Below are positions 1 to 64,000 of a stretch of DNA of 64,000 bases, piece by piece (position 1 is the first letter of the stretch; the number at the start of each line of letters is the position of its first letter). The notes beneath the pieces are model-generated. The model was given only the letters and a program-made list of their open reading frames with translations. It did no database searches and was not told the DNA's origin. Both the position numbers and the translations under genes were made by a program. Origin of the DNA: Flavobacterium sp. (lineage in GTDB: Bacteria; Bacteroidota; Bacteroidia; Flavobacteriales; Flavobacteriaceae). The stretch spans positions 7,314 to 71,313 of the forward strand of contig NZ_JANNXH010000004.1 of NCBI RefSeq assembly GCF_031409475.1, in the 5' to 3' direction.

Positions 1-1
1 C

Positions 2-3000
2 AGCGTTTGGAGCCGAAACATACCATTGGTACGTTAAATTTATTATATCACCCGGCAAGTCGTAACCTTCTGTTCCGGCTACAGTTAAGCTTGTTGCTTT
101 ACAAGTTGGTGTGTAAGATGGATGCGTTGTAACTGTTGGTGGTGTTCCTGAAATGAAATTGTAAACACCAATATCGGAATAATCGTTATTAGCACAATCT
201 GCACTAGTTGTTCCAATATAATCAATAATATTCCAATCAGCATTAGAATAAGTTGTCGATGGAAGCGACGGGGCTGTATTTTTTCTTCTAAAAGTAGCTC
301 CATCTGTTTGTGTAGCAAACATTGGTAAAGAAGATGTAGCCCAACTAGGATCTCCAAAAGTTCCCCAGCTGTCTATTTTTGTAGCACCATTAAACAAAGC
401 GATATGGTCATTCCCTTTCGAAGGAGAAAGTTGATAAGCATCAAAATTAATTCCTAAACCAGATATAATTTGAGCTGCCAATGAACCGTTACCATAGGGA
501 GTTGTACACAAATCATCATCCCCTAAAGCCACAGTATATGTTGAACCAGCAGCTAGAGTTACATTACTTAAATTTAGTGGAGATCCAGAATAGGCACCAC
601 CATTCGAGGCTGTGTTTATAGAATAGTTACTTAAAGATTTAGAAACGCCGGTTCCGTTATAAATTTCCACATAAGTCAAACCACCATAATTTGAATCTGT
701 AACTTCGCTGATAAATAAATCAGATGCTACATTGCCACCTTCGCAGGTATTTGCCTTATTATCTATAACTGTGAAAGCATTTGTTGCTTGACAACCTGTT
801 GCAATAGTGGTAACTAAATTTCCAGACGATGCTCCGGATGGAACAAAAACTTTAATTTGTGTAGCTGACACATACGTTACAGGAGTTGCGGCAACTCCAT
901 TAAAAGTAACAGTTGCGCCTGTTAAGTTGTTTGCTGTTGCATTAATTGTTATTTCTGTTCCTACAGGTCCAGAAGTTGGAGTAATGGTGTTTGTTGTTGT
1001 AGGGCAAATTCCTGTTCCTTGAATTACAAAATCATACGTTGATTCGTCAGAATCATTATTAGCAATCGTTAAAGTTGTATTTCTTGTTCCCGAAGCACTT
1101 GGACTAAAAGTAACTGTAAAATCGATACTACTTCCACCATTTACTGTAACCGGAAAAGTAATCCCAGAAACCACAAAATCACTTGAAGCTGTTCCTCCAA
1201 TCATTGAAATTGAAGTAATTGTTAAAGAATCAGTTCCTAAATTTTCAATTCTAAAATCTTTGGCTTGTGAAGACCCAATAGTTGTTGCAGCAAATAAAGT
1301 ATTATCTGTTCCTTGAGGCGTAGTATCTCCATCAGAAATAGATGGGTTTGAACCTACAATACCTCTGACATTAATTTCTCTATCTCTTCTGCCTTTAGTA
1401 ATGTAATTTGTAGATGGCGTTGTGGTAATTCCTGTAAAAGTTAACGTATTAACTCCAGTTGCACCGCCATCAGTCCAAGTAGTTCCATTCCATTGGGTTG
1501 CAACACAATTTGTTTCTGTACCGTTCACATCCGTATTAAAATAGTCAGCCGTTACAGTATAAGTTGGAGAGGTTAAAGTTCCAGATGTAGTTAATTTCCA
1601 AGATCTAGAAATATAATCGGTGGTAGCAAATAAACTAGAATGTTGACCAGTAGATAGTGCATAATCCTCAACTGCTATACCTAAATAAGCTGATGAAAAA
1701 GTTCCTGCGGTAAAATTCACTGTTGCAGGAGAATATTCTATTGTACCTGTTTTATCTCCAACTGGGAAACGATACGTTATACCAGTTGCAGTAATATTTT
1801 TTCTTAAATTTCCGGTTGCTGTTACATCAGAAATTACAAAACTATTTGCTGAATCTCCAAAAGTATTGCTACACGTTGATGCTAGAGTCATTGTATTTGC
1901 AGCTAAATCAATCAATCCATTCGTTAATGTTAAAGCCGTATTTATTGTAACTGCAGAACCCATCGTACAGCCTACTAATATAGCCTCACGATTCATAGTA
2001 AATGTTCCTAAATTAAAATCAGTCGCAAATTTTAAAGTTCCTAAACTTCCTGTTCCATATAAAGTTAGATTTGAAGTTGTGCTTCCTTTAAAAGTTCCAT
2101 TTGTTCCTGTAACTGTATTTGTTCGCCCAGCAGTTCCTAATGTTAATGTATTTCCTGCACTTCCATTAATATCAAAAACATTAGCTGCTGTTCCAAAATC
2201 AATAGAATCTCCTCCAGCTGTTGGGGTTGTAATATTTAAACTAGTTGCTGGAGATGATGCTAATTGTACTGTAGTTGTTCCGCTTGCTGGGGTAAATAAT
2301 ATTTTATTAAATGTTGGTGTGCTCGATGCTGTTATTATTTGAGTTCCGGTTTTTGTAAAAAATATAGCCCTATTTTTTGTATCAAAAGAATAACCTGAAG
2401 TAAAAGTTATATTTCCTCCAATTTTTAAATCATCGCCATTTGCAAAACCTAAAGTCATATTCCCAGCGGAAATTAGGTTGCCAGAAACTGTCAATGCTCC
2501 AGCAGATGAAACACTACCATAATCCATATAAAATATAGAGCCAGTATCTATAGTTAAATTCCCAGCAATCCCTTTTGGTCCAGAATTTCCAGCATTTATA
2601 TAATTTAAAGTAGTAGTATTACTTATTTGAACATTTGTTGGCAATCCTATTGTTCCAACAGCTGCAATATCAGCAGTCCACTCTAACTGACGGTTGTATA
2701 TTGTATTCGAATTATATTGTAGCGTAGAACTTGCTCCGTATTTTGGAGAGTTGCCAATACAAAATCCATTTGCATTAATTTGTAGCTTTCCGTTTATAGT
2801 AACCAATGAACCCGTACCACAATTTAAACCATTTTGCAAATCGACAGTAGTAGTGTTGGTTGCCGATGTAGTCAAAGTTCCGCCGTTGGTAACGGTAATT
2901 GTGTTTGAAGTTATTGCAAATTTACCGTTTGTGGCTGAACTTGTAATAAAGCGATTTCCTCCGTTCAAATTCAGATTCCCTCCACCAGAAAGAGTAAGTG

Positions 3001-5965
3001 TTTGTCCGTTTAAATCTATTGTACTTGATGCATGAGTTGATGACAACGACAATCCAGAACTTGACGTTACATTAATAGCTGTTCCAGTTGCGGGACTTAA
3101 AGTTCCGCTTCCTGCAACTGTTAAATAATTAAAGGTTTCCAAAGTTCCTCCAGTTACTGTAACGATTTGTGAAGTACTCGTGCTTCTATTAAAAATCACC
3201 GCTCTATTATTTTGAGTAAATGAAGCTGTTGATACTCTCGTCCAGTTTCCTGCGAGATACAAATCTCCACTCGTTGCATTCAATGTTAGATTTCCGCTAC
3301 TAATATTTAAACTTCCTGCCATACCACGGTTGCTATTTGGCATTGAAAGCGTAGTGCTATTTTGAATTGTTACGTTATTAGGAACTCCAGAACCAGCAGC
3401 TGTGCTATTGCCTGTCCATTCATTAGAAACTCCGTAAGTACCCGTTGTATTGTAAATTAATGTTGATGAACCACCATAAGTTGGCGTAGCGCTTACACTA
3501 CTACCACTATTGAGCTGCAAGGTTCCATTAATAGTGGGTATGGTTGTCAAAGTAGTCGTGCCATTGATAGTTAGATTATTAAAAGTAATTGCGGTAGCGC
3601 CATTTATCGTTCCTGCTCCTGCAAAAACTACGTTACCAACAGTACTTGAAGTTACTGTTCCTGTATTAGTTAACGAACCACCTGCGTTGATGGTTAGTGT
3701 GCCTGCTGTAGTCCAAGACATCGTGCCGCTATTGTTAATGCTGCCTGTTATAAGGTTTGCATTAGAAGCTCCTGTGACAAATGAAATAGTCCCTGCATTT
3801 ACAATACTTCCAGATGTTGCTGAACCTCCTGCAGAGAATGTTAATATACCAGTACCAACCGTTGTGATAGCTCCAGTAACTGTCAATGCTCCTGATGCTC
3901 CATTAATATTCATAGTGATTCCCGTCAATATGGTCATAGTGGCAAAAGGTGTATTAGTTGTTACTGCTGCAAGTGTTTGATTGTGTGCGAGCGTAACCGT
4001 ACTGTTTGCCAGCGGCACAGAACCTCCTAACCATCTTAAAACGTTATTTATATCACCCGCACTTGAAGTTATATACCCCAAAAAGTTAAAGGATGGAACC
4101 GTTACAGACGTAACAGGAGTTGGGTTAGCCACCACAACATTTCCTGTAAAATTAATTCCTGTGTTTGCAACAACAGCAGTTAATTGAGAAGCACTAATAA
4201 AAGTAACTGTTGACGCAACACCATTAATTGTTACCGTTGAATTAGACTGAAAATTAGTACCATTAATAGTAATGGTTTGTCCTTTAAATCCTGTATTGTT
4301 AGCTTGCACTGTAACGCCAGTAACAGCAGTTGGAACTATAGAAGTAACCGTTGGTGTTAAAGAAAGTGCCGTGTAGGTATAGTTTGAACCACTGTTATCT
4401 GCATAATTTAATAAAGCATACGATTTATCTCCTTCACTAAGTGCAGTCAATGCAGCTTGGCTCATAGTTGAACTAAAAATATAATAATAAACAACAGCTC
4501 CATCTGCTTGGACAGGAATTGTAAAAGTAACTGTAGTTCCTGCAACACTACCAACTGCTGATATGGTTGAACCTCCCGTTGAAAAATCATTGGAAGCTGT
4601 TTTATACCTAACATAAAAATTTTCCTGGGATGAATTGGTAGTACTAATAGTTGCTGTTATAGTAGTAGTGCCATCGTTATTTAAAGTTCTTTGTGTACCT
4701 GTATTATGAGTCATTGTAACAGGTGCATTGGTTGTAAAGCCAGTATAATAACCCGTGCCACTGTAACCATTGTCTTTCAATATAAATGTGTAATGACCAG
4801 CTGTTCCCATATTGAATCCCATATCTGTTGAGCCATTATAAGCCGTGCCATTTATTGCATCAACTGTACCCTGACCAACTCCGCCAAATGCCCATTTGTT
4901 TGCATAAGTTCCCGTTGAGCCACAACCTCCGCCTGAAGTGAACAAAAATCCTGAACTGCCACCGCCGCTCATATTAAGCGGTGTTAGATCACCACCTGAA
5001 GCTTGAACGTTTACCGTATTTACCCATTGCCCACGTCCATCTGTTGGAGTTGATGCTGTTGTGTTTACTTTTCTGTATTTGAGTACCCGATAATCTCCAT
5101 AGGTACAATTGATAGGCTGAGAATAACTATTTATTTGACCTACAAAGTTTACTCCATCACCGCCAAAAATATTTGTACTAGGATTAGTGACAACCACATT
5201 ACCCGTTGTCGCGGAAGTTAAAGGTGCTGATGCAGCAGTTATTGTATACGTATCTGCCTGATTAAAAGCGACATTGTTAAAAGTGGCAACACCCGCAACT
5301 GCATTGGCGGAAAGTGTTCCGCTCATTGTGCCAGTTCCACTTGCTTTGGTCAGTGTAACTGTTCCTGTAAATGAAGGAACAAGCACATTCCCAGCATTTC
5401 TACCCTCGACCGTGAAACTTGATACTGGTGTTCCAGTTGTGCCTGTAGTTGGCACGCTTACTAAAGCTAATTGGGTGGGTGTATTGACAAACCCTGTCCA
5501 AGAAATATCATCGATTTTTATTTGAGCTCCAGAAGTTCTTAATTCTAAAACTATATTGCCTGAAATATTTATTGCTTGAGAATAACTTACAACTACATCC
5601 GATGTAGTTGAGACCGTTATTGTTGAACCAATTTGAACTCCATTAACCCAAACTTCAATACTTCTCGTACTTGTTCCTGTAAATGCTCTCACATAATTAA
5701 AAGTAAGTGTTCCGATACCACCAGCGTAAGTAGGAGATGTTACAGTGCCAAGACCACTTGTACAAATTGCTTTCCCAGTTAAAGTTTCATCAGTTCTTGC
5801 TAATGTTGCACTCCAAGTAACTCCATTTGTACCTGTCCAACTTCTTGTAAGATAGTTCGTCGGAGAAGCTGTTGGAATATTTAAAAAGTTTTCTGAACCC
5901 TGCCCATACGAACTTCCAAAACCCACAAACAAAGCAATCGCAATAAATAGTAATTTTATTTTCAT
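2..5965 (-). CDS. Large secreted multi-domain surface/adhesin-like protein (signal peptide, Ig-like and beta-helix-like regions, choice-of-anchor D-like, IPT/TIG and lamin-tail-like domains); 3' end outside the window, probable T9SS cargo
   Basis: ATG at 5965 (MKIKLLFIAIALFVGFGSSYGQ, Sec signal). The same minus frame is read at every point checked down to base 2 (...TYQWYVSAPNA). Motifs: FRIENLGTDSLTITSI...FTVTFSPSASGTRNTTLTIANNDSDESTYDFVIQG (~1020-1260), TPTSGPVGTEITI (~930-980), LFISEVTDSNYGGLTYVEIYNG (~650-720). Absent from the ORF track because its stop lies beyond the edge. Confidence 0.85.
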   Translation of the reverse strand, partial: MKIKLLFIAIALFVGFGSSYGQGSENFLNIPTASPTNYLTRSWTGTNGVTWSATLARTDETLTGKAICTSGLGTVTSPTYAGGIGTLTFNYVRAFTGTSTRSIEVWVNGVQIGSTITVSTTSDVVVSYSQAINISGNIVLELRTSGAQIKIDDISWTGFVNTPTQLALVSVPTTGTTGTPVSSFTVEGRNAGNVLVPSFTGTVTLTKASGTGTMSGTLSANAVAGVATFNNVAFNQADTYTITAASAPLTSATTGNVVVTNPSTNIFGGDGVNFVGQINSYSQPINCTYGDYRVLKYRKVNTTASTPTDGRGQWVNTVNVQASGGDLTPLNMSGGGSSGFLFTSGGGCGSTGTYANKWAFGGVGQGTVDAINGTAYNGSTDMGFNMGTAGHYTFILKDNGYSGTGYYTGFTTNAPVTMTHNTGTQRTLNNDGTTTITATISTTNSSQENFYVRYKTASNDFSTGGSTISAVGSVAGTTVTFTIPVQADGAVVYYYIFSSTMSQAALTALSEGDKSYALLNYADNSGSNYTYTALSLTPTVTSIVPTAVTGVTVQANNTGFKGQTITINGTNFQSNSTVTINGVASTVTFISASQLTAVVANTGINFTGNVVVANPTPVTSVTVPSFNFLGYITSSAGDINNVLRWLGGSVPLANSTVTLAHNQTLAAVTTNTPFATMTILTGITMNINGASGALTVTGAITTVGTGILTFSAGGSATSGSIVNAGTISFVTGASNANLITGSINNSGTMSWTTAGTLTINAGGSLTNTGTVTSSTVGNVVFAGAGTINGATAITFNNLTINGTTTLTTIPTINGTLQLNSGSSVSATPTYGGSSTLIYNTTGTYGVSNEWTGNSTAAGSGVPNNVTIQNSTTLSMPNSNRGMAGSLNISSGNLTLNATSGDLYLAGNWTRVSTASFTQNNRAVIFNRSTSTSQIVTVTGGTLETFNYLTVAGSGTLSPATGTAINVTSSSGLSLSSTHASSTIDLNGQTLTLSGGGNLNLNGGNRFITSSATNGKFAITSNTITVTNGGTLTTSATNTTTVDLQNGLNCGTGSLVTINGKLQINANGFCIGNSPKYGASSTLQYNSNTIYNRQLEWTADIAAVGTIGLPTNVQISNTTTLNYINAGNSGPKGIAGNLTIDTGSIFYMDYGSVSSAGALTVSGNLISAGNMTLGFANGDDLKIGGNITFTSGYSFDTKNRAIFFTKTGTQIITASSTPTFNKILFTPASGTTTVQLASSPATSLNITTPTAGGDSIDFGTAANVFDINGSAGNTLTLGTAGRTNTVTGTNGTFKGSTTSNLTLYGTGSLGTLKFATDFNLGTFTMNREAILVGCTMGSAVTINTALTLTNGLIDLAANTMTLASTCSNTFGDSANSFVISDVTATGNLRKNITATGITYRFPVGDKTGTIEYSPATVNFTAGTFSSAYLGIAVEDYALSTGQHSSLFATTDYISRSWKLTTSGTLTSPTYTVTADYFNTDVNGTETNCVATQWNGTTWTDGGATGVNTLTFTGITTTPSTNYITKGRRDREINVRGIVGSNPSISDGDTTPQGTDNTLFAATTIGSSQAKDFRIENLGTDSLTITSISMIGGTASSDFVVSGITFPVTVNGGSSIDFTVTFSPSASGTRNTTLTIANNDSDESTYDFVIQGTGICPTTTNTITPTSGPVGTEITINATANNLTGATVTFNGVAATPVTYVSATQIKVFVPSGASSGNLVTTIATGCQATNAFTVIDNKANTCEGGNVASDLFISEVTDSNYGGLTYVEIYNGTGVSKSLSNYSINTASNGGAYSGSPLNLSNVTLAAGSTYTVALGDDDLCTTPYGNGSLAAQIISGLGINFDAYQLSPSKGNDHIALFNGATKIDSWGTFGDPSWATSSLPMFATQTDGATFRRKNTAPSLPSTTYSNADWNIIDYIGTTSADCANNDYSDIGVYNFISGTPPTVTTHPSYTPTCKATSLTVAGTEGYDLPGDIINLTYQWYVSAPNA

Positions 5966-6383
5966 AAAGTGTGTTCTAATTTTTTTCCATGCGTAATTAG
6001 GTCAAGTATATATTTGGTAGTATTGGGAAGGCTAAAATACAATCAAGATACGTACATTTCAAAATTTTTGGATTATGAAATTATTAACAAAACATACTTA
6101 TAACTTATTGTTTTTAAGGCAAGTAAAATTATATCGGTAAAGTGCAAATAAGTTCGATAAAAACGACACAAAACTGTTATTTCTTCTTTTTTGTAAGCCT
6201 TGTAGGATAAAGTCAAAAATGTGATGCCGCAAAAAAAATTATATTTATAATAAGGCATTTCTTACTTTGTTATTTTTTAGTTGTTATCCTATTCTTTTTG
6301 TTATATTAAACTGGTTCCTTTTAAGACCAATTGCTATTAAAAAATAATTGTTTTATTTCATTAATAAACTGTACTTTAGTTAC

Positions 6384-8420
6384 ATGAAAGTACTACAATT
6401 CCCTTTGGCGCGGATTACTATTGGGTTCATATTAGGCATTCTTCTTACGCATTATTTTCAGCCCAAACCGAATCATGTATTTGTGTTGCTTTTTGTTGCT
6501 GTTTGTGTTTTTGTAACTTCTTATTTCACTTCCAAAAAGACTTTTACAAACCCGATTTACTTTGGTTTAACCACCTATTTTCTTGCTTTTGGCATTGGCG
6601 CAAGCACGCAAATTATTCATACTCATTCTTTTCAAAAAAAAAATTATACGCATCATAAAAAAATTTATGAACAACCTCATTTGATCTCTGCAACCATTAG
6701 AGAAAAACTCCGAAGTTCATCGTATAGCGACCGTTATATTGTTTTAATAAAAAGCATTGATAGCGAAAATCGTTCGGGTAGAGTTCTTTTGAACATCAAA
6801 AAAGACAGCCTGAATCGTCCATTAACAATAGGTTCTCATGTTCAATTTTATGGTGATTTTGTTAAAAATACACCAGCAAAAAACCCCAACCAATTTGATT
6901 ACAGCAAATACCTCCGAAGCAAACAAATTTATGCACAGCTTTATGCCGATGCTAGTGAACTCAAAATAGGTTCGGGTGTTGAAAAAAACGTTTGGTATTA
7001 CACCTCGAGATTGCGAACAAGAATCATTGAGAATTTAGAAAAAAGCAATTTCAATAAAGCAGAACTCAACGTTGCCATTGCCTTAATTCTAGGGCAACAA
7101 CAGGAAATTTCGCCCGAAATTATCAAGGATTATCAATATGCTGGTGCGGTTCATATATTGTCGGTTTCGGGATTGCATATTGGATTTATCTTGCTGTTTG
7201 TAACGTTCTTGCTCCAACCTTTTCCTAACACAAAGCGTGGTTCGTTTATCAAATTGATTGTTATTCTCCTGTCGTTGTTTTCGTTTGGGTTAATAGCGGG
7301 TTTGGCACCATCTGTATTGCGCTCGGTTACGATGTTTTCGTTTGTCGCTGTTGGAATGTATTTGCGCCGAAGCACGAATATTTATCATACTTTACTAGTT
7401 TCGATGTTGCTCATTTTACTTTTTGAACCGTCGTTTTTGTTTGATGTGGGTTTCCAGTTGAGTTATGTTGCTTTGTTTTTTATTCTTTGGTTGCAACCAT
7501 TATTAGCCCAACTTTGGACGCCAAAAAATAAAATTGCGATTTATTTTTGGGACATTCTCACGGTTTCGTTTGCGGCACAAATGGGTGCTTTTCCTTTGAG
7601 TATTTATTATTTTCATCAGTTTCCGGGATTATTTTTTGTGACAAATTTAGTTATTATTCCGTTTTTGAGTTTGATCATGGCGTTGGGAGTTGTGGTCATG
7701 GTTTTGGCAGCGTTTGATTATGTTCCGCTTTTTCTCTCCAAAGCATTAGAATGGAGTATTTTTATTTTGAACAAAATCATCAATGCGATCGCCTCGTTAG
7801 AGCAATTTATCATTCGGGATATTCCGTTCAATTGGCAGTTGTTGTTGAGTGTTAATTTGGTTATTATTGCGACCATTCTTTGGTTTAAAAAACCTGGTTT
7901 CAATAGGCTTATTTTTGCTTTGGTTGCCGTAATTATTTTCCAAATTTCCTGTTTTGAAACGCATTGGAGGATACAAAACCAAAGAGAATTAGTAGTATTC
8001 AATTCAAAGAAAAATACGCTGATTGCTGAACGCATTGGCGAAAATGTGCTGTTATATGCTAATGACAGTCTTATGAAAACAGCCTGCAATAATCAATTTG
8101 TATCGGCATATTTAATGGGAAATTTTAGTCGTTTGACGGCTCGAAAAAAACTTGAAAATGTGATTTATTTTAAAGAAAATAAAATTCTGATTATAGACAG
8201 TTCTGGGGTTTATCTAAACGGAATTCATCCCGATATTGTCGTACTTACTCAGTCTCCAAAAATAAATTTAGAACGCTTTTTACAAACTGCAAAACCAAAA
8301 ATGATTGTTGCGGATGCCTCAAATTATAAAACGATTCAAAAGCTTTGGAAAGCCACTTGCTTGAAACAAAAAATCCCTTTTCACTCCACAAGTGAAAAGG
8401 GATTTTATAGATTAGATTAA
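6384..8420 (+). CDS. comEC: ComEC/Rec2 family competence protein
   Basis: Multi-TM protein with HILSVSGLHIG and PSVLRS motifs, FDVGFQLSY. ATG at 6384 preferred over the TTG at 6348. Confidence 0.9.
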   Translation: MKVLQFPLARITIGFILGILLTHYFQPKPNHVFVLLFVAVCVFVTSYFTSKKTFTNPIYFGLTTYFLAFGIGASTQIIHTHSFQKKNYTHHKKIYEQPHLISATIREKLRSSSYSDRYIVLIKSIDSENRSGRVLLNIKKDSLNRPLTIGSHVQFYGDFVKNTPAKNPNQFDYSKYLRSKQIYAQLYADASELKIGSGVEKNVWYYTSRLRTRIIENLEKSNFNKAELNVAIALILGQQQEISPEIIKDYQYAGAVHILSVSGLHIGFILLFVTFLLQPFPNTKRGSFIKLIVILLSLFSFGLIAGLAPSVLRSVTMFSFVAVGMYLRRSTNIYHTLLVSMLLILLFEPSFLFDVGFQLSYVALFFILWLQPLLAQLWTPKNKIAIYFWDILTVSFAAQMGAFPLSIYYFHQFPGLFFVTNLVIIPFLSLIMALGVVVMVLAAFDYVPLFLSKALEWSIFILNKIINAIASLEQFIIRDIPFNWQLLLSVNLVIIATILWFKKPGFNRLIFALVAVIIFQISCFETHWRIQNQRELVVFNSKKNTLIAERIGENVLLYANDSLMKTACNNQFVSAYLMGNFSRLTARKKLENVIYFKENKILIIDSSGVYLNGIHPDIVVLTQSPKINLERFLQTAKPKMIVADASNYKTIQKLWKATCLKQKIPFHSTSEKGFYRLD

Positions 8421-8429
8421 GAAAATTAT
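8352..8429 (+). repeat. Direct repeat copy 1 (comEC 3' end) flanking the PIN TA module
   Basis: Matches 9113-9189 with 6 substitutions and one 1-nt indel; last 42 bp identical. Confidence 0.9.
8370..8406. terminator. 15-bp perfect hairpin embedded in the comEC coding 3' end; likely terminator for the convergent minus-strand transcript
   Basis: AAAATCCCTTTTCAC-tccacaa-GTGAAAAGGGATTTT, encoding K-I-P-F-H-S-T-S-E-K-G-F. Confidence 0.6.
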
Positions 8430-8438
8430 GGTCTATTG

Positions 8439-8837
8439 TTACAAACTTAAAAATTCAAATCTTGAAATTGTAATTATTGGAGGAATTGAAATATGACTTA
8501 ATAATAGTTTGTCTCCAGTTACCAATATACTTTTTGTTTCAATACAAAGGTCGTACAAATAATTGTCGTCTTCGTCTGGAGCTTCTTTATATCGCTGCAT
8601 TATTTGAATGTTTTCGCAATTATTTTTTATTAAATCAACATATTCAATTCCTGGAAGAATTAAATGTTTTTTAATTTTTTTTCTCCCCAAAACATCTTCA
8701 ATCTCATTTACCATTTCGGGGCAAATGTAAATTTGCAGTTTTTTTTCTTCTATATAATTCAAAAGCGTCTTTTCGGAATTAGTAATAATGGCACTTACCC
8801 AAATATTGGTGTCAAGTACAAAACTATTATTCTGCAT
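8439..8837 (-). CDS. PIN-domain toxin of a type II TA system (VapC-like)
   Basis: FVLDTNIWVSA, DEDDNYLYDLC and LVTGDKLL acidic PIN motifs; overlaps the upstream small gene by 11 nt. Confidence 0.85.
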   Translation of the reverse strand: MQNNSFVLDTNIWVSAIITNSEKTLLNYIEEKKLQIYICPEMVNEIEDVLGRKKIKKHLILPGIEYVDLIKNNCENIQIMQRYKEAPDEDDNYLYDLCIETKSILVTGDKLLLSHISIPPIITISRFEFLSL

Positions 8838-9015
8838 TGTACGTTTTAGCGATTGTTTTTCTTGCCTTTCTACACTCTAAAACTATTTCATCAATTGACA
8901 ACAATTCTTGATTTTCCTGAATAATAATTGATTTATTTTCGAGTGAAAGTTTTTTTGCTAGTGCTAACAATGTCTTACCGTTTTTAGTTCGCTCATTAAT
9001 TTTGATTGTTACCAT
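8827..9015 (-). CDS. Putative antitoxin (62 aa)
   Basis: Small gene directly upstream of and overlapping the PIN toxin; -7 box TATGTTTG just upstream on the minus strand. Confidence 0.65.
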   Translation of the reverse strand: MVTIKINERTKNGKTLLALAKKLSLENKSIIIQENQELLSIDEIVLECRKARKTIAKTYNAE

Positions 9016-9112
9016 TTTAGTTTAATTTACATACAAACATACAAAAAAATGAAATGTGTATTATATTCAAAATCTAAATATTTATGGCTTTATAATTGAT
9101 TGATTTAAGAGC

Positions 9113-9189
9113 GCAACCTGTTTAAAACAAAAATCCCTTTTCACGCAACAAGTGAAAAGGGATTTTATAGATTAGATTAAGAAAATTAT
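9113..9189 (+). repeat. Direct repeat copy 2: orphan, frameshifted duplicate of the comEC 3' end including the hairpin
   Basis: gcaacctgtttaaaacaaaaatcccttttcacgcaacaagtgaaaagggattttatagattagattaagaaaattat; reads ATCLKQ(K/-1)IPFHATSEKGFYRLD*. Confidence 0.9.
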
Positions 9190-9650
9190 TTTGTTTTAAT
9201 AATTCCATTGGCAGCAGCCAACCAAGCTGCTGGTCCACCAGCAACATAACCCGTACTTCCTAGTCCTTTAAAATTAGGTTTCCCATCTTTTACGGTTGCA
9301 TTTGCAAACCAAATTGTAGGATAGCCTTGTATTGCGAAAGCTTGTTGCAAGTCTGCATTTTGTTTTTTGATTTGATCCGTTTGTGGTACTCGTCTCGGGT
9401 AATCTAATTCAACTAGAATTACATTTTCTTTAGCCCATTTTGCAAATTCTGGTTTTTTAAACACCTCGTTTTGCAAACGAATACACCAACCACACCAATC
9501 GCTACCTGTAAAAAACAACAACATTGGTTTTTTGGTTTTATTAGACATTGCAATTGCTTTATTGACATCGGTTTGCCAATTTAATTCTTGTGCTTGAACA
9601 GCAAATGAGCCCAAGACAAATAATACGATTAAAACTATTTTTTTATTCAT
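9186..9650 (-). CDS. Secreted thioredoxin-fold protein
   Basis: Signal peptide, FTGSDWCGWC (CxxC), GYPT cis-Pro motif. Confidence 0.85.
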   Translation of the reverse strand: MNKKIVLIVLFVLGSFAVQAQELNWQTDVNKAIAMSNKTKKPMLLFFTGSDWCGWCIRLQNEVFKKPEFAKWAKENVILVELDYPRRVPQTDQIKKQNADLQQAFAIQGYPTIWFANATVKDGKPNFKGLGSTGYVAGGPAAWLAAANGIIKTK

Positions 9651-9703
9651 GATTTTATTAATTTTTTACAAATGTAAACAAAAACAATACCAAAAAAAGT
9701 CGG

Positions 9704-11215
9704 CTATTTTACATCTTGCATTAATTTTTTGATAAATGGTGAAATCGCAATTAAAACAACTCCGGCTATTAATGCATAAATTGCAAGTTGTTGATAACCG
9801 TTTGCATATACATTTAGCTTATCAATGTTTGAGGAATTTGCCGAAGCTTCAGCAATATTGGCGCCAAGCAAACCTGCAAAATACTGACCGTATGCACTGG
9901 CCAAAAACCACATTCCCATGATTACAGCTTGCATTTTTTGGGGAGATAATTTGGTCATGGCGGACATCCCAATGGGCGATAAACACAATTCTCCAAAAGT
10001 AATAACAAACCAACCAAAAGTGAATAAATTCAATGATGTTTTTCCGTCAGGATTGGCAAAAAATTTAGTGTAATAAAAAATCCAAAAACCACCTGCAAGG
10101 AATAAAAACCCTAACCCAAACTTAACCACCGTATTAGGTTCTATTTTCTTTTTCGCCATCCAAATCCAAATAATCCCCAACAAAGCCGCAAAAATAATAA
10201 CGAATAATGCTCCTGATGAATTGTTTACTCCGTTTGGATCCAACTCCATTCCAAGCAATTTGTTGTCTAAATTATTGGCTGCAAATAAACTCAACGAACC
10301 ACCACTTTGCTCATAAAATGCCCAAAAGAAAATAGAAAAAATGATAAATACTAATGCTGCCAATAATTTCTTATTCTCAACTTTAGAGAAATTACGCATT
10401 TCATAAAACAAATAAAGTATCGAAGCTGGACCTATTACCATCATAAAATAATCGGTATAAACCGTATTAGCAACCATTAAAATAATGACAGGTATTAAAA
10501 CTAATGAACCAATATAGGTACTGATTTCATAGATTTTTCGCTTCGATTTTTCTAACCTTAACAAAGGGGATAATCCTATTTCACCTAAACTTTTTTGGGT
10601 TTGTATAAATGTCAATAAACTAATCACCATCACCACAGCGGCAAAACCAAAAGCATAATTCCAGCGAAGATTTTCTGGAACAAAACCCGCCCAGAGTGTA
10701 CCATTTGCTACGGCAATACAAATATAGCCTCCAATCAACGCCCCGAGATTTATTCCTGCATAAAACAACGAGAATCCGGCATCACGACGCACATCGCCTT
10801 CTTTATACAATTGTCCAACCATAGACGAAATATTGGGCTTAAAAAAACCTGTTCCTACAATTGAAAACCCAATTCCAGTAAAGAACAACTCTTTTGGACT
10901 AATGGCTAATATTATACTCCCAATTATCATTAAAATGCCTCCCCAAAAAAGGGATTTCCGTAATCCAAGAATTTTATCCGCAAACAAACCTCCTATGAAG
11001 GTAAAGGCATAAACCCATGCTTGTGTTGCTCCATATTGCAAGTTTGCTGTGGTTTCATCCATATTGAGTTGACTAACCATAAAAACAGCCAACATGCCAC
11101 GCATGCCGTAGAAACTAAATCGCTCCCACATTTCGGAGAAAAAAAGACTCCATAATTGTTTTGGGTATTTTCCTTGAAAATTTTGTATTTGCTCTCGTGT
11201 GATTTCTTTTTCCAT
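9704..11215 (-). CDS. POT/PTR family proton-dependent peptide transporter
   Basis: EMWERFSFYG (ExxERFxYY) and GTGFFKPNIS motifs. Confidence 0.9.
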   Translation of the reverse strand: MEKEITREQIQNFQGKYPKQLWSLFFSEMWERFSFYGMRGMLAVFMVSQLNMDETTANLQYGATQAWVYAFTFIGGLFADKILGLRKSLFWGGILMIIGSIILAISPKELFFTGIGFSIVGTGFFKPNISSMVGQLYKEGDVRRDAGFSLFYAGINLGALIGGYICIAVANGTLWAGFVPENLRWNYAFGFAAVVMVISLLTFIQTQKSLGEIGLSPLLRLEKSKRKIYEISTYIGSLVLIPVIILMVANTVYTDYFMMVIGPASILYLFYEMRNFSKVENKKLLAALVFIIFSIFFWAFYEQSGGSLSLFAANNLDNKLLGMELDPNGVNNSSGALFVIIFAALLGIIWIWMAKKKIEPNTVVKFGLGFLFLAGGFWIFYYTKFFANPDGKTSLNLFTFGWFVITFGELCLSPIGMSAMTKLSPQKMQAVIMGMWFLASAYGQYFAGLLGANIAEASANSSNIDKLNVYANGYQQLAIYALIAGVVLIAISPFIKKLMQDVK

Positions 11216-11242
11216 TTAGAGTTTGATTGGTCAACAAATATA

Positions 11243-11267
11243 AAAACCTCTGAAAAACAGAGGTTTT
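11243..11267. terminator. Intrinsic terminator between the two POT genes
   Basis: AAAACCTCTG-aaaaa-CAGAGGTTTT. Confidence 0.6.
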
Positions 11268-11285
11268 AAGAATTATTCGAAATTA

Positions 11286-13004
11286 TTAATGTACATTATT
11301 TTCTTTCATTACTCCATTGAGCCATTTTAGCATCACAAATAATAGCACTGCTGCTGCTAATACTAATCCAAAGTTTAAGTAAAAGAAATTTTGTTTCTCT
11401 GGAGTTTCTTCCCAAAGTGAGGATAAGATGCCCGATAATTTATTTCCTACAGATATCGCCAAGAAAAAACCACCCATCATTAATGCTGTTATTCGTGGTG
11501 GCGATAGTTTTGACACTAATGATAATCCCATTGGAGAAAGACACAATTCCCCAATAGTAATCACACCATACGATGCTAATAACCATAAAGAACTCGCTTT
11601 GATTGACAAGTCATTGGTTGCAAAAACAGCTCCTACCATTACTAAAGCCGATAAAGCTGTAATCACCAATCCAATGAATATTTTTGTTGGCGTGCTTGGT
11701 TCTTTCTTTTTACGTTTCATGAATCCAAAAATTCCAATAATTAATGGGGTTAAAACAACAACCCAAAACGGGTTCATAGATTGGTACAATTCTGTGGAGT
11801 ACAATTTTAAATTTTCTCCTTTAGCAGGAATTTGATCGCCTGGTAATGTGGCAAAATATTTTCTTGATTTTTCTAGTTGTCCTATTTCGCTGCCATAATC
11901 GCCTTTTGCCTTTAATTCTTCGGCAGAAACTGCAGGCATTGCTTCTTCTTTTGCACGCATATCCGCTATGGTTTTATCAAAAGTAACTTGATCCGCAGAC
12001 ACAATATCATTATTAACAACCACTTGTGCCATGCCTACTTTATCAGCCACATTCGAAACAGCAACTGGCATGTTTCTATCCGTATGATCTTCGGCCCAAA
12101 CGGTTAAAGCATCACCGTTCTGATGAAAAATGGCAAAAAATAAAATCACACAGGTAAACACTGCAAGCAATGCTTTAATAGCTCTACTCTCTTTAGCTTC
12201 GGCTTTAAAAGCAAGATAAATAAAGAACGCAATTACGGGTAAACAACCTATAATAAAGGCATCATTAGTATCTGATCCTAAAAAATTTCCAGGAATTAAA
12301 TATCCAATAACCCCAAAAATAAACATAGGCAATACGGTTAATCCTAAAATTTTTGAGGTTGACATATCGCCTTCTTGAACCGGTTTTACGATATCAATAT
12401 GTTTAATATGTTTAGTTCCTATAAGAAATACGACAATACCTATTAACATTCCTACTCCAGCTGCAGCAAATGCATGTCCCCAACCATAATTAATTCTCAT
12501 GTATGCAGCCACAAAATTACAGATGAAAGCGCCAACATTTATCCCCATATAGAAAATATTATAGCCCGCATCTTTCTTGTCCTTCATGTCGTCGCTGCTG
12601 TACAAATTCCCAACAAGTGTTGAAATGTTTGGCTTGAAGAAACCGTTACCCACAATAATAAGCAACAACGCAATATAAAAAGTAGTTACACTATGAATGG
12701 ACATTAAAAAATATCCGGCAGACATCATCAATCCTCCAATAATAATAGATCTTCGGTAGCCTAAAATTCTATCGGCTAATAATCCTCCAATAAAAGGAGT
12801 TAAATAAACCAATCCCAAATAGGTTCCATATATATCGGATTTTTTGGCGGCATCAAATCCCATTCCTCCATTGTTCCAACCGTCAATCATATATAGAGAA
12901 AAAATCCCTAACATTAAATAATAGCCAAATCTTTCCCACATTTCTGTTCCGAATAGAAACCAAAGCCCTTTTGGATGTCCTGTTTTTACTGCCGTTTCAC
13001 TCAT
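11286..13004 (-). CDS. POT/PTR family peptide transporter with an enlarged extracytoplasmic loop
   Basis: EMWERFGYY, GNGFFKPNIS, GELCLSPMG; hydrophilic ~100-aa insert in the C-terminal half. Confidence 0.9.
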   Translation of the reverse strand: MSETAVKTGHPKGLWFLFGTEMWERFGYYLMLGIFSLYMIDGWNNGGMGFDAAKKSDIYGTYLGLVYLTPFIGGLLADRILGYRRSIIIGGLMMSAGYFLMSIHSVTTFYIALLLIIVGNGFFKPNISTLVGNLYSSDDMKDKKDAGYNIFYMGINVGAFICNFVAAYMRINYGWGHAFAAAGVGMLIGIVVFLIGTKHIKHIDIVKPVQEGDMSTSKILGLTVLPMFIFGVIGYLIPGNFLGSDTNDAFIIGCLPVIAFFIYLAFKAEAKESRAIKALLAVFTCVILFFAIFHQNGDALTVWAEDHTDRNMPVAVSNVADKVGMAQVVVNNDIVSADQVTFDKTIADMRAKEEAMPAVSAEELKAKGDYGSEIGQLEKSRKYFATLPGDQIPAKGENLKLYSTELYQSMNPFWVVVLTPLIIGIFGFMKRKKKEPSTPTKIFIGLVITALSALVMVGAVFATNDLSIKASSLWLLASYGVITIGELCLSPMGLSLVSKLSPPRITALMMGGFFLAISVGNKLSGILSSLWEETPEKQNFFYLNFGLVLAAAVLLFVMLKWLNGVMKENNVH

Positions 13005-13177
13005 GTTAATCGTTATGAATTTAAATTATTATTAAAAGAAAAAGTTCTTGACTAAGAACTGTCAATTTTAGTGAAAAAATTACACATATTTCACGTTTTA
13101 TGTGTTAAATGTTAAAAATAATCACAAATTCAAACCTATCAAAAAATGTAATCTGGCTGTAAATAAGTCCAAAATTG

Positions 13178-13185
13178 TATCTTTG
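13178..13185 (+). promoter_or_regulatory. Bacteroidota sigma70 -7 box for the HMG-CoA reductase gene
   Basis: TATCTTTG; supports ATG 13214 rather than TTG 13175 as the start. Confidence 0.6.
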
Positions 13186-13213
13186 CCTCAAATCATTTTA
13201 TAATCAATTGAAC

Positions 13214-14536
13214 ATGAACAACGCTGTTGCCGGATTTTCGAAATTATCTAAAGATGAAAAAATCAATTGGATTGCCAAGGAATATTTTTCAAATACAGAA
13301 GGCGCGATTGCAATTATCAAAAATTATTGGAATACCAATGATAAAATCCAAAAACTCCACGACGAATTCATCGAAAATACGATATCCAATTTTTATATTC
13401 CGCTTGGCGTTGCTCCAAATTTTTTAATCAACGGGAAATTCAGCACTATTCCCATGGCAATTGAAGAAAGCTCTGTAGTTGCTGCAGCAGCAAAGTCTGC
13501 CAAATTCTGGTCCACACGTGGCGGATTTAAAACTACCGTTATCAATACCGAAAAAATAGGACAAGTCCATTTTATTTTCAAAGGCGACGAATCAAAACTA
13601 GCCCTTTTCTTTGCCCAGACTAAAACAAAATTTTTTACCCAAACCGAAAGCATTACTAAAAATATGCAAAAGCGTGGTGGTGGAATTCTAGATATTGTCT
13701 TACATGACAAAACCTTTTTATTACCCCATTATTTTCAATTACACGCTACGTTTGAAACTAAAGATTCGATGGGAGCTAATTTCATCAATTCCTGTTTAGA
13801 ACAATTTGCCAAAACTTTAAAAGAAGAAGCATTGACTTATGATTTATTTTCGGATGAAGAAAAAGGCATTGAGGTTGTAATGAGTATTCTCTCAAATTAT
13901 GTTCCAAATTGCATCGTTCGTGCCGAAGTTTCCTGTCCAATTGAAGCTTTGTCCGAGAAACATATTATAGATCCAAAAGCGTTTGCCGAACGGTTTGTTC
14001 GAGCGGTTCAAATTGCCGAAGTAGAACCCTTTCGTGCCGTAACCCACAACAAAGGAATCATGAATGGTATTGATGCCGTTGTGCTTGCTACAGGAAATGA
14101 TTTTCGTGCAGTCGAAGCAGGAATTCATGCGTATGCTTCGAGAAACGGAACCTATTCGAGTTTGTCTCATGCTAAAATCGAAAATGGGATTTTTACTTTT
14201 TGGCTAGAAGTTCCTTTGGCTTTAGGAACAGTTGGCGGATTGACTTCTTTGCATCCATTAGTGAAACTGTCGCTAGAAATGTTAGAAAACCCATCGGCAA
14301 AAGAGTTGATGCAATTTGTGGCAGTTGCAGGATTAGCACAAAATTTTGCTGCTTTGCGTTCGTTGACTACAACAGGAATTCAAGACGGACACATGAAAAT
14401 GCATTTGAATAATATTCTAAATCAGTTTGAAGCCAACGAGGAAGAACGGGTTTTGATAAAAAAACATTTTAAAGAAAATGTAGTTTCTCACAGTGCAGTT
14501 GTTGATTTTATTGAGAATTTAAGAAAACCTATTTAA
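13214..14536 (+). CDS. mvaA: Hydroxymethylglutaryl-CoA reductase, class II
   Basis: ENTIS, PMAIEESSVVAA, DSMGAN, THNKGIMNG, GIQDGHMKMH motifs. Confidence 0.92.
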   Translation: MNNAVAGFSKLSKDEKINWIAKEYFSNTEGAIAIIKNYWNTNDKIQKLHDEFIENTISNFYIPLGVAPNFLINGKFSTIPMAIEESSVVAAAAKSAKFWSTRGGFKTTVINTEKIGQVHFIFKGDESKLALFFAQTKTKFFTQTESITKNMQKRGGGILDIVLHDKTFLLPHYFQLHATFETKDSMGANFINSCLEQFAKTLKEEALTYDLFSDEEKGIEVVMSILSNYVPNCIVRAEVSCPIEALSEKHIIDPKAFAERFVRAVQIAEVEPFRAVTHNKGIMNGIDAVVLATGNDFRAVEAGIHAYASRNGTYSSLSHAKIENGIFTFWLEVPLALGTVGGLTSLHPLVKLSLEMLENPSAKELMQFVAVAGLAQNFAALRSLTTTGIQDGHMKMHLNNILNQFEANEEERVLIKKHFKENVVSHSAVVDFIENLRKPI

Positions 14537-14546
14537 TCCATCAACC

Positions 14547-14581
14547 TAACCCTTACAGGGTTTAAAACCCTGAAAGGGTTA
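14547..14581. repeat. 35-bp REP-like palindrome between mvaA and the GHMP kinase
   Basis: TAACCCTTACAGGGTTT-a-AAACCCTGAAAGGGTTA, 16/17 arm complementarity. Confidence 0.7.
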
Positions 14582-14589
14582 ACTATCGA

Positions 14590-15504
14590 ATGAAAAAAGA
14601 ATTTTATAGCAACGGAAAACTTTTAATCACGGGAGAATATCTGGTTCTTGATGGCGGAATAGCATTGGCTTTGCCTACAAAATATGGTCAAAAACTAACC
14701 GTTGAAGTAGCCAATAATCAAGAAATAAGTTGGCGCAGTTTTGACTCAGACGGAAGCGTTTGGTTTGAAGATTCTATAACGTTTGAAGAAATAAAGCATC
14801 AACTAATACCAGAAAAAGAGTCCGTAAAAAACACTTTGATAAAAATTCTTCACGAAGCTTATGTTTTAAATCCAGACTATTTAAATCATTCTAATGGATA
14901 TAATGTTACGACACAACTTACATTCCCTAGAAATTGGGGTTTAGGAACTTCGTCTACTTTATTGAATAATATTGCTCAATGGACACAAATCGATGCTTTT
15001 GAATTGCTTAAAAATAGTTTTGGAGGCAGCGGTTATGATATTGCTTGTGCTCAAAATGATGTTCCTATAGTATATCATTTAGAAAACGAAAAACCTGTTG
15101 TTGAAAAAGTAAGTTTTGAACCTAAATTTTCTGAAAATTTATATTTTGTTTATCTCAATAAAAAGCAAAGTAGCAAAACCGCTATCGCTGCTTATCACAA
15201 GTACAAAAATAAAAAACTAGAGAAAATCATTATCGAAAATAATAAAATCACTTTGGCAGTTTTAAATTCAAAAACAGTGCAAGAATTTTCTGGATGGATT
15301 CATAAACATGAAGCTCAACTGAGTGTTGTTCTAGAAATACAAACCGTAAAAGAAAATTTATTTCCTGATTTTAAAGGTGTCGTAAAAAGTCTTGGAGCTT
15401 GGGGAGGCGATTTTGTTATGGTGATTTCGAAAGAAAATCCGAGCAATTATTTCAAGGAAAAAGGGTTTTCTACACTAATTCCGTATAAAGAAATGATTTT
15501 ATAA
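14590..15504 (+). CDS. GHMP kinase (GYDIA type), probable phosphomevalonate kinase
   Basis: GKLLITGEY, WGLGTSS, GSGYDIA, KSLGAWGGD; adjacent to mvaA, while mvk and mvaD lie elsewhere in the window. Confidence 0.75.
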   Translation: MKKEFYSNGKLLITGEYLVLDGGIALALPTKYGQKLTVEVANNQEISWRSFDSDGSVWFEDSITFEEIKHQLIPEKESVKNTLIKILHEAYVLNPDYLNHSNGYNVTTQLTFPRNWGLGTSSTLLNNIAQWTQIDAFELLKNSFGGSGYDIACAQNDVPIVYHLENEKPVVEKVSFEPKFSENLYFVYLNKKQSSKTAIAAYHKYKNKKLEKIIIENNKITLAVLNSKTVQEFSGWIHKHEAQLSVVLEIQTVKENLFPDFKGVVKSLGAWGGDFVMVISKENPSNYFKEKGFSTLIPYKEMIL

Positions 15505-15613
15505 TTTCAATAAGTCTTTGAATTTAACAGAAAAACGCTGGCTGTTTGACCTTTCGTCCAAAACTATTCTAATAAAATTGACATGAATTTTTTGGGAAAA
15601 TTAAACCTAAAAA

Positions 15614-15639
15614 AATCCCGTCTACTTAAAAACGGGATT
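15614..15639. terminator. Terminator between the convergent GHMP kinase and ppiD-like genes
   Basis: AATCCCGT-ctacttaaaa-ACGGGATT flanked by an A-run. Confidence 0.55.
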
Positions 15640-15661
15640 GATTTATAATTTGAAATTTAAT

Positions 15662-17761
15662 CTAGTAATTAAATTGTGTTCTATTATCCTCTATTTTAGC
15701 AATAGCTTTTAGAGCTGGAACAATTCGGTTAGAATCCGAGGCGCTTTGCGCTTTTAATTTAGTTACATAAGCAGCGTGACTTTTTAATACCGGTGCTTTA
15801 ATTACACTTTTATTTAGCACCACATAAACTCCTGTATTTCCTTCAATAGGCGCAGATAATTTGTTTGCTGCCAATGCAAATGCATTTCCAACGACTTTAG
15901 GTTCTTGACCAACTCCTCCTGGCAATACCGGATTTTCCATAGTAACATCTGCAGCTTGTTGTACCGTTGAAGCAGTAGCTTTTGCAATTGCTTCTAATGA
16001 AGTTCCTGTCATTTTTGCTTTGATAAGTTCCGCTTTTTTCTGGTTTTTTAGAATAGGTTCTATATATCCTTTTACTAAATCAACTGCCATTAGTCCCGCT
16101 TCATTTACTTTTTTAACTCTAGCGATTATATGTCCAAGATTGGCTACTTCAAATCTTTTTACAGCGCCTAAATCAGTTCCGGTTTCATAAGCCCATTGTA
16201 TAATATTTCTTTGGTTTCCCAAAGATCCAAATGCTTCGTCCATAACTTTTACAGTAACAGTTGGAGCAATTGTAAGTTTCATGGCTGCGGCTGTTTTTGT
16301 AAAATCTTTTTCGGTTGCATCGATTTCAAATTTTGTAGCTTCTGCAAACACTTTGTCCGATGTTGCTTCTGAGGCTTCTACTTTTTGAGCTACAGTTGCA
16401 AGTCGAACTCCGTCTTGTTTATCAGTAACTTTGATAATATGAAAACCAAATTGTGTTTCTACAATTCCTAGTTTGCCAATAGCATTATTGAAAACAAAAT
16501 CGTTAAATGGTTTTACCATTTGGTTTGGACCAAAAAATCCTAAATCTCCACCTTGTTGAGCTGATGAATCTTCTGAGGCTGTAAAAGCTAACATCATGAA
16601 ACTGTCTGGACTTGCAGAAATTTGTGCAAGCAATGCTTCTGCTTTTGCTTTGGCTTCTTCTTTAGTTCTTCGTTCTTTTTGGTTTTGTGCTTGCGAACCT
16701 TCGTAACCAATAAGTATGTGACTTGCTTTTGCATTTACACCTACTTTTCTACCCAATGATTTAGAAATACAATAGTATTTGCCAAACATATAGGGTCCGT
16801 AAACTGAACCTGGAGCTAAATTATACAATTGTTCCGCATCAGTAGCCGGTAAATCTTTTTTAGCAACATAAGTTGAATCGTATGGCACATCTGAATTTGA
16901 GTTTACAAATTCGATGTTGTTTGAAGTTGATCTAAATCCTGATACTGTATCGTTTTTTCCTGTCGCTTGGTTGTAAACAACGCTTCCTGATAACAATCCA
17001 CTGATTTTTGATTTAACTTCCGCTTCGTCTTCTTTTGAAGCTTTATCTTCGATAAGTACGTATTCTAACTCCCGAGATTCGTCTGCTTTATATTTTTTTT
17101 CATTCTTTTTCATGAAAGCTACAATCTCTTCATCAGTCACTTTTACTTGACTGTCTTTAATTGTAGAATACAATCCAGCAACATAAGCAAAATTCACTTT
17201 GTTAGCTTCCATTTCGTATTTTAATTTTCCTTCACTTTCTGTAGTGTAAATACCTGCTTTTACTAAGGTATTGTAGATTTGATATTTTGCATTAAGCTCT
17301 GCATCTTTTTCTCTATCCTTTAAATACTGTGCTTGTTCTGGATTTGATTTGAAATATTCTTTGAATTTTGCTGAGTCAAAAACTCCTGCCTCATTTAAAA
17401 ACATAGGGTTTTTTCCAATGTTTTGATCTGCTTTCAAAACTTCCATGATGTGTTTTTCACCAACTCTTAATCCCAATTTCTCAAATTCAGTAGTTAGTAA
17501 AGCGATAGAAACTTCTTGTTCCCATACTCTATTAGAAGCTGCTGTAGAAGTCATACCTTGTTGACTTTTTTCAACATTGCTTACTTTTACTCTAAACTCT
17601 TCGAATGAAATATCTTTTCCATCTACACTTCCTACGTCCTTTGAACTTTTACCAAAACTTCCGTTACTGAAAAAATCTCCTGCTATAAATGCGAATAATG
17701 CGAATGCTATAACGAGCATCATTATAGTGGAACGTTGTCTAATTTTTGCTAAAACTGCCAT
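15662..17761 (-). CDS. PpiD-like periplasmic chaperone / parvulin peptidyl-prolyl isomerase
   Basis: N-terminal TM anchor, SurA_N-like region, parvulin motifs ASHILI, GGDLGFF, ETQFGFHII. Confidence 0.85.
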   Translation of the reverse strand: MAVLAKIRQRSTIMMLVIAFALFAFIAGDFFSNGSFGKSSKDVGSVDGKDISFEEFRVKVSNVEKSQQGMTSTAASNRVWEQEVSIALLTTEFEKLGLRVGEKHIMEVLKADQNIGKNPMFLNEAGVFDSAKFKEYFKSNPEQAQYLKDREKDAELNAKYQIYNTLVKAGIYTTESEGKLKYEMEANKVNFAYVAGLYSTIKDSQVKVTDEEIVAFMKKNEKKYKADESRELEYVLIEDKASKEDEAEVKSKISGLLSGSVVYNQATGKNDTVSGFRSTSNNIEFVNSNSDVPYDSTYVAKKDLPATDAEQLYNLAPGSVYGPYMFGKYYCISKSLGRKVGVNAKASHILIGYEGSQAQNQKERRTKEEAKAKAEALLAQISASPDSFMMLAFTASEDSSAQQGGDLGFFGPNQMVKPFNDFVFNNAIGKLGIVETQFGFHIIKVTDKQDGVRLATVAQKVEASEATSDKVFAEATKFEIDATEKDFTKTAAAMKLTIAPTVTVKVMDEAFGSLGNQRNIIQWAYETGTDLGAVKRFEVANLGHIIARVKKVNEAGLMAVDLVKGYIEPILKNQKKAELIKAKMTGTSLEAIAKATASTVQQAADVTMENPVLPGGVGQEPKVVGNAFALAANKLSAPIEGNTGVYVVLNKSVIKAPVLKSHAAYVTKLKAQSASDSNRIVPALKAIAKIEDNRTQFNY

Positions 17762-17870
17762 TTTTATTGTTGTTAATTTTTATATTCAGTTTGCGAAAAT
17801 ACAATTATCTCGTTAATAATTATACTTGTAGCATTTTATTTTACAAGAAATATTGAAATAGTAAAAAAAA

Positions 17871-19130
17871 TTAATCTTTTACGGTCATTTTAACCAATTC
17901 TATTTTCTTATTGGTGGCTGCTTCAATTACAAAATGATAATTTCCAATGGTTATTTCGTCGCCTTTTTCAGGAATTTCTTTGGTAAAATCAACAATAAAA
18001 CCTCCTAGAGTTCCGTAAGAATCACTTTCTGGAATTGCAAGTTTATAAGTTTGGTTTAAATACTCAACATCAAATCGTGTGGAGAATAAAAAACTATCTA
18101 CTGCTACTACTTTTTCTATTAGTTCTTCGTCTGAATCGTGTTCGTCTTCGATTTCTCCAAACAACTCTTCCACTATATCTTCAATTGTAATAATTCCCGA
18201 AGTTCCACCGTATTCATCTAGAACGACTGCAAGACTTTTACGTTTTTTGGTTAGCAAATTCATTGCATCTTTAATATAAATGGTTTCTGGAATGAATTCA
18301 ATTGGAATAAGAATCGATTTGAGGTTTTTGGGTTTTTTGAATAGATCGAACGAGTGAATGTAACCTATAATGTCGTCTAGAGAATTTTGATAAACAACAA
18401 TTTTAGAATAACCCGTTTCGATAAACAATTCCTTTAATTCTATAACCGAATCAAACAATTCAATTGCCACAATTTCGGTTCTTGGAGTCATAACATCTCT
18501 GGCTTTTACCCCTGAAAATTCTAATGCATTTTGAAACATTTGTATTTCAGAATCTACATCTTCGTTATCCTCAACGGTGCTCATTTGCTCGGTAATATAA
18601 TTTCCGAGTTCTGTTTTACTAAAATAAAGTTGCACTTGATCGCCTTGAGTTTTAAAGAATTTTTTTAAAACAAAATCAGAAACCCAAATAAAAAATGTTG
18701 CGGTAAAATAAAACAACTTGTAAAAAATATAAGCTGGAATAGCAAAAAATTTAATGAGCGTGTTTGCGTATATTTTGAAAAATACTTTTGGCAAAAACTC
18801 CGCTGTAATCAAAATTATTAGTGTAGATAGTAGTGTTTGCAGAAATAAATTTGTTGATTCCGAAAAATCATATCCTAATGTTTCGATCCACTGCAGTATC
18901 AATTTTCCCATAAAAAACCCGTAAACCACAAGTGCAATAGTATTGCCTATGAGCATTGCGGCTATAAATTTTGAAGGCTTCTCAGTAAGTTTTGTAAGAA
19001 TGTTTGAAATAAAATTATCTTGTTTTTTTTCTATTTCAAGGTAAATTTTATTCGAAGATAGGTAGGCAATTTCCATTCCCGAAAAAAAGGCGCATAGTAT
19101 TAAACAAAGTAATATAATGCTGATTTCCAT
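17871..19130 (-). CDS. CNNM/CBS/CorC domain protein (hemolysin/TlyC family)
   Basis: FFSGMEIA, AEFLPK, VMTPR, VVLDEYGGTSGIITIEDIVEELFGEIEDEHD, TLGGF. Confidence 0.9.
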   Translation of the reverse strand: MEISIILLCLILCAFFSGMEIAYLSSNKIYLEIEKKQDNFISNILTKLTEKPSKFIAAMLIGNTIALVVYGFFMGKLILQWIETLGYDFSESTNLFLQTLLSTLIILITAEFLPKVFFKIYANTLIKFFAIPAYIFYKLFYFTATFFIWVSDFVLKKFFKTQGDQVQLYFSKTELGNYITEQMSTVEDNEDVDSEIQMFQNALEFSGVKARDVMTPRTEIVAIELFDSVIELKELFIETGYSKIVVYQNSLDDIIGYIHSFDLFKKPKNLKSILIPIEFIPETIYIKDAMNLLTKKRKSLAVVLDEYGGTSGIITIEDIVEELFGEIEDEHDSDEELIEKVVAVDSFLFSTRFDVEYLNQTYKLAIPESDSYGTLGGFIVDFTKEIPEKGDEITIGNYHFVIEAATNKKIELVKMTVKD

Positions 19131-19133
19131 AGT

Positions 19134-19328
19134 TTAGGATTTACTATTATGGTCGTCAAATTTTTTTGCAAATTTTCGTCTAAAGAAAAACATGAATAGT
19201 GCCACAGCTGCGATTATGAATGTTAACCACGGAGTTGATTCTCCAGCATTCATTTTACTAATTGCATCGTAAATAAAAAAGAGGGCGAAAACAAGATATA
19301 CGTATTGAGTGTATTTTAAATAATTCAT
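19134..19328 (-). CDS. Small two-TM hypothetical protein
   Basis: 64 aa, two hydrophobic segments, operon-like spacing (17 and 3 nt) between lptC and the CNNM gene. Confidence 0.7.
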   Translation of the reverse strand: MNYLKYTQYVYLVFALFFIYDAISKMNAGESTPWLTFIIAAVALFMFFFRRKFAKKFDDHNSKS

Positions 19329-19345
19329 GATTTTTATTAATTAAA

Positions 19346-19900
19346 TTAATCTGCCGAAATCACTTCGCCAGCAATTTTTTGTGAATTTATGATTTTAAAA
19401 TCTTTGCTAAAATCTATTCCTTGTCCGTTCGAAACTCCTTTTGGATCTGTAAATTTAAAGCTTTTTTCGGTAAAAAACCATTCGTTTTTTTGGTCGTAAA
19501 ATAATTGCTCGGTTTCTAGTATTTGTCCGTCTTGAGAGGTGATTTTTACATTTCCTTGCAAATCAATAATGCTTGTTACTTTATAGGAAACGGCGTAGTT
19601 TGATTTTATAAAAGTTTTTTTACCTTTAATATCATAAAGTGTGACATCAATGCCTTTTGGAAATTCCGTGAAAGGAAAATTTATACTCGAAAAATCTAAC
19701 ATTTTTGGACTGACTAAAATCGCACTTATCCGACCTGAATCTGTGTATTTAAGATTTACTTTGTCTGCATCACCACTGGGAATAAACTCTGAAAAATTTA
19801 TTTTTTGAACTTCTTTAAAATTACTTTCACATCCAAAAAACAGTGTCACAGCAAAAACTGTGACAACGGTTAGAGTTTGATATTTTTTTAGTAAAGTCAT
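19346..19900 (-). CDS. lptC: LPS export periplasmic protein LptC
   Basis: Lipobox-like LFFGC, YTDSG, EFPKG, LETEQLFYDQ; position in the conserved Bacteroidota coaX cluster. Confidence 0.75.
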   Translation of the reverse strand: MTLLKKYQTLTVVTVFAVTLFFGCESNFKEVQKINFSEFIPSGDADKVNLKYTDSGRISAILVSPKMLDFSSINFPFTEFPKGIDVTLYDIKGKKTFIKSNYAVSYKVTSIIDLQGNVKITSQDGQILETEQLFYDQKNEWFFTEKSFKFTDPKGVSNGQGIDFSKDFKIINSQKIAGEVISAD

Positions 19901-19950
19901 TTGCTCTATTTGACAAAATTATAGTTATTGTACTTAACTATTTTCAACAA

Positions 19951-21201
19951 TTAATAGAATTTTCTTTTTACAAACCATTTATCGTTAAGTGAAAAACTAA
20001 AACTTAAATTAGCATAATTCTCTTGTACTAAATTAGCGGCTGTCGTCCCTTTTTTGCCAAGTTCAAATCCAATATTTACGTTAGAAAAAGAACCTGTTAA
20101 AGGCAAACCAACTCCTAGAGTTAGGCCAATATCATTAATCGATTCTGAATTGATGATTAATCCTGTTTTTTCATATCTTAGACCACCTCTATAAACAATT
20201 CGTTTAGCATAACTTGTAAATGAATTGTAGTTAGGCAAGTAATAACCGCCAAGACTAAATTTTGTGGCTTTTTCGTAGGTTGCGTTTGCAATGGCGTTAT
20301 AGTTATTTGCTAATCCACCTTTGTCTTGCAAAGTGATTTCGGCACCCAAAAGCCATTTCTTATTTTCGCCAAATCCAGCACCAATAGAAAGTTTGCTCGG
20401 CAATTTTAAATTTGTACTGTTTTGTTGATTTTCTAACTCATCGACAACCTGTATGTCAAAAGACGAATTGTAACTCACTGTAGAGATGTTTCTTGTGTTT
20501 TGAGATACTAAAGTACTCTCTGGAGAATAGGTTAAACTGCTATAAAATGTTGTTTTTTTATTTATTTTTGATTGGTACATCAACCCTAAATCAAAATTTA
20601 TTCCAGACAATTCCGCAGTATTCAGTTCTCTTGAACCTATTGGAACAAAGGGTCTAAACTCAAGATTATTAGTTTCTATTTTTCCAAAATTATATTGCGC
20701 ATCTATTCCAACACTAAGGTTTTTTGCCAATTGATACCCAAACCCTAAAAAAGCTTTGTTTAAACCGCCGGTGCCATTAAATCGTTTGCTGTTTTGGGTA
20801 ACATCAGTAGCAACAACTTGTATTTTATACCCAACAGAAGTAAACGGTATTAATCCAAAACCAAAGCCTAATTTCCCTAAGGGTAATCCTATCGCTAAAT
20901 AATCCAAGGTAGTTCTACGTGCGCTTGCATTTTGACTATTGGTTTTAAGTTTAGTGGTTTTGTATGTTCCTCCAATGGTAAAAGTGGTCAATTTTAAGTT
21001 AGAAAACCCTGCAGGATTTTGCAAATTAATATGGATACTATCCGGTTCAATTGCTATACCTGCCATCGAACGGCTTTCAACAGTACCTTTGAATCGCACA
21101 TCGCCAATTCCATAAAAAGAATAAGGTGATGCTGTTCCATCTTGTGCAAAAGACACTAAAGTTAAAAGCAAACAAGTGCTTACTATAATTTTTTTAATCA
21201 T
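19951..21201 (-). CDS. Outer-membrane beta-barrel protein (FadL/PorV-like)
   Basis: Signal peptide, SPYSFYGIG, NPA motif, alternating beta-strand C-terminus; overlaps the coaX stop. Confidence 0.7.
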   Translation of the reverse strand: MIKKIIVSTCLLLTLVSFAQDGTASPYSFYGIGDVRFKGTVESRSMAGIAIEPDSIHINLQNPAGFSNLKLTTFTIGGTYKTTKLKTNSQNASARRTTLDYLAIGLPLGKLGFGFGLIPFTSVGYKIQVVATDVTQNSKRFNGTGGLNKAFLGFGYQLAKNLSVGIDAQYNFGKIETNNLEFRPFVPIGSRELNTAELSGINFDLGLMYQSKINKKTTFYSSLTYSPESTLVSQNTRNISTVSYNSSFDIQVVDELENQQNSTNLKLPSKLSIGAGFGENKKWLLGAEITLQDKGGLANNYNAIANATYEKATKFSLGGYYLPNYNSFTSYAKRIVYRGGLRYEKTGLIINSESINDIGLTLGVGLPLTGSFSNVNIGFELGKKGTTAANLVQENYANLSFSFSLNDKWFVKRKFY

Positions 21202-21928
21202 TTTTGATTTTATATTGAAATGTTTGGTTCATACTTTCTAAAAGAAAATTTGAATTGGCAAATATGGTATTTTTTAATCGTTTAGCCAAAAATTCTGCGT
21301 CTCCACCCGTTAAAATTATTATAAAGTTTGAATAATGTGTCTTATAATGATTGATAAATCCATCTATTTCGTTTGTCAAACCATTTACCACTCCAGAATG
21401 AATGGATTCAACAGTCGATTTTCCAATAAAATTTTTGGGGTTTTCTAAAGTCAATAAGGGTAATTTTGCGGTGTAATTATGCAATGCTTCATACCTCAAT
21501 CGCAATCCAGGCGAAATAGCGCCACCAAGATAATTATTATTTTCATCAATAAAATCATAGGTTACGCAAGTTCCTGCATCAATAACTAGTCGGTTCTGGT
21601 TAGGAAACAATAATGTCGCTCCAGCCGAGTTTACTAATCTATCAATGCCTAAAGTATGCGGTGTTTCGTAGGTGTTTTTAAATGGAAATGGGTCATTATG
21701 AGAAATAAAATGTACATTTATAATAGTACTAAAATTAAAAAAGACCAGTTTATCAACATCTCCAACCGATGCAACAATTAAATAGGATGTTTTTTTATAT
21801 TTTTCTAAAATATTTTGAATGCTTTTGTGGAGATCTGTTTTTAAGAAAACAAACTGCTCGAGTAGGATATCTTCCTCAAAAACAGCACCTTTAATCCTGG
21901 TATTCCCAACATCTACAACTAGAATCAT
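21194..21928 (-). CDS. coaX: Type III pantothenate kinase
   Basis: VVDVGNTRIK, LGIDR, VIDAGTCVTYD, GGAISPG, LTGGD. Confidence 0.93.
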   Translation of the reverse strand: MILVVDVGNTRIKGAVFEEDILLEQFVFLKTDLHKSIQNILEKYKKTSYLIVASVGDVDKLVFFNFSTIINVHFISHNDPFPFKNTYETPHTLGIDRLVNSAGATLLFPNQNRLVIDAGTCVTYDFIDENNNYLGGAISPGLRLRYEALHNYTAKLPLLTLENPKNFIGKSTVESIHSGVVNGLTNEIDGFINHYKTHYSNFIIILTGGDAEFLAKRLKNTIFANSNFLLESMNQTFQYKIKND

Positions 21929-21979
21929 AATTTATATTTGATGAAGCAAATGTACGAATAGATTTTTTTTAATAATTGT

Positions 21980-22010
21980 TTTGTATAAATTAAAAATCCT
22001 GCTATATTTG
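21980..22010 (+). promoter_or_regulatory. tRNA-Phe promoter (-33/-7)
   Basis: TTTG (21980-83), 19-nt spacer, TATATTTG (22003-10). Confidence 0.75.
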
Positions 22011-22026
22011 CACCCGCGTTAAGCAC

Positions 22027-22099
22027 GGTACCTTAGCTCAGATGGTAGAGCAATGGACTGAAAATCCATGTGTCCCTGGTTCGATCCCTGGAGGTACCA
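22027..22099 (+). tRNA. tRNA-Phe (GAA)
   Basis: Acceptor GGTACCT/AGGTACC, D-arm GCTC/GAGC, anticodon stem ATGGA/TCCAT with loop CTGAAAA, GGTTCGA T-loop; CCA not encoded. Confidence 0.97.
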
Positions 22100-22410
22100 C
22101 AAAACCCACTTTTAATGAGTGGGTTTTTTTTTTCAAACATTTTTTATGGCATCCCATTCTCTTTACATTTTATATTCTAGATCTAATATAAAATATTATG
22201 TGGGCGAAACTCATAATATTGAAGAAAGAATATTAAAACACAATCAACATTTGTATTCTAATTCCTTTACAAAAATTGCTAATGATTGGGAATAAGTCTT
22301 ATTACATCATTGTGAGAATAGAACAAAAGCCCTTTTTCTTGAAAAATTTATTAAGAAAATGAAAAGCAAAGTTTTCATTCAAAAGATAATTTCAAATCCT
22401 AAAATATTAA
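22088..22410 (+). repeat. Direct repeat unit 1: tRNA 3' end + terminator + GIY-YIG gene
   Basis: ~97% identical to 23271-23592 (about 9 substitutions, 1 indel), offset 1183 bp. Confidence 0.95.
22101..22127 (+). terminator. Intrinsic terminator after tRNA-Phe (repeated at ~23284-23310)
   Basis: AAAACCCACT-tttaatg-AGTGGGTTTT followed by a T-run. Confidence 0.85.
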
Positions 22411-22439
22411 ATGAAATTATTTTAAAAAATAATATTTAA
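22146..22439 (+). pseudogene. Small GIY-YIG nuclease, inactivated by a TTA>TAA nonsense change at codon 50
   Basis: MASHSLYILYS..KYYVGETHNIEERILKHN..DWE*VLL..NEIILKNNI; stop at 22293-95 where copy 2 has TTA. Confidence 0.85.
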
Positions 22440-22457
22440 TCCATTTGACCCTAGTTC
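22438..22457 (+). repeat. Left part of a duplicated tRNA-Phe 3' half
   Basis: AATCCATTTGACCCTAGTTC vs tRNA 22063-22082 AATCCATGTGTCCCTGGTTC (17/20); the remainder CTGGAGGTACCA resumes at 23271. Confidence 0.75.
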
Positions 22458-22479
22458 TCCCGATTGCGAAGTTTCGGGA
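22458..22479. repeat. CCCGA/TCGGG palindromic repeat at the left junction of the parDE module
   Basis: TCCCGA-ttgcgaagtt-TCGGGA; GTTTCGGGA recurs at 23257-23265. Confidence 0.7.
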
Positions 22480-22567
22480 AACTTTCGAGCGAAAGAAAAT
22501 CGAAAAAACAATAGAAAATTTGTTGCAGAATACCATAAATTGGTATATTTATAAAAAATATAAAATT

Positions 22568-22813
22568 ATGGCACGAAATACATCAATTTTAATTGGAGAA
22601 TATTACGAAAATTTTATAAACAGACAAATTGCTACAGGAAAATATAATTCTGTAAGCGAAGTTGTTAGAACTGCTTTGAGATATTTTGAACAGGAAGAAA
22701 TGAAAACTAAATCTCTAATTGCAGAATTAGAACTTGGAGAAAAAAGTGAAAAAATCCGAAATTTTAACCGAACTGAAAATTTAAAACGGTTAAACGAAAA
22801 TTTCCAAAAGTAA
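22568..22813 (+). CDS. parD: ParD-family (RHH) antitoxin
   Basis: MARNTSILIGEYYENFINRQIATGKYNSVSEVVRTALR; ATG at 22568 (the track's 22445 start is an extension). Confidence 0.88.
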   Translation: MARNTSILIGEYYENFINRQIATGKYNSVSEVVRTALRYFEQEEMKTKSLIAELELGEKSEKIRNFNRTENLKRLNENFQK

Positions 22814-23112
22814 TGGCGGAATATATCATAAGTGAAAAAGCACTTGACGATTTGAATACTATTTGGATTTACACAGCGGAAAATTGGTCGCTTGAACAAG
22901 CAAACCGATATTATAATTTGATAATGGACGAAATAGAATTTGTTGCAGAAAATTTTGAAACAAGCAAAGATTTTGGAAGTATTCGAAAAGATTATCGATT
23001 TTCAAAAGTGAAATCGCATTTAATATTTTGCAAACGAGTTGAAAATACTGAAATGGAAGTAGTGAGAATTTTGCATGAAAAAATGGATATTAAAAATAGA
23101 ATTAACGATTAA
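22813..23112 (+). CDS. parE: ParE/RelE-family toxin
   Basis: YIISEKALDDLNTIWIYT..WSLEQANRY..HLIF..VVRILHEKMD; TAATG overlap with parD. Confidence 0.9.
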   Translation: MAEYIISEKALDDLNTIWIYTAENWSLEQANRYYNLIMDEIEFVAENFETSKDFGSIRKDYRFSKVKSHLIFCKRVENTEMEVVRILHEKMDIKNRIND

Positions 23113-23130
23113 AATAAAAAAAAAGTGATT

Positions 23131-23263
23131 GCACAAGAGCCACTTGGCGCAATTGCGAATTTTGTTTTAAATCCACGTTCACGTTTAGCAAGAATTTTTA
23201 TCTTTAACAGAAAATAAAAAGTTCCGAAGTTCGCAACTGACCAGAAGCGGCGGAACGTTTCGG
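23131..23263 (+). mobile_element. attC-like imperfect inverted-repeat site downstream of parE
   Basis: Degenerate R''-like GCACAAG (23131-37) and R'-like GTT (23257-59); arms GCCACTTGGCGCAATTGCGAA / TTCGCAACTGACCAGAAGCGGC; ~130 bp, starting 19 nt after the parE stop. Confidence 0.5.
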
Positions 23264-23270
23264 GACGAGA

Positions 23271-23592
23271 CTGGAGGTACCACAAAACCCACTTATTATG
23301 AGTGGATTTTTTTTTCAAACATTTTTTATGGCATCCCATTCACTTTACATTTTATATTCTAGATCTAATATAAAATATTATGTGGGCGAAACTCATAATA
23401 TTGAAGAAAGAATATTAAAACACAATCAGCATTTGTATTCTAATTCCTTTACAAAAATTGCTAATGATTGGGAATTAGTCTTATTACATCATAGTGAGGA
23501 TAGAACAAAAGCCCTTTTTCTTGAAAAATTTATTAAGAAAATGAAAAGCAAAATTTTCATTCAAAAGATAATTTCAAATCCTAAAATATTAA
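23271..23592 (+). repeat. Direct repeat unit 2: tRNA 3' end + terminator + GIY-YIG gene
   Basis: Begins CTGGAGGTACCACAAAACCCACT, identical to the tRNA-Phe 3' end and its downstream sequence. Confidence 0.95.
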
Positions 23593-23600
23593 AGGACTAA
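23328..23600 (+). CDS. Small GIY-YIG nuclease (90 aa; C-terminus 7 aa shorter than copy 1)
   Basis: YILYS..YYVGET.N.EER..HN GIY-YIG signature; ATG at 23328. Confidence 0.8.
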   Translation: MASHSLYILYSRSNIKYYVGETHNIEERILKHNQHLYSNSFTKIANDWELVLLHHSEDRTKALFLEKFIKKMKSKIFIQKIISNPKILKD

Positions 23601-23714
23601 CAAAGTTTTTTATTTTTGTTAAAAAAATAATGATATAAATAACTTTTAACATTCTATATTCGCAAAACTTAACTATATCGTTATATATCTCAAAAAAAAT
23701 TAAAATACTATCTT

Positions 23715-25223
23715 ATGAGTAATAAATCAACAAAAGGAATCTGGAAAGTAATTTCTGCGTCCTCGATGGGCACAATGATTGAATGGTATGATTTTTATAT
23801 TTTTGGTAGTTTAGCCGTTGTAATCTCAACAAAATTCTTTCCTTCGGATAATCCTACGGCAGCCTTTTTATCAACATTGGCCACTTTTGCAGCTGGATTT
23901 GTAGTAAGACCTTTTGGAGCACTTTTTTTTGGAAGACTAGGTGATTTAATTGGTAGAAAATATACTTTTATGGTAACCTTAATGTTGATGGGTGGTGCTA
24001 CTTTTTTGATAGGATGTATTCCGAGTTACGAAACTATTGGTTATTTAGCTCCTTTTTTAGTTTTAATATTAAGACTTCTTCAAGGTTTAGCACTTGGTGG
24101 TGAATACGGTGGCGCAGCAACTTATGTAGCTGAACATGCCCCAAAAGGACAGCGCGGTTATTGGACTTCGTGGATACAAACTACGGCAACTGTAGGGTTG
24201 TTTATTTCATTGATGGTTATTCTTGCAACAAAAAACATACTAACTCCAGAACAATTTGATGCTTGGGGTTGGAGAGTTCCTTTTTGGGTATCGATTATTA
24301 TGGTAGTTGTTTCGTATATGATTAGAAAAAACATGGACGAATCCCCAGTTTTTGCCAAAGCTAAAGCCGAAGGAAAAACAAGTACAAATCCGTTGAAAGA
24401 AAGTTTCGGAAATCGTTACAATCTCAAATTTGTCTTACTGGCTTTGTTTGGAGCTACGATGGGACAAGGAGTGGTCTGGTACACAGGACAATTCTACGCA
24501 ATGAGTTTCATGAAAACGGTGCTGAATATTGACAGTTCGCAAGTAGATACTTTACTTGGAATTGCTTTACTGCTCGGAACTCCTTTCTTTATTGTTTTTG
24601 GATGGTTGAGTGATAAAATAGGTCGCAAAAGCATCATGATGACTGGAATGTTGCTGGCAATTTTATTGTATCGCCCGATATACAAAACGATGTATGAAAC
24701 GGTCGATGTCAAAAATAAAATAGTTTTGAAAATGGAAGAAAACATTCCAAAAAAAGCTGATTTTAAAAAAGGAGAGGCTTATTTTAGTACCACAACTGAA
24801 TATAAAGATGGAACCGTCTCGCATAAAACTTTTACAACTCAATTAGGCAGTGGAGAAATAAAATCGGATACGACAATATCAACCCTCACTATTAATACAA
24901 ACGACAAATGGGTATTGATTTTTATGGTCTGGATTCAGGTTATTTTTGTAACAATGGTTTATGGTCCAATTGCGGCTTTTCTTGTTGAGATGTTTCCAAC
25001 AAAAATTCGCTACACATCAATGTCATTGCCTTACCATGTTGGAAATGGAATTTTTGGAGGTCTGCTTCCGGCTGTATCAACCTATTTTGTAACCAATGCA
25101 AAAAACAATGCAGATCCTGAGTTTTATTTAGCCGGATTATGGTATCCAATAGCAATTGCATCGGTTTGTTTTGTGATTGGAATGATTTATTTGAGTTGGA
25201 AAAACGAAACTATTAACGATTAA
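23715..25223 (+). CDS. MFS transporter, metabolite:H+ symporter family
   Basis: IEWYDF, RPFGALFFGRLGDLIGRK, GGEYGGA, EMFPTKIRYT. Confidence 0.88.
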   Translation: MSNKSTKGIWKVISASSMGTMIEWYDFYIFGSLAVVISTKFFPSDNPTAAFLSTLATFAAGFVVRPFGALFFGRLGDLIGRKYTFMVTLMLMGGATFLIGCIPSYETIGYLAPFLVLILRLLQGLALGGEYGGAATYVAEHAPKGQRGYWTSWIQTTATVGLFISLMVILATKNILTPEQFDAWGWRVPFWVSIIMVVVSYMIRKNMDESPVFAKAKAEGKTSTNPLKESFGNRYNLKFVLLALFGATMGQGVVWYTGQFYAMSFMKTVLNIDSSQVDTLLGIALLLGTPFFIVFGWLSDKIGRKSIMMTGMLLAILLYRPIYKTMYETVDVKNKIVLKMEENIPKKADFKKGEAYFSTTTEYKDGTVSHKTFTTQLGSGEIKSDTTISTLTINTNDKWVLIFMVWIQVIFVTMVYGPIAAFLVEMFPTKIRYTSMSLPYHVGNGIFGGLLPAVSTYFVTNAKNNADPEFYLAGLWYPIAIASVCFVIGMIYLSWKNETIND

Positions 25224-25234
25224 ACTATTTTAAT

Positions 25235-25462
25235 ATGGATTTTATTAAACGAATTTTAGGAATTGTATGGTTGTTTTTAGCTTTGGCATCAGCCTATTTT
25301 TGCGTTTTTGTCTTTGGTTTACCCAAATTAAATTCCGGAAAACAAGAAGATTTGGTTTTTGGCATTATAATATTATTTGTACTAACACCTTTGATAGTAG
25401 TAGGACTTGGGACTTTTGGATATTTTGCAATAAAAGGAGAATATAACAAAGACAAATTATAA
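25235..25462 (+). CDS. Small two-TM membrane protein
   Basis: 75 aa, two hydrophobic helices, 11 nt after the MFS stop. Confidence 0.7.
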   Translation: MDFIKRILGIVWLFLALASAYFCVFVFGLPKLNSGKQEDLVFGIIILFVLTPLIVVGLGTFGYFAIKGEYNKDKL

Positions 25463-25556
25463 TTGTTTTTTGAATAGATAATACTTTGAAATAAATGGTT
25501 AATCCCTATTTTTGTATACTAACTACAAAACAGCAACTATCATAAATTAAATCATC

Positions 25557-27464
25557 ATGAGTTACTACAAAATTGACAATCTAGAACAGTATTTTAAGCA
25601 TTACAATAAATCCATTCGAGAACCAAGAAAATTTTGGGGAAAAATTGCTGAGGAAAATTTTACATGGTACCAGCAGTGGGACAAAGTGGTAGACTTTAAC
25701 ATGGCCGAAGCCGAAGTAAAATGGTTTACTGAAGCCAAAGTAAATATTATTAAAAACTGTATCGACCGACATTTAGCACGTCGTGGAACCAAAACGGCAA
25801 TTATTTTTGAACCTAATAATCCTGACGAAGAAGCGCAACATATTACCTATAATGAACTGCACCAAAGGGTTTGCAAAATGGCAAATGTGCTCAGAGAACA
25901 AGGCATAAGCAAAGGCGATAGAGTTTGTATTTATTTGCCCATGATTCCTGAATTAGCCGTATCGGTTTTAGCTTGTGCTAGAATTGGCGCAATACATTCG
26001 GTGGTTTTTGCCGGGTTTTCGGCAACAGCAGTTGCTACAAGAATAAATGATAGCGAATGTAAAATGGTTATTACCTCTGACGGAGGATTTCGTGGTAATA
26101 AAACCATTGATCTAAAAGGAATTATCGATGAATCATTAGTAAATTGTCCATGTGTCGAAAAAGTTTTGGTTACCAAAAGAACCAACACAACAGTTAACAT
26201 GAATCCTGATCGTGACCAGTGGTTGCAACCACTTCTCGACGCAGCATCAGACAATAACGTGGCCGAAATCATGGATGCCGAAGATCCGTTATTCATACTT
26301 TATACGTCGGGTTCAACCGGAAAACCAAAAGGAATGGTGCATACAACCGCGGGTTACATGGTTTATACGGCGTATACTTTCAAAAATGTTTTTAATCACG
26401 AGGAGAATGATATTTTTTGGTGTACTGCCGATATTGGTTGGATAACCGGACATTCGTATATTCTTTATGGTCCATTATTGAATGGTGGAACGACAGTAAT
26501 TTTTGAAGGCATTCCAACTTTTCCAGATTCTAGTCGTTTCTGGGAAGTTATCGAAAAACATAAAGTAACCCAATTTTATACTGCGCCAACAGCGATTCGT
26601 GCTTTGGCAAAAGAAAGTTTAGATTATGTTCAACGATTTCCTTTGAAATCCTTGAAAGTAATTGGCTCGGTTGGTGAACCTATCAACGAAGAAGCATGGC
26701 ACTGGTACAACGATCATGTTGGCGGAAAACGTTGTCCCCTTGTAGATACTTGGTGGCAAACCGAAACCGGAGGAATTATGATTTCTCCAATTGCTTTTGT
26801 AACACCAACAAAACCAACATATGCTTCGTTGCCATTACCTGGAATTCAACCCGTTTTAATGGATGAAAAACGCAACGAAATCGAAGGCAATCAAGTTACT
26901 GGTAGTTTGTGCATTAAATTTCCGTGGCCGGGAATTGCACGAACCATTTGGGGTGATCATCAGCGGTACAAAGACACTTATTTCTCGACTTTCCCTGGAA
27001 AATATTTCACTGGCGATGGTGCTTTGCGTGATGAAGTCGGTTATTATAGAATCACAGGTCGTGTAGATGATGTGGTGATTGTATCGGGTCATAATCTAGG
27101 AACTGCACCTATAGAAGATGCGATAAATGAACATCCTGCAGTTGCCGAAAGTGCTATTGTAGGTTTTCCGCACGATATAAAAGGAAATGCATTGTACGGA
27201 TATGTTATTCTAAAAGAAACTGGCGAAAGTAGAGATAGAGATAATCTTGCCATAGAAATCAATCAGCTTATTTCTGGGCAAATTGGACCCATTGCTAAAC
27301 TGGATAAAATTCAGTTTGTTTCTGGTTTACCAAAAACACGATCTGGTAAAATTATGAGAAGAATATTACGTAAGATAGCCGAAGGTGATTTTTCTAATTT
27401 TGGAGATACATCCACTTTATTAAATCCAGAAATTGTAGACGAAATAAAAGAAGGCAAGTTGTAA
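25557..27464 (+). CDS. acs: Acetate--CoA ligase
   Basis: YTSGSTGKPKG, DTWWQTETG, PKTRSGKIMRR; own promoter TTTG(25485)..TATTTTTG(25507). Confidence 0.95.
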   Translation: MSYYKIDNLEQYFKHYNKSIREPRKFWGKIAEENFTWYQQWDKVVDFNMAEAEVKWFTEAKVNIIKNCIDRHLARRGTKTAIIFEPNNPDEEAQHITYNELHQRVCKMANVLREQGISKGDRVCIYLPMIPELAVSVLACARIGAIHSVVFAGFSATAVATRINDSECKMVITSDGGFRGNKTIDLKGIIDESLVNCPCVEKVLVTKRTNTTVNMNPDRDQWLQPLLDAASDNNVAEIMDAEDPLFILYTSGSTGKPKGMVHTTAGYMVYTAYTFKNVFNHEENDIFWCTADIGWITGHSYILYGPLLNGGTTVIFEGIPTFPDSSRFWEVIEKHKVTQFYTAPTAIRALAKESLDYVQRFPLKSLKVIGSVGEPINEEAWHWYNDHVGGKRCPLVDTWWQTETGGIMISPIAFVTPTKPTYASLPLPGIQPVLMDEKRNEIEGNQVTGSLCIKFPWPGIARTIWGDHQRYKDTYFSTFPGKYFTGDGALRDEVGYYRITGRVDDVVIVSGHNLGTAPIEDAINEHPAVAESAIVGFPHDIKGNALYGYVILKETGESRDRDNLAIEINQLISGQIGPIAKLDKIQFVSGLPKTRSGKIMRRILRKIAEGDFSNFGDTSTLLNPEIVDEIKEGKL

Positions 27465-27484
27465 ATTTTTGATTTTATTCAATA

Positions 27485-27514
27485 AAAAAGGTCTCGATTT
27501 CTCGAGACCTTTTT
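27485..27514. terminator. Bidirectional terminator between acs and the GH13-T9SS gene
   Basis: AAAAAGGTCTCGA-tttc-TCGAGACCTTTTT. Confidence 0.85.
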
Positions 27515-27530
27515 ACATTTTAAAAAAATA

Positions 27531-30389
27531 TTATTCCTTTAAAAACTTCATGATTTTTACTTCATTGTTTTCATCATAAGCTTTCACAATATAAATTCCT
27601 TTATCTAAATCACTGATTGCGAATTGATGCTCTTTAGACTGAACTGCAGTAAAATTTTTGACTAATTGTCCTGTAATAGTGTAAACCTGAACTTTCGAAG
27701 TATTCACATTTAAAGTGAAATAGGTTGACGATGGATTTGGATACAACTCTATTTGTTCAGTCAAATCAAAATTAGATGTTCCTAAAGTTGATGGCTTGTT
27801 GCCGTAAACTCTAAATCCTCCAGGCTCAATTGCAAGATTCATATTCGTACTTGTTACATTGACCGTAGAATTATCCATCAAGTTATACCATGTTCCTGTG
27901 TAAGGAAAACCGGCAGCTGTATTAAGTGTATTGTCTGAAAAATTTGTTCGTACAAAAGTATAACTCAATGCAGCCGAAGGATTCGTATTTGTCCAAATAT
28001 CAATACGTGGACTGCCAGTTTGACCAAAATTCCATGCATATTGACCGTTCTCAAAAACATCTTCTGTTTTTTTCAAATTAATCATTTTTGCCCAATTATC
28101 ATAAATTTTACTTCTTGCTAAATCGCTTAACCAATTGTTTGTCCATTGCGGTTGTGGTTTAGTATCTAATTTACAATCCGGATTTGAAAAAGAAACGTTT
28201 CCGTTGTTGCAAGTCCACAAAGAACTATCCCAACCAAGTTCGCCAAAATGCCAAATCATTTTTGGACCTGGAACTAAGAGATGAATTGCTCCCATTGCGG
28301 GTAATCTTTCTAAAACTTTTGGCAAATTATTTAATGTTTGATTTGCTCCAGCATCAGTGAGTGCTTTGTAAACCACGCGCTCCTCATCATGACTTTCTGC
28401 ATAACCTATATAACGGTCTGATGAATTTGCTACTGCTGATAAATCAGCAGAATTCCCTTTAAGAATATCTGCATAACTACTGGTCATGATTTTCCACTGC
28501 ATTATTCCTTTAGTGTCTCCAGAGCGCAAATAATCAGCCCATTCTAATTCTTCTGCCGAAGAACCGTCAGGCGTGCCTAAATGTTCGAATATGATCAAGA
28601 AGTTAGGGTCTAATTCCCATTGTTTATCCGCATAGTATTTTAGTTTTGCTACTCTGTCTGTTCGGTAACCATTAGTACAAGATTGATCACTTGCTGTGCA
28701 TTGATTTGTAAATCCTTTGGTTAAATCCCAACGAAAACCATCAATCTTATAGTCTTGAATCCAATTTTTTATAGTTCTCAATACATAAGTATTGGTCATG
28801 TTCAATCCTGGACCAGATTCTCTAAAATGGTTTAAATCACTACCTACACTATAGGAATGTTTAGCGGTCTGGTTAATGTATGGATTTTCGGTAGTTGTCC
28901 CATTTCCCCAACCATCTCCATTGGTATCAAGCATCCACATTCTTTCGAGTGGAGAACGACCAAATACATGGTTAAGAGCAATGTCTAAAATAACTGCGAT
29001 TCCGTTTTGATGACATAAATCTATAAACTCCTTTAATTTTTCGGGTGGACCATATCTTTTGTCTGGAGCCAAATGAAATACGGTATTGTAACCCCAACTT
29101 TCATTGCCTTCAAACTCCATTACTGGCATTAATTGAATGGCATTTATTTTAAGATTTTTGAAATAATCTATTCTATTAATTAAATCTTGATAGCTTTTAT
29201 TTGTATCGAAATCACGCACCAAAAGCTCATAAATAACTAAATCTTTTTTCTTTGGTTTTACAAAATTAGTGGTTGCTGCACTCCATGCATAGGCAGTTTT
29301 TGCTGTTTGCAAAACCGAAACTTCTCGTTCTTGACCAACTGGATACGCTGGTAAATTTGGATAAACTCCCAAGGCTGCAATTTCAGGATCATCAAATGGC
29401 GATAATACTAATGTTGAGAATGGGTCGGCAGTTTTTACTAAAGCCGGAGAATTTGTAGGTCTATTTGTTTGATCACAAACCCAATACTGATAAGTGTATA
29501 CTTGCCCAGCTGTGAGTCCTGTTAATTCTAACCAATATTTCCCTGTACTTGAATCTCTTCGCATTGCATAAGTAGAAGTAGGTTGCCAATTATTGAAACT
29601 TCCGGCTACATATACAAAATCTTTAAACGGAGCATTCAATACAAGTGTAGCTCTAGTTGGATCACTGGTGTTATAATTAATTCCATCTTCAAGCCCTACG
29701 GGAATCGTTTGTGTTGTGCTACCTGGATTTATAATTACAGCAAAATTTGCGGTAAAAGTTGTAACGCCTTGCGTTATTTGTAATTTATAAATTTGATTTG
29801 TGGTAATTCCTGTATGAATATATGAATATAAAGAAGTTGTTTGTGAATTTATACTGGTCCCATTTGCTAATAAATTATACGTTGCATTGCCATTAGTATT
29901 ATTAGCAGCAATTGTAAAATTATTCCCTGAAGCCAAAAAAGTATAACTGTTTTGAACTGGTGCGGTTAAATTATATTGAAAAGCTCCAACGGGAAGAAAT
30001 GTTCCATTTGTATCCTGAATGCTTGCATCAGCACTTCTAAAAATGATACAAATTTGAGTTATTGAATTTGTATTTAACACCCCAAAATAAGTAAATAAAT
30101 CTGGTGTAATGTTTAAAGTATAAATATTAGAAGTACCTACTTGTGTCATTGCTGGTTGCGTATTATTTCCCCAAACTGGACTTCCTTTTATATTTTGCCA
30201 TTGCACACCATTGACTGTAACTCCTATATAGGCATAAATTGTTCCAGAATATGCAGCCAAAGACGTTCCTGTTTTATCAAAAGTAATCGTTGCCGATTGT
30301 TCGGCAAGAACTGGTGAAGGTGCAGTTGTAATCTGTGCTTTTAAACCAAAACTAAAGAGTACTAAAATTAGTAAAACAATTTTTTTCAT
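27531..30389 (-). CDS. Secreted GH13 alpha-glucanase with CBM48-like module and type A T9SS C-terminal domain
   Basis: VYVAGSFNNW, SWGYN, DGFRWD, IFEH, ESHDEER; C-terminal LYPNPS..VYTITGQLV..GIYIVK. Confidence 0.88.
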   Translation of the reverse strand: MKKIVLLILVLFSFGLKAQITTAPSPVLAEQSATITFDKTGTSLAAYSGTIYAYIGVTVNGVQWQNIKGSPVWGNNTQPAMTQVGTSNIYTLNITPDLFTYFGVLNTNSITQICIIFRSADASIQDTNGTFLPVGAFQYNLTAPVQNSYTFLASGNNFTIAANNTNGNATYNLLANGTSINSQTTSLYSYIHTGITTNQIYKLQITQGVTTFTANFAVIINPGSTTQTIPVGLEDGINYNTSDPTRATLVLNAPFKDFVYVAGSFNNWQPTSTYAMRRDSSTGKYWLELTGLTAGQVYTYQYWVCDQTNRPTNSPALVKTADPFSTLVLSPFDDPEIAALGVYPNLPAYPVGQEREVSVLQTAKTAYAWSAATTNFVKPKKKDLVIYELLVRDFDTNKSYQDLINRIDYFKNLKINAIQLMPVMEFEGNESWGYNTVFHLAPDKRYGPPEKLKEFIDLCHQNGIAVILDIALNHVFGRSPLERMWMLDTNGDGWGNGTTTENPYINQTAKHSYSVGSDLNHFRESGPGLNMTNTYVLRTIKNWIQDYKIDGFRWDLTKGFTNQCTASDQSCTNGYRTDRVAKLKYYADKQWELDPNFLIIFEHLGTPDGSSAEELEWADYLRSGDTKGIMQWKIMTSSYADILKGNSADLSAVANSSDRYIGYAESHDEERVVYKALTDAGANQTLNNLPKVLERLPAMGAIHLLVPGPKMIWHFGELGWDSSLWTCNNGNVSFSNPDCKLDTKPQPQWTNNWLSDLARSKIYDNWAKMINLKKTEDVFENGQYAWNFGQTGSPRIDIWTNTNPSAALSYTFVRTNFSDNTLNTAAGFPYTGTWYNLMDNSTVNVTSTNMNLAIEPGGFRVYGNKPSTLGTSNFDLTEQIELYPNPSSTYFTLNVNTSKVQVYTITGQLVKNFTAVQSKEHQFAISDLDKGIYIVKAYDENNEVKIMKFLKE

Positions 30390-30404
30390 AGTTTATTTAT
30401 TTAA

Positions 30405-30436
30405 AAAAAGGATTGAGTCTCAACTCAATCCTTTTT
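30405..30436. terminator. Hairpin/terminator between the susE-like gene and the GH13 gene
   Basis: AAAAAGGATTGAGT-ctca-ACTCAATCCTTTTT. Confidence 0.75.
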
Positions 30437-30454
30437 ATGATAATTATTTGATTA

Positions 30455-31576
30455 TTAATCTACTGTTATTGTTTTTGTAACAGAATTAATAGTTAATAAT
30501 CTTAAAGCCGTTGGCCCAGTATATCTAAAATTTTTATCGCCATCATTCGCGTTAATTAATTCGGAATCAATTGTATAACCATTACCTGAATAATACAAGT
30601 AATTTCTATCTCCTAATCCCCAACTATCTCCACCATTGTTTCCAAGAAAAACTCTAAAAGTTTCTCCATTGTTTAATTTAAGTGGTACTTCATAAATTCC
30701 GTTTGATACTAATGCAAATTCGGTTTCATTGCTTCCTGACCAAGACCAACCACCAGGTGTTGCTGCTCCAACTAACCATTGAGAATTTGCAGCAGTTGTA
30801 CCTTGTGCTACAGTAACTGTTTTGTCATTTTCATTGATTTTCAATCGATACGCTCCAGGAGTTCCTGTAAATCTAAAGTTTTTATCTCCGTCATTAGCAT
30901 TTTCTAAAGTCGAACTTATTTTATAACCCGCATTGGCATAATAAAGGTAATTTCTACCTGTATTCCAGTCGCCTTTTGTAGTAAAAAATCTAAAAGTATC
31001 ATTTGCTAATGTTGCTGTTACCGTTAAAATTTTATTGTCACAAATTAAACTCAATGGAGTGTTCCAGTTCCAACCAGCACTAGGAATACCTGCGCCTACT
31101 GCATATTGTCCTAAACATCCATAAGCTGTAATTAAATACGTTAGAGTACTTGAATAAACAGGTTGTGTACCCGTTGTTCCTGATGTTGCTTTAATTCTAA
31201 TATCTACCGGACTTTGTGCAAAAGGTGTTGCTCCTGCTGTTAATGCAGCAAGATTTAATTGTGCAGATTGGATTGTAATAAACTGATTTGTAGTTGTTCC
31301 TAATTCTTGAATGCTTGCAAAATTAGAACCATTTGCGGCTAATTCAACGGTATAAGTTACTACAGACTGTGTTGTATAATCCATTGGAGACCATGTTAAT
31401 GAAATCCCTGGATTTGTTGGCGTAGTTTCATTAAGTACAATTGCTTCGCCAGTAATGGGAGTTGTGATTGAAAATGATCCTTCTGGGTTAGTTAACAATA
31501 ATTCTTGTTCGTCTTCACAAGATACAAACCCTGTCATTAGGGCAATTGCTAAAATAGATTTTATTATATTTTTCAT
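30455..31576 (-). CDS. SusE/SusF-like starch-binding lipoprotein
   Basis: Lipobox FVSC, LTWSPMDY, two repeated W-rich CBM-like modules (NANDGDKNFRF/Y); downstream of susD. Confidence 0.8.
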   Translation of the reverse strand: MKNIIKSILAIALMTGFVSCEDEQELLLTNPEGSFSITTPITGEAIVLNETTPTNPGISLTWSPMDYTTQSVVTYTVELAANGSNFASIQELGTTTNQFITIQSAQLNLAALTAGATPFAQSPVDIRIKATSGTTGTQPVYSSTLTYLITAYGCLGQYAVGAGIPSAGWNWNTPLSLICDNKILTVTATLANDTFRFFTTKGDWNTGRNYLYYANAGYKISSTLENANDGDKNFRFTGTPGAYRLKINENDKTVTVAQGTTAANSQWLVGAATPGGWSWSGSNETEFALVSNGIYEVPLKLNNGETFRVFLGNNGGDSWGLGDRNYLYYSGNGYTIDSELINANDGDKNFRYTGPTALRLLTINSVTKTITVD

Positions 31577-31594
31577 TTTATTAGTTTTTTAAAA

Positions 31595-33196
31595 TTAGTA
31601 ACCTGTATTTTGAGTTAAATTTGGATTTGCTGCTAATGACGCTGATGGTATTGGAAATACTTTTAAATTATTAGAAATAGCAATTCCATTTGTGCCATTT
31701 CCTTTCCAAGCCCAATTGTAAACTCCACCAGTATATTTGCCAAATCGAATTAGATCTTGTCTTCTATGACCTTCTAAATATAATTCTCTAGCTCTTTCGT
31801 CTAGTATAAAATCAAGAGTAACTTGTCCTGTTGTTACATTGGCAAAATTGCCTCCGTTTGCTCTTTCTCTAAGTGCGTTTACGTATGTAAGACCTTGAGA
31901 TGTTGTTGCTCCTGTTGCTCCTCTTAATGCACATTCAGCATACATTAAATAAACATCTGCCAAACGAAAAAGTGGAAAATCCGTGTTTACAAAAGTTGAA
32001 TTCCCACCAGGAACTCCTGTTGAACTAACATTAGAATATTTTGTCAAAATATAACCTTGATTTCTGTTTGCTATATCTAAAATTTCCAATGATCGAGGTC
32101 CACCACCTGTAATTGTTTTTCTTGAATCATAGTCAAAATCTAATCCGTCAAATTTTTGAACAAATTGTTTACGCAATCGTATTGCTCCACCCCAACCTCC
32201 AGAACCAACACCTAGTGAAGTGCCGTTTTGTTCTAATGAACCTACTGATCCATTAACCATAACGGTTGTAGGTCCGTAATTTTGTGTAACTACACCATCG
32301 GCTTGAAATGAAAAAATCAATTCTGAAGATAAATTATTATCGGCTTTGAAATTGTTCATATAGTTTTCGTTTAATGCATAACCACCCGCAATTATTGCAT
32401 TACATTGTGTTACACATTCACTGTATTTTGGAGCTCCAATAAAAACTTGTGCATTTAAATACATTTTGGCCAAAATCATTCGAGCTACAGCCTGATCTAC
32501 TCTACCATATTCATTCGTTCTTGGCGCTTTTAAGTCAGGTACTAAAGCTATTAATTCACTTTCTATAAAAGTAAATAACTGTTGTCTGTCGTATTGAATT
32601 CCAGCAAAGTTCACTGGGTCAGACTCGGTTATAAAAGGTGCTTTACCAAATAAATCCATCATATTATAGTATGCTAATGCTCTGGCAACTCTAGCTTCTT
32701 TTCGATACAATGCAATATCGTTAAGTAAAGCCGTTTCAGTTACACCTCTTGTGCTTAATTTTTCTGGTGTGGTTTGTTTTAAAAACTCATTTACAATTGC
32801 TACACCAACCATTGCTCTACTAAACATTCCTAAAATTACAGGATTCTCTGCAGTCCAAATGTTTCTTTGTAATTCTCTTGTTCCAGGATCATTTTCATAA
32901 CTCCAGATAATTTCATCCGAAGTTAGGTCTTGTAAATACCATAAGCATCTACCATATTGACTTGTTCCTGCATCGATTCCTTCTAATGAAGAAGAACCTG
33001 CTCCACCAGTTCCTGTTAAGGAGAAGTTGCTATAAACTCCTGCCAATGCTTTTTTGTAAGCTCCAGGTTGTGCAAAAAAGGCTTCAGATGTAAAAATATC
33101 ATCATCTTTAGGCACTACTTCTAGGTCACTCGTACAAGAATTAAGTACTAATGTTAGTCCTAAAAGGCACAATAGATTTAATTTAATTTTTTTCAT
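31595..33196 (-). CDS. susD: SusD/RagB family lipoprotein
   Basis: Lipobox LNSC, FRLADVYLMYAE, ILDERARELYLEGHRRQDLIRFG. Confidence 0.93.
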   Translation of the reverse strand: MKKIKLNLLCLLGLTLVLNSCTSDLEVVPKDDDIFTSEAFFAQPGAYKKALAGVYSNFSLTGTGGAGSSSLEGIDAGTSQYGRCLWYLQDLTSDEIIWSYENDPGTRELQRNIWTAENPVILGMFSRAMVGVAIVNEFLKQTTPEKLSTRGVTETALLNDIALYRKEARVARALAYYNMMDLFGKAPFITESDPVNFAGIQYDRQQLFTFIESELIALVPDLKAPRTNEYGRVDQAVARMILAKMYLNAQVFIGAPKYSECVTQCNAIIAGGYALNENYMNNFKADNNLSSELIFSFQADGVVTQNYGPTTVMVNGSVGSLEQNGTSLGVGSGGWGGAIRLRKQFVQKFDGLDFDYDSRKTITGGGPRSLEILDIANRNQGYILTKYSNVSSTGVPGGNSTFVNTDFPLFRLADVYLMYAECALRGATGATTSQGLTYVNALRERANGGNFANVTTGQVTLDFILDERARELYLEGHRRQDLIRFGKYTGGVYNWAWKGNGTNGIAISNNLKVFPIPSASLAANPNLTQNTGY

Positions 33197-33207
33197 GATT
33201 TTTTATA

Positions 33208-36144
33208 TTAAAATTTTACGTTTGCTCCAAATAAGACGGATCGTTGTCTTGGATAAATGGTTTGGTCGCGACCATCATTTGTAATTTCGGGGTCAAGTCC
33301 AGAATATTTTGTAAGTACAAAAGCATTTTGAACTCCTGTAAACAATCGCAACGATGCTTTACCTTCTAACCATTTAGGGAAAGTGTATCCCAAAGAAACA
33401 TTGTCCAATTTTAAAAACGAAGCATTCTCAATATAAAGGTCAGACAAAACTACATTTGAAGTAGTGTTGAAATTAGTTTGAGTTACAGCCGATGGAATGT
33501 TTCTGATTACACCATTTAAAACGTTGTCGTATTGAGCGTTAGCCGCATTTACACCATTATAAATTCTATTTCCAATACTTGCTCTCATATTAAATGAAAA
33601 ATCAAGGTTCTTGTAATTCATGTTAGAAGCAAATCCAAAAGTTGCGTCTGGATCTGGATTTTTATAAATGTATCGGTCTTTATCATTGATAGCACCATCT
33701 CCATTCAAATCGGCAAAAGCACCTTCGATAGGATTGTTTGATGTATCGTACAATTGTTTGCGAACATAAAATGCATAAGGAGTGAATCCTTCTCTAAAAA
33801 TTTGAACTGTTCCACCAGTTCCAGCTCCTGTTCCTCCTAAAAGGATATCAGAATTTAAGGCTAACTTGTCTATTCTTCTTTCAAATTTAGTCGCATTAAA
33901 GTTTACATTCCAAGTAAAATCCTCTGTTTTAAACAATTCTGCATTTAATGTAAATTCTAACCCTTTTGTTGTAAAACTACCTATGTTTTGATATCCTCGA
34001 TTAGAAAAATTACTTCCATCTGGAATTGCTGATTTTACCAATAAATCATTAGTAACTTTGTAAAAGGCCTCTAAACTTCCGCTTATTCTATTATCAAACA
34101 ATCCGTAATCAATACCCACATTATAAGTGGTAGTTTCTTCCCATTTAATTAATGGATTATAGGCGGTAGAAAATCCAACTGATAATGGTATTGTTCCTAT
34201 AGTATATTGTGAATTTCCATCACCATTAATATATTTTTGTAGATATACATTTGCATTTGGGTCATCTCCTGAAGAAATATCCTGTTGCCCAGTAATTCCA
34301 TATCCTAAACGAAGTTTAAAATCTGAGATTACTTTAGAGTTTTTAAACAAATCTTCTTTTAATTTCCATGCAAAAGCTGCTGCTGGAAAGTTACCCCATC
34401 TATTGTCTTCACTAAATCTTGATGAACCATCTCGTCTGTAAGAGAAGGTTAATAAATATTTGTCGTTAAAACTAAAATTAGTTCTACCAAAGAAACCAAT
34501 CAAAACAACATCGGTATCTATGTCGGTTTCTTCACCTATATTATCAGGTTGAAGTATGTTTCTCGTATAATAATTTTGGGCTTGAAATTTTTGATACGAG
34601 TAACCTGCAGTAGCATCAATATTTATTTTTCCTAGTTTTTTATTGTAATTCAAATAGCCGTCAAACAATTTGTTTTTTACTGTTTTTTCCGAATGTTCGT
34701 TTTTACCATAAGGAATATTATTGTTACTTGGTCCTGAAGCAGCAAATCTAGAAACCAAAGTGTTTCTTACTCCATTTGCTTCATCATAACCTACGTTAGC
34801 TACTGCTTTTAAACTAGGCAAAAAGTGAAATTTATATTCCATTTCTACATTACCAAAAATTCTATTATTAACACCCGTATCATTGGTTTGTAATAATTGT
34901 GCCACTGGATTTCTTGGTCCAAGAACTAGAGGATTTGTTGCGCTTGGCGTATAATATTCAAAAAACCCTTCATAAGCTGCGTTTCCTGTAGTTACAGGTT
35001 GCGTAGGGTCAAACCCTATAGCAGAACCTTCAACACCATCAGCAAATCTGTTTTTTTCATTAGCATAATTTGCATTGATTCTAAATTTTAAATGATCTTT
35101 AAAAAGAGATGGACTTAATGTTGTTGAAATCGTATTTCTATTAAAAACATTGGTCAATCTTAACCCTTGTTGATACGTGTTACCAAAAGACAAACGTGCC
35201 GGAATGGCTTTGAACAAATTTCCTTTCAAGGATAAGTTATTGTCAATAAAGTCAGTCTTTCTATAGATTTCATCTTGCCAATCCGTTCTTGAAGTTCCTA
35301 ATTTTGAAACTTGAGCTGGATATCTGTTTTCGATTAAAATTCTATAATCATCTGCATTAAAGACTTTTACTTTATCTACTAATTGACCTGAACCATATTG
35401 AAAATTATAGTCAACAGATAATTTTTTTCCTCCTTTTTTAGTGGTAATAATAATCACCCCATTTGATGCTCTAGAACCATAAATAGCGGTTGCAGAGGCA
35501 TCTTTAAGAACTGAAAAACTCTCAATGTCATTTGGGTTCAAAGAAGCTAAAACTGATGTAGAACCCGTATTTGTTTTGCTCGAGATTGGTAGACCGTCAA
35601 TTACAATCAAAGGATCATTTGAAGCAGATAAGGATGAACCTCCACGAATTCTAATTTGAGATCCAGAACCTGGTGCGCCACTAGTATTTACGGTCAAACC
35701 TGCAACACGACCGCTTAAGAGATTCTCAGCAGTAACATTGGCACCTTTATTAAAATCTTTTGTAGTAATTACAGTAACTGCACCTGTTGCGTCTTTCTTC
35801 CTAACAGAACCATAACCTACTTGAACTACTACTTCTTTTAGTTCATTAGCAGATTCTTCAAGCGATACTGATATTGTTGTTTGATTACTGTACACAACGG
35901 TTTGATCTGAGTATCCAATGAAAGAAAAAACGATTTTATCGCCACTTTTAACATTAGATAATTGAAATTTTCCGTCAAAATCTGATGCTGTACTATTTGT
36001 ACCGCCTTGTACATTTATATTTACTCCCGGAATGGGTTGTCCTGATGCTTTATCAAGAACAGTTCCTTTTAGTGTATTCTGAGCCAGAAGACCAAAAGGA
36101 AGTAGCAGCAATAAAAATAACAACTTTTTGTAAATTGTTTTCAT
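33208..36144 (-). CDS. susC: SusC/RagA TonB-dependent transporter
   Basis: VVVQVGYG, PLIVIDG, LNPNDIESFSVLKDASATAIYGSRASNGVIIITTK, C-terminal Phe. Confidence 0.95.
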   Translation of the reverse strand: MKTIYKKLLFLLLLLPFGLLAQNTLKGTVLDKASGQPIPGVNINVQGGTNSTASDFDGKFQLSNVKSGDKIVFSFIGYSDQTVVYSNQTTISVSLEESANELKEVVVQVGYGSVRKKDATGAVTVITTKDFNKGANVTAENLLSGRVAGLTVNTSGAPGSGSQIRIRGGSSLSASNDPLIVIDGLPISSKTNTGSTSVLASLNPNDIESFSVLKDASATAIYGSRASNGVIIITTKKGGKKLSVDYNFQYGSGQLVDKVKVFNADDYRILIENRYPAQVSKLGTSRTDWQDEIYRKTDFIDNNLSLKGNLFKAIPARLSFGNTYQQGLRLTNVFNRNTISTTLSPSLFKDHLKFRINANYANEKNRFADGVEGSAIGFDPTQPVTTGNAAYEGFFEYYTPSATNPLVLGPRNPVAQLLQTNDTGVNNRIFGNVEMEYKFHFLPSLKAVANVGYDEANGVRNTLVSRFAASGPSNNNIPYGKNEHSEKTVKNKLFDGYLNYNKKLGKINIDATAGYSYQKFQAQNYYTRNILQPDNIGEETDIDTDVVLIGFFGRTNFSFNDKYLLTFSYRRDGSSRFSEDNRWGNFPAAAFAWKLKEDLFKNSKVISDFKLRLGYGITGQQDISSGDDPNANVYLQKYINGDGNSQYTIGTIPLSVGFSTAYNPLIKWEETTTYNVGIDYGLFDNRISGSLEAFYKVTNDLLVKSAIPDGSNFSNRGYQNIGSFTTKGLEFTLNAELFKTEDFTWNVNFNATKFERRIDKLALNSDILLGGTGAGTGGTVQIFREGFTPYAFYVRKQLYDTSNNPIEGAFADLNGDGAINDKDRYIYKNPDPDATFGFASNMNYKNLDFSFNMRASIGNRIYNGVNAANAQYDNVLNGVIRNIPSAVTQTNFNTTSNVVLSDLYIENASFLKLDNVSLGYTFPKWLEGKASLRLFTGVQNAFVLTKYSGLDPEITNDGRDQTIYPRQRSVLFGANVKF

Positions 36145-36208
36145 ACTTTTTGTTTAGGTTAATTTTGAGTTTAGTTAAAAAAATTTGTTTTACTTTTACT
36201 TCGAACGT

Positions 36209-36216
36209 CAAAACTA
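36209..36216 (-). promoter_or_regulatory. susC -7 promoter box
   Basis: TAGTTTTG on the minus strand, 65 nt upstream of the ATG. Confidence 0.55.
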
Positions 36217-36261
36217 AATAATTATTAACATGCTTCGACATCTGGCAGTTTCTATTAATTT

Positions 36262-36277
36262 ACGAAAACGTGATAGT
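36262..36277. promoter_or_regulatory. Candidate LacI-family operator O1
   Basis: ACGAAAACGTGATAGT, CG-centred; resembles 37431-37446. Confidence 0.4.
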
Positions 36278-36381
36278 GTTGAAAACTTTCTTTATTATTC
36301 ACAATATTTAGGAATAAATTTGCCATAAATGAAAATTAATTTTACTTTTATTACGAAAATGATTTTTATCAAATTTACAAT

Positions 36382-37407
36382 ATGAAACGAAAAGTAACCC
36401 TCAAACAAATTGCTAAAGAACTCGGAGTTTCCATATCAACAGTTTCTAAATCGTTAAGAAACAGTATGGAAATTAGCGAAGATACTCGCCTAAAAGTACA
36501 AGCATTTGCTAAATTTTATCACTACAAACCCAACAATATTGCGCTGAGCCTAAAAAACAGAAAGACCAAAACGATAGGACTTATTATTCCAGAAATTGTA
36601 CACCATTTTTTCTCCACTGTAATCAATGGAATTGAACAAATTGCGAATGAAAATGGCTATAGCGTTATCATTTGCCTCTCTGACGATTCCTTCGATAAGG
36701 AAGTACTTAATATGGAATTATTAGCCAATGGAAGCATTGATGGTTTTATCATGTCATTATCCAAAGAGACCCAGTTTAAAGGAGATTTTCATCATATCAC
36801 CGAAGTTATTCAACAAGGAATGCCAGTAGTTATGTTCGATCGAGTAACCGATGTAATTCTTTGCGATAAAGTTATCATTGATGATAAATTAGCGGCATAC
36901 AACGCCGTTCAAAGTTTAATCAACAAAGGCAAGAAAAAAATCGCGCTTGTAACAACCGTTGATTATGTAAGCGTCGGAAAATTAAGAACAGATGGCTACA
37001 TCAAAGCATTGCTAGATAACGGATTGCCGTTTGACGAAAGTTTAATTATTAAAATCGAAAACGTAGATACTTGTGAAATAATTATAGGTAAATTACTCGA
37101 AGAAAAAGTAGTTGACGCCGTTTTTGCAGTAAACGAATTATTTGCAGTAACCATTATTAAAACCGCAAATAAATTGGGGTTAAAAGTGCCTCAGGATCTA
37201 GCCGTAATTGCATTTACTGATGGAATAATTTCAAAATACTCTACACCAACAATTACTACAGTCTCTCAAAATGGTATAGAAATGGGAAATACTGCAGCGA
37301 GAATCCTTATCAATCGATTGGAAATTGAAGAAGAAATTGAAGACGAAGAGGATTACAAAACAGTATTAATAGAAACCCATTTGATAGAAAGAGAATCAAC
37401 TAATTAG
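36382..37407 (+). CDS. LacI-family transcriptional regulator (MalR-like)
   Basis: VTLKQIAKELGVSISTVSKSL HTH, YKPNNIALSL hinge, PTITTVSQ. Confidence 0.93.
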   Translation: MKRKVTLKQIAKELGVSISTVSKSLRNSMEISEDTRLKVQAFAKFYHYKPNNIALSLKNRKTKTIGLIIPEIVHHFFSTVINGIEQIANENGYSVIICLSDDSFDKEVLNMELLANGSIDGFIMSLSKETQFKGDFHHITEVIQQGMPVVMFDRVTDVILCDKVIIDDKLAAYNAVQSLINKGKKKIALVTTVDYVSVGKLRTDGYIKALLDNGLPFDESLIIKIENVDTCEIIIGKLLEEKVVDAVFAVNELFAVTIIKTANKLGLKVPQDLAVIAFTDGIISKYSTPTITTVSQNGIEMGNTAARILINRLEIEEEIEDEEDYKTVLIETHLIERESTN

Positions 37408-37430
37408 CCTATTAAAAACATATTTATTAA

Positions 37431-37446
37431 ACTATTACGTTATAGT
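37431..37446. promoter_or_regulatory. Candidate LacI-family operator O2
   Basis: ACTATTACGTTATAGT, 14/16 palindromic, upstream of the maltose transporter operon. Confidence 0.4.
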
Positions 37447-37601
37447 TAATAATTCTATTCCAACTTTACTTAAAAAAAACAAACAAGTAAAATAAATTTA
37501 TATATTTACTCCCCAATCAAAGCTTTTACTTTTACTTCGAACAATAAGTCAAGTTTTGATAAGCATCGCGCTTATCGTACCATCATTTAAAAATTACGAT
37601 A

Positions 37602-38963
37602 ATGGAAAAGCGTAGATTAAGTTTCTGGGAAATCTGGAATATGAGTTTCGGTTTCTTAGGAATACAAATGGGGTTTGCCCTACAAAATGCTAACGCTAGC
37701 AGAATTCTTCAAATCTTTGGTGCCGATGTTCACGAACTTTCGTGGTTTTGGATGATTGCACCTCTTATGGGATTAATAGTTCAACCCATCATAGGTCATT
37801 ACAGTGACAACACCTGGGGAAGATTTGGAAGAAGGAAACCATTTTTCCTAATCGGTGCCGTTTTAGCATCAATAGGATTAGTTTTGATGCCTCAAGCAAA
37901 TATTTTTACAGCAATTCTACCAGCACTTTGGGTTGGAGCAGGAATGCTTATGATTATGGATGCTTCGTTTAATATTGCCATGGAACCTTTCCGTGCACTT
38001 GTAGGAGATAATTTAAGAAACGATCAACGCACTTCGGGTTTTAGTATTCAAACTGCATTAATAGGTTTTGGAGCTGTTATCGGTTCCGCATTGCCTTATG
38101 TTTTTACGAAATGGTTTGGAATTTCAAATGAAGCGCCACTAGGCGAAGTCCCTTTTAATTTAACATTATCATTTATTTTTGGCGCTGTCATTTTAATTGC
38201 TTCTATAATGGTTACCCTTTTCACAACCAAAGAGTATTCGCCCCAAGAAATGGCACAATTTGACGATGAAAAAGCGCATTCAAAAGCCCTAGAAAATGAA
38301 GCCATTGAAACCGAATCTAAATTATCCGATATTTTTACAGATTTTAAGAAAATGCCAACTACAATGCGTCAATTAAGTTGGGTACAGTTTTTCTCTTGGT
38401 TTGGACTCTTTGGAATGTGGGTTTTCACAACTCCTGCAATTGCACATCATACTTATGGACTTGCTATTGAAGATCATACAAGCAAACAATATCAAGATGC
38501 TGGTGACTGGGTTGGGATATTATTTGGAGTTTACAATTTAGTATCCGCGCTTGTAGCGCTCTTTTTATTACCCAGATTAGCTAAAATATTTGGAAGAAAA
38601 AAAACCCATTCCCTTTCGTTAATTGTTGGTGGCATCGGTTTAATCTCCATTTATTTTATGCCAAATGAAAACTGGATAGTCCTTTCTATGATATGCGTTG
38701 GATTTGCTTGGGCAAGTATTCTAGCCATGCCATACGCCATTCTTGCTGGGGCAATAGCACCAAAGAAAATGGGTGTTTATATGGGTATTTTTAATTTTTT
38801 TATTGTGATTCCACAAATTATCAATGCTTTAATTGGAGGTCCAATTGTAGAATATTTTTATAACGGAAATGCAATTTATGCACTGATAACAAGTGGCGTA
38901 AGTTTTATAATTGCAGCCCTTTTGGTTTATAAAGTCAATGATAATGACGAAGAAAAAAATTAA
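37602..38963 (+). CDS. MFS maltose/sucrose-type (SLC45/GPH-like) transporter
   Basis: MSFGFLGIQMGFALQ, GRFGRRKPF, GVYMGIFNFFIVIPQI; first gene of the maltose catabolic cluster. Confidence 0.88.
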   Translation: MEKRRLSFWEIWNMSFGFLGIQMGFALQNANASRILQIFGADVHELSWFWMIAPLMGLIVQPIIGHYSDNTWGRFGRRKPFFLIGAVLASIGLVLMPQANIFTAILPALWVGAGMLMIMDASFNIAMEPFRALVGDNLRNDQRTSGFSIQTALIGFGAVIGSALPYVFTKWFGISNEAPLGEVPFNLTLSFIFGAVILIASIMVTLFTTKEYSPQEMAQFDDEKAHSKALENEAIETESKLSDIFTDFKKMPTTMRQLSWVQFFSWFGLFGMWVFTTPAIAHHTYGLAIEDHTSKQYQDAGDWVGILFGVYNLVSALVALFLLPRLAKIFGRKKTHSLSLIVGGIGLISIYFMPNENWIVLSMICVGFAWASILAMPYAILAGAIAPKKMGVYMGIFNFFIVIPQIINALIGGPIVEYFYNGNAIYALITSGVSFIIAALLVYKVNDNDEEKN

Positions 38964-38980
38964 AATTTAGAATTATATAA

Positions 38981-39637
38981 ATGAATAAAAAAGCTTTCAT
39001 ATTCGATCTTGACGGAGTTATTGTTGACACCGCAAAATACCACTACTTGGCTTGGCAAAAATTAGCTCAAGAACTCGGAATCGAATTTACACCAGAACAC
39101 AACGAGGAATTAAAAGGCGTAAGCCGAGTGCGATCTCTAGATATTATATTAGAATTAGGCAAAATCGAAGCTTCGCAAGAAGATAAAAACAAATGGCTTT
39201 TTCAAAAAAATGAAGACTATTTATCTTATCTAGTAGACATCGATCAAAGTGAAATTTTACCTGGAGTTTATCCTGTTTTAAAATATTTGAAAGAAAACGG
39301 TCAAGCCATTGCTTTAGGATCCGCCAGTAAAAATGCTAGGCCAATATTAGAGAAAACTGGAATCATCAGTTATTTTGATGCAATTGTTGATGGTAATGAT
39401 GTTTCAAATGCAAAGCCAGATCCAGAAGTTTTCTTGAATGCCGCTAAATTATTAGGCGTGAACCCAGAAAATTCAATAGTTTTTGAAGATTCTGTTGCGG
39501 GAATTCAAGCTGCAAATACTGCAAATATGATAAGTGTAGGAATTGGCGAGGAAGAAATTCTTTGTGAATCACAATTTATTTTCAAAGACTTTACCTTTAT
39601 AGACGAGCATTTTATTGATGCTTTAATTAAAAATTAA
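38981..39637 (+). CDS. pgmB: Beta-phosphoglucomutase
   Basis: FDLDGVIVDTAKYHY, SASKNA, KPDPEVF, VFEDS. Confidence 0.93.
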   Translation: MNKKAFIFDLDGVIVDTAKYHYLAWQKLAQELGIEFTPEHNEELKGVSRVRSLDIILELGKIEASQEDKNKWLFQKNEDYLSYLVDIDQSEILPGVYPVLKYLKENGQAIALGSASKNARPILEKTGIISYFDAIVDGNDVSNAKPDPEVFLNAAKLLGVNPENSIVFEDSVAGIQAANTANMISVGIGEEEILCESQFIFKDFTFIDEHFIDALIKN

Positions 39638-39706
39638 AAACCCTTATTAGTTTTAAGGTTAGACTTTCTAAACTTAAAATTTTTAAGTTTTTAAACTAGA
39701 ATAAAA

Positions 39707-42013
39707 ATGAATCAAAATTATATAAAACCAGACAATTGGTCCATCATTGAAGAAGGATTTGATAAAGAAAGCGTAAAATCATCAGAAAGCCTTTTCAGTA
39801 TTGGCAATGGTGCTATGGGACAAAGAGCAAACTTTGAGGAGACCTATTCTGGAGAAACCTTTCAAGGCAGTTATATTGCAGGTATTTATTATCCGGATAA
39901 AACCAAAGTGGGTTGGTGGAAAAACGGTTATCCTGAATATTTTGCCAAAGTACTCAATGCCCCAAACTGGATAGGAATTGATATTATAATAAATGGTGAA
40001 AACCTGGATTTAAATCAATGCACCGAAATAAAAAATTACCGTCGGGAGTTGAATATGAAAGAAGGTTGGTACAACAGATCGTTCGAAGCTTCGATGAAAA
40101 ACGGAACTCAAGTTGCCGTAAATGTGCGCCGTTTTCTATCATTAGATTTAGATGAAGTTGGGCTTATAAATTACGAAATTACACCTTTAAACAAAGATGC
40201 AAAAATTGTTTACAAACCCTATATTGATGCTGGTGTAACCAATGAAGATGCAAACTGGGACGAAAAATTTTGGGAACCATTAGAAGTAAAAAGAACTGGT
40301 AATGAAGCATTTGTAACGGCTCAAACTTATAAAACGCATTTTAAAGTTACCACATTTATGCATAACAGTGTTTTTTCTAATGGTAAAAACCTCAACTTAT
40401 CACCAATAAATTCAGAAACAACTACCGAAAAAATAACCGTAAGTTATGATGTAATCGTTGCAAAAGGGGAAAAATCATCCATTCAAAAAATAGGTGGTTA
40501 TACTGTTTCATTAAACCATGAAAACACACTATTAGGTGCAGAAAATGCAATAAAACAAGCTTTAACAATAGGCTTCGGCCAATTGCTGGAAAACCAAATC
40601 GAAGCTTGGGCAAAAATTTGGGAAATGTCAGACATCACTATTGACGGTGATGTTAAAGCACAACAAGGCATTCGTTTTAATATTTTTCAATTAAATCAAA
40701 CCTATCTTGGCAAAGATTCTAGATTAAATATTGGCCCAAAAGGATTCACCGGCGAAAAATATGGTGGCTCCACGTATTGGGACACCGAAGCGTATTGCAT
40801 TCCGTTTTACATGGCTACAAAAGACCAGCAAGTAGCGAGAAACCTCTTGACCTATCGTTACAATCAATTGGACAAAGCCATTGAAAACGCACAAAAAAAT
40901 CTTTGCTTTACAAATGGAGCCGCTTTGTATCCAATGGTGACCATGAACGGCGAAGAATGCCATAACGAATGGGAAATCACGCACGAAGAAATCCATAGAA
41001 ATGGCGCAATCGCTTTTGCTATTTTCAACTACAATCGTTTTACCGGTGATTACAGCTATATTCCTGAAAAAGGCTTGGAAGTTTTGATAGGGATTGCGCG
41101 TTTTTGGCATCAAAGAGCTAACTTTTCGAAAGACAAAAACCAATTTGTGATTCTAGGAGTTACCGGACCAAATGAATACGAGAACAATATAAATAATAAT
41201 TTTTATACCAATTTTATAGCGAAATGGTGTATCGATTATACCTATGAACAAATTCAAAAAGTTGCTCTCGAATATCCTTTAGATCATAAACGAATCGTAG
41301 AAAAAGTTAATTTATCCGTTGTTGAACTAAAAGAATGGAAAAAAGTTTCGGGCAATATGTATTTTCCAAAATCTGATGAACTTGGAATCTATTTACAACA
41401 AGACGGCTTCTTAGACAAAGATTTAGTATTGGTAAAAGATCTTGATAAAAGCCAAAGACCCATAAATCAAAAATGGTCTTGGGACAGAGTTTTACGTTCC
41501 CCATACATCAAACAAGCCGATGTATTACAATGCTTTTATTTCTTTGAAGAGCATTTCACAAAAGAAGAATTACAACGCAATTTCGAATTTTACGAAGCAT
41601 TCACCGTTCATGAAAGTTCGCTTTCACCATGCGTCCATTCAATTCAAGCAGCAAAGTTGGACAAGATGGACATGGCTTATACCTTTTATTTAAGAACATC
41701 TCGATTGGATCTTGACGACTACAATAAAGAGGTAGAAGAAGGTTGTCATATCACCTCTATGGCTGGAACTTGGATGAGTATTGTAGAAGGTTTTGGTGGA
41801 ATGAGAGTAAAAAATGATGCGCTCCATTTCTCCCCTAAAATTCCAAAAGAATGGAAAGGCTATTCGTTTAAAATTAATTTTAGAAATCAAATAGTAACAA
41901 TTTCTGTAACTCATAACGACATCCAGTTTTCATTAGAAGGAAATAAAGGAATAACCGTTTATGTTAATCAAAAAGCGGTTTTGGTAGAACCAAATAGTCT
42001 TGTTGTAGTCTAG
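39707..42013 (+). CDS. GH65 maltose phosphorylase
   Basis: ESLFSIGNG, GPKGFTGEKYGG, GPNEYE, KQADV, HESSLS; adjacent to pgmB. Confidence 0.9.
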   Translation: MNQNYIKPDNWSIIEEGFDKESVKSSESLFSIGNGAMGQRANFEETYSGETFQGSYIAGIYYPDKTKVGWWKNGYPEYFAKVLNAPNWIGIDIIINGENLDLNQCTEIKNYRRELNMKEGWYNRSFEASMKNGTQVAVNVRRFLSLDLDEVGLINYEITPLNKDAKIVYKPYIDAGVTNEDANWDEKFWEPLEVKRTGNEAFVTAQTYKTHFKVTTFMHNSVFSNGKNLNLSPINSETTTEKITVSYDVIVAKGEKSSIQKIGGYTVSLNHENTLLGAENAIKQALTIGFGQLLENQIEAWAKIWEMSDITIDGDVKAQQGIRFNIFQLNQTYLGKDSRLNIGPKGFTGEKYGGSTYWDTEAYCIPFYMATKDQQVARNLLTYRYNQLDKAIENAQKNLCFTNGAALYPMVTMNGEECHNEWEITHEEIHRNGAIAFAIFNYNRFTGDYSYIPEKGLEVLIGIARFWHQRANFSKDKNQFVILGVTGPNEYENNINNNFYTNFIAKWCIDYTYEQIQKVALEYPLDHKRIVEKVNLSVVELKEWKKVSGNMYFPKSDELGIYLQQDGFLDKDLVLVKDLDKSQRPINQKWSWDRVLRSPYIKQADVLQCFYFFEEHFTKEELQRNFEFYEAFTVHESSLSPCVHSIQAAKLDKMDMAYTFYLRTSRLDLDDYNKEVEEGCHITSMAGTWMSIVEGFGGMRVKNDALHFSPKIPKEWKGYSFKINFRNQIVTISVTHNDIQFSLEGNKGITVYVNQKAVLVEPNSLVVV

Positions 42014-42024
42014 CTAAAAAATTA

Positions 42025-42089
42025 AAACCATATAAGGCATTAAGGACAAATAAGAAAACTTAAATGAACTTACATGCCTTATATGGTTT
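42025..42089. repeat. AT-rich intergenic inverted-repeat element (16-bp perfect arms)
   Basis: AAACCATATAAGGCAT ... ATGCCTTATATGGTTT; its right half recurs at 43974-44011. Confidence 0.8.
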
Positions 42090-42125
42090 AATAATAAAGT
42101 TGAATTAAAATTAATTATTTATCAA

Positions 42126-43961
42126 ATGAAAAAGATAATTTTACTCATCCTTTTTACAACTTATAATATGTTTGCACAAATCGAAAAAGTAGAACCTCCA
42201 TTTTGGTATGCAGGAATGCAAAACCCCGAATTGCAAATCATGTTTTACGGCAAAAATATTGCACAATTACAAGTTACAGTTTCTAATAATATTAAAATTA
42301 CTGATGTAAAAAAACCTGAAAATACCAATTACCTTTTTGTTACTATTAACACCAAAAATATTCCAGTCACCAATTTTGTTTTCACTTTCAAAGACAAAAA
42401 CAAAACAACATTTACGCAAAATTATTCCTTAAAACTACGAAATAAAAATTCAGCACAACGCAAAAGTTATGACGCATCGGATATGATGTATTTAATAATG
42501 CCCGATCGATTTTCGAATGGAAAATCAAACAACGACTCTGATAATTCAACAACCGAGAAATACAATCGTGAATTGCCAGGCGGAAGACATGGTGGAGATA
42601 TACAAGGAATCATAAACCATTTAGATTACATTCAAGAATTAGGCGTAACAACCATTTGGAGCACACCATTGTGTGAGGACAATGACGCCAAATATTCCTA
42701 TCACACTTACGCTCAATCTGACGTTTATAAAATTGACCCACGTTATGGAACCAATGTGGATTATGTGCATTTAGCCTCGGAATTACATAAACGAAAAATG
42801 AAATTAGTTTTGGATTATGTCACGAATCATTGGGGTTTAGAACATTGGATGATCAGAGATTTACCAACTCACGATTGGATTAATCAATTCGAAAATTATA
42901 CGCAAACCAATCATAAAAGGACGCTCGTTCACGACAATTACGCTTCAAAAATTGATACAAAAGCCTGTTTCGATGGGTGGTTTGTTCCCTCGATGCCCGA
43001 TTTGAATCAACGAAATCCTTTGGTACTAAAATACCTTATACAAAACGCCATTTGGTGGATTGAATACGCAAATTTAGATGGGTTAAGAGTGGACACGTAC
43101 AATTATGCAGAGCCAAGCGCTATTGCAAAATGGACCAAAGCCATCACTGATGAATATCCTAATTTCAACATCGTAGGTGAAATCTCCATGCGTGATCAAT
43201 CCCAACTTTCGTATTGGCAAAAGGACAGTCCAATAGGTAAAATCCAAAACTTTAATTCGCATTTACCAAGCGTTATGGATTTTATTTTATCCGATGCGCT
43301 TCTGACAATTTTTAACGAAGACGAAGGCAATTGGGAACGAGGAATGATGAAAATCTACGATAATTTTGCCAATGATTTTCTCTATCCAAATGCAAACAAC
43401 TTGCTGACTTTTGCCGAAAATCATGATACTCACAGAATAAATCATGTTTATAATAACGACATTCGAAAGTATAAAATGGCAATGGCAATTCTGGCAACAG
43501 TTCGTGGAACACCACAGTTGTATTATGGATCCGAAATAGGAATGGCAGGAAACAAAGATAAAGGTGATGCTGATATTCGTCAAGATTTTCCTGGCGGTTG
43601 GGAAGGAGATACTAATAATGCGTTTACCAAAGAAGGAAGAACACAAATACAAAACGAATATTTTGATTTTACATCTAAATTATTCAATTGGAGAAAAAAA
43701 ACTACTGCTGTCCATTACGGGAAAATGACACATTACATTCCTGAAAATAATATTTATGTCTATTTTAGATACGATGCTTCCCAAATCGTGATGGTTTTAA
43801 TAAACAACAGCAACGAAACTAGAACAATACCAACCAATAGATTTCAAGAAAATATTGGCGACTATAAAACTGGAAAAGAAGTTGTTACAGACCAAAAATT
43901 TGACATCTCTAAAGAAATTTCTCTGGAGCCAAAATCGGTTTTGATATTGGAATTACACTAA
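42126..43961 (+). CDS. GH13 neopullulanase/cyclomaltodextrinase (SusA-like)
   Basis: VEPPFWY N-domain, PDRFSNG, DGLRVDT, VGE, ENHD. Confidence 0.88.
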   Translation: MKKIILLILFTTYNMFAQIEKVEPPFWYAGMQNPELQIMFYGKNIAQLQVTVSNNIKITDVKKPENTNYLFVTINTKNIPVTNFVFTFKDKNKTTFTQNYSLKLRNKNSAQRKSYDASDMMYLIMPDRFSNGKSNNDSDNSTTEKYNRELPGGRHGGDIQGIINHLDYIQELGVTTIWSTPLCEDNDAKYSYHTYAQSDVYKIDPRYGTNVDYVHLASELHKRKMKLVLDYVTNHWGLEHWMIRDLPTHDWINQFENYTQTNHKRTLVHDNYASKIDTKACFDGWFVPSMPDLNQRNPLVLKYLIQNAIWWIEYANLDGLRVDTYNYAEPSAIAKWTKAITDEYPNFNIVGEISMRDQSQLSYWQKDSPIGKIQNFNSHLPSVMDFILSDALLTIFNEDEGNWERGMMKIYDNFANDFLYPNANNLLTFAENHDTHRINHVYNNDIRKYKMAMAILATVRGTPQLYYGSEIGMAGNKDKGDADIRQDFPGGWEGDTNNAFTKEGRTQIQNEYFDFTSKLFNWRKKTTAVHYGKMTHYIPENNIYVYFRYDASQIVMVLINNSNETRTIPTNRFQENIGDYKTGKEVVTDQKFDISKEISLEPKSVLILELH

Positions 43962-43973
43962 GTTAAACCTTAA

Positions 43974-44011
43974 AAGAAAAACTTAAATGAACTTATATGC
44001 CTTATATGGTT
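43974..44011 (+). repeat. Right-half copy of the 42025-42089 element
   Basis: AAGAAAAACTTAAATGAACTTATATGCCTTATATGGTT vs 42052-42088. Confidence 0.75.
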
Positions 44012-44025
44012 CAAAAAAAACAACC

Positions 44026-46392
44026 ATGAAAAAAATACTTGTTATATTATTGATAACTTCACTTTCCTATGCGCAAAATGCAAATAGAAAATACCTTTCG
44101 CATGCTTGGAAAAATAACATTTTAACAGTAAAAACATCCGATGGAAATTATTTGATACAACCTTTTTCTAATAAAATTATTGAAACTTCATTTATTCCAA
44201 AAGGTGAAATTTATAATCTAAATTCACATGCCATTATAAAAATTCCTGAAAAAATTAATGTAAAATTTTCTAAATCCAAAACATCATTAGATTTAAGTAC
44301 AACCAGAATAAAAGTAAAAATAAATTTCGCGCCTTTCAAGATTGTCTATTTGGATAAAAATGGAAAAGAATTTCTTTCAGAAAAAAACAGGTATACAAAG
44401 AAAGATTCTACCGAAGTATTGGATTTCAATATTTCATCAGACGAAGTTTTATATGGCGGTGGCGCAAGAGCTTTGGGGATGAACCGTCGTGGCAATCGTT
44501 TGCAATTATACAATCGTGCGAGTTATGGTTATGAAACCCACGCCGAGTTGATGAACTTTTGTATTCCAATGGTTTTATCTTCGAAAATCTATGCGGTTCA
44601 TTTTGATAATTCCGCAATTGGCTACTTGGATTTAGACAGCAAAAAAGACAATACTCTGGCATACGAGACCATTTCAGGTCGCAAAACGTATCAAGTAATT
44701 GTGGGTGACTCTTGGAACGATTTGATTTCGAATTACACCGATTTAACAGGAAAACAACCTTTGCCTGCTCGATGGACTTTGGGGAATTTCTCCAGCCGTT
44801 TTGGCTACCATTCACAAGAAGAAGTCGAAAAAACCATCAAGAAATTCGAAGCCGATAAAATTCCTGTTGATGCAATAATACTGGATTTGTATTGGTTTGG
44901 CAAAGAAATGAAAGGTACGATGGGCAATTTGGATTGGAACAAAGATACCTTCCCAAATCCAGATAAAATGATTACTGATTTGAGTGCAAAAGGTATAAAA
45001 ACGGTTCTCATCACCGAACCTTTTGTTCTAACAACTTCTTCAAAATGGAAAGAAGCTATGGATAAAAAAATCTTAGCGACAGATAAATCGGGAAACCCTT
45101 TTACGTATGATTTTTATTTTGGAAACACCGGAATCGTGGATATTTTCAAATCCGAAGGAAAGACTTGGTTTTGGAATATTTATAAAAATTTAATAAATCA
45201 AGGCGTTGGCGGACTTTGGGGTGATTTGGGCGAACCCGAAGTTTTTCCTTCACAAGCACTAACTGCTGGAGGCAAAGCTGATGAAGTGCATAATATTTAC
45301 GGACACAACTGGGCAAAATTAATCGCTGAAGGTTACAAAAATGATTTCCCTAATCAACGTCCGTTTATCTTGATGCGCGCTGGATATTCCGGTTCACAGC
45401 GTTTTGGGATGATTCCTTGGTCTGGCGATGTGAGTCGTTCTTGGGGTGGATTACAATCGCAAATGGAGATTTCGCTCCAAATGGGAATGCAAGGAATGGG
45501 GTATATGCACTCCGATTTGGGCGGTTTTGCTGGCGATTATTTCGATAACGAATTGTATTTGCGTTGGCTGCAATACGGCGTTTTTAACCCAATATTTCGT
45601 CCTCATGCACACGAAGATGTTGCTGCCGAACCCGTTTATAAAGATATTGTAACCAAAACCAAAGCCAAAAAATTAGTCGAATTGCGTTACCAAATGTTAC
45701 CCTATAATTACACATTGGCATTCGAAAACAACCAATACGGAACACCATTAATGCGTCCGTTATTTTTTGAAGAACCCTATAATAACAAATTACAAACCGT
45801 TTGCGAAACCTATCTTTGGGGTAATGATTTTTTGGTTACTCCAATCACAAAAGCTGGAGTGACTTCAACTTCTATCTATTTTCCAAAAAATAATAATTGG
45901 TTTGATTTTTATTCAAATGCTAAATATTTGGCAGGAACAAGTTCTAATATTGAAGTAACAGCAGATCATATTCCTGTTTTTGTTCGTGGTGGCGCTTTTA
46001 TTCCAATGATAAAAACCATACAAAACACTTCGAAATATTCATTAGAAAACTTTGATTTACATTATTATTTTGATCAAAATATAGAAAAATCAACAGGAAA
46101 AATCTACAACGACGATGGCTTAACGCCCAATAATTTTGAAAATGGCAGTTATGAAATTTTACATTTCAAAAGCATCAATAAAGACCAATTTTTAACCCTA
46201 AAATTAACAACTGAAATGGGTAAAAATTATCAAATTTCGAACAAAAATGTAACGCTATTAATTCATAATATTAAAGCAAAAAGAATTTTCGTTGACGGAA
46301 ATGAAATACTTTATAAAACTTTTAATGAACCTATAGAAATCTCTGTCAAATGGGAAAAAGGAACAGAAGTTGAAATTAAAATTCAATTATAA
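44026..46392 (+). CDS. GH31 alpha-glucosidase
   Basis: LDLYWF, WGDLGEPE, WSGDV, SDLGGF, RPH; ATG 44026 with signal peptide (the track's 43987 start lies in the repeat). Confidence 0.88.
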   Translation: MKKILVILLITSLSYAQNANRKYLSHAWKNNILTVKTSDGNYLIQPFSNKIIETSFIPKGEIYNLNSHAIIKIPEKINVKFSKSKTSLDLSTTRIKVKINFAPFKIVYLDKNGKEFLSEKNRYTKKDSTEVLDFNISSDEVLYGGGARALGMNRRGNRLQLYNRASYGYETHAELMNFCIPMVLSSKIYAVHFDNSAIGYLDLDSKKDNTLAYETISGRKTYQVIVGDSWNDLISNYTDLTGKQPLPARWTLGNFSSRFGYHSQEEVEKTIKKFEADKIPVDAIILDLYWFGKEMKGTMGNLDWNKDTFPNPDKMITDLSAKGIKTVLITEPFVLTTSSKWKEAMDKKILATDKSGNPFTYDFYFGNTGIVDIFKSEGKTWFWNIYKNLINQGVGGLWGDLGEPEVFPSQALTAGGKADEVHNIYGHNWAKLIAEGYKNDFPNQRPFILMRAGYSGSQRFGMIPWSGDVSRSWGGLQSQMEISLQMGMQGMGYMHSDLGGFAGDYFDNELYLRWLQYGVFNPIFRPHAHEDVAAEPVYKDIVTKTKAKKLVELRYQMLPYNYTLAFENNQYGTPLMRPLFFEEPYNNKLQTVCETYLWGNDFLVTPITKAGVTSTSIYFPKNNNWFDFYSNAKYLAGTSSNIEVTADHIPVFVRGGAFIPMIKTIQNTSKYSLENFDLHYYFDQNIEKSTGKIYNDDGLTPNNFENGSYEILHFKSINKDQFLTLKLTTEMGKNYQISNKNVTLLIHNIKAKRIFVDGNEILYKTFNEPIEISVKWEKGTEVEIKIQL

Positions 46393-46402
46393 TTAAACCC
46401 AA

Positions 46403-46453
46403 AACCATTAGATAATTAAGAACAACTAACTGAATCTTAATTTCGTATTGGTT
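46403..46453. repeat. Degenerate AT-rich intergenic inverted repeat
   Basis: AACCATTAGATAATTAAGA ... TCTTAATTTCGTATTGGTT, 15/19 complementary. Confidence 0.55.
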
Positions 46454-46461
46454 CAAAAAAA

Positions 46462-48114
46462 ATGAAAATGAAAAAATTAATATTATTATTTGTATTTGCT
46501 CTAGTTCTTACCAGTTGTTCCTCAACAAAAACAACTCAAACAGCATCAAAAACTCCCTTCGTCTGGGAAGGCGCAAATTTATATTTTTTATTGACCGACC
46601 GTTTTAAAAATGGAAATTCATCGAAAGAAATTTATTTAAATCGAATCAAAACTGCAGGAAAGCTTCGTGGATTCGAAGGGGGAAATATCAAAGGAATTAT
46701 CCAAAAAATCGATGACGGTTATTTCGAAAATCTAGGTATAAATGCCATTTGGCTGACGCCCATTGTTGAACAAATTCACGATGGTGTTGATGAAGGAACG
46801 GGTTTGTCTTATGGTTTTCATGGATATTGGACTAGAGATTGGACCGCATTGGATCCTAATTTTGGAACCAAAGAAGATTTAGCCAATTTAGTTACCAAAG
46901 CCCATGCAAAAGGAATCAGAATTATGCTCGATGGTGTTATAAATCATACTGGTCCAGTAACTGAAATTGATTCTGTATGGCCAAATGACTGGGTTAGAAC
47001 GAGTCCACAATGTGATTATAAAAGTTATGAAAACACTACAGCTTGTACACTGGTTAAAAATCTTCCTGATATAAAAACAGATAGCAATCAAGCTGTAGAT
47101 CTTCCCCCTTTTTTAATCGAAAAATGGAAATCAGAAGGTCGTTATGATAAAGAGGTTGCCTCATTAAACGCTTTTTTCAAAAGAACAGGTTATCCAAGAG
47201 CACCCAAATATTACATTATAAAATGGCTCACCGATTACATAACTGAGTTTGGAGTTGATGGCTATAGAGTTGACACTGTGAAGCATGCCGAAGAGGATGT
47301 TTGGGCTGCTTTTAAAATACAGAGTGAATATGCTTTTGAAATTTGGAAAAACAACAACCCTGAAAAAGTATTGGACAACAACCCGTTTTATACCATTGCC
47401 GAAGTCTATAATTATGGAATTAGTACCGGTCAAAATTTTAATTTTCCTGATAAAAAAGTAAATTATTACCAGAATGGATTCAATAATATGATTAATTTTG
47501 AGTTCAAATGGGATGCAAAAAACGACTATGAAAGTATTTTTTCTAAATATTCCGAAAAGCTAAATACAGATCTAAAAGGATTCAGCGTTTTGAACTATTT
47601 ATCGTCTCACGATGACGGAAGTCCGTTTGATGCTAAACGAACTAAAAGTATCGAAAGCGGCACAAAACTATTGCTTTCTCCAGGAATTTCACAAGTGTAT
47701 TATGGTGATGAAACGGGTCGTTCACTTGTAATTGATGGGACACAAGGCGATGCCACTTTGCGTTCGAATATGAATTGGGACGAACTAAAATCAAATCCCG
47801 AAATCCAAAAAACACTTTTACACTGGCAAAAATTAGGTCAGTTTAGAAGAAATCATACTTCAATTGGTGCTGGAATTCACAAACAGATTTCGGCAAAACC
47901 TTATGTTTTTAGTAGAGTATTTATTAAAGATAATTATACTGATAGTGTTGTGGTAGGATTGGATTTGTCCATCGGAAAAAAAGAAATTTCAGTAGGGACA
48001 ATTTTCGAAAATGGAACAAAACTGATAGATGCTTATTCCGGAAAAACTGCGGTTGTTATAAATGGCAAGATTAATATTGATACCGAATTTGATATCGTTT
48101 TATTAGAAAAATGA
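46462..48114 (+). CDS. GH13 alpha-amylase lipoprotein
   Basis: Lipobox LTSC, LTDRF, GFHGYW, DGYRVDTVKH, IAE, SSHDD. Confidence 0.88.
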   Translation: MKMKKLILLFVFALVLTSCSSTKTTQTASKTPFVWEGANLYFLLTDRFKNGNSSKEIYLNRIKTAGKLRGFEGGNIKGIIQKIDDGYFENLGINAIWLTPIVEQIHDGVDEGTGLSYGFHGYWTRDWTALDPNFGTKEDLANLVTKAHAKGIRIMLDGVINHTGPVTEIDSVWPNDWVRTSPQCDYKSYENTTACTLVKNLPDIKTDSNQAVDLPPFLIEKWKSEGRYDKEVASLNAFFKRTGYPRAPKYYIIKWLTDYITEFGVDGYRVDTVKHAEEDVWAAFKIQSEYAFEIWKNNNPEKVLDNNPFYTIAEVYNYGISTGQNFNFPDKKVNYYQNGFNNMINFEFKWDAKNDYESIFSKYSEKLNTDLKGFSVLNYLSSHDDGSPFDAKRTKSIESGTKLLLSPGISQVYYGDETGRSLVIDGTQGDATLRSNMNWDELKSNPEIQKTLLHWQKLGQFRRNHTSIGAGIHKQISAKPYVFSRVFIKDNYTDSVVVGLDLSIGKKEISVGTIFENGTKLIDAYSGKTAVVINGKINIDTEFDIVLLEK

Positions 48115-48148
48115 TATGGTTTTAATCCGTTAGTCTAATTATTTATCA

Positions 48149-48240
48149 CGTCTGTTCAAGTGTTTTATGTTCCGAAAAATCGGGAGTAAAACGGAACAAA
48201 AAATGCCTGTCTGCCACAGGCAGGTATCGAGAACCGTTTT
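48149..48240. repeat. Composite REP-like cluster
   Basis: CGTC..TTCAAGTG, TTCCGAAAAATCGGGA, TGTTCCG..CGGAACA, CCTGTCTGCCACAGGCAGG, GTATCGAGAACCGTTTT (inverted copy at 52530-52546). Confidence 0.65.
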
Positions 48241-48304
48241 TTAAATAAAATTTTTCTTGATTATCTTTGTTGTAAATTTGGAGCGAAAACCCAGAATATA
48301 AAAT

Positions 48305-49525
48305 ATGAATCAAAATTTTGACATCATAATTGTTGGTGGAGGTGCAGCAGGGTTTTTTACAGCAATAAACATTGTCGAGAGAAACCCAAAATTAAAAGTT
48401 GCAATTCTTGAACGTGGCAAACACGTTTTAGAAAAAGTGCGGATTTCTGGTGGTGGAAGATGTAATGTTACACATGCTTGTTTTGAACCCAACGAATTGG
48501 TGAAATTTTATCCTCGTGGCGAAAAAGAATTACGTGGACCTTTTCATCAATTTTGCTCTGGCGATACAATTGAATGGTTTAACAAGCACGATGTAGAATT
48601 GAAAATCGAAGATGATGGCCGCATGTTCCCCGTTTCAAATTCATCACAAACCATTATTGATTGTTTTTTGAATGCAACGCAAAAACTTGGAATTGCGGTT
48701 CTTACTGGGCAAAGTGTCCAGTCTATTTTCAATACTGAAGTCTCGGGAGAAAAATTTTGGAAAATTGAAACTCAATCAGAAAATTATATTTGCGAAAAAC
48801 TAATTCTAGCAACGGGAAGTAATCCAAAAATTTGGGAAATGCTGCAAACCTTTGGTCATGCAGTTGTTTCTCCAGTTCCTTCTTTGTTTACATTTAACAT
48901 TAAAGATGCTCGTATAAAAGAACTTCCTGGCGTTGCAGCGCAAGTTACTGTTAAAGTAAAAGAAACCAAACTCGTTTCTACAGGGCCTTTATTAATTACT
49001 CATTGGGGAATGAGTGGTCCAGCGATTTTAAAACTTTCGGCTTGGGGTGCAAGAATTTTACACGATAAAAATTACCAATTTATTATTTATGTTAATTGGT
49101 TGAACGATATTGATGCTGAAGATTGCGAAAAAATACTTAAAAATTTAAAACAGGAGCAGGCGAAAAAGGCCGTTTCCAAGAAATCTCCTTTTGAATTTCC
49201 TAACCGATTGTGGGAAAGTTTAGTATTAGCTTCTGAAATTGATGCTGAAACAAAATGGGCCGATTTAAATAAAAATCAATTACAAAATTTAACAAATCAG
49301 CTTACTGCTGGGCAATTCCAGGTAAATGGAAAAAGCACCTTTAAAGAAGAATTTGTAACTGCTGGAGGTATTGATTTAAAAGAAATTAACTTCAAAACCA
49401 TGGAAAGCAAACTGCATTTAAACCTATTTTTTGCAGGTGAAATTGTAAATATTGATGCTGTAACAGGTGGTTTCAATTTTCAGAATGCCTGGACAAGCGG
49501 ATTTATTTTAGCAAATGCTTTATAG
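48305..49525 (+). CDS. HI0933/YhiN/BaiN family flavoprotein
   Basis: GGGAAG, ISGGGRCNVT, LITHWGMSGPA, VTAGG, GGFNFQNAWTSG; promoter TATCTTTG at 48262. Confidence 0.9.
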   Translation: MNQNFDIIIVGGGAAGFFTAINIVERNPKLKVAILERGKHVLEKVRISGGGRCNVTHACFEPNELVKFYPRGEKELRGPFHQFCSGDTIEWFNKHDVELKIEDDGRMFPVSNSSQTIIDCFLNATQKLGIAVLTGQSVQSIFNTEVSGEKFWKIETQSENYICEKLILATGSNPKIWEMLQTFGHAVVSPVPSLFTFNIKDARIKELPGVAAQVTVKVKETKLVSTGPLLITHWGMSGPAILKLSAWGARILHDKNYQFIIYVNWLNDIDAEDCEKILKNLKQEQAKKAVSKKSPFEFPNRLWESLVLASEIDAETKWADLNKNQLQNLTNQLTAGQFQVNGKSTFKEEFVTAGGIDLKEINFKTMESKLHLNLFFAGEIVNIDAVTGGFNFQNAWTSGFILANAL

Positions 49526-49654
49526 CTTTACTTTAATAAATTTAATGTACTTTTAATAATAATTTTCCATACTTTTGAATCATAGAAAGGTAAACTAAAC
49601 TTTTTAAAAATTAATAGCTTTTTTGAGTTTCCTCTTCGACTAACTTATACAACT

Positions 49655-52384
49655 ATGAAAAAAATCTACTTATTTTGCTTCTTAACATTGTCAATTTTTT
49701 CTTATGGTCAAATTTTTGGAGAGTTTGCTTCGGGTATAAGAATTAATAATACAATTTATAACACTTCTGGAATTTCTCCTAATTTAATAAATTCAGATCC
49801 TGGTGCGTTAACTTTCGATGGAGTAAGTTTAGGTGTTTATGGACAAAATTCAAGTTGTGGTGAAATTACCGCTGGTGAAATTAAAACTTTCAAAAATGCT
49901 TCGGCTAACGTATGTAGCGCAACTATAAATTGGCGTGTCTATTTAGCAAGCGGTTCTCCGTCAGGAATCTTCAATACAATTTCATTAAATACTGTAACTA
50001 ATTGTAATACAGGAACAAGTGTTTTTAATGACGGACTTGGTGCATGCGCAAATGGTGATCAAAAATGGAAAGATTACGGTTTAAATATAGATTTTGTAAA
50101 TTCTTTATTACCTGAAAATTACATTCTTGAAATTTATTATTCTTTCACAGGTTCTGATGTAAGTACTTCGACTTGTGAGACAACAAAGTATATTAGTAAT
50201 TCGGGTGCAAATTTCAAAGCGTCGTTTACAATTTCAAAACCAACAACAAGCCCATCAGCATCATCAACGTCAATCTGTGAAGGCGATAGTCTAACATTAA
50301 CTTCAAATCCTAGTGGAGGAGTTCTTCCGTATACTTTCAGTTGGACTGGACCAAATGGATATACTTCAACCGATGAAAATCCGGTAATAACTAATACAAC
50401 TATATCAAATTCAGGTACCTATTCTGTTATTGCAACTGATGCATGTGGAGTAGTTACAGTCACACAAAGTACAGCAGCAGTTTTAGTAAATCCAAAAATA
50501 GACCCTGAGTTTGATGCAACATTACCCGCAATATGTAGAAATGGTATTGCTCCTCTATTATCAACAACATCAACCAATGGTATAACAGGAACATGGAATC
50601 CTCCAATTGTGAGCAATACGACAACAACAACCTATTTATTTACACCTACAGCAGGACAATGTGCCAACACCTTGTCATTCACTATTTTTGTTGTTAATAA
50701 TGTTACTCCTGTTTTTACATTACCAAATTCAATTTGCTCAGGAGCAACTCCACCAGTTTTATCAAATATTGCTAATAATGGTATAGTAGGTTTTTGGAGT
50801 CCATCAACTGTGAGTAATACCGCTACCGGTACTTATAATTTCACCCCTAGCACTTTGCAATGTGCAACAGCATTTTCGAAAACTATAGTTGTAAATCCTT
50901 TAGTGGCTATTTTTCTCCCTGCAATTCCGCCGATTTGCTCTGGCGATGCTTTAGCTGCTTTACCGACTACTTCTACCAATGGAATTACTGGAACTTGGTC
51001 GCCTGCAGTGAATAATACCGCTACTACAACTTATACCTTTACTCCAACTTCTGGACAATGTGCTACAGCAACTGTCAATTTAACAATTGTGGTAAATCAG
51101 TTTTTAGCTACTTTTAATGCTGTTCCTGCAATATGTTCTGGTGATTCTTTAGCTGCTTTACCGACTACTTCTACCAATGGAATTACTGGAACTTGGTCGC
51201 CTGCAGTGAATAATACCGCTACTACAACCTATACCTTTACTCCAACTTCTGGACAATGTGCTACAGCATCTACAAGTTTGACTGTTGTTGTAAATCCAGT
51301 TATAACTCCAACTTTTACACCAATTGTCTCAATATGTGCTGGTACTACAAGTCCAATTTTACCCTTAACTTCAAACAATGGTTATGCGGGAACTTGGAAT
51401 CCGTCTGTAGTAAGTAATACGAATTCTGGAGTCTATGTTTTTACGCCTGATCCTGTTCCAAGCTTATGCCTTTTAACAACCTCATTGCAAATTATTGTAA
51501 ATCCATTAGTTGCAATTTTTAATCCAGTTCCTGCCATTTGTTCTGGAGATTCATTGGCAGCTCTACCGACTACTTCTACGAACGGAGTTACTGGTTCTTG
51601 GTCGCCGCCATTGAACAATACCAATACTACAACTTATATGTTTACTCCTGATGGCGGTCAATGTGCTACAACGGCTACCTTAACCATTACCGTTAATCCT
51701 AAAATTACACCAACTTTTACAGCTGTTGCATCAATTTGTTCTGGCTCAACTAGACCAGTTTTGCCTTTAATATCAAATAATTTAATAGCAGGAAGTTGGA
51801 ACCCAGCAACGGTTAGTAATACAGCTTCTGCAACCTACACTTTTACTCCTAATGTGGGCCAATGTGGCACAACTACAACATTGATTATAACTGTAAATAC
51901 ATCTCCTACTGATATTTTATTTGCCACAACAAATGTTATAAATCAAGGTCCTGATGGAATCATTGAAATTTTAAGTGTTACAAGCGGTGTGAGTCCTTAT
52001 TTATATAGTATAAACAATAGTGGGTTTACTTCAAATAAAATATTTACAAATTTATTGCCTGGAAATTATACAATAACTGTTCGAGATGTAAATGGATGTG
52101 AATTCAATAAGATTGTTACAATAGATTCTGATTGTGTATTCCCAAATGCCATTTCTCCAAACAGAGATTCATTTAATGATACTTTTGATCTTAATGGATG
52201 TAAAATTAATAAATTGGAAATTTTTAATAGATATGGAAGAAAAGTTAATAGCTACATTGATTACAAAGATCAATGGGATGGAATAAATAGCAATGGTGAA
52301 GAGTTACCTGATGGAACCTATTTTTATGTTGCAGAAATTGAAGGTGGAACGGTAAAAACAGGCTGGGTATTTATTGCTCGTTAA
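49655..52384 (+). CDS. Secreted repeat protein with type B T9SS (gliding-motility-associated) C-terminal domain
   Basis: Signal peptide, seven ~66-aa ICSG..GTWSP..YTFTP..QC repeats, SprB-like module, CTD FPNAISPNRDSFNDTF..IFNRYG..WDG..GTYFY..GWVFIAR. Confidence 0.9.
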   Translation: MKKIYLFCFLTLSIFSYGQIFGEFASGIRINNTIYNTSGISPNLINSDPGALTFDGVSLGVYGQNSSCGEITAGEIKTFKNASANVCSATINWRVYLASGSPSGIFNTISLNTVTNCNTGTSVFNDGLGACANGDQKWKDYGLNIDFVNSLLPENYILEIYYSFTGSDVSTSTCETTKYISNSGANFKASFTISKPTTSPSASSTSICEGDSLTLTSNPSGGVLPYTFSWTGPNGYTSTDENPVITNTTISNSGTYSVIATDACGVVTVTQSTAAVLVNPKIDPEFDATLPAICRNGIAPLLSTTSTNGITGTWNPPIVSNTTTTTYLFTPTAGQCANTLSFTIFVVNNVTPVFTLPNSICSGATPPVLSNIANNGIVGFWSPSTVSNTATGTYNFTPSTLQCATAFSKTIVVNPLVAIFLPAIPPICSGDALAALPTTSTNGITGTWSPAVNNTATTTYTFTPTSGQCATATVNLTIVVNQFLATFNAVPAICSGDSLAALPTTSTNGITGTWSPAVNNTATTTYTFTPTSGQCATASTSLTVVVNPVITPTFTPIVSICAGTTSPILPLTSNNGYAGTWNPSVVSNTNSGVYVFTPDPVPSLCLLTTSLQIIVNPLVAIFNPVPAICSGDSLAALPTTSTNGVTGSWSPPLNNTNTTTYMFTPDGGQCATTATLTITVNPKITPTFTAVASICSGSTRPVLPLISNNLIAGSWNPATVSNTASATYTFTPNVGQCGTTTTLIITVNTSPTDILFATTNVINQGPDGIIEILSVTSGVSPYLYSINNSGFTSNKIFTNLLPGNYTITVRDVNGCEFNKIVTIDSDCVFPNAISPNRDSFNDTFDLNGCKINKLEIFNRYGRKVNSYIDYKDQWDGINSNGEELPDGTYFYVAEIEGGTVKTGWVFIAR
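50950..51268 (+). repeat. Near-identical intragenic tandem repeats, 198-bp period
   Basis: 50950-51070 vs 51148-51268: 121 bp with one mismatch. Confidence 0.9.
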
Positions 52385-52404
52385 ATTAAAAATGACTCTT
52401 ATTT

Positions 52405-52429
52405 TAGACTGCACCTAAAATTTTAGACA
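52405..52429 (+). mobile_element. Possible solo IS3-family terminal inverted-repeat remnant
   Basis: TAGACTGCACCTAAAATTTTAGACA resembles recalled IS3-family ends (ACTGCACCCCAAAAGTTAGACA); no transposase nearby. Confidence 0.3.
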
Positions 52430-52458
52430 AATTTATAATTAATTTTGATCATAATTTT

Positions 52459-52624
52459 TCGTCTCCCGAAGTTTCGGGACGAGTGATTTTCCATAGAAAA
52501 TCGTACCGAGAATAAGGAAAATTTCATTAAAAACGGTTCTCGATACACATCACTTCGAGTTTTTTAAAATTGTAAATTTTGAAAAGTAGCGAGAAGTACT
52601 TCACAAAAAACACTCGAAGTGACG
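52459..52624. repeat. Cluster of nested CGTC-type palindromic repeats
   Basis: TCGTCTCCCGAAGTTTCGGGACGAG; CGAGTGATTTTC..AAAATCGTACCGAGAA; AAAACGGTTCTCGATAC; CATCACTTCGAGT..ACTCGAAGTGACG. Confidence 0.75.
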
Positions 52625-52665
52625 TTTTTAATAATTACACCCAACGGGTTAGATTTAAATTTTAA

Positions 52666-53142
52666 TTAACTATTTAACCACCAAATACTAGCATTCAAAA
52701 CAGCAGCAAAACTTACCCAAAGCAAATAAGGAATAAAAAGATAACCTGCTATTTTATTAATTTTTCCAAACTGAATATAAGTTTCAAAAATCATCAACCA
52801 CAAAATGACGATTTCTAAACCTGCTAACATTGGGTTTTTTAGTCCAAAAAACAAATACGACCAAAGCGCATTTAATGCCAATTGAATTGCAAAGAAAATC
52901 AAGGCTTTTTTAACTGCCTCTTTTTCAATCTCAATTTGGCTCCAAACCAGTCCAGCCGCAACTCCCATCATAATATAGAGCATGCTCCAAACAGGCGCAA
53001 AAATCCAATTAGGAGGATTAAAACTCGGCTTGACCAACGTAGGATACCAAGATGTAATTGCAGATCGAGTAACTATCCCAGAAAAATATCCAATTGCTAA
53101 ACACGTAACTACAACTACCAAAATTTTCGTAATCTTATTCAT
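52666..53142 (-). CDS. tspO: TspO/MBR family protein
   Basis: WYPTLVKPSFNPPNWIFAPVWSMLY, LNALWSYLFF, PYLLWVSFA. Confidence 0.93.
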   Translation of the reverse strand: MNKITKILVVVVTCLAIGYFSGIVTRSAITSWYPTLVKPSFNPPNWIFAPVWSMLYIMMGVAAGLVWSQIEIEKEAVKKALIFFAIQLALNALWSYLFFGLKNPMLAGLEIVILWLMIFETYIQFGKINKIAGYLFIPYLLWVSFAAVLNASIWWLNS

Positions 53143-53245
53143 AATTTACTTTTTTCAAATTTAAACAAAACTTTATCAAGATTCAACAAATAAAGAAATC
53201 TATGTATAAACCAAAAAAAGTATCTTTGCATAAATTTATTTATTG

Positions 53246-54343
53246 ATGTTTTCAGCAACTGATTTTATTCCGCAACCCTATTCACATTCTATAGAAAAGG
53301 GAAGTTTTCAATGGAGTGCGCCAAGTAACATTGCTTTAGTGAAATATTGGGGGAAAAAAGAAGACCAAATTCCCGCAAATCCTTCGGTGAGTTTTACTTT
53401 GAATAATTGTAAAACTATTACCAAATTGGCTTTCGCCAAAAAGCAAAACCAAGATGTTTTTTCCTTCGACTTGCTTTTTGAAGGAAAATCCAAAGAAGAT
53501 TTCAAACCTAAAATTCAAAAATTCTTAGAACGAATCGAAAGTTATTTGCCTTTTCTAAAAGAATATCACTTTACAATTGACACTCAAAATACGTTTCCTC
53601 ACAGTTCTGGAATTGCTTCTTCGGCTTCTGGAATGGCAGCATTGGCAATGAATCTAATGAGTTTAGAAAAAGCATTATCCCGAAACTTAGGGACAGAAAT
53701 GACCGAAGATTACTTTTACCAAAAAGCTTCTTTTCTGGCCCGATTAGGTTCCGGAAGTGCCTGCCGAAGTGTAAAAGGAAAAGTGGTCGTTTGGGGCAAT
53801 CAAGAAAACATTAAAGGAAGTTCGGATTTGTTTGGAGTGGAATTTCCAAATGCAATTCACGAGAATTTTAAGAATTATCAAGACACCATTTTATTAGTTG
53901 ACAAAGGTGAAAAACAAGTTTCGAGTTCTGTGGGTCATGATTTAATGCACAATCATCCTTTTGCCGAAAGGCGATTTGCACAAGCACACGAAAACTTGGA
54001 CAAATTAATTACCGTTTTCGAAAGCGGAAATTTAAACGAATTCATAACCATTGTAGAAAGCGAAGCCTTGACTTTGCATGCCATGATGATGACTTCGATT
54101 CCGTATTTTATTTTGATGAAACCTAACACGTTGCAAATTATAAATGCGATTTGGAAGTTCCGAAACGAGACAAAAATTCCAGTTTGTTTCACACTTGATG
54201 CTGGAGCAAATGTTCATGTTTTATACCCAGAAAGTGTAAAAGAAAAAGTAATACAATTTATTAAAGCTGAATTAGTTGGCTATTGTCAAAATGGTCAGTA
54301 CATTTGTGATGAAATTGGAAGAGGAAGTGTTGAAATTTTATAA
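53246..54343 (+). CDS. mvaD: Diphosphomevalonate decarboxylase
   Basis: APSNIALVKYWGK, GIASSASG, RLGSGSACRS, FTLDAGANVH; promoter TATCTTTG at 53221. Confidence 0.92.
   Translation: MFSATDFIPQPYSHSIEKGSFQWSAPSNIALVKYWGKKEDQIPANPSVSFTLNNCKTITKLAFAKKQNQDVFSFDLLFEGKSKEDFKPKIQKFLERIESYLPFLKEYHFTIDTQNTFPHSSGIASSASGMAALAMNLMSLEKALSRNLGTEMTEDYFYQKASFLARLGSGSACRSVKGKVVVWGNQENIKGSSDLFGVEFPNAIHENFKNYQDTILLVDKGEKQVSSSVGHDLMHNHPFAERRFAQAHENLDKLITVFESGNLNEFITIVESEALTLHAMMMTSIPYFILMKPNTLQIINAIWKFRNETKIPVCFTLDAGANVHVLYPESVKEKVIQFIKAELVGYCQNGQYICDEIGRGSVEIL
53678..53693 (-). repeat. CCCGA/TCGGG repeat copy embedded in-frame in mvaD
   Basis: TCCCGAAACTTAGGGA, 15/16 to the reverse complement of 52464-52479; reads S-R-N-L-G-T. 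Confidence 0.55.
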
Positions 54344-54353
54344 TTTATTTAAG

Positions 54354-54572
54354 ATGAACATTCAATTAGAAAAATTAGAATTAATAAAAATGTTGGTTGA
54401 AACCAATGACTCAACTATAATCTCGTCAATAAAACAGATTTTTAAATCTGAAAAAACAGATTTTTGGGATGAATTATCAGAAGAACAAAGAGCTGAAATA
54501 AATAAAGGAATTGAAGATTTTGATAAGGGACGAATTCATTCTTACGAAGAAGTAATGAAGAATTATTTATAA
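54354..54572 (+). CDS. Putative antitoxin (72 aa)
   Basis: MNIQLEKLELIKML..DFWDELSEEQRAEINKGIEDFDKGRIHSYEEV; 1 nt before a RelE/ParE-like gene. Confidence 0.7.
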   Translation: MNIQLEKLELIKMLVETNDSTIISSIKQIFKSEKTDFWDELSEEQRAEINKGIEDFDKGRIHSYEEVMKNYL

Positions 54573-54573
54573 A

Positions 54574-54867
54574 ATGCGTAAAGTAAATTTTTCTGAAACA
54601 GCAGTTAAAAATCTGGAGGATATAAAGTTTTATTTGATTTCTAAGTGGGCTGAAAGAATTTATGAAAATTTTAAAAACAAACTAAAAGAGAACATTAATT
54701 TAATTGCAACAAATCCTGAAGCTTTTCCAAAATCTGATAAAAATATTTTTAAATGTGTTTTAATTAAACAAATTACGATTTTTTACCGATTTAATTCAAC
54801 AGAAATTCAAATTTTATCGCTTTTCGACACCAGACAAAACCCATTAAAAATCAACAAAATAAAATAA
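54574..54867 (+). CDS. RelE/ParE-family toxin
   Basis: VNFSETAVKNLEDI..NPEAFP..IFYRF..IQILSLFDTRQNP. Confidence 0.8.
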   Translation: MRKVNFSETAVKNLEDIKFYLISKWAERIYENFKNKLKENINLIATNPEAFPKSDKNIFKCVLIKQITIFYRFNSTEIQILSLFDTRQNPLKINKIK

Positions 54868-54877
54868 GTTCAACTTT

Positions 54878-55816
54878 ATGAAAGGACCTTTATTTTACTC
54901 AAAAATATTACTCTTTGGAGAATACGGAATTATTCGTGACTCGAAAGGTTTGTCTATTCCGTATAATTTTTACAATGGTGCTTTGAAAAGAGAAGCAAAC
55001 CCATCTCCAGAAGCAATAAAGTCAAACGGGAATTTACAGCGTTTTGTTTCTCATTTAGAAACTTTACAAAACGAACAACCGGAATTAGTAACTTTCGATT
55101 TAGCTACTTTAAAAAACGATGTTGCAACCGGAATGTACTTTGATTCCAGTATTCCTCAAGGCTATGGTGTAGGAAGTAGTGGCGCACTAGTTGCAGCTAT
55201 TTACGATAAATATGCCCAAAATAAAATCACGGTACTTGAGAATTTAACGCGTAAAAAATTACTCCAATTAAAAACTATTTTCGCTCAAATGGAAAGTTTT
55301 TTTCACGGAAAAAGTTCAGGATTAGATCCTTTGAACAGCTATTTGAGCATTCCTATTTTAATAAATTCTAAAGATAATATTGAAGCAACCGGAATTCCTA
55401 CTCAAAGTTTTGACGGTAAAGGCGCTGTGTTTTTATTAGATTCAGGAATTGTAGGTGAAACCGCTCCAATGGTAACCCTATTTATGGAAAACCTTAAAGA
55501 CAAAGGATTTCGTACCATGCTCAAAACACAATTTATAAAACACACCGATGCTTGCGTCGAGAATTTTCTTGGTGGCGACATGAAAGCATTGTTTGCCAAT
55601 ACTAAAAAATTATCAAAAGTAGTTTTGAATAATTTCAAACCAATGATTCCGGAACAATTTCACAGCATTTGGCAACGTGGTATTGACACTAACGATTATT
55701 ACCTCAAACTCTGTGGTTCTGGCGGTGGAGGTTACATTCTAGGTTTTACTCAAGACCTAGAAAAAGCAAAAATTTCCTTAAAAGATTACAAACTCGAAGT
55801 AGTTTACCAATTTTAA
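54878..55816 (+). CDS. mvk: Mevalonate kinase
   Basis: SKILLFGEY, IPQGYGVGSSGA, HGKSSGLD, KLCGSGGGG. Confidence 0.9.
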   Translation: MKGPLFYSKILLFGEYGIIRDSKGLSIPYNFYNGALKREANPSPEAIKSNGNLQRFVSHLETLQNEQPELVTFDLATLKNDVATGMYFDSSIPQGYGVGSSGALVAAIYDKYAQNKITVLENLTRKKLLQLKTIFAQMESFFHGKSSGLDPLNSYLSIPILINSKDNIEATGIPTQSFDGKGAVFLLDSGIVGETAPMVTLFMENLKDKGFRTMLKTQFIKHTDACVENFLGGDMKALFANTKKLSKVVLNNFKPMIPEQFHSIWQRGIDTNDYYLKLCGSGGGGYILGFTQDLEKAKISLKDYKLEVVYQF

Positions 55817-55817
55817 A

Positions 55818-56738
55818 ATGTTAAGCAGAGAAAACAAAATTTTAGTAATGAAATTTGTTAGTTTGTTCTCTGTTGTTCGAGGGTATAATATTCCTATTAT
55901 TGCTTTAGCCCAATATCTTTCGGCAATATTTATTCTCGCTCCCGAAAAAAGAGCTTTATCAATCCTACTCGATTTCAATCTATTTATACTAGTACTTGCT
56001 TCGAGTTTAACCATAGCTTCGGGTTATATTATCAATAATTTTTACGACAGTAAGAAAGACTTAATCAACCGACCCAACAAAACAAAACTCGATAGATTAG
56101 TCAGCCAAAAAACAAAACTTCAAGTCTATTTTGGCATCAATTTTTTTGTAGCATTGATTGCATTTTTCGTTTCATTTCGTGCCGTTTTATTCTTTTCGGT
56201 GTATATTTTCATGATTTGGTTTTATTCCCATAAAATAAAAAAATATCCCATTATAGGCAATCTCATGGCGGCTTTTCTGGCAGTTTTACCTTTTTTTGGA
56301 ATTCTACTGTATTATAAAAACCTCTATGAAGTGATCTTTTTTCACGCCACTTTTTTATTTTTATTACTACTCATTCGCGAAATGATAAAGGATCTAGAAA
56401 ACCTAAAAGGCGATTTGGCAAACGATTACAAAACCATTCCTATTGTCTACGGAGAAGCGATTTCCAAAAAAATAATTACCACATTAACCCTACTTACAAT
56501 CGTACCGGTATATGTTTTAATCGAAATTTACGATGTGGGTTATATGGATATTTATTTCTACAGTTGCTTTATAATCCTCATTTTCTTCTTGCTCTACCTC
56601 TGGAAATCAACTACAAAAGAGCAATTTGTAAATCTTCATAACGTATTGAAATTACTAATCGTCGCAGGCGTTTTCTGCATTGTCCTCATCAATCCAAGTG
56701 TGTTGCTACATGGCGAAAGATTATTGCAGCGCATATAG
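55818..56738 (+). CDS. UbiA-superfamily prenyltransferase, DGGGP-synthase-like
   Basis: GYIINNFYDSKKDLINRP and REMIKDLENLKGD motifs, multi-TM; 1 nt after mvk. Confidence 0.75.
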   Translation: MLSRENKILVMKFVSLFSVVRGYNIPIIALAQYLSAIFILAPEKRALSILLDFNLFILVLASSLTIASGYIINNFYDSKKDLINRPNKTKLDRLVSQKTKLQVYFGINFFVALIAFFVSFRAVLFFSVYIFMIWFYSHKIKKYPIIGNLMAAFLAVLPFFGILLYYKNLYEVIFFHATFLFLLLLIREMIKDLENLKGDLANDYKTIPIVYGEAISKKIITTLTLLTIVPVYVLIEIYDVGYMDIYFYSCFIILIFFLLYLWKSTTKEQFVNLHNVLKLLIVAGVFCIVLINPSVLLHGERLLQRI

Positions 56739-56745
56739 TTTTTTT

Positions 56746-56821
56746 GGAGCTATTTCCCGCTATTCGCTATATCTCTTGTGGCGAACACCGCCACAAGAGG
56801 ATGCCGCTACTATCGGGGCTA
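56746..56821 (+). ncRNA. Structured Flavobacteria intergenic element resembling the Flavo-1 RNA motif
   Basis: Outer TCCCGC..ATCGGGG, inner 11-bp stem CTCTTGTGGCG/CGCCACAAGAG, then GGATGCCGCT; family assignment from memory only. Confidence 0.45.
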
Positions 56822-56990
56822 AAAATCAAAGTGCTGTTAACCAATAATAAACTATCTTTGCACGCACGAGATCATTAAAGACCAAACTGACGAAGTAAAT
56901 TATAGAATATTATGAAATGAGCTTTTGCGACCCGAGTATACGAACGGGCGAAGCAATTCCATATTTCCAATAAAAAAATAATATCAAAAT

Positions 56991-57911
56991 ATGAATAACA
57001 AGGAAGGCAATAACAATAAAAGCGGCGGCAGAGCAAACAGTTCTAGACCAAGCTCGAATAAGCCAAAACCTGCCATGGCAAAGCGTGCCCAAGGTCCAAA
57101 AAAAGAAAAACCAACCCGAACTAGCGGAAAAAAAATTGAAGCCGCGGTTACTGACAAAGTAGAGAAAAAACCAAATCAAGCTCCAAAAAGACCAAAAGTA
57201 AAAGACGAAATTCGTCTAAATAAATACATCGCCAACTCTGGCGCTTGTTCCCGTCGTGATGCCGATATTTACATACAATCCGGAACAGTTAAGGTAAACG
57301 GAATTCCAGTTACCGAAATGGGATATATGGTAAAACCCGGTGATGTCGTGAATTTTGATGGTGCGACTTTAACTCCTGAGAAAAAAGTGTATATCTTATT
57401 GAATAAACCTAAAAATTTTACTACAGCACTTGACGAAGGTCAGGAATATCGTAATGTTTTAGAATTAGTAAAAGGTTCAACTACCTCAAAAATTGGCGCT
57501 GTTGGTCGTATGGATAAGAACACAACAGGATTATTGTTGTTTACTAATGATACCGATATGATTCGTAAATTTACTTTACCAACAAACAAATCATCAAAAA
57601 TATACCAAGTTTCATTAGATAAAAACCTCAAATTCGAGGATTTAGAAAAAATCAACAAAGGACTTGTTCTTGACGGACATCGCGTATTTGTAGAAGATGT
57701 AAGCTATGTTGAAGGCGAAGCAAAAAGTGAAATTGGGATCCAACTTCGCTCTGCAAATGTGAAGGTTGTACGTTCTATTTTTGAACATTTTAGTTATGAC
57801 GTTTTGAGAATTGACCGAGTTGCATTTGCAGGTTTGACCAAAAAGAATTTACCTCGTGGCAACTGGAGACTGCTTACAGATCAAGAAATTATCAATTTAA
57901 AGAACGTATAA
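56991..57911 (+). CDS. rRNA pseudouridine synthase (RsuA/RluB family) with S4 domain
   Basis: RLNKYIANSGACSRRDAD, LLNKPK, VGRMD, LLLFTND; promoter TATCTTTG at 56853. Confidence 0.88.
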   Translation: MNNKEGNNNKSGGRANSSRPSSNKPKPAMAKRAQGPKKEKPTRTSGKKIEAAVTDKVEKKPNQAPKRPKVKDEIRLNKYIANSGACSRRDADIYIQSGTVKVNGIPVTEMGYMVKPGDVVNFDGATLTPEKKVYILLNKPKNFTTALDEGQEYRNVLELVKGSTTSKIGAVGRMDKNTTGLLLFTNDTDMIRKFTLPTNKSSKIYQVSLDKNLKFEDLEKINKGLVLDGHRVFVEDVSYVEGEAKSEIGIQLRSANVKVVRSIFEHFSYDVLRIDRVAFAGLTKKNLPRGNWRLLTDQEIINLKNV

Positions 57912-57932
57912 CAATTCTTTTAAATACATATT

Positions 57933-57961
57933 CAATCCCATTCGTTTAGGCAAATGGGATT
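57933..57961 (+). terminator. Intrinsic terminator after the pseudouridine synthase gene
   Basis: AATCCCATT..AATGGGATT followed by a T-run. Confidence 0.6.
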
Positions 57962-57988
57962 TTTTTAATCAAAAAAAAACTAATTTAT

Positions 57989-58351
57989 ATGTCACCTGAA
58001 AAATTACAGTCTATAGCTTTCAAATGGTTCGAAGCTTTCAACAATCATAATTTAGAACAACTTTTATCATTATATGATGATGATGCCGAACATTTTAGCC
58101 CAAAATTAAAAATCAGAAAACCGGAAACTAATGGTTTAATAACTGGAAAACAAGGGTTGCGCGTATGGTGGCAAGATGCTTTTGATAGACTACCAACTTT
58201 AAATTATAAAGTAACTTCGCTAACCGCAAATTCAGATCGTGTTTTTATGGAATACATTCGTACCGCAGCGGATGAACCCGATATGTTAGTTGCCGAAGTT
58301 TTAGAAATAAAAGAAGAAAAAATTGTATTTTCGAGAGTGTATCACGGATAA
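57989..58351 (+). CDS. NTF2/SnoaL-like protein
   Basis: WFEAFNNHNLEQLLSLYDDDA..HFSP..EVLEIKEEKIVFSRVYH. Confidence 0.85.
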   Translation: MSPEKLQSIAFKWFEAFNNHNLEQLLSLYDDDAEHFSPKLKIRKPETNGLITGKQGLRVWWQDAFDRLPTLNYKVTSLTANSDRVFMEYIRTAADEPDMLVAEVLEIKEEKIVFSRVYHG

Positions 58352-58421
58352 ATTTTATAAAATATTTAACAAAAAACCACCCGTAATAAATTAGATTTAC
58401 TAAAAATTTAACTTTTTAAAC

Positions 58422-60188
58422 ATGAGAAAAATAGCGTCTTTATTGATTGTCATCATTACATCAATTGTATTGGTAAACTGCAAGTCCGAAGAGAAAAAAC
58501 AAGATTTTACTGCTTTAACAAAAAATTATTTTAATGCAAAAAATGTATTGAACCCATTAGCAGCAACTCAAAACGGACAAAATGAATATAACGATCAGTT
58601 GCCATTTGAAATGACTGATGAGTTTAGAAAATCTCAAGCGGATTTTTATAAAAAATTTGAAAAAGCACTAGCCGAAATCAATGAAAAACAACTAACCGAA
58701 GAAGAAAAAAACAGCTACGAAATCATCAAATGGGAAATTGAAGAAGGTAAATCACTCTTAAAAATACCAACAAATCTAATGCCTATTAACCAATTTAATG
58801 GAGTGCATTTAACCATGGGACAATTTGCTAGTGGATCTAGTGCTCAACCATTTAAAACAGAAAAAGACTATGCCAATTTTTTAATTAGATTAGAAAAATA
58901 TTCAGTTTGGGTCGATTCTACAATTGTTTATATGAAAAAAGGAATTAAAGAAGAAGTGGTTTTACCAAAAGCATTAACTGAAAAACTTATTCCTCAATTT
59001 GCTGAAATTCCAACATCAAAAATAGAAGACAATCTTTATTATTCGGCTATAAAATTAATGCCATCTACATTTTCTGACGAAGTTAAAAAAGATTTAACTG
59101 CAAAATATACTGCTATTATAAACGATAAATTGAATCCACAGTTTATTAAAATGGCAACTTTTTTGAAAAACGAATACCTTCCTGCATCAAGATCAACAAG
59201 TGGAATTGGCAGTTTTAAATTTGGAAAAGAGTTGTATGCCGTTTATGCAAAACAATGGACCACTACAGAAATGACTCCAGAGGAAATCCATAATTTAGGA
59301 TTAAGTGAAGTGTCCAGAATAACTAGCGAAATGGAAAAAGTAAAAGCGCAAGTAGGATTTAAAGGAACATTGAAGGAATTTTTTACAGAAGTTAGAAGCA
59401 AACCAGAATTAATACCATTCAAAAAACCAGAGGAAGTAATTGCAAATTTTGAACGCATTTACAGTGTTGTAAAACCTAATGTTGACAAATTATTCTCGCT
59501 ACAACCTAAAACAAAATTTGAGGTTAGAAGAACCGAGGCTTTTAGAGAAAAATCAGCAAGTGCCGAATATTTACAAGGCACAGCCGATGGTTCACGACCA
59601 GGTGTTTTTTATGTTCCTATCCCAGATGTAACTTCATACAACACTTATGGAGACGAAGCTTTATTTCTACATGAAGCAGTTCCTGGTCATCATTTTCAAG
59701 TTTCGTTACAGCAAGAAAGCACAACATTACCAGATTTTAGAAAATACAACTGGTTTGGCGCTTATGGCGAAGGCTGGGCTTTGTACACAGAAAGTTTAGG
59801 AAAAGAACTTGGCGTTTATACTGATCCCTATCAATATTTTGGAATGTTAGGTAAAGAAATGCACCGCGCAATTCGACTGGTTGTGGACACTGGAATACAT
59901 TCAAAAGGATGGACGAGAGAACAAGCTATAAAATATTCTTTAGAAAATGAAGCCAATAGCGAAGCAAGCATTATTGCCGAGATTGAACGTTATATGTCCT
60001 ATCCTGGACAAGCATTATCTTATAAAATAGGACAGCTTAAAATTAAAGAGTTGCGTAAAAAAGCAGAAACTAAAATGGGTGCTCAATTCGATATCAAAAA
60101 ATTTCACGAAAAAGTATTAGAATCCGGAGTTATGCCACTAGCGTTACTTGAAAACAAGATTAATCTTTGGATAGAGGAAACTAAATAA
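58422..60188 (+). CDS. DUF885 family lipoprotein (putative metallopeptidase)
   Basis: Lipobox LVNC, HEAVPGHHFQ, EGWALYTE, RAIRLVVDTGIH, PGQALSY. Confidence 0.88.
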   Translation: MRKIASLLIVIITSIVLVNCKSEEKKQDFTALTKNYFNAKNVLNPLAATQNGQNEYNDQLPFEMTDEFRKSQADFYKKFEKALAEINEKQLTEEEKNSYEIIKWEIEEGKSLLKIPTNLMPINQFNGVHLTMGQFASGSSAQPFKTEKDYANFLIRLEKYSVWVDSTIVYMKKGIKEEVVLPKALTEKLIPQFAEIPTSKIEDNLYYSAIKLMPSTFSDEVKKDLTAKYTAIINDKLNPQFIKMATFLKNEYLPASRSTSGIGSFKFGKELYAVYAKQWTTTEMTPEEIHNLGLSEVSRITSEMEKVKAQVGFKGTLKEFFTEVRSKPELIPFKKPEEVIANFERIYSVVKPNVDKLFSLQPKTKFEVRRTEAFREKSASAEYLQGTADGSRPGVFYVPIPDVTSYNTYGDEALFLHEAVPGHHFQVSLQQESTTLPDFRKYNWFGAYGEGWALYTESLGKELGVYTDPYQYFGMLGKEMHRAIRLVVDTGIHSKGWTREQAIKYSLENEANSEASIIAEIERYMSYPGQALSYKIGQLKIKELRKKAETKMGAQFDIKKFHEKVLESGVMPLALLENKINLWIEETK

Positions 60189-60192
60189 TAAA

Positions 60193-60894
60193 ATGAAAAT
60201 CAACTTATTTTATATATCATTGTTGTTCTTTGTGAGTTATAATAGTAACTCACAAAGAATTAGTGATATCGTTGATCCTTTTTCTTCGAATACCACTTTA
60301 TTTAAAAACAGTAACCAAAACAAAACAGCTTTAAATAAAATAGAAGGCTCACCCTATCTCATTGAAGAATTTAGATCTGCAAGTATTTCAGGAATTGCTC
60401 AAAAACTAATGATTCGATACAATGCATTTACTGATATAATTGAAGTGCAAAATGAAAATAAAGAACTGTTTTCGCTTACAAAATCCAATCCATTTAATAA
60501 TATCGAAATTGTTTTAATCCCTAATAAAATTAAACTTATAAATTATTTGGCTAAAGGAAATGCATTTTTTGGATATTTATTCGAAATATACAATCAAGAA
60601 AATCTTGCATTATATCGAAGAGACCGCATTACACTCAAAAAAGGAAAAGAAGCTAGTAATTCATACCAAGTAGCCACTGAAACGATGTATGTTAAAGAAA
60701 ATGTAGAATACTATATTAGTTTTAAAAATGAAACTGCGCTGCAAATGGTCAAAAACAAAAAAGAGCTTGAGGCAATATTTCCAAATCATAAACAAGAAAT
60801 TGAGATTTTTTTAAAAAATAATAATTACTCTTTTAAAAAAGAGCAAGATTTAATCGAAATCGCAAAATTTATTACAACATTAATAATTAAATAA
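60193..60894 (+). CDS. Secreted hypothetical protein, paralog A
   Basis: Signal peptide; IEGSPY, RYNAFTDIIEVQ, KNKKELEAIFP, NYSFKKEQDL shared with the next gene. Confidence 0.75.
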   Translation: MKINLFYISLLFFVSYNSNSQRISDIVDPFSSNTTLFKNSNQNKTALNKIEGSPYLIEEFRSASISGIAQKLMIRYNAFTDIIEVQNENKELFSLTKSNPFNNIEIVLIPNKIKLINYLAKGNAFFGYLFEIYNQENLALYRRDRITLKKGKEASNSYQVATETMYVKENVEYYISFKNETALQMVKNKKELEAIFPNHKQEIEIFLKNNNYSFKKEQDLIEIAKFITTLIIK

Positions 60895-60921
60895 GTCAAA
60901 CTAATTAAAACTTGAAAAATC

Positions 60922-61662
60922 ATGAAAAAACTAATTACAACAACGGTATTTATTTTTATTGCTTTTTTTAATGCAACCTCTCAAGAACAAGTCTATAAAG
61001 ATTTTGGCCCATTAGTAAATAATCCAGCTATCCGAAATTACAATACGAAATTTGACGCAAATATGTTCGAAAAAAGAACAGACAATAACTCAATTGTAAA
61101 AAATTATAGCGACATTGAAGGAACTCCTTATATATTTGAAACATTTATGCTTGGAGAAATTTTAAACGACAATCAACAATTGATGATGCGTTATAATGCA
61201 GTAACAGACGAAGTTGAAATTCAAAAAACTGAAAACAATAATGTTACACTACTAAAAGACAATCAGTTTAATACTATATTGATGAATTTTGGAAAATACA
61301 AACTACGCCTTTTAAATTATAGAAACTATAAAAGTGAAGGAGTTTATGGCTATCTCGTTGAACTATTTAATTCAGACACTTTTACCTTATTACGTAAAGA
61401 TAAAATAATATTAGTAGGCGAAAAAGTAGCAAAAACAACCTTCGAAACTTCTTATCCGCCCAAATTTGTTAAAGCCAAAAATGAATATTATTTAGAAAAA
61501 AAAGACAAAACAATAGTTCTAGTCCCTAAAAACAAAAAAGAACTTGAAGCTCTTTTCCCAGATCAAAAAGATAAAATAGCAGTTTTTTTCAAAAACAAAA
61601 ACTACTCCTTTAAAGAAGAGCAGGACTTAATTGAAATAACTAAATTTTTAACTACATTTTAA
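60922..61662 (+). CDS. Secreted hypothetical protein, paralog B
   Basis: Signal peptide; IEGTPY, RYNAVTDEVEIQ, KNKKELEALFP, NYSFKEEQDL. Confidence 0.75.
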   Translation: MKKLITTTVFIFIAFFNATSQEQVYKDFGPLVNNPAIRNYNTKFDANMFEKRTDNNSIVKNYSDIEGTPYIFETFMLGEILNDNQQLMMRYNAVTDEVEIQKTENNNVTLLKDNQFNTILMNFGKYKLRLLNYRNYKSEGVYGYLVELFNSDTFTLLRKDKIILVGEKVAKTTFETSYPPKFVKAKNEYYLEKKDKTIVLVPKNKKELEALFPDQKDKIAVFFKNKNYSFKEEQDLIEITKFLTTF

Positions 61663-61736
61663 AAAATTTAAAAAAAAAGAGATTTACGTTTTAAAAGCGA
61701 AACTTAAGTTTAAAATAGTTTGCTAAACTCTAAATT

Positions 61737-61769
61737 AAAATTCCGTTCATTCAAAATGAACGGAATTTT
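61737..61769 (+). terminator. Intrinsic terminator
   Basis: AAAATTCCGTTCATT-caa-AATGAACGGAATTTT followed by a T-run. Confidence 0.8.
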
Positions 61770-61923
61770 TTTTATAATAATATTTTAAACGTTTTATAAC
61801 TTATTAACTATAACGATTGAATTTAGACAAAACCCTTAAATTTATTAAATTGTGAAAAAATAGTGCGAAAAAAGAGAAACTGTTGATTAAATTTAAGCCT
61901 TAATAACGAAAAATTCAATAATT

Positions 61924-63999
61924 ATGAAAAAACTCCTTTTACTCCTATTTGTAATTACTATTTCATCTCACACTATTCAGTCTCAAAATAATAAAACAGA
62001 AATAGACCAAAAAGTGTCATCGCTACTTGCAAAAATGAGTATCGAAGAAAAAATTGGTCAAATGACTCAAATTACGGTTACCCATTTTGAAAACAAAGAA
62101 AATCCAGGTGTTTTGGTTCTCGCAAAACTTAAAGAAGGGATACAGAATTATCATATTGGCTCCATATTAAATGTTCCAAATCCGGGTGCACCAACAATAA
62201 CTAAATGGAACGAACTACTAACTAAAATAAGTAACGAATCAAATTCTACTCGATTAAAAATTCCCATTTTGTATGGTATAGATGCGATACATGGCTCAAG
62301 CTACACATCTGGCGCAACATTATTTCCACAACAAATAGGAATGGCAGCTACATTCAACACAGCAATTGCAAAAAAGTGTTCCGAAATTTCTGCTTATGAA
62401 ACTCGCGCTTCCTCCATTCCTTGGGTTTTTTCACCAGATTTAGACTTGCCTAGAAACCCTGCTTGGTCCAGATTATGGGAATCCTTTGGAGAAGACGTTT
62501 ATTTATCAACCCAAATGGGTGTAGCAATGGTTGAAGGCTTCGAAGGAAACGATGTAGGCTCAAAATACAATGTTGCTTCGTGCATGAAACATTATATTGG
62601 CTACGGAAGTGCTACAACAGGAAAAGACAGAACGCCCAGTATAATTCCAGAACGCATATTAAGACAATATGATTTAACAATTTACGAAGCAGCAATCAAA
62701 GCAGGTTCAAAGAGTATTATGATAAACTCTGGCGAAATAAACGGAACTCCTGTTCATGCTAGCAAACAATTAATTACCGATATTTTGAAAAAAGAACTCA
62801 ATTTTCAAGGTGTTGTTGTTACAGATTGGAAGGATATAATAAATCTTTACACCAGAGATAAAGTGGCCGAAAGTAATAGAGATGCCGTTCGGATTTCTGT
62901 ACTCGCCGGAATAGACATGAGCATGGTTCCGGAAGAATATTCGTTTTATACTGATTTATTAGATCTAGTTGCCAAAGGTGAAGTGCCAATATCTCGAATT
63001 GACGATGCCGTTTCGAGAATTTTAAAGATGAAATTTGAATTAAATTTGTTCCAAAGCACAGTGGCTAATTTAAACGATTATCCAAAGTTTGGTTCTCAAG
63101 AGTTTATTGACGAATCTTATAAAGCAGCTGCTGAATCCATCACTTTATTAAAAAACAATAATGCAGTTTTACCGCTGAATAAAGCCGATAAAGTTTTAAT
63201 AACAGGTCCAACAGCAAACAGTATGAAATCACTAAACGGCGGATGGACATACACTTGGCAAGGCGAAAACGCTGACGAAATAGCTATTGATAAAATGACT
63301 ATTCTAGAAGCGTTGCAAAACAAAATTGGAAAAGAAAATGTGCTCTATTCCAAAGGCGCTGATCTAATTAATTTTGATGATTCCGAAATTGAAAAAACAG
63401 TTGAATTAGCTAAAAATGCAACAAAAATAATTTTATGTTTGGGTGAAAAAAACTATACCGAAACTCCAGGCGATATTAACAATTTATTTATAACTGCTTC
63501 ACAATCAAAATTAGCAATAGCCTTATCAAAATTAAACAAACCCATAATATTAGTCTTGAACGAAGGTAGACCAAGATTAATTAGTGATTTTGAAGAAAAC
63601 ATGAGTGCAATAGTACAATGTTATTTACCAGGAAACGAAGGCGGGAGAGCATTAGTAGCTATTTTAAATGGAGATGTAAATCCAAGCGGTCGATTGCCTT
63701 ACAACTATCCTAGATATCCAAATTCATTAGAAAAATACAATCGAAAACATTCCGAAAGTGTAAGCGATGAAGAACGAGCTAATGATGCTAAATATGAAAA
63801 AAGCTATTCGCCACAATTTGAGTTTGGAACGGGCTTATCTTACACCACTTTTACTTATTCGAACTTAAAAATCGATAACTCAGAAATAAGCAACACAGAT
63901 GATTTAACCGTTACCGTTGATGTCAAAAACACAGGAAAGGCAATCGGAAAGGAAGCAGTATTACTCTACCTTTCGGATAAAGTAGCAAGTATTACGCCC
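61924..63999 (+). CDS. GH3 beta-glucosidase (BglX-like), 3' end outside the window
   Basis: Signal peptide, EEKIGQMTQ, YGIDAIHG, WSRLWESFGED, MKHY, VVTDWKD, PSGRLP, FEFGTGLSYTTF.YSNL; missed by the ORF track. Confidence 0.9.
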   Translation, partial: MKKLLLLLFVITISSHTIQSQNNKTEIDQKVSSLLAKMSIEEKIGQMTQITVTHFENKENPGVLVLAKLKEGIQNYHIGSILNVPNPGAPTITKWNELLTKISNESNSTRLKIPILYGIDAIHGSSYTSGATLFPQQIGMAATFNTAIAKKCSEISAYETRASSIPWVFSPDLDLPRNPAWSRLWESFGEDVYLSTQMGVAMVEGFEGNDVGSKYNVASCMKHYIGYGSATTGKDRTPSIIPERILRQYDLTIYEAAIKAGSKSIMINSGEINGTPVHASKQLITDILKKELNFQGVVVTDWKDIINLYTRDKVAESNRDAVRISVLAGIDMSMVPEEYSFYTDLLDLVAKGEVPISRIDDAVSRILKMKFELNLFQSTVANLNDYPKFGSQEFIDESYKAAAESITLLKNNNAVLPLNKADKVLITGPTANSMKSLNGGWTYTWQGENADEIAIDKMTILEALQNKIGKENVLYSKGADLINFDDSEIEKTVELAKNATKIILCLGEKNYTETPGDINNLFITASQSKLAIALSKLNKPIILVLNEGRPRLISDFEENMSAIVQCYLPGNEGGRALVAILNGDVNPSGRLPYNYPRYPNSLEKYNRKHSESVSDEERANDAKYEKSYSPQFEFGTGLSYTTFTYSNLKIDNSEISNTDDLTVTVDVKNTGKAIGKEAVLLYLSDKVASITP

Positions 64000-64000
64000 G

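Follow-up and report, generated by a model that had tools for sequence, protein, structure and literature searches.

How small gene modules such as toxin–antitoxin and restriction–modification systems spread through bacterial chromosomes when they carry no mobility genes is an old question, and it is posed again by a locus of Flavobacterium sp. (contig NZ_JANNXH010000004.1) in which a pair of small genes lies between two direct repeats of the 3′ end of the competence gene comEC. The locus was analyzed within a stretch of 64 kb, referred to below as the window, and the question is by what route the pair arrived and why it has remained. The answer developed here, to which we give about an even chance of being right, is that a 683-bp cassette inserted with duplication of a 77/78-nt gene junction through recombination in gene-end homology and was retained by addiction. 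Recombination within gene-end homology is the most likely mechanism, and is favored because the orphan copies of the gene end look like foreign functional alleles. We infer it from the arrangement of the locus, since no excision product was seen; the assembled contigs, which cannot show rare excision, held neither a circular form nor an excision junction, and no read of an empty site in the strain itself was seen.

The comEC end and the inserted gene pair

The comEC gene (6348–8420, plus strand) was said in a first-pass annotation of this DNA to have been left intact by the insertion, and it indeed encodes a complete protein of 690 amino acids (Pfam Competence, 1.8e-54; DUF4131, 6e-24) that shares 55–77% amino acid identity with ComEC proteins from 80 Flavobacterium loci. 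Repeat copy 1 (8352–8429; 78 nt) takes in the last 22 codons and the stop codon, runs on for 9 nt past the stop, and constitutes the functional comEC 3′ end. Copy 2 (9113–9189; 77 nt) is an orphan comEC end, its frame broken by a 1-nt deletion, and abuts the stop codon of the thioredoxin-like gene that follows (trx; 9186–9650, minus strand; 154 amino acids; Pfam Thioredoxin_7 and Thioredoxin_2). The latter is a conserved convergent neighbor of comEC, with synteny in about 70 loci, and the duplicated segment is this convergent comEC/thioredoxin junction, including a terminator-like hairpin that forms part of the comEC end. Gapped alignment reproduced exactly the coordinates that had been given for the 78- and 77-bp repeats and revealed six substitutions plus the 1-nt deletion, which falls in an A-run; because of this indel an ungapped comparison had recovered just 69 nt at 93%. 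Four of the six substitutions are synonymous third-position changes, as previously described (GCC>GCA, ACT>ACC, TGC>TGT, and TTG>TTA), and the sole amino acid change is TCC>GCA (Ser>Ala). For each half of the repeat the 64-kb window has two occurrences and no more, and 100 shuffles gave none. With no further copy in these 64 kb, a genome-wide REP- or MITE-like repeat was rejected.

Each repeat copy contains one perfect hairpin of 15–17 bp, a feature absent from the earlier description. Hairpin 1 (8370–8406, minus strand; 17-bp stem) is located inside the comEC codons KIPFH..EKGF and is terminator-like for the toxin–antitoxin operon, and hairpin 2 (9130–9166, minus strand; 15-bp stem) is terminator-like for trx. 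Their folds have energies of −22.5 kcal/mol (z −4.75) and −19.7 kcal/mol (z −4.67), respectively, and both score as intrinsic terminators on the minus strand in a terminator scan. The comEC-end hairpin is conserved in approximately 75 of the 80 Flavobacterium loci; searches of Rfam gave sub-threshold matches only, driven by the hairpins. Two Logan contigs found via the thioredoxin gene are 100% identical to the window and both break at the repeat, at its k−1 overlap; this indicates no more than a branching of the assembly graph by the repeat.

The insert between the copies (8430–9112) measures 683 nt, in agreement with the block of about 680 bp first reported, and its only coherent genes are those of a candidate antitoxin and a PIN_3 toxin, both on the minus strand. 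The PIN-domain toxin (PIN_3/TIGR00305; 8439–8837, minus strand) has 132 amino acids and matches PF13470 (6e-18) and TIGR00305 (4e-17); residues D9, E45, D88/D91, and D109 are invariant across 25 homologues. The antitoxin candidate (8827–9015, minus strand; 62 amino acids) has an 11-nt overlap with the toxin gene, and in all homologous loci its gene precedes that of the PIN toxin. It belongs to no described family, with no match in Pfam or NCBIfam, and its AlphaFold2 model consists of two helices (pLDDT 81) for which no significant fold match was found in the PDB. Both genes are under purifying selection, with dN/dS values of 0.08–0.11 for the antitoxin candidate and 0.11–0.22 for the toxin. 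The leader of the cassette (9016–9112, minus strand) is a predicted promoter region carrying a Bacteroidota-type −7 box (TAnnTTTG), TATGTTTG at 9041–9034, and a related motif, TTTGTATnTTTGTAT, is found upstream of the antitoxin gene in a cassette located elsewhere, at the rnhA site (L093). Taken together, the cassette is a putative type II toxin–antitoxin pair with a PIN (VapC-like) RNase toxin, probably transcribed from its own promoter, with toxicity and neutralization as predicted properties.

An integrase had been described as lacking, and neither an integrase nor a transposase was found in the cassette or among open reading frames of at least 150 amino acids between 9 and 22 kb. The same holds beyond this genome, in that no integrase-bearing occupant was seen among the 80 comEC loci and about 15 loci with the toxin–antitoxin cassette or rnhA inserts; the upstream neighbors in relatives are lpxB and surE. 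An exact-protein look-up of the PIN toxin found no record, a tblastn search of a plasmid collection yielded one match only (30% identical, from Tsukamurella), and a search of a phage collection yielded none. The ends of the cassette are without inverted repeats. A transposon, insertion sequence, or MITE was rejected as an explanation on the lack of terminal inverted repeats and on the size of the duplication, which at 77–78 nt is not short (<15 bp).

Occupancy of the comEC and rnhA sites in Flavobacterium

The comEC/trx junction is empty in about 55 of 80 Flavobacterium species, where the two genes converge across an 8–12-nt gap with a single copy of the hairpin. The best sibling pair is L088 (occupied) and L050 (empty), whose flanks are approximately 97% identical right up to the repeat; the nearest sampled sibling of the window itself has 77% ComEC identity. 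Orthologous toxin–antitoxin cassettes, with PIN proteins 60–97% identical, occupy the junction in scattered lineages (L083–L090, L123, and L124, all with matching junctions), and the insertion is therefore old and patchy. On the ComEC tree toxin–antitoxin occupancy is patchy, so that the pair is not fixed in all relatives. Since junctions are orthologous even where the PIN proteins are just 60–79% identical, the insertion is, on this comparison, neither recent nor private to the window genome. Among metagenome contigs, the cassette is present in related strains and the junction is empty in more distant co-occurring species. The site has also received other cargo with the same kind of duplication, namely a 569-amino-acid secreted protein (L013), an IS200/RAYT-like gene with REP-like palindromes (L018/L023), and a pair of 593 and 189 amino acids (L037); in the comparison of L018 with L019 and L023, the comEC end is too variable for donor and host copies to be assigned.

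The same toxin–antitoxin subfamily is found at a second site, after rnhA, where it lies between 35–110-nt copies of the rnhA end and is sometimes arrayed. These rnhA-end repeats are carried by seven loci (L091–L095, L125, and L126), the arrays contain 2–4 repeat copies, and one locus (L094) has tandem paralogous cassettes. All of the repeats have one outer boundary in common, at the stop codon plus about 7 nt, and their inner boundaries are specific to the cargo. The window holds a further example in the form of a ParDE pair between 327-nt repeats at the 3′ end of tRNA-Phe, and at the 5′ end of comEC there are other cassettes with flanking direct repeats (L009/L017). Judged from these sequences, the window cassette is one of a recurrent class in Flavobacterium that is bracketed by duplicated gene ends. 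The first-pass annotation had called insertion of a bare toxin–antitoxin pair unusual; unusual it is, with a precedent in restriction–modification units (PMC2853133) and with recurrence in this genus.

Toxin–antitoxin modules are commonly carried by genomic islands and often outlive them. The pair might accordingly be what is left of a larger integrase-carrying island or prophage that entered the comEC 3′ end and was deleted except for its addictive module, a history favored by the ParDE cassette, whose place at the 3′ end of tRNA-Phe is of the kind that integrases classically target. Such decay is nevertheless very improbable. The boundaries of the cassette are tight, the PIN stop codon being 0–9 nt from the repeat, and are unchanged down to 68% PIN nucleotide identity; the same minimal unit recurs at rnhA, where the arrays would demand several independent decays to minimal pairs, and no occupant of intermediate size with mobility genes was found.

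At long range, the nucleotide identity of the toxin–antitoxin genes follows that of the flanks, and the exception is the comparison of the window with L083, in which dS is 0.013 for the PIN gene versus 0.58 for the adjacent comEC C-terminus. Likewise, in the metagenome strains X7 and X10 the cassette is 97–98.6% identical, compared with 91–94% for the flanks. These contrasts show that lineages have exchanged the cassette in recent times. The breakpoint of the window/L083 exchange lies near 8271–8303, 50–80 nt outside the repeat, and the event therefore looks like ordinary flank-mediated homologous recombination and not a crossover in the repeat.

Origin of the duplicated gene ends

The preferred reading, recombination with an incoming allele of the gene end, depends chiefly on how the repeat copies differ. 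In the window pair, five of the six substitutions are at third codon positions (p = 0.018), and in the L093 repeat pair all four are; when four repeat pairs, which are not independent, are pooled, 17 of the 25 substitutions fall at third positions (p = 4e-4) and 18 are synonymous. The proposal of a formerly functional comEC end in the orphan copy holds, and the analogous rnhA-end repeats strengthen it by showing a synonymous bias as well. In addition, copy 1 of L088 differs from the empty L050 allele at 5 positions versus 1.8 expected from background (p = 0.036). As to which copy of the window preserves the ancestral state, copy 2 retains the genus-typical Ala codon, and the four synonymous sites are uninformative on ancestry. 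Among about 90 comEC ends, no donor allele was found that is nearer to copy 2 than copy 1 is.

A different reading of the same copies, and the one implied for restriction–modification units, is that the target was duplicated in situ, the cassette having been captured at a staggered double-strand break or by tandem duplication of the junction. Both copies would then be host-derived and identical at birth, and their later differences would reflect drift of the orphan, selection to keep the other copy functional, and gene conversion from time to time. Within each genome, both comEC-end copies share lineage-specific loop and tail states, and gene conversion after in-situ duplication would give this pattern. 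Copies 1 and 2 of the window (71/78) are closer to each other than either is to nearly any other sampled comEC end, as is often the case for the published repeats around restriction–modification units when compared with the empty target (PMC2853133), and the older pairs (L084, L123, L124, and a GIY-YIG repeat) have no synonymous bias in the codon-position test. Against this stand the window's four synonymous changes in a row, all at third positions, and the 4/4 in L093, which are unexpected for a decaying orphan, and the 18 of 25 synonymous differences, for which p = 0.003 still applies when selection on one copy is allowed. The departure of L088 copy 1 from the empty allele beyond background is also contrary to it, and the single outer boundary at rnhA, placed at the end of coding conservation, is explained by the limits of homology and not by random staggered cuts. 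Overall, we consider in-situ duplication unlikely, at something like one chance in five.

The overlap of the repeats with gene 3′ ends is shared with classical att sites, and they could be the attL and attR of a non-autonomous element (a CIME, a tycheposon remnant, or an integron cassette) moved by a recombinase acting in trans, with the integrase encoded elsewhere and possibly recognizing the 15+7+15 palindrome. The hairpin geometry is that of a tyrosine-recombinase core site, and the tandem arrays at rnhA, split by repeat copies, resemble accretion or integron arrays; tycheposon islands likewise push in successive elements (bioRxiv 10.1101/2020.12.28.424599). However, none of the roughly 95 loci has an integrase-bearing occupant at either site, neither the hairpin motif of the comEC end nor the motif of the rnhA end has a match in viral contigs, the rnhA repeat is without a palindrome, and no sequence core is common to the comEC and rnhA junctions or present at the cassette ends. 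The two window copies share their final 42 nt as an identical block; repeat length and boundaries vary with the cargo (33–327 nt), differing between cargo types, and similar duplications are found at the comEC 5′ end. A trans-acting recombinase is consequently judged rather improbable, slightly more so than duplication in situ. Among narrower candidates, an integron cassette or CALIN was rejected because the hairpin is a perfect palindrome within comEC coding sequence, the rnhA repeat has none, and no integrase is nearby, and a group II intron or IS200-type hairpin-targeted insertion was ruled out by the lack of a hairpin in the rnhA target.

Known systems and a proposed pathway

Insertion of restriction–modification gene units with long target duplication is reportedly a finding of Nobusato et al. 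in 2000 (Gene 259:99). It appears to be the closest known phenomenon, the pattern having so far been described for those genes, and was surveyed by Furuta, Abe and Kobayashi (2010; PMC2853133), who required a complete addiction module of <20 kb, no mobility gene, a target duplication of >30 bp that is not multicopy, and an empty site in a related genome with one copy that can be aligned to either repeat. The window locus has a module of this kind and size, no mobility genes, such a duplication, and empty sites in relatives; it departs from the restriction–modification cargo in carrying a PIN-type toxin–antitoxin pair, and is therefore classed as a toxin–antitoxin counterpart of those insertions and not as a strict example. 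The similarities extend to a duplication length that varies by case, a unique target that often overlaps a gene 3′ end, and repeats that permit amplification (cf. the tandem cassettes of L094). In contrast, the cargo here is of the type II toxin–antitoxin kind (an RNase, not a DNase), and sometimes consists of non-addiction genes, so a DNA break made by the cargo, as proposed for restriction–modification units, cannot be the cause. The copies here also look allelic, with mostly synonymous differences; one outer boundary is common to arrays made up of different cassettes, and the survey (PMC2853133) did not extend to this Bacteroidota genus.

Other precedents correspond in part. The degenerate elements of tycheposon islands (bioRxiv 10.1101/2020.12.28.424599) and CIMEs are similar in their gene-end direct repeats, cargo-only elements, and outward displacement of older insertions, whereas the sites described here have no integrase-bearing relative, no conserved core, and cargo-specific repeat lengths, and their targets are protein-coding genes (comEC and rnhA) and not tRNA genes, except for the window ParDE. 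Toxin–antitoxin cassettes of chromosomal integron arrays are likewise small, self-promoted, and separated by a repeated, partly palindromic sequence, and their presumed role, the stabilization of an unstable repeat array, is comparable; unlike them, these loci have no intI, attI, or attC architecture, and the repeat is the coding end of a housekeeping gene. CIMEs, or cis-mobilizable elements, are att-flanked non-autonomous islands. Homology-facilitated illegitimate recombination, for its part, is usually reported with deletions in the recipient rather than duplications. During DNA uptake, this process (PMC3240628, for example) combines a homologous anchor in a conserved gene with one illegitimate joint and can add foreign DNA beside the gene with no element-encoded enzyme, as would be needed here. 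Its experimental documentation comes from a few competent species and from E. coli conjugation, and it is not known to have been documented in Flavobacterium.

Under recombination within gene-end homology, the duplication would arise between the chromosome and incoming DNA bearing its own allele of the gene end beside the cassette, rather than from a staggered cut, which is what the synonymous differences between the copies point to. This could take place by Campbell-type integration of a putative circular molecule composed of a gene end and the cassette, or by homology-facilitated illegitimate recombination. Either route would account for the coincidence of the repeat's limit with that of coding conservation, for the cargo-specific inner boundaries, and, the allele being foreign, for the mainly synonymous differences between orphan and functional copies. 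After insertion, copy 1 would complete comEC and terminate the toxin–antitoxin operon, and copy 2 would keep a terminator for trx. Recombination between the repeats would delete the cassette and restore a perfect empty site, an outcome that an active toxin would disfavor. That addiction modules are the most frequent cargo would follow from this.

More tentatively, these loci may reflect a general, cargo-independent, and integrase-free pathway in Flavobacterium, in which cassettes travel with a copied gene end, integrate inside it, and build integron-like arrays; we regard this broader proposal as possible but doubtful. If it were true, toxin–antitoxin arrays such as those at rnhA would arise with no integron machinery, addiction modules would dominate only through resisting deletion between repeats, and the insertions of restriction–modification systems with long target duplication would also be explained. 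The comEC site, with its empty, toxin–antitoxin-occupied, and otherwise-occupied states, and the rnhA site, with its arrays, are natural test material. Flavobacterium johnsoniae is a genetically tractable species of the genus, and recA dependence, circle formation, and the stabilizing effect of the toxin are therefore directly testable. When genomes are annotated, an orphan fragment of a gene end next to a small gene pair would be better read as an insertion scar than as a pseudogene.

The duplicated comEC end and its cassette

In the window, comEC (6348-8420, plus strand) faces a thioredoxin-like gene, trx (9186-9650, minus strand), beyond which lie two POT-family transporter genes. Two copies of the comEC end, the functional copy 1 (8352-8429) and the orphan copy 2 (9113-9189) adjoining trx, enclose a 683-nt cassette consisting of a PIN toxin gene (8439-8837) and a 62-aa ORF (8827-9015), both on the minus strand, with a 97-nt leader between the latter and copy 2. 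The ComEC protein is 55-77% identical to those of 80 Flavobacterium species representatives, and freshwater-sediment metagenomes hold contigs 100% identical to the window. The repeat pair had been described in a first-pass annotation from the sequence alone, and gapped alignment reproduces that description exactly: four consecutive differences, in codons for Ala, Thr, Cys and Leu, are synonymous and fall at third positions, another codon is Ser (TCC) in copy 1 and Ala (GCA) in copy 2, an A-run of copy 2 has lost 1 nt, and the final 42 nt of the two copies are identical. There are exactly two copies in the 64-kb window, and none in shuffled window sequence.

The duplicated segment comprises the last 22 comEC codons with an embedded, terminator-like hairpin, the comEC stop codon and a further 9 nt, which extend 1 nt beyond the trx stop codon. 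Each copy carries a perfect 15-17-bp hairpin followed by a T-run on the minus strand, and what has been duplicated is thus the entire convergent junction. About 75 of the 80 Flavobacterium loci keep the hairpin (8370-8406 in the window) in their comEC end, where it is near-invariant at the equivalent position inside the coding end; its stems encode KIPF and EKGF and their third positions are fixed, which argues for selection on structure. The selected role of the hairpin is probably that of a trx terminator.

The toxin matches PIN_3 and TIGR00305 and retains the invariant acidic residues of its PIN subfamily. The 62-aa ORF has no family or solved-fold match, and is inferred from gene context to be the antitoxin: it lies upstream of the PIN gene in every homologous locus, overlapping it in all except L094, a comparison locus. 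Both genes are under purifying selection, with dN/dS of 0.11-0.22 for the PIN gene and 0.08-0.11 for the 62-aa ORF, and a Bacteroidota-type -7 box, TATGTTTG, is located 26 nt upstream of the ORF's start codon. In L094 (1032-1207), the antitoxin and PIN genes are held apart by an insert of about 150 nt whose inverted-repeat arms span 45 nt (78% complementary), possibly a MITE that splits the operon. In X10, a hot-spring metagenome strain whose cassette is 98.6% identical, the 70 nt that separate copy 2 from the antitoxin start (window 9058-9129) have given way to 70 unrelated letters.

The comEC/trx junction in other Flavobacterium

An empty site, in which comEC and trx converge across a gap of 8-12 nt with a single hairpin, is found in about 55 of the 80 species. 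In three further cases, unrelated cargo is held between two diverged comEC-end copies, namely a 569-aa secreted protein (L013), an IS200/RAYT-like gene with REP-like palindromes and a membrane protein (L018, and similarly L023, which shares its left junction), and proteins of 593 and 189 aa (L037). The orphan copy of L037 retains the canonical ...YRLD* ending; in the functional copy the ending is ...YRL*, and the insert provides the stop codon. The palindromes of L018 (8100-9610) and L023 (4900-5830) are several, GC-rich (GCTAGCGCGAGC...GCTCGCGCTAGC) and placed beside the 182-aa IS200/RAYT-like gene, within the junction of a genome that is AT-rich elsewhere. Loci of the F. johnsoniae clade have thioredoxin paralogues between comEC and trx; in seven of them (L066, L068, L070, L073, L075, L077, L078) a second comEC-end hairpin copy with a YKLN*-like tail stands between the paralogues, about 720 nt downstream of comEC, which suggests that this junction also received paralogue cassettes. 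An IS1595-like transposase (L060) and a 608-aa gene with an IS3 element (L026) also occur there. No integrase is present in the cargo of any of these junctions.

The PIN cassette itself recurs in other lineages. Homologues of the toxin that are 60-97% identical occur on metagenome and MAG contigs (L083, L084-87, L088-90, L123, L124), all at the comEC/trx junction and with both hairpin copies wherever the contig extends far enough. The cassette ends align throughout, so all these cassettes go back to a single insertion. At long range, divergence of the toxin-antitoxin pair parallels that of the flanks, and on the ComEC tree cassette-bearing lineages are scattered among empty ones; occupied L088 and empty L050 have flanks of about 97% identity as far as the edge of the repeat. 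At short range, the cassette is far younger than the DNA around it: comparison of the window with L083 gives a dS of 0.013 for PIN and 0.58 for the adjacent comEC C-terminus, with an identity transition near 8271-8303, and the cassettes of metagenome strains X7 and X10 are 97-98.6% identical to that of the window, their flanks 91-94%. Taken together, these patterns indicate an insertion that is old, has been repeatedly lost or gained, and continues to pass between lineages by recombination. The breakpoint of the window/L083 exchange, the sole dated one, falls outside the repeat. The assembled contigs, which are unable to reveal rare excision, yielded no excision product.

The rnhA site and further repeat-flanked cassettes

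PIN homologues of 52-60% identity are located downstream of rnhA (L091-L095, L125, L126-128), bracketed by direct repeats of the last 35-110 nt of that gene; repeats of this kind are lacking around more distant PIN_3 genes. Three of these loci are arrays with an rnhA 3'-end copy after each cassette. In L094 (1-3100) the order is rnhA, PIN cassette, repeat, RelE/ParE-like pair, repeat, paralogous pair and repeat remnant; L093 (3660-6390) has a third repeat copy beyond an AAA-ATPase gene, and L125 (1-900) a DUF2281-type gene pair between copies. The rnhA-end copies have one common outer boundary, about 7 nt past the stop codon, and an inner boundary that differs by cargo type. Beside pfkB, the core gene downstream, L093 and L126 have the same copy, an allele set apart by synonymous changes.

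Other gene ends are similarly occupied. Within the window, two 327-nt direct repeats next to tRNA-Phe (22027-22100), at 22088-22414 and 23271-23596 and 97% identical, enclose a ParD (TIGR02606) and ParE/RelE-like pair (22568-23112). The final 12 nt of the tRNA gene, a hairpin and a small gene of the GIY-YIG type make up each repeat, and the left GIY-YIG copy has a nonsense change (TTA>TAA). At the comEC 5' end, L009 (3658-4788) carries an 86-aa ORF and a 139-aa protein that looks PIN-type in sequence between 169-nt copies, the orphan of which is slightly closer than the functional copy to relatives' comEC. L017 (4598-6075) has a small pair (175-aa and 55-aa ORFs) between 268-nt copies, and both ends of comEC are thus insertion sites.

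Origin of the copies and relation to known insertions

Were the orphan copy a local duplicate in free decay, differences should be spread evenly over codon positions; they are instead in excess at third positions. This holds for 5 of 6 substitutions in the window pair (p = 0.018), for all four changes in the L093 pair, each synonymous, and for 17 of 25 in four pooled pairs (p = 4e-4); 18 of these 25 are synonymous (p = 0.003 even with one copy under selection), the pooled pairs being not fully independent. The bias is absent from older repeat pairs. The simplest reading of such an excess is that each copy once served as the working end of the gene in a separate lineage, and that recombination later joined the two. 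Gene conversion after in-situ duplication could also produce likeness within a genome, and the two comEC-end copies are indeed alike within each genome. Copy 2 retains the genus-typical Ala codon, and the functional copy of L083 matches copy 1 in its left part and copy 2 in its loop. The first-pass annotation had proposed an insertion that replaced the gene end and left comEC intact, and this interpretation is supported by the empty sites, the other cargo at the junction, the lack of an integrase and the third-position bias.

If the copies are alleles from different lineages, integration may have proceeded via gene-end homology, either by Campbell-type integration of a circle or, alternatively, by homology-facilitated illegitimate recombination. 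Such integration would explain why the repeats stop where coding conservation stops and why the inner boundary is cargo-specific. The comEC and rnhA sites have no sequence core in common, nor do the cassette ends.

Among phenomena already described, the nearest is insertion with long target duplication, as seen in restriction-modification units, for which Nobusato 2000 is also cited. These small addiction modules lack mobility genes and lie between direct copies, 45-420 bp long, of a unique target, which in some cases overlaps the 3' end of a gene; sibling genomes show empty sites, and the mechanism is unsettled, with DNA breakage by the restriction enzyme suspected (PMC2853133). The window cassette has all the structural features that define them, but its cargo is a toxin-antitoxin pair rather than a restriction-modification unit. 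Two papers that name both insertion with long target duplication and toxin-antitoxin systems have the former term in their reference lists only. The rnhA-site arrays also resemble cis-mobilizable elements, tycheposon remnants and integron cassettes, whose defining recombinase and att/attC features were sought without success. The finding is real and best placed with a kind of insertion already known but little studied; what it adds is that toxin-antitoxin insertion is recurrent, builds arrays and bears a signature that constrains the mechanism.

Other repeats are found elsewhere in the window. Five tandem units of about 198 nt (50810-51874, 60-87% identical) apparently correspond to a domain that recurs within one large coding sequence, and adjacent paralogous genes of 233 and 246 aa (60193-61662), with 131-nt matching 3' parts (77% identical), represent by their sequence a tandem gene duplication. 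Long plus-strand ORFs are few in 1-6000, where short-ORF translations are low-complexity and Ala/Val/Pro/Thr-rich, and a very large minus-strand gene probably extends past the window start. A direct repeat of 42-43 nt (42055-42097, 43978-44020 and 46449-46490; 76-91% identical) recurs at spacings of about 1.9-2.4 kb just upstream of ATG starts, and is possibly a common leader or promoter of paralogous genes.

Follow-up and report, generated by a model that had tools for sequence, protein, structure and literature searches.

A tRNA-3'-linked array of a small GIY-YIG nuclease cassette, with a conserved palindrome and a parDE insertion, at a tRNA-Phe gene of Flavobacterium

The tRNA-Phe gene of a Flavobacterium species is followed, in a 64,000-nt stretch of DNA (the window, to which all coordinates refer), by an array of two units, in part decayed, of a nuclease cassette linked to the tRNA 3' end. 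Its layering is twofold. The first layer is a unit of ~390 bp containing a GIY-YIG nuclease gene and ending in a 16-nt palindrome, TCCCGA-N4-TCGGGA, here termed H; the second is a parDE cassette inserted in H with a 9-bp duplication. The architecture is not described in the paper library that we searched, and the cassette design, as far as it can be read from sequence comparisons, appears to have no earlier description in that literature. Overall, the explanation that we favor, and consider probable by a modest measure, is a tRNA-3'-linked nuclease cassette array with dynamics of hairpin breakage and recombination, which later received the parDE insertion.

Organization of the tRNA-Phe locus

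The window contains the following features (loci of the comparison set are designated by L and a number).

22027 to 22100, + strand: functional tRNA-Phe (GAA), detected by ARAGORN and Rfam (tRNA, 66.6 bits); the array is anchored on its 3' part
22088 to 22411, + strand: direct repeat copy A, with the tRNA 3' end (CTGGAGGTACCA), the terminator, and most of GIY-YIG copy 1 (blastn against copy B)
22101 to 22133, + strand: intrinsic terminator of the tRNA, an 11-bp stem and a T-run (terminator scan)
22146 to 22439, + strand: GIY-YIG copy 1, a pseudogene with an in-frame TAA at 22293-22295 (translation) and 93% identity to copy 2 (tblastn)
22438 to 22457, + strand: partial tRNA copy, from the anticodon loop to the T-loop position GTTC (sequence comparison)
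22458 to 22479, + strand: left part of a doubled H, the outer arm TCCCGA and a decayed inner H (TTGCGAAGTTTCGGGA), taking the place of the T-loop bases GATCC
22480 to 23265, + strand: secondary insertion of 786 nt with parDE, containing the second copy of the 9-nt duplication (GTTTCGGGA, 23257-23265)
22568 to 22813, + strand: parD antitoxin (PF03693, 1.5e-20; TIGR02606, 2.3e-18)
22813 to 23112, + strand: parE toxin (PF05016, 7.2e-13)
23266 to 23270, + strand: outer right arm of the doubled H, CGAGA (CGGGA in L004), from comparison with L004 and L010
23271 to 23593, + strand: direct repeat copy B, with the tRNA 3' end, a weakened terminator, and GIY-YIG copy 2 (repeat search, blastn, terminator scan)
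23328 to 23600, + strand: GIY-YIG copy 2, intact, 90 aa (PF01541, 2.3e-12)
52460 to 52483, no strand assigned: free copy of H, TCCCGAAGTTTCGGGA at 52464-52479, with flanks CGTC and CGAG

A sequence-only reading of the window had described 323-bp direct repeats, ~97% identical, 1183 bp apart, and starting with the tRNA 3' end. This description holds: the copies are 324 and 323 nt long, 96.9% identical by blastn, and spaced by 1183/1182 nt with one T indel, and both begin with CTGGAGGTACCA. As had also been read, a second tRNA 3' half (AATCCATTTGACCCTAGTTC, 22438-22457) matches 22063-22082 at 17 of 20 positions, overlaps the TAA that ends GIY-YIG copy 1, breaks after GTTC, and continues at 23271, with the palindrome TCCCGATTGCGAAGTTTCGGGA (22458-22479) at the break. 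The premature in-frame TAA of copy 1 is absent from copy 2. Unit 2 is without the trailing tRNA fragment, palindrome, and terminator that close the arrays of relatives, and the tRNA was the sole match in an Rfam search. The possibility that the duplication is an artefact of assembly, i.e., a collapsed or misjoined repeat, had been named as what would undo the reading. Beyond the general risk that attends any repeat, nothing speaks for it, and we consider it vanishingly improbable: the copies differ by 3%, at 10 positions and one indel, and also in their flanks, the stop codon is confined to one of them, and comparable arrays of one to three units recur in many independent assemblies.

Architecture and distribution of the unit

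One unit spans about 383-394 bp and consists, in order, of the last 12 nt of the tRNA with the host terminator, the GIY-YIG gene (90-95 aa), 8-20 nt of tRNA sequence, and H. The nuclease ORF stops inside the short tRNA fragment, and H then occupies the place of the T-loop. Behind tRNA-Phe, the H-containing unit is found in about 30 Flavobacteriaceae species in arrays of one to three, and other Bacteroidota, Ignavibacteriota, and Acidobacteriota have equivalent units behind tRNA-Asn, tRNA-Arg, and tRNA-Met. H sits in the anticodon arm of the tRNA-Asn and tRNA-Arg units and in the T-loop of the tRNA-Met units; a Babeliales homologue adjoining tRNA-Met is without H, which counts against the explanation that we favor. 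The proposed tie of the small nuclease gene to tRNA 3' ends is borne out by a same-strand tRNA just upstream in 32 of 36 homologous loci; in the remaining four, the contig breaks off or an island or IS element intervenes. The arrays of L016, L030, and L116, which have no tRNA, were considered as ectopic transpositions; this was ruled out, as an integrase island or IS21 separates each array from its tRNA. Scans of genomes, metagenomes, and viral contigs for further loci with a single peptide pattern (EKFIKKM) returned mostly known loci, and none in viral contigs.

Among Flavobacterium tRNA-Phe loci sampled by anchoring on the neighboring gene CoaX, 22 of 23 are empty. The expected empty, one-unit, and multiunit alleles do exist among relatives (zero, one, two, and three units), with exact boundaries; in the occupied/empty pairs L191/L190 and L001/L188, collinearity begins with the first base past the last repeat. 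Comparison of these pairs further showed that the occupied allele retains all of the empty one, namely the whole tRNA, the terminator, and the downstream junction, and that the sole difference is the distal duplicate, in which H stands instead of GATCC. The empty sites could stem from loss of units when repeats recombine with each other.

The arrangement is reminiscent of tRNA-targeting integrative elements and CIMEs, with which it shares tRNA 3'-half direct repeats, tandem arrays at one tRNA, and a functional tRNA that is kept. Such direct repeats are a classic signature of integration. It could accordingly be proposed that the units are decayed, CIME-like remnants of small elements that a tyrosine integrase, in cis or in trans, once inserted at the tRNA; the tRNA-3' repeats would then be old att sites, and H would have disabled the distal one later. 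In L016 and L116, tRNA-Phe is indeed a live attB, since an island attR there starts exactly at CTGGAGGTACCA, and the T-loop and the anticodon arm, where H is found, are the two sublocations used by integrases at tRNA att sites. However, in agreement with the earlier description of the element as integrase free, no tyrosine or serine integrase is present inside or beside the units in about 40 loci, integrases being limited to the separate islands that lie between tRNA and array in L016 and L116. Moreover, integrase core sites do not run past the tRNA through the terminator, whereas here the terminator is duplicated with every unit in relatives, including host-lineage-specific terminators doubled in L001, L004, L006, and L191. 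The conserved palindrome also occupies the very loop where crossover would occur, and nuclease-only units of ~390 bp that are kept by purifying selection across a family are unlike decaying remnants. We therefore regard an origin from integrase-made islands as improbable.

The GIY-YIG nuclease

Members of the nuclease family comprise 90-95 aa, amounting to the catalytic domain and two short helices; neither sequence comparison nor an AF2 model revealed an additional DNA-binding domain beside the catalytic domain. Alignment of 13 diverse members showed Y7, Y18, R28, H32, N33, and E66 to be invariant, and H32 and E66 were again invariant in 21 members. Copy 2, which ends ~5 residues before the family consensus C terminus, keeps the catalytic Y7, Y18, R28, H32, and E66. 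The AF2 model (pLDDT 86.8; elements E-E-H-E-H-H) displays an alpha/beta fold with a three-stranded sheet and flanking helices. In Foldseek comparisons UPF0213 and Slx1 ranked at the top, followed by I-TevI and UvrC, the same order as in profile searches against the PDB (1zg2, 9.6e-8; 1ywl, 1.2e-5; SLX1, 1.9e-5; versus I-TevI, 0.04). The best profile and fold matches (1zg2, 1ywl, 4xlg, and 7cq3) are thus to YhbQ/UPF0213 and SLX1, and on the basis of sequence and model comparisons the protein is assigned to the YhbQ/UPF0213-SLX1 clade of the GIY-YIG superfamily, to which it appears nearer than to I-TevI or UvrC. The known members of this clade are host repair or uncharacterized proteins with no reported tRNA linkage, and the subfamily described here differs from them in having a motif of its own, EKFIKKMKS. 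Bare GIY-YIG proteins of the YhbQ/UPF0213 type occur widely, and to our knowledge no role has been assigned to them. SLX1, a RING-domain protein that depends on SLX4, cleaves branched and hairpin-like DNA. From the clade alone, structure-specific cleavage of H or of tRNA-gene hairpins can be predicted for the nuclease.

The gene is under purifying selection (dN/dS of 0.09-0.32), and the ORF is intact in about 84% of loci. The divergence of the nuclease correlates with that of the adjacent CoaX gene (r = 0.81), a pattern that fits vertical descent with losses and for which transfer is unnecessary. The earlier proposal of a nuclease propagating by duplication of tRNA 3' halves is supported in part: the units and their arrays are real, but frequent horizontal jumping is unproven, because the nuclease largely co-diverges with its neighbor.

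The palindrome H

The pattern TCCCGA-N(2-14)-TCGGGA occurs twice in the window and in none of 100 shuffles. In the tRNA locus H is doubled, and a 27-nt doubled H (TCCCGATCCCGAAGCTTCGGGACGGGA) holds the homologous place in L004 and L010. The sequence-only reading had taken the palindrome for an intermediate one of three nested layers, splitting the repeat. The interruption of the palindrome by parDE stands, but the palindrome is not a later, separate layer, because a partial tRNA fragment followed by H occupies the same place in about 30 other species; H is an ancestral, conserved part of every unit and split no repeat in the lineage of the window.

H occurs, in addition, as a dispersed repeat whose insertions arose independently and frequently lie in hairpin loops. 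In the loci that carry the gene, its density is 1.33/kb near the gene against 0.0115/kb elsewhere, an enrichment of ~115-fold; away from the gene it amounts to 8-11.5 per Mb in Flavobacteriaceae loci, compared with a chance density that our own arithmetic from a G+C content of 34% puts at about 0.01 per Mb. Genomes with an empty tRNA-Phe site have a similar background density (2 in 249 kb), an observation that speaks against the explanation that we favor. In L002, L003, L008, L010, and L012 only, H lies in the loop of the distal terminator; in L336, pseudo-tRNAs have H in the anticodon arm as well as in the T-loop; and L088, L091, and L093 have H-split tRNA duplicates without a nuclease gene, so that another agent may be responsible for moving H. 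In the homologous intergenic element of L127, the position of H is not that of the free copy of the window. The tag CGTC, found 5' of the free copy and at the L127 site without H, is absent from most dispersed copies. That the loop of H is a retained target (AGTT at the L127 empty site) was ruled out, as T-loop and terminator insertions keep no target bases. A palindrome scan of viral contigs gave matches that are not separable from chance.

At the outer pair of H, 18 copies have T:A and 8 have C:G; mixed pairs are absent. Together with the conserved stem, this covariation might point to a device operating at the RNA level, in which the tail of the unit (tRNA fragment, H, tRNA 3' end, and terminator) would be a functional RNA to which the nuclease binds, serving in autoregulation or as a guide matched to the adjacent tRNA gene, comparable to TnpB/IscB, where transposon-end RNAs guide the nuclease. 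The loop is asymmetric, with A in 88% of copies at position 7 and T in only 50% at its partner, position 10, which suits a strand-specific role in single-stranded form better than a symmetric duplex site; for every isotype, the flanks match the tRNA of their own locus; and the ORF runs into the element. Nevertheless, there is just one covarying pair, no RNA-guided relative is known for a 90-aa GIY-YIG domain, H is also dispersed far from such genes, and a guide of this kind would match its own functional tRNA gene, a self-targeting that goes unexplained. We consider such a device very improbable.

A further account would require no selfish element at all: a host repair nuclease gene that happens to lie behind tRNA-Phe was duplicated in tandem along with the tRNA 3' half, an unrelated REP-like palindrome, mobilized by a different enzyme, landed in the redundant T-arm, and parDE arrived later. 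Simple duplication predicts the layout of the window, with two genes, two repeats, and no trailing fragment, and both the co-divergence with CoaX and the strong purifying selection suit a resident host gene. The genome-wide dispersal of H, including in genomes with an empty tRNA-Phe site, and the gene-less H-split tRNA duplicates likewise agree with it. Against this ordinary history stand the recurrence of the tripartite design behind tRNAs of four isotypes, across three phyla or more, and the ending of the ORF within the tRNA fragment directly before H in three tRNA contexts. Single-gene loci still keep the distal tRNA fragment, H, and terminator, none of which would be yielded by duplication of a gene plus tRNA; the gene is missing, with exact boundaries, from most close relatives; and H is enriched around it to the extent given above. 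On this evidence the account is unlikely.

The parDE cassette

ParD and ParE form a type II toxin-antitoxin pair: the genes are adjacent and overlapping, with the parE start in the parD stop (TAATG, 22811-22815), and both families were recovered above threshold. The insert is bounded, as had been read, by the 9-nt direct repeat GTTTCGGGA (at 22471 and 23257, 786 nt apart), and deletion of 22480-23265 in silico restores GAAGTTTCGGGACGAG, which is identical to 52468-52483, such that the free H and the restored H of the tRNA locus have 16 nt in common. Other Flavobacterium genomes have, at unrelated sites, parDE cassettes with 88-89% DNA identity to the segment 22469/22480-23120. ParE homologues with 80-91% identity occur in many Flavobacterium, and the exact ParE sequence of the window was found in no other record. 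The parDE cassette is a mobile secondary insertion in H. We found no convincing terminal inverted repeats for it.

In L211, L212, and L210, parDE belongs to an array in which each cassette has a single gene and one cassette is Cass2-like; the repeats between the cassettes are about 330 nt long and contain H and TAnnTTTG-like motifs, the latter read by eye as putative promoters. The conservation of parDE at unrelated sites (89% DNA identity) and its presence in such arrays recall the toxin-antitoxin cassettes of integrons, but the 3' regions differ in being without an attC-like fold: the segment 23105-23275 gave several small hairpins (z = -1.2) rather than one long one, and the L211 spacer folds into three separate hairpins. 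These folds do not support identification of parDE as an attC-bearing integron gene cassette, and no integron integrase was seen in the 5.3 kb viewed around the cassette arrays. The suggestion that palindromes serve as landing pads for cargo has two cases to its credit, the parDE insertion of the window and a 20-nt insert in L033; that the toxin-antitoxin pair locks the array in place is speculation.

Comparison with known systems and a proposed mechanism

The closest parallel is SegB, a free-standing GIY-YIG homing endonuclease of T-even phages, which is encoded beside tRNA genes of many isotypes and brings about tandem amplification of a tRNA-plus-segB unit via double-strand breaks and homologous recombination (PMC13096335). 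SegB arrays are unstable, and one unit joins the next where the nuclease ORF has its 3' end; the C terminus of SegB tolerates a truncation of 28 aa (PMC13096335), from which it follows that the protein is much longer than 90 aa. The cassette of the window likewise combines a GIY-YIG gene and tRNA sequence in tandem units. It differs in that its protein is a bare catalytic domain of 90-95 aa from the YhbQ/SLX1 clade, is chromosomal, and is always accompanied by H and by a partial rather than full tRNA copy. No phage homologue of the protein was retrieved by tblastn from 50,697 phage records, and none was found in plasmids or viral contigs.

By analogy with the SegB "accordion" at phage tRNA genes, the mechanism that we favor may be set out as follows. 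The nuclease would be structure specific and would nick or cut DNA hairpins, i.e., H, the T-arm and anticodon arm of the tRNA, and terminator loops. The breaks would be repaired through homologous recombination between the flanking tRNA-3'/terminator repeats, such that units may be gained by unequal sister exchange and lost by single-strand annealing, the latter leaving a perfect empty site. In DNA exchange between relatives, the long flanks could bring the cassette into empty tRNA sites. We propose that partial tRNA copies with H persist only where the tRNA is redundant, which would explain why the functional tRNA copy is never found with H. In the window, a mobile parDE cassette would have entered H with a 9-bp target duplication, after which the nuclease gene of unit 1 became inactive and the array lost its distal end by deletion.

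Classical homing fits this locus poorly. The presence or absence of the gene between conserved flanks is as seen for homing endonucleases, but the nuclease has only its catalytic domain, and the occupied allele has no altered recognition site; the sequence of the empty allele is wholly present in the occupied one, and a sequence-specific nuclease could therefore not distinguish the two.

A different reading, which we hold to be possible though doubtful, makes H itself a miniature mobile element with the 95-aa GIY-YIG nuclease as its dedicated enzyme: DNA hairpin loops would be attacked, foremost those of T-arms and anticodon arms in tRNA genes, and survivors would bear the partial tRNA duplications as scars. 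The partnership would then be of the REP/RAYT kind (REPtrons), built on a different nuclease superfamily. As with REPs, H is short, GC rich, dispersed far above chance, and clustered around one conserved, vertically inherited enzyme gene; it differs in being just 16 nt long, in the apparent lack of a consistent GTAG or CGTC tag, and in having a GIY-YIG hydrolase rather than a Y1/HUH transposase as its neighbor. We know of no REP system linked to partial tRNA duplications. Among 341 loci (2.6 Mb), Y1_Tnp was found only in L336 and L181 and in neither case flanked by H, and a RAYT-like Y1 transposase was ruled out as the mover of H, the gene beside the L336 array reflecting no general association. 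CGTC-type REPs of Bacteroidetes have no known dedicated enzyme (PMC3733652). In a variant of the reading, the nuclease might be directed by a cofactor, either RNA or single-stranded DNA, that consists of the H hairpin and its tRNA-matching flanks.

Implications

One subfamily of YhbQ/UPF0213-type proteins shows a fixed and testable genomic behavior, being wedged, in several phyla, between a tRNA gene and a palindrome-split copy of the 3' part of that tRNA. Its units yield pseudo-tRNA fragments, tandem repeats, and insertion hot spots beside single-copy tRNA genes, which annotators and assemblers of Bacteroidota genomes should anticipate. Should the nuclease drive the dynamics of the arrays, they would constitute a cellular counterpart of the SegB accordion and a minimal, integrase-free form of tRNA-locus occupancy. 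Should it also move the palindrome, it would represent a new class of enzyme for miniature palindromic repeats, and the dedicated-enzyme reading or its cofactor variant, if true, would provide a candidate enzyme for palindromic repeats that are now without one.

Organization of the tRNA-Phe array

The array lies in Flavobacterium-like DNA (window G+C of 34%) and comprises the following features.

22027-22100, tRNA-Phe
22088-22411 and 23271-23593, direct repeat copies
22146-22439, GIY-YIG gene, copy 1
22438-22457, second tRNA segment
22568-22813, parD
22813-23112, parE
23328-23600, GIY-YIG gene, copy 2

All four items of the sequence-only reading are confirmed: a direct repeat of 324/323 nt (96.9% identity), both copies of which open with the tRNA 3' end, CTGGAGGTACCA; a second tRNA segment spanning the anticodon loop to the T-loop (17/20 match), which overlaps the terminal stop codon of GIY-YIG copy 1 and is interrupted after GTTC; a TCCCGA..TCGGGA palindrome at that break; and a 786-nt parDE insert between copies of the 9-nt repeat GTTTCGGGA, whose excision in silico regenerates GAAGTTTCGGGACGAG, identical to 52468-52483. 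The interpretation placed on these items holds in part, and its treatment of the palindrome as a later layer does not. After restoration, the window palindrome reads TCCCGA-TTGCGAAGTTTCGGGA-CGAGA and is a decayed version of a 27-nt doubled form, TCCCGA-TCCCGAAGCTTCGGGA-CGGGA, found in two comparison loci from other genomes (L004 and L010). Because this doubled form occupies the equivalent place there, the 16-nt palindrome TCCCGA-N4-TCGGGA (here H) is an ancestral component of the unit. Copy 1 of the nuclease gene carries an in-frame TAA (22293-22295), and copy 2 is intact, its C terminus being ~5 residues short of the family consensus. The T stem of tRNA-Phe (22075-22093, CCTGG/CCTGG) has a U51-U63 mismatch common to all Flavobacteriaceae loci seen.

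A recurrent unit at tRNA genes

Searches with the 90-aa protein in species-representative genomes recovered 36 homologue loci, 32 of which have a tRNA just upstream on the same strand. In 29 of these, spread over Flavobacterium, Aequorivita, Tenacibaculum, Ascidiimonas, and Aurantibacter, it is tRNA-Phe, and the upstream synteny is conserved, with CoaX and an outer-membrane protein gene; the other three involve tRNA-Phe (Prolixibacteraceae), tRNA-Arg(CCT) (Ignavibacteriaceae), and tRNA-Asn. The four exceptions are two contigs ending within the tRNA and two loci with an integrase island or IS21 element between tRNA and array. Even single-gene loci show the same order 3' of the gene, namely GTGTCCCTGGTTC, H, CTGGAGGTACCA, and the terminator, with H standing in place of the five T-loop bases GATCC, and the duplicated terminators match the type of their own host lineage. 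Seven loci carry two-unit arrays (L002, L003, L006, L020, L031, L035, and L116) and L004 a three-unit array with a period of 394 nt. A rival reading, plain duplication combined with unrelated insertions, would account for part of the data.

Integrase-bearing islands (L016, 381-1895; L116, 1927-3228) and an IS21 element (L030, 3-1872) separate tRNA-Phe from the nuclease array at some loci. The displaced tRNA end begins exactly at CTGGAGGTACCA, with GGTA immediately 5' of it in L116; tRNA-Phe therefore serves as a live attB as well, the crossover being near the T-loop. A second rival, in which the units are integrase-made remnants, likewise explains part of the data.

A second clade, found in Marinilabiliales, Chitinophagales, and Weeksellaceae, follows tRNA-Asn and has PfkB in conserved synteny. 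Its ORF ends at a TAG within the D-arm fragment GGTTAGAGC, and the 5' side of the anticodon stem gives way to H or to one of its variants, TCCCGCACGTGCGGGA and TCCCGATGAAGCATCGGGA; TCCCGCACGTGCGGGA also occurs beside dispersed H copies. A Carboxylicivirga locus (L336) has pseudo-tRNA copies with H in the anticodon arm and the T-loop, the latter directly after GGTTC, as elsewhere. At the Ignavibacteriaceae tRNA-Arg locus, the ORF ends at the anticodon-loop TAA and is followed by H; in an acidobacterial locus with tRNA-Met and the gene, the T-loop holds a doubled H. Three loci (L033, L034, and L035) have additional short units, each joining a 5' portion of the tRNA to H, upstream of the genuine tRNA; three others (L088, L091, and L093) have H-split tRNA 3' duplicates without a nuclease gene; and a Babeliales homologue adjoins tRNA-Met without H. 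Other palindromes also fill pseudo-tRNA copies (L093, 500-575 and 860-935; L339, 1780-1800; L077; L117), among them TCCGCCGGCCCGCGGA, which a duplicate of tRNA-Met carries in its anticodon region. The H pattern within intact tRNA-Ser and tRNA-Leu genes (ARAGORN) of a Roizmanbacteria MAG (L095, 1342-1431 and 3235-3324) is probably a coincidence reflecting the long variable arm.

In an independent, CoaX-anchored sample of 23 Flavobacterium loci with tRNA-Phe, 22 lack the nuclease gene, tRNA fragment, and H altogether. Comparison of occupied with empty alleles (L191 versus L190, 88% identity; L001 and L005 versus L188) revealed collinearity from the first base past the last repeat and a difference of ~385 bp, consisting of the gene, tRNA fragment, H, and a second tRNA end with terminator. 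The occupied allele retains every sequence of the empty one, so no classical homing site is destroyed by insertion. tRNA-Phe and the MFS transporter gene, which in the window lies directly 3' of the array, are 0.1 to 4 kb apart (L008, L010, L019, L036, and L184), indicating that this tRNA 3' flank is a variable hot spot with or without the cassette.

Properties and distribution of H

Stem positions 2-6 and 11-15 vary hardly at all among 26 T-loop copies of H; the outer pair is always T:A (18 copies) or C:G (8 copies), never mixed. The loop is conserved asymmetrically (AGCN), an indication of a single-stranded, strand-specific role; as a third rival reading, an RNA device would account for part of the data. 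H density is 1.33/kb within 300 nt of nuclease genes versus 0.0115/kb in the rest of the same loci, a 115-fold difference. A pattern scan matched mainly Bacteroidota loci, the majority distant from a tRNA or nuclease gene, with dispersed copies often at the tip of a longer locus-specific hairpin or within another H. This background is ~10 per Mb versus ~0.01 per Mb by chance (arithmetic from base composition) and is comparable in genomes with the tRNA-Phe site unoccupied.

Three orthologous sequence comparisons show H as an independent insertion: H versus GATCC in the T-loop; H replacing AAATA in the terminator loop of the distal copy only (L002, L003, L008, L010, and L012); and H at different positions in an intergenic element (window 52420-52640 versus its L127 homologue). 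This repeated multihairpin element is common to several genomes (window 52380-52660; L127, 1255-1470; L003; L067; L099), its H lying between CGTC and CGAG in the window and within a GATTTTC/GAAAATC hairpin loop in L127. Degenerate palindromes at 48170, 48733, and 53678 (TTCCGAAAAATCGGGA, TACTGAAGTCTCGGGA, and TCCCGAAACTTAGGGA) suggest several decayed H copies within 64 kb. An IS200-like Y1 transposase gene (L336, 2642-3202, minus strand; PF01797, 1.3e-6), ~190 nt past the H-rich nuclease array, is another candidate for what moves H; its homologue in L181 is unconnected with H.

The nuclease

The protein matches the Pfam GIY-YIG profile (2.3e-12), with invariant catalytic residues and a family-specific motif, EKFIKKMKS. 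The nearest solved structures are the UPF0213 proteins BH0048 and EF2693, then SLX1, with I-TevI and UvrC after them; Foldseek searches with an AlphaFold model (pLDDT 86.8) gave the same ranking. No homologues were found in phage, plasmid, or viral-contig collections. Orthologue pairs have dN/dS values of 0.09-0.32, and an intact copy is retained at ~84% of loci. Pairwise nuclease identity follows that of the neighboring CoaX (r = 0.81), which is compatible both with vertical descent and frequent loss and with spread among relatives by way of flank co-conversion.

The parDE cassette

ParE homologues (80-91% identity) are common in Flavobacterium, and cassettes at unrelated sites share 88-89% DNA identity with the segment from 22469/22480 to ~23120. 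The left limit of homology is the junction at H, and the final 120 nt leading up to the right junction are unmatched. The target's own GTTTCGGGA stands at both junctions, most simply read as a 9-bp duplication of the target; neither terminal inverted repeats nor an attC-like fold was found in the insert. One other insertion within H was seen, of 20 nt flanked by CGAAGT (L033).

In L211, L212, and L210, parDE occurs inside an array of single-gene cassettes; the ~330-nt repeats between the cassettes all contain a perfect H, a hint of a role for H in cassette exchange. These arrays (L211, 1900-3900; L212; L210, 700-3300), from F. franklandianum and a Flavobacterium MAG, contain parDE, a GyrI-like/Cass2 gene, and a hydrolase, and no integrase was seen within 5.3 kb. 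Their repeats are mosaic; those of L211 each carry a perfect TCCCGAAGCTTCGGGA and, read by eye, a TAnnTTTG promoter-like motif.

Relationship to known systems

The closest precedent for the proposed nuclease and array behavior is phage SegB, a GIY-YIG nuclease that colocalizes with tRNA genes and drives tandem [tRNA + segB] amplification via breaks and homologous recombination (PMC13096335). For H, the closest analogy is offered by REP/RAYT systems; CGTC-type REPs have been reported in Bacteroidetes without a known enzyme (PMC3733652). A full-text literature search found no description of this tRNA-linked nuclease/palindrome architecture, which is well supported and apparently undescribed so far. 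A bare SLX1/YhbQ-type nuclease gene and a partial tRNA copy split by a palindrome together make up the unit, which is conserved, recurrent, and dispensable, forms arrays, and is under selection. We propose that the nuclease cuts hairpin DNA and that recombination between the flanking repeats would expand, contract, and transmit the unit.

What the first reader, a model, noticed from the sequence alone, without database searches (positions are those of the whole stretch)
22471..23265. parDE looks like a solitary integron-type gene cassette inserted at G^TT of a repeat
The module has its own upstream region, a TA pair, and directly after the parE stop a ~130-bp imperfect inverted repeat (GCACAAG-AGCCACTTGGCGCAATTGCGAA...TTCGCAACTGACCAGAAGCGGCGGAAC-GTT). 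Both ends of the module fall at GTT. Established: integron cassettes are a gene plus attC (RYYYAAC..GTTRRRY), recombine at G^TT, often carry TA pairs, and can integrate at secondary GTT sites. The core sites here are degenerate (AAC>AAG), which would immobilise it. Integrons are little characterised in Flavobacteria and no intI is in the window, so a distinct Bacteroidota cassette system is possible.
Basis: partly seen in the sequence, partly recalled or inferred. Interest (0 to 1): 0.72.

Follow-up and report, generated by a model that had tools for sequence, protein, structure and literature searches.

The report
Stray gene cassette from Flavobacterium integron-like system
The parDE toxin-antitoxin pair and the 130-base hairpin element after it are a single stray gene cassette of an integron-like gene-capture system that is widespread in Flavobacterium, apparently undescribed, and whose recombinase lacks the domain thought essential in classical integrons.

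Summary
parD (22568-22813) and parE (22813-23112) are intact. The element after parE (23131-23259) belongs to a repeat family of about 125 nt with AAC...GTT ends.

In other Flavobacterium genomes this family forms same-strand arrays of one ORF plus one repeat, with unrelated ORFs. Its long stem covaries. The 6-7 nt after each GTT pair with the AAC side of the next repeat downstream, not the adjacent one. Identical cassettes occur at different array positions, with homology breaking at GTT. This is integron logic.

Arrays start next to a 347-aa tyrosine recombinase followed by an attI-like site ending ...AAG|TT. The recombinase lacks the roughly 44-aa IntI-specific domain and points the same way as the cassettes. 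It is therefore not an integron in the strict sense.

The window holds one cassette, no integrase and no second repeat. The cassette sits in the loop (GAAG|TT) of a hairpin at the end of a small GIY-YIG element beside tRNA-Phe. Tandem copies of that element make the 327-bp direct repeat.

The window's repeat is decayed (AAC>AAG, broken stem). Its left junction carries a second copy of the target arm, giving a 9-bp repeat that remains unexplained.

I found no published description in the searchable literature.

The parts
22027..22100 (+). tRNA-Phe (GAA). Context only. Its last 12-13 nt begin the left copy of the direct repeat.
   Evidence: ARAGORN; Rfam tRNA 66.6 bits
22088..22414 (+). GIY-YIG element copy 1 (left direct repeat): tRNA 3' end, terminator and a GIY-YIG gene broken by TAA at 22293-22295.
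   Evidence: Direct repeat 96-97% identical to 23271-23596. The ORF stops at 22295. The same element type occurs in tandem at tRNA-Phe in other genomes.
22456..22479 (+). Left part of the target hairpin at the right end of GIY-YIG element 1: TCTCCCGA TTGCGAAG TT TCGGGA. GTT is at 22471-22473, and 22471-22479 is the left copy of the 9-bp repeat.
   Evidence: Sequence. Colinear with uninterrupted 41-nt sites in L254/L256 and with simpler sites in L116/L087.
22472..23257 (+). The inserted 786-bp cassette, with boundaries written in the G|TT convention. The exact crossover cannot be placed within the 9-bp repeat.
   Evidence: Deleting it restores a site colinear with L254/L256. parDE cassettes in 25 or more other contexts begin at GTT.
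22480..22567 (+). The cassette's own 5' region. It contains the conserved palindrome ATACCATAAATTGGTAT (22530-22546) and an A/T-rich promoter-like stretch. Probably the parDE promoter and operator (inferred).
   Evidence: 82-91% identical to the region upstream of parD in most of the 19 loci matched (two at about 80%). The palindrome is conserved in nearly all of the 30 aligned cassettes.
22568..22813 (+). parD antitoxin, 81 aa, intact.
   Evidence: Pfam PF03693 1.5e-20; TIGR02606 2.3e-18
22813..23112 (+). parE toxin, 99 aa, intact.
   Evidence: Pfam PF05016 7.2e-13. 64-96% identical to ParE in 80 loci, nearly all Flavobacterium or other Bacteroidota.
23131..23259 (+). attC-like recombination site, decayed copy. 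The R'' arm is GCAC-AAG (23131-23137). The inner arms are 23138-23162 and 23227-23256. The terminal GTT is 23257-23259.
   Evidence: nhmmer and CM family membership. The family structure covaries. The window copy has AAG instead of AAC and three consecutive broken stem pairs, and it does not fold.
23257..23270 (+). Right copy of the 9-bp repeat GTTTCGGGA (23257-23265) plus CGAGA. Together these are the right arms of the target hairpin.
   Evidence: Sequence; colinearity with L254/L256
23271..23600 (+). GIY-YIG element copy 2 (right direct repeat): a copy of the tRNA-Phe 3' end (23271-23282), a terminator and an intact GIY-YIG gene (ORF 23298-23600; likely start 23328).
   Evidence: (PF01541 3.2e-12)

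Best explanation
The segment 22472-23257 is one gene cassette (own promoter region, parD, parE and an attC-like site) of an integron-like gene-capture system found in Flavobacterium and other Bacteroidota.

How the system works:
- A 347-aa Xer-like tyrosine recombinase sits at the head of an array.
- It is followed by an attI-like site ending ...AAC(A/G)AG|TT.
- Cassettes of one ORF plus a ~125-nt hairpin site (YAAC...stem...GTTR) are inserted, excised and reshuffled by exchange at or next to G|TT.
- The substrate is most likely the folded bottom strand of the hairpin site.

What happened in the window (inferred): a parDE cassette left such an array and was inserted at a secondary site resembling the attI core. 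That site is GAAG|TT, in the loop of a hairpin at the end of a GIY-YIG element next to tRNA-Phe.

Present state (inferred): the cassette is stranded. There is no integrase or second site within 64 kb. Its attC has decayed (AAC>AAG, broken stem). Its own R' arm is gone. It probably persists as a self-expressed toxin-antitoxin module.

Shown here: family membership, array structure, covariation, the boundary rule, integrase linkage and the homologue of the empty site. Inferred: that the integrase catalysed this particular insertion, that the single-stranded folded form is the substrate, and that the cassette is now immobile.
For: 1. Repeat family in arrays. There are 177 hits, all on the strand of parE or the integrase. 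42 loci hold 2 or more copies and 19 hold 4 or more. The 78 unique intervals have a median of 698 bp. The longest ORF is on the + strand in 70 of 78. The ORFs are unrelated: lipoproteins, GNAT, glyoxalase, DinB, MazEF and short-chain dehydrogenase.
2. Structure. Over the whole 27-pair structure 75.8% of cells are paired against 30-44% in slid controls, and no shuffle out of 500 reaches the observed covariation. In the 20-pair inner stem, 18 pairs have compensatory changes and 80% of cells are paired. AAC is kept in 121/132 copies and GTT in 101/115. The AAC-to-GTT distance has a median of 125 nt.
3. Boundary rule. The 4 nt after a GTT pair with the 4 nt before the AAC of the next attC downstream at 3.24-3.29 of 4. 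With the adjacent attC the figure is 1.95-2.04, and with shuffled partners 1.95-1.99 +/- 0.11-0.13. The complementarity runs 6-7 nt.
4. Mobility. A 927-bp dehydrogenase cassette, 99.8% identical, follows attI in L164 and follows an attC in L161, with homology starting at the G of GTT. A 1.69-kb cassette is present in one strain and absent in another, bounded exactly by attC ends.
5. Integrase linkage. Every repeat found near an integrase homologue lies downstream of it, apart from one 47-nt fragment upstream in L192. L172 has 8 copies, L181 has 7 and L194 has 5. The sequence after the integrase is conserved up to ...AAG|TT and diverges after it.
6. parDE cassettes in 25 or more contexts share homology starting right after GTT.
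7. Empty-site homologue. Removing 786 bp gives a 41-nt site colinear with L254/L256.
8. Another solitary cassette lies at ...AATAG|TT next to tRNA-Phe in L207.
Against: - The left junction does not fit a single G|TT exchange. The 7 nt after the left GTT are TCGGGAA, a copy of the target arm. The cassette's own R' arm should be GTGCAA(T), as predicted from its R'' and seen in other parDE cassettes. The result is a 9-bp direct repeat.
- No integrase is known for the window's own genome, because only 64 kb is available.
- The linked recombinase lacks the domain that, in classical integrons, contacts the extrahelical bases. Folded-strand recombination by this enzyme is therefore unproven.
- No recombination assay exists.
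Confidence: 0.8

Rival explanations
1. The DNA is a cassette of that system, but it did not arrive by the integrase's normal G|TT exchange. It entered by a route that duplicates about 9 bp of target. Candidates are a staggered-cut insertion, a microhomology-mediated insertion, or a two-strand exchange with an ~8-bp overlap followed by mismatch repair.
For: A 9-bp direct repeat GTTTCGGGA flanks the 786-bp insert. The cassette's own 7-nt R' arm is missing. No cassette lineage with this 5' end was found elsewhere.
Against: The repeat starts exactly with the attC's GTT and with a target GAAGTT that resembles the attI core. The replaced arm has exactly the length of the normal arm. Other solitary or first-position parDE cassettes have clean GTT junctions.
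Confidence: 0.12
2. The locus is the last remnant of a larger array (a decayed cluster of attC sites). The sequence left of 22471 would then be the 3' end of a lost attC.
For...GCGAAGTT faintly resembles the attC 3' consensus ...GCGAAACGTT.
Against: The sequence left of GTT is colinear with the GIY-YIG hairpin of L254/L256, and GTTC TCCCGA is shared with L116/L087. Neither the HMM nor the CM finds another attC in the window.
Confidence: 0.03
3. parDE is the remnant of a genomic island integrated at tRNA-Phe, and the 327-bp repeats are its attL and attR.
For: The direct repeat starts 13 nt inside the tRNA 3' end.
Against: The same repeat structure occurs in 55 loci without parDE. There it is tandem GIY-YIG elements with a ~380-bp period, with n genes accompanied by n+1 tRNA ends. 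No integrase is nearby. The parDE-plus-repeat unit occurs in arrays elsewhere.
Confidence: 0.03
4. The 130-nt element is a parE-specific 3' structure (terminator or regulatory RNA) or a generic intergenic REP/MITE-type repeat, not a recombination site.
For: It lies directly after the stop codon and is a hairpin.
Against: It follows dozens of unrelated ORFs. The own-cassette complementarity, identical cassettes in different positions and linkage to an integrase plus attI are not expected for terminators or REPs. There is no Rfam match.
Confidence: 0.02

Closest known systems
Sedentary chromosomal integrons and their stray cassettes or CALINs (e.g. the Vibrio cholerae superintegron with ~125-nt VCR attC sites; IntegronFinder classes)
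   Same: - Arrays of mostly single, same-strand ORFs, each followed by a ~125-nt imperfect palindrome with AAC...GTT ends.
- Crossover at G|TT, so the arm after GTT belongs to the next cassette.
- An attI-like site next to a tyrosine recombinase.
- TA cassettes with their own promoter.
- Cassette clusters far from any integrase.
- The bottom strand folds better and carries bulged bases.
   Different: - The recombinase lacks the ~44-aa IntI-specific domain (including the ALER motif) and has a 60-75-aa N-terminal extension.
- It scores below the cut-off of the integron-integrase model (206.5 vs 265).
- It points the same way as the cassettes.
- The R-box consensus is nSMYAAC/GTTRKSn. Only 8% and 4% of copies fit RYYYAAC and GTTRRRY.
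- There is an asymmetric 1 x 5-nt internal loop next to the R box.
- The R box is 9-10 bp long.
'Inverted' integrons, with the integrase co-oriented with the cassettes (e.g. Treponema denticola; from my own knowledge, not checked here)
   Same: The integrase and the cassettes share an orientation, and attI lies downstream of the integrase.
   Different: As I recall, those integrases keep the IntI additional domain. The ones here do not.
Xer-type simple tyrosine recombinases (XerA, XerC/D), and the Xer-dependent dif modules of Acinetobacter plasmids (the dif modules are cited from my own knowledge, not checked here)
   Same: The best sequence matches of the recombinase are the archaeal XerA-type model (218.5 bits, cut-off 220) and XerA-like PDB entries 4a8e and 5hxy. 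The protein is a simple CB+CAT architecture.
   Different: - The recombinase is accessory: present or absent between strains at one locus.
- It sits at array heads.
- Its sites are ~125-nt hairpins, not 28-bp dif-like sites.
ParD/ParE type II toxin-antitoxin modules carried as integron cassettes
   Same: Overlapping parD-parE genes with their own conserved upstream palindrome. They often sit as the last cassette of an array (L012, L030, L050).
   Different: Nothing unusual in the proteins themselves. Toxicity was not tested.

Membership tests
Integron sensu stricto (IntI + attI + attC cassettes) | Integrase carries the IntI-specific additional domain around patch III | tested here: not met
   The array-linked recombinase aligns to VchIntIA residues 9-184 and 247-319 only. 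It lacks 44 aa of IntI1 including ALER (alignment A2). TIGR02249 scores 206.5, below the cut-off of 265, in two stretches. The window has no integrase at all.
Integron sensu stricto | attC: imperfect palindrome with conserved AAC at the 5' end and GTT at the 3' end, 57-141 nt | tested here: met
   AAC in 121/132 and GTT in 101/115 unique copies. Median length 125 nt, range 114-164. The stem covaries. The window copy has AAG.
Integron sensu stricto | Canonical core consensus R'' RYYYAAC and R' GTTRRRY | tested here: not met
   Only 10/132 and 5/115 copies fit. The family consensus is YAAC / GTTR with different outer positions.
Integron sensu stricto | Crossover at G|TT: the arm after GTT belongs to the downstream cassette (circular-cassette logic) | tested here: met
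   Own-cassette pairing is 3.24-3.29 of 4, against 1.95-2.04 for the adjacent site and the shuffles. An identical cassette after attI and after an attC has homology starting at the G of GTT.
Integron sensu stricto | attI next to the integrase, where platform homology ends at GTT | tested here: met
   20 platforms align up to ...ATATAAAC(A/G)AGTT about 150 bp after the integrase stop and diverge after it.
Integron sensu stricto | Folded bottom strand with extrahelical bases is the substrate | tested here: inconclusive
   In silico, the bottom strand is more stable in 5/5 intact copies (z -2.5 to -4.2, against -1.0 to -2.8 for the top). It shows a 4-nt bulge and one extrahelical base. Whether it is the substrate needs an assay.
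Integron sensu stricto | Integrase divergent from the array, with the Pc promoter | tested here: not met
   The integrase is on the same strand as the cassettes in all loci.
Integron sensu stricto | Sites detected by the IntegronFinder or HattCI attC models | not testable with these tools
   Those models are not available here. The IntegronFinder 2.0 paper reports for Bacteroidetes only In0 elements (earlier study) and one complete integron, in Salinibacter ruber. It does not mention Flavobacterium (PMC9024848).
Cassette of the Flavobacterium repeat family (this report) | Unit = TT + own R' arm ... ORF ... hairpin site ... G, with the R' arm complementary to its own R'' | tested here: not met
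   The window has R'' GCAC, but the 4 nt after the left GTT are TCGG (1 of 4 pairs). All other features are met: homologous cassettes in arrays, and a CM score of 99.1 bits (though this copy was in the model's training alignment).
ParD/ParE type II toxin-antitoxin | Adjacent small antitoxin and toxin genes matching the family profiles | tested here: met
   PF03693 at 1.5e-20 and PF05016 at 7.2e-13. The genes overlap by 1 nt. Activity was not tested.
tRNA-integrated genomic island | Island integrase, with att repeats limited to the tRNA 3' core | tested here: not met
   No integrase in the window. The 327-bp repeat is tandem GIY-YIG elements, seen in 55 loci.

The most novel reading that the evidence does not exclude
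Flavobacterium and other Bacteroidota carry a previously undescribed class of integron. It has real cassette arrays, an attI and ~125-nt attC-type hairpin sites exchanged at G|TT. These are run by a Xer-like recombinase that has no IntI additional domain, the domain held to be necessary for integron recombination. Tools that require that domain would not recognise the integrase. The window's parDE unit is a stray cassette of this system.
Probability: 0.45. Interest if true: 0.85.

Novelty: new variant of a known kind. Interest (0 to 1): 0.72.

Why it matters
- Integrons are defined by an integrase with a special domain that reads the extrahelical bases of folded attC sites. Here the full integron logic appears with a recombinase that lacks that domain. 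Either the domain is not universally required, or a second lineage of recombinases arrived at the same mechanism.
- This puts a gene-capture platform into a large environmental phylum, one that includes fish pathogens, where integron surveys report almost nothing.
- Integron surveys that require the IntI domain are probably undercounting.
- It explains many orphan 'ORF plus hairpin' units and scattered TA pairs in Flavobacterium genomes.
- For the window itself, it explains an odd parDE insertion beside tRNA-Phe.

Tried and rejected
- Folding the window copy alone gave no signal. It looked like a refutation until related copies were collected.
- Rfam found only the tRNA in 21000-25000.
- An exact look-up of the window's ParE found no record.
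- A motif scan for tyrosine recombinases within 4 kb of parE in 80 loci found none. The integrase appeared only with 10-kb flanks.
- Orthologous coaX-tRNA-Phe-MFS loci (L081-L160) gave no close relative and no attC. They did reveal the GIY-YIG/tRNA-end duplication.
- The metagenome scan for the odd cassette 5' end (GTTTCGGGAAACTTTCGAGCG) returned only unrelated coding sequences.
- Distant integrase hits (L196-L200) are truncated remnants. They could not show whether more distant relatives keep the IntI domain.
- Literature searches found no description of Flavobacterium cassette arrays. The library does not cover subscription journals.
- Rejected readings: a tRNA island, an array remnant, and a terminator or REP element (see the rival explanations).

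Full report
**What is in the window**

tRNA-Phe lies at 22027-22100. A 327-bp direct repeat starts 13 nt inside the tRNA 3' end, at 22088-22414 and 23271-23596, and is about 96% identical. Each copy holds the tRNA 3' end, a terminator and a small GIY-YIG gene. The left gene is broken by a TAA at 22293-22295. The right gene is intact.

Between the two copies lie 856 bp:
- a short tail ending in TCTCCCGA TTGCGAAG TT TCGGGA (22456-22479);
- an 88-bp upstream region;
- parD (22568-22813) and parE (22813-23112), both intact and matching their Pfam families;
- the ~130-nt element after parE;
- GTT TCGGGA CGAGA (23257-23270).

In fact 9 bp, GTTTCGGGA, are repeated.

**The hairpin element: chance in isolation, real as a family**

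On its own the window copy is unconvincing. Its best arm pair is 13 nt at 85%, and neither strand folds better than shuffled sequence (z -0.5 to -1.1).

Fetching loci that encode ParE relatives changed the picture. The element matches copies in other Flavobacterium genomes (up to 88.8% over 107 nt). Iterated nhmmer finds a family of 177 hits (142 distinct copies) in 66 loci, every one on the strand of parE or of the integrase.

The copies form arrays. L052 has 7, and L001, L039 and L050 have 5 each. The 78 unique intervals have a median of 698 bp. The longest ORF is on the same strand in 70 of 78. The ORFs are unrelated: lipoproteins, GNAT, glyoxalase, DinB, MazEF, a reversed HigBA, dehydrogenases and a second parDE.

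**Structure of the family**

The consensus is nnnYAAC-A-GCGGTTTGGCGAA-A-TTGGGG ... CCCCAA-C-TTCGCCAAGCCGC-GAAAC-GTTRnnn.

- On a 53-copy alignment, 18 of 20 inner-stem pairs show compensatory changes.
- 80% of inner-stem cells are paired. Over the whole 27-pair structure the figure is 75.8%, against 30-44% when partners are slid.
- No shuffle out of 500 reaches the observed covariation.
- AAC is kept in 121/132 and GTT in 101/115 unique copies.
- The AAC-to-GTT distance has a median of 125 nt.
- The canonical RYYYAAC and GTTRRRY consensus is met by only 8% and 4% of copies.
- Intact copies fold into one long hairpin. The bottom strand is more stable in 5 of 5 tested and shows a 4-nt bulge plus one extrahelical base on its 5' arm.

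**Integron logic**

1. Boundary rule. The 4 nt after a GTT are complementary to the 4 nt before the AAC of the next site downstream. The mean is 3.29 of 4, with 43 of 70 perfect. They are not complementary to the site they adjoin (1.95) or to shuffled partners (1.99 +/- 0.11). With species representatives only, the values are 3.24, 2.04 and 1.95. The complementarity runs 6-7 nt. The unit that moves is therefore TT-arm...ORF...site...G, as in integron cassettes.
2. Cassette turnover between strains. Among strains sharing an identical ParE, a 927-bp dehydrogenase cassette (99.8% identical) follows the attI-like site in L164 and follows an attC in L161, with homology starting at the G of GTT. A 1.69-kb cassette is present in L164 and absent in L161, cut exactly at site ends.
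3. Common left boundary. Thirty parDE cassettes were aligned. In nearly all of them homology begins right after GTT (GTT|GTGCGACAC TTTCGAG...), whatever lies upstream.

**The recombinase**

With 10-kb flanks, L164 and L167 show a 347-aa tyrosine recombinase (PF13495 + PF00589). It lies between a housekeeping gene and the first cassette, on the cassette strand.

Repeats near its relatives (L171-L201) lie downstream of the recombinase. L172 has 8, L181 has 7 and L194 has 5. The only exception is one 47-nt fragment upstream in L192. Many contigs simply break within 1.5 kb of the recombinase. The covariance model extends this to Bacteroidales, Maribellus, Chitinophagaceae and Ignavibacteria loci.

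About 150 bp after the recombinase stop, all platforms share a sequence ending ...ATATAAAC(A/G)AG|TT and diverge after GTT. This is an attI equivalent.

The protein scores just under the XerA-type model (218.5, cut-off 220) and under the integron-integrase model (206.5, cut-off 265, in two stretches). It aligns to VchIntIA residues 9-184 and 247-319 only. Against IntI1 it lacks 44 aa that include ALER, which is the IntI additional domain. It also carries a 60-75-aa N-terminal extension.

NCBI names relatives 'site-specific tyrosine recombinase/integron integrase'. JGI names them 'XerD'. The gene is accessory: L162 has the same flanks with an attC in its place. A 64%-identical copy sits on a Chryseobacterium oryzae plasmid.

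**Where the window's cassette landed**

The 327-bp repeat is not integron-related. In 55 loci a ~380-bp unit occurs once or in tandem after tRNA-Phe. The unit consists of a terminator, a GIY-YIG gene, a hairpin TCTCCCGA-loop-TCGGGA and a copy of CTGGAGGTACCA. In these tandems, n genes come with n+1 tRNA ends.

L254 and L256 have a 41-nt version, TCTCCCGA TCCCGAAGCT TCGGGA CGGGA CTGGAGGTACCA. Deleting 786 bp from the window gives TCTCCCGA TTGCGAAGTT TCGGGA CGAGA CTGGAGGTACCA. The two are colinear, with four mismatches.

The cassette therefore sits in the loop of that hairpin, at GAAG|TT. This resembles the attI core and other non-attC insertion points of parDE cassettes, such as ...CAAGTT and ...AGAGTT. 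L207 shows another solitary cassette at ...AATAG|TT beside tRNA-Phe.

The window has no second site and no integrase homologue.

**What does not fit**

The window's R'' (GATTGCAC-AAG) predicts an R' arm of GTT-GTGCAA. Instead the left junction reads GTT-TCGGGAA, a second copy of the target arm. The insert is therefore flanked by 9 identical bp.

A single G|TT exchange does not produce this. No cassette lineage with this 5' end was found in metagenomes. Possible causes are a two-strand exchange with repair, a templated correction that restored the TCCCGA/TCGGGA hairpin, or a staggered-cut insertion. None was tested.

The cassette now looks immobile (inference), for three reasons: the AAC>AAG change (only 2 of 132 copies have AAG), three consecutive broken stem pairs, and the loss of folding.

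**Comparison with what is known**

The system works like a sedentary chromosomal integron, with stray cassettes of the CALIN type. It fails two defining tests for an integron in the strict sense: the IntI domain and the canonical core consensus. It also differs in integrase orientation.

- The IntegronFinder 2.0 paper reports for Bacteroidetes only In0 elements and one complete integron, in Salinibacter ruber (PMC9024848).
- Six literature searches found no description of Flavobacterium arrays. The library is incomplete, so prior description cannot be excluded.

**Verdict**

The window feature is an ordinary-looking TA pair. It is also the visible footprint of an integron-like system that is a new variant of a known kind.

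Noticed in passing
window 22088-22414 and 23271-23600; L233 600-2510, L237 3080-4190, L254 120-1310, L226 100-1215: Small (~380 bp) GIY-YIG gene elements sit singly or in tandem directly after tRNA-Phe. Each ends in a hairpin plus a copy of the last 12 nt of the tRNA, so n genes come with n+1 tRNA ends. This looks like a tRNA-end-targeting homing element. I know of no description.
   Followed up: partly
window 22471-22479 and 23257-23265: A 9-bp direct repeat GTTTCGGGA flanks the cassette. The cassette's own R' arm is replaced by a second copy of the target arm. A single G|TT exchange does not predict this.
   Followed up: partly
L207 3215-4060: A second example of a solitary cassette, with a different ORF. 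It is inserted at ...CAATAG|TT inside a second GIY-YIG copy next to tRNA-Phe, and its junction and R'/R'' pairing are clean.
   Followed up: partly
L265 9001-10674 (Chryseobacterium oryzae plasmid NZ_CP094530.1): A 64%-identical copy of the array-head recombinase sits on a 57-kb plasmid. It is followed by one VOC-family gene and then an IS91 transposase. The covariance model found no attC there.
   Followed up: partly
L164 2416-5390 versus L162 3737-5388: Strains with identical flanks differ at this point. One has the recombinase, attI and two cassettes. The other has an attC butted against the housekeeping gene, followed by two different cassettes.
   Followed up: partly
L196-L200, around 8001-8500: In more distant Bacteroidota and Ignavibacteria loci, the recombinase next to the repeats is only a truncated or frame-shifted remnant.
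   Followed up: partly
All arrays: The R-box complementarity stops sharply. Positions 1-6 pair in 73-88% of cassettes and position 7 in 57%. Position 8 pairs in 1 of 56, which suggests a conserved mismatch at the base of the R box.
   Followed up: no
L039 147-691 and 908-1443: Two different parDE cassettes sit next to each other in one array.
   Followed up: no
L087 2372-2758: Two complete tRNA-Phe genes lie 240 bp apart, with a hairpin and tRNA-end remnant between them and no GIY-YIG gene.
   Followed up: no
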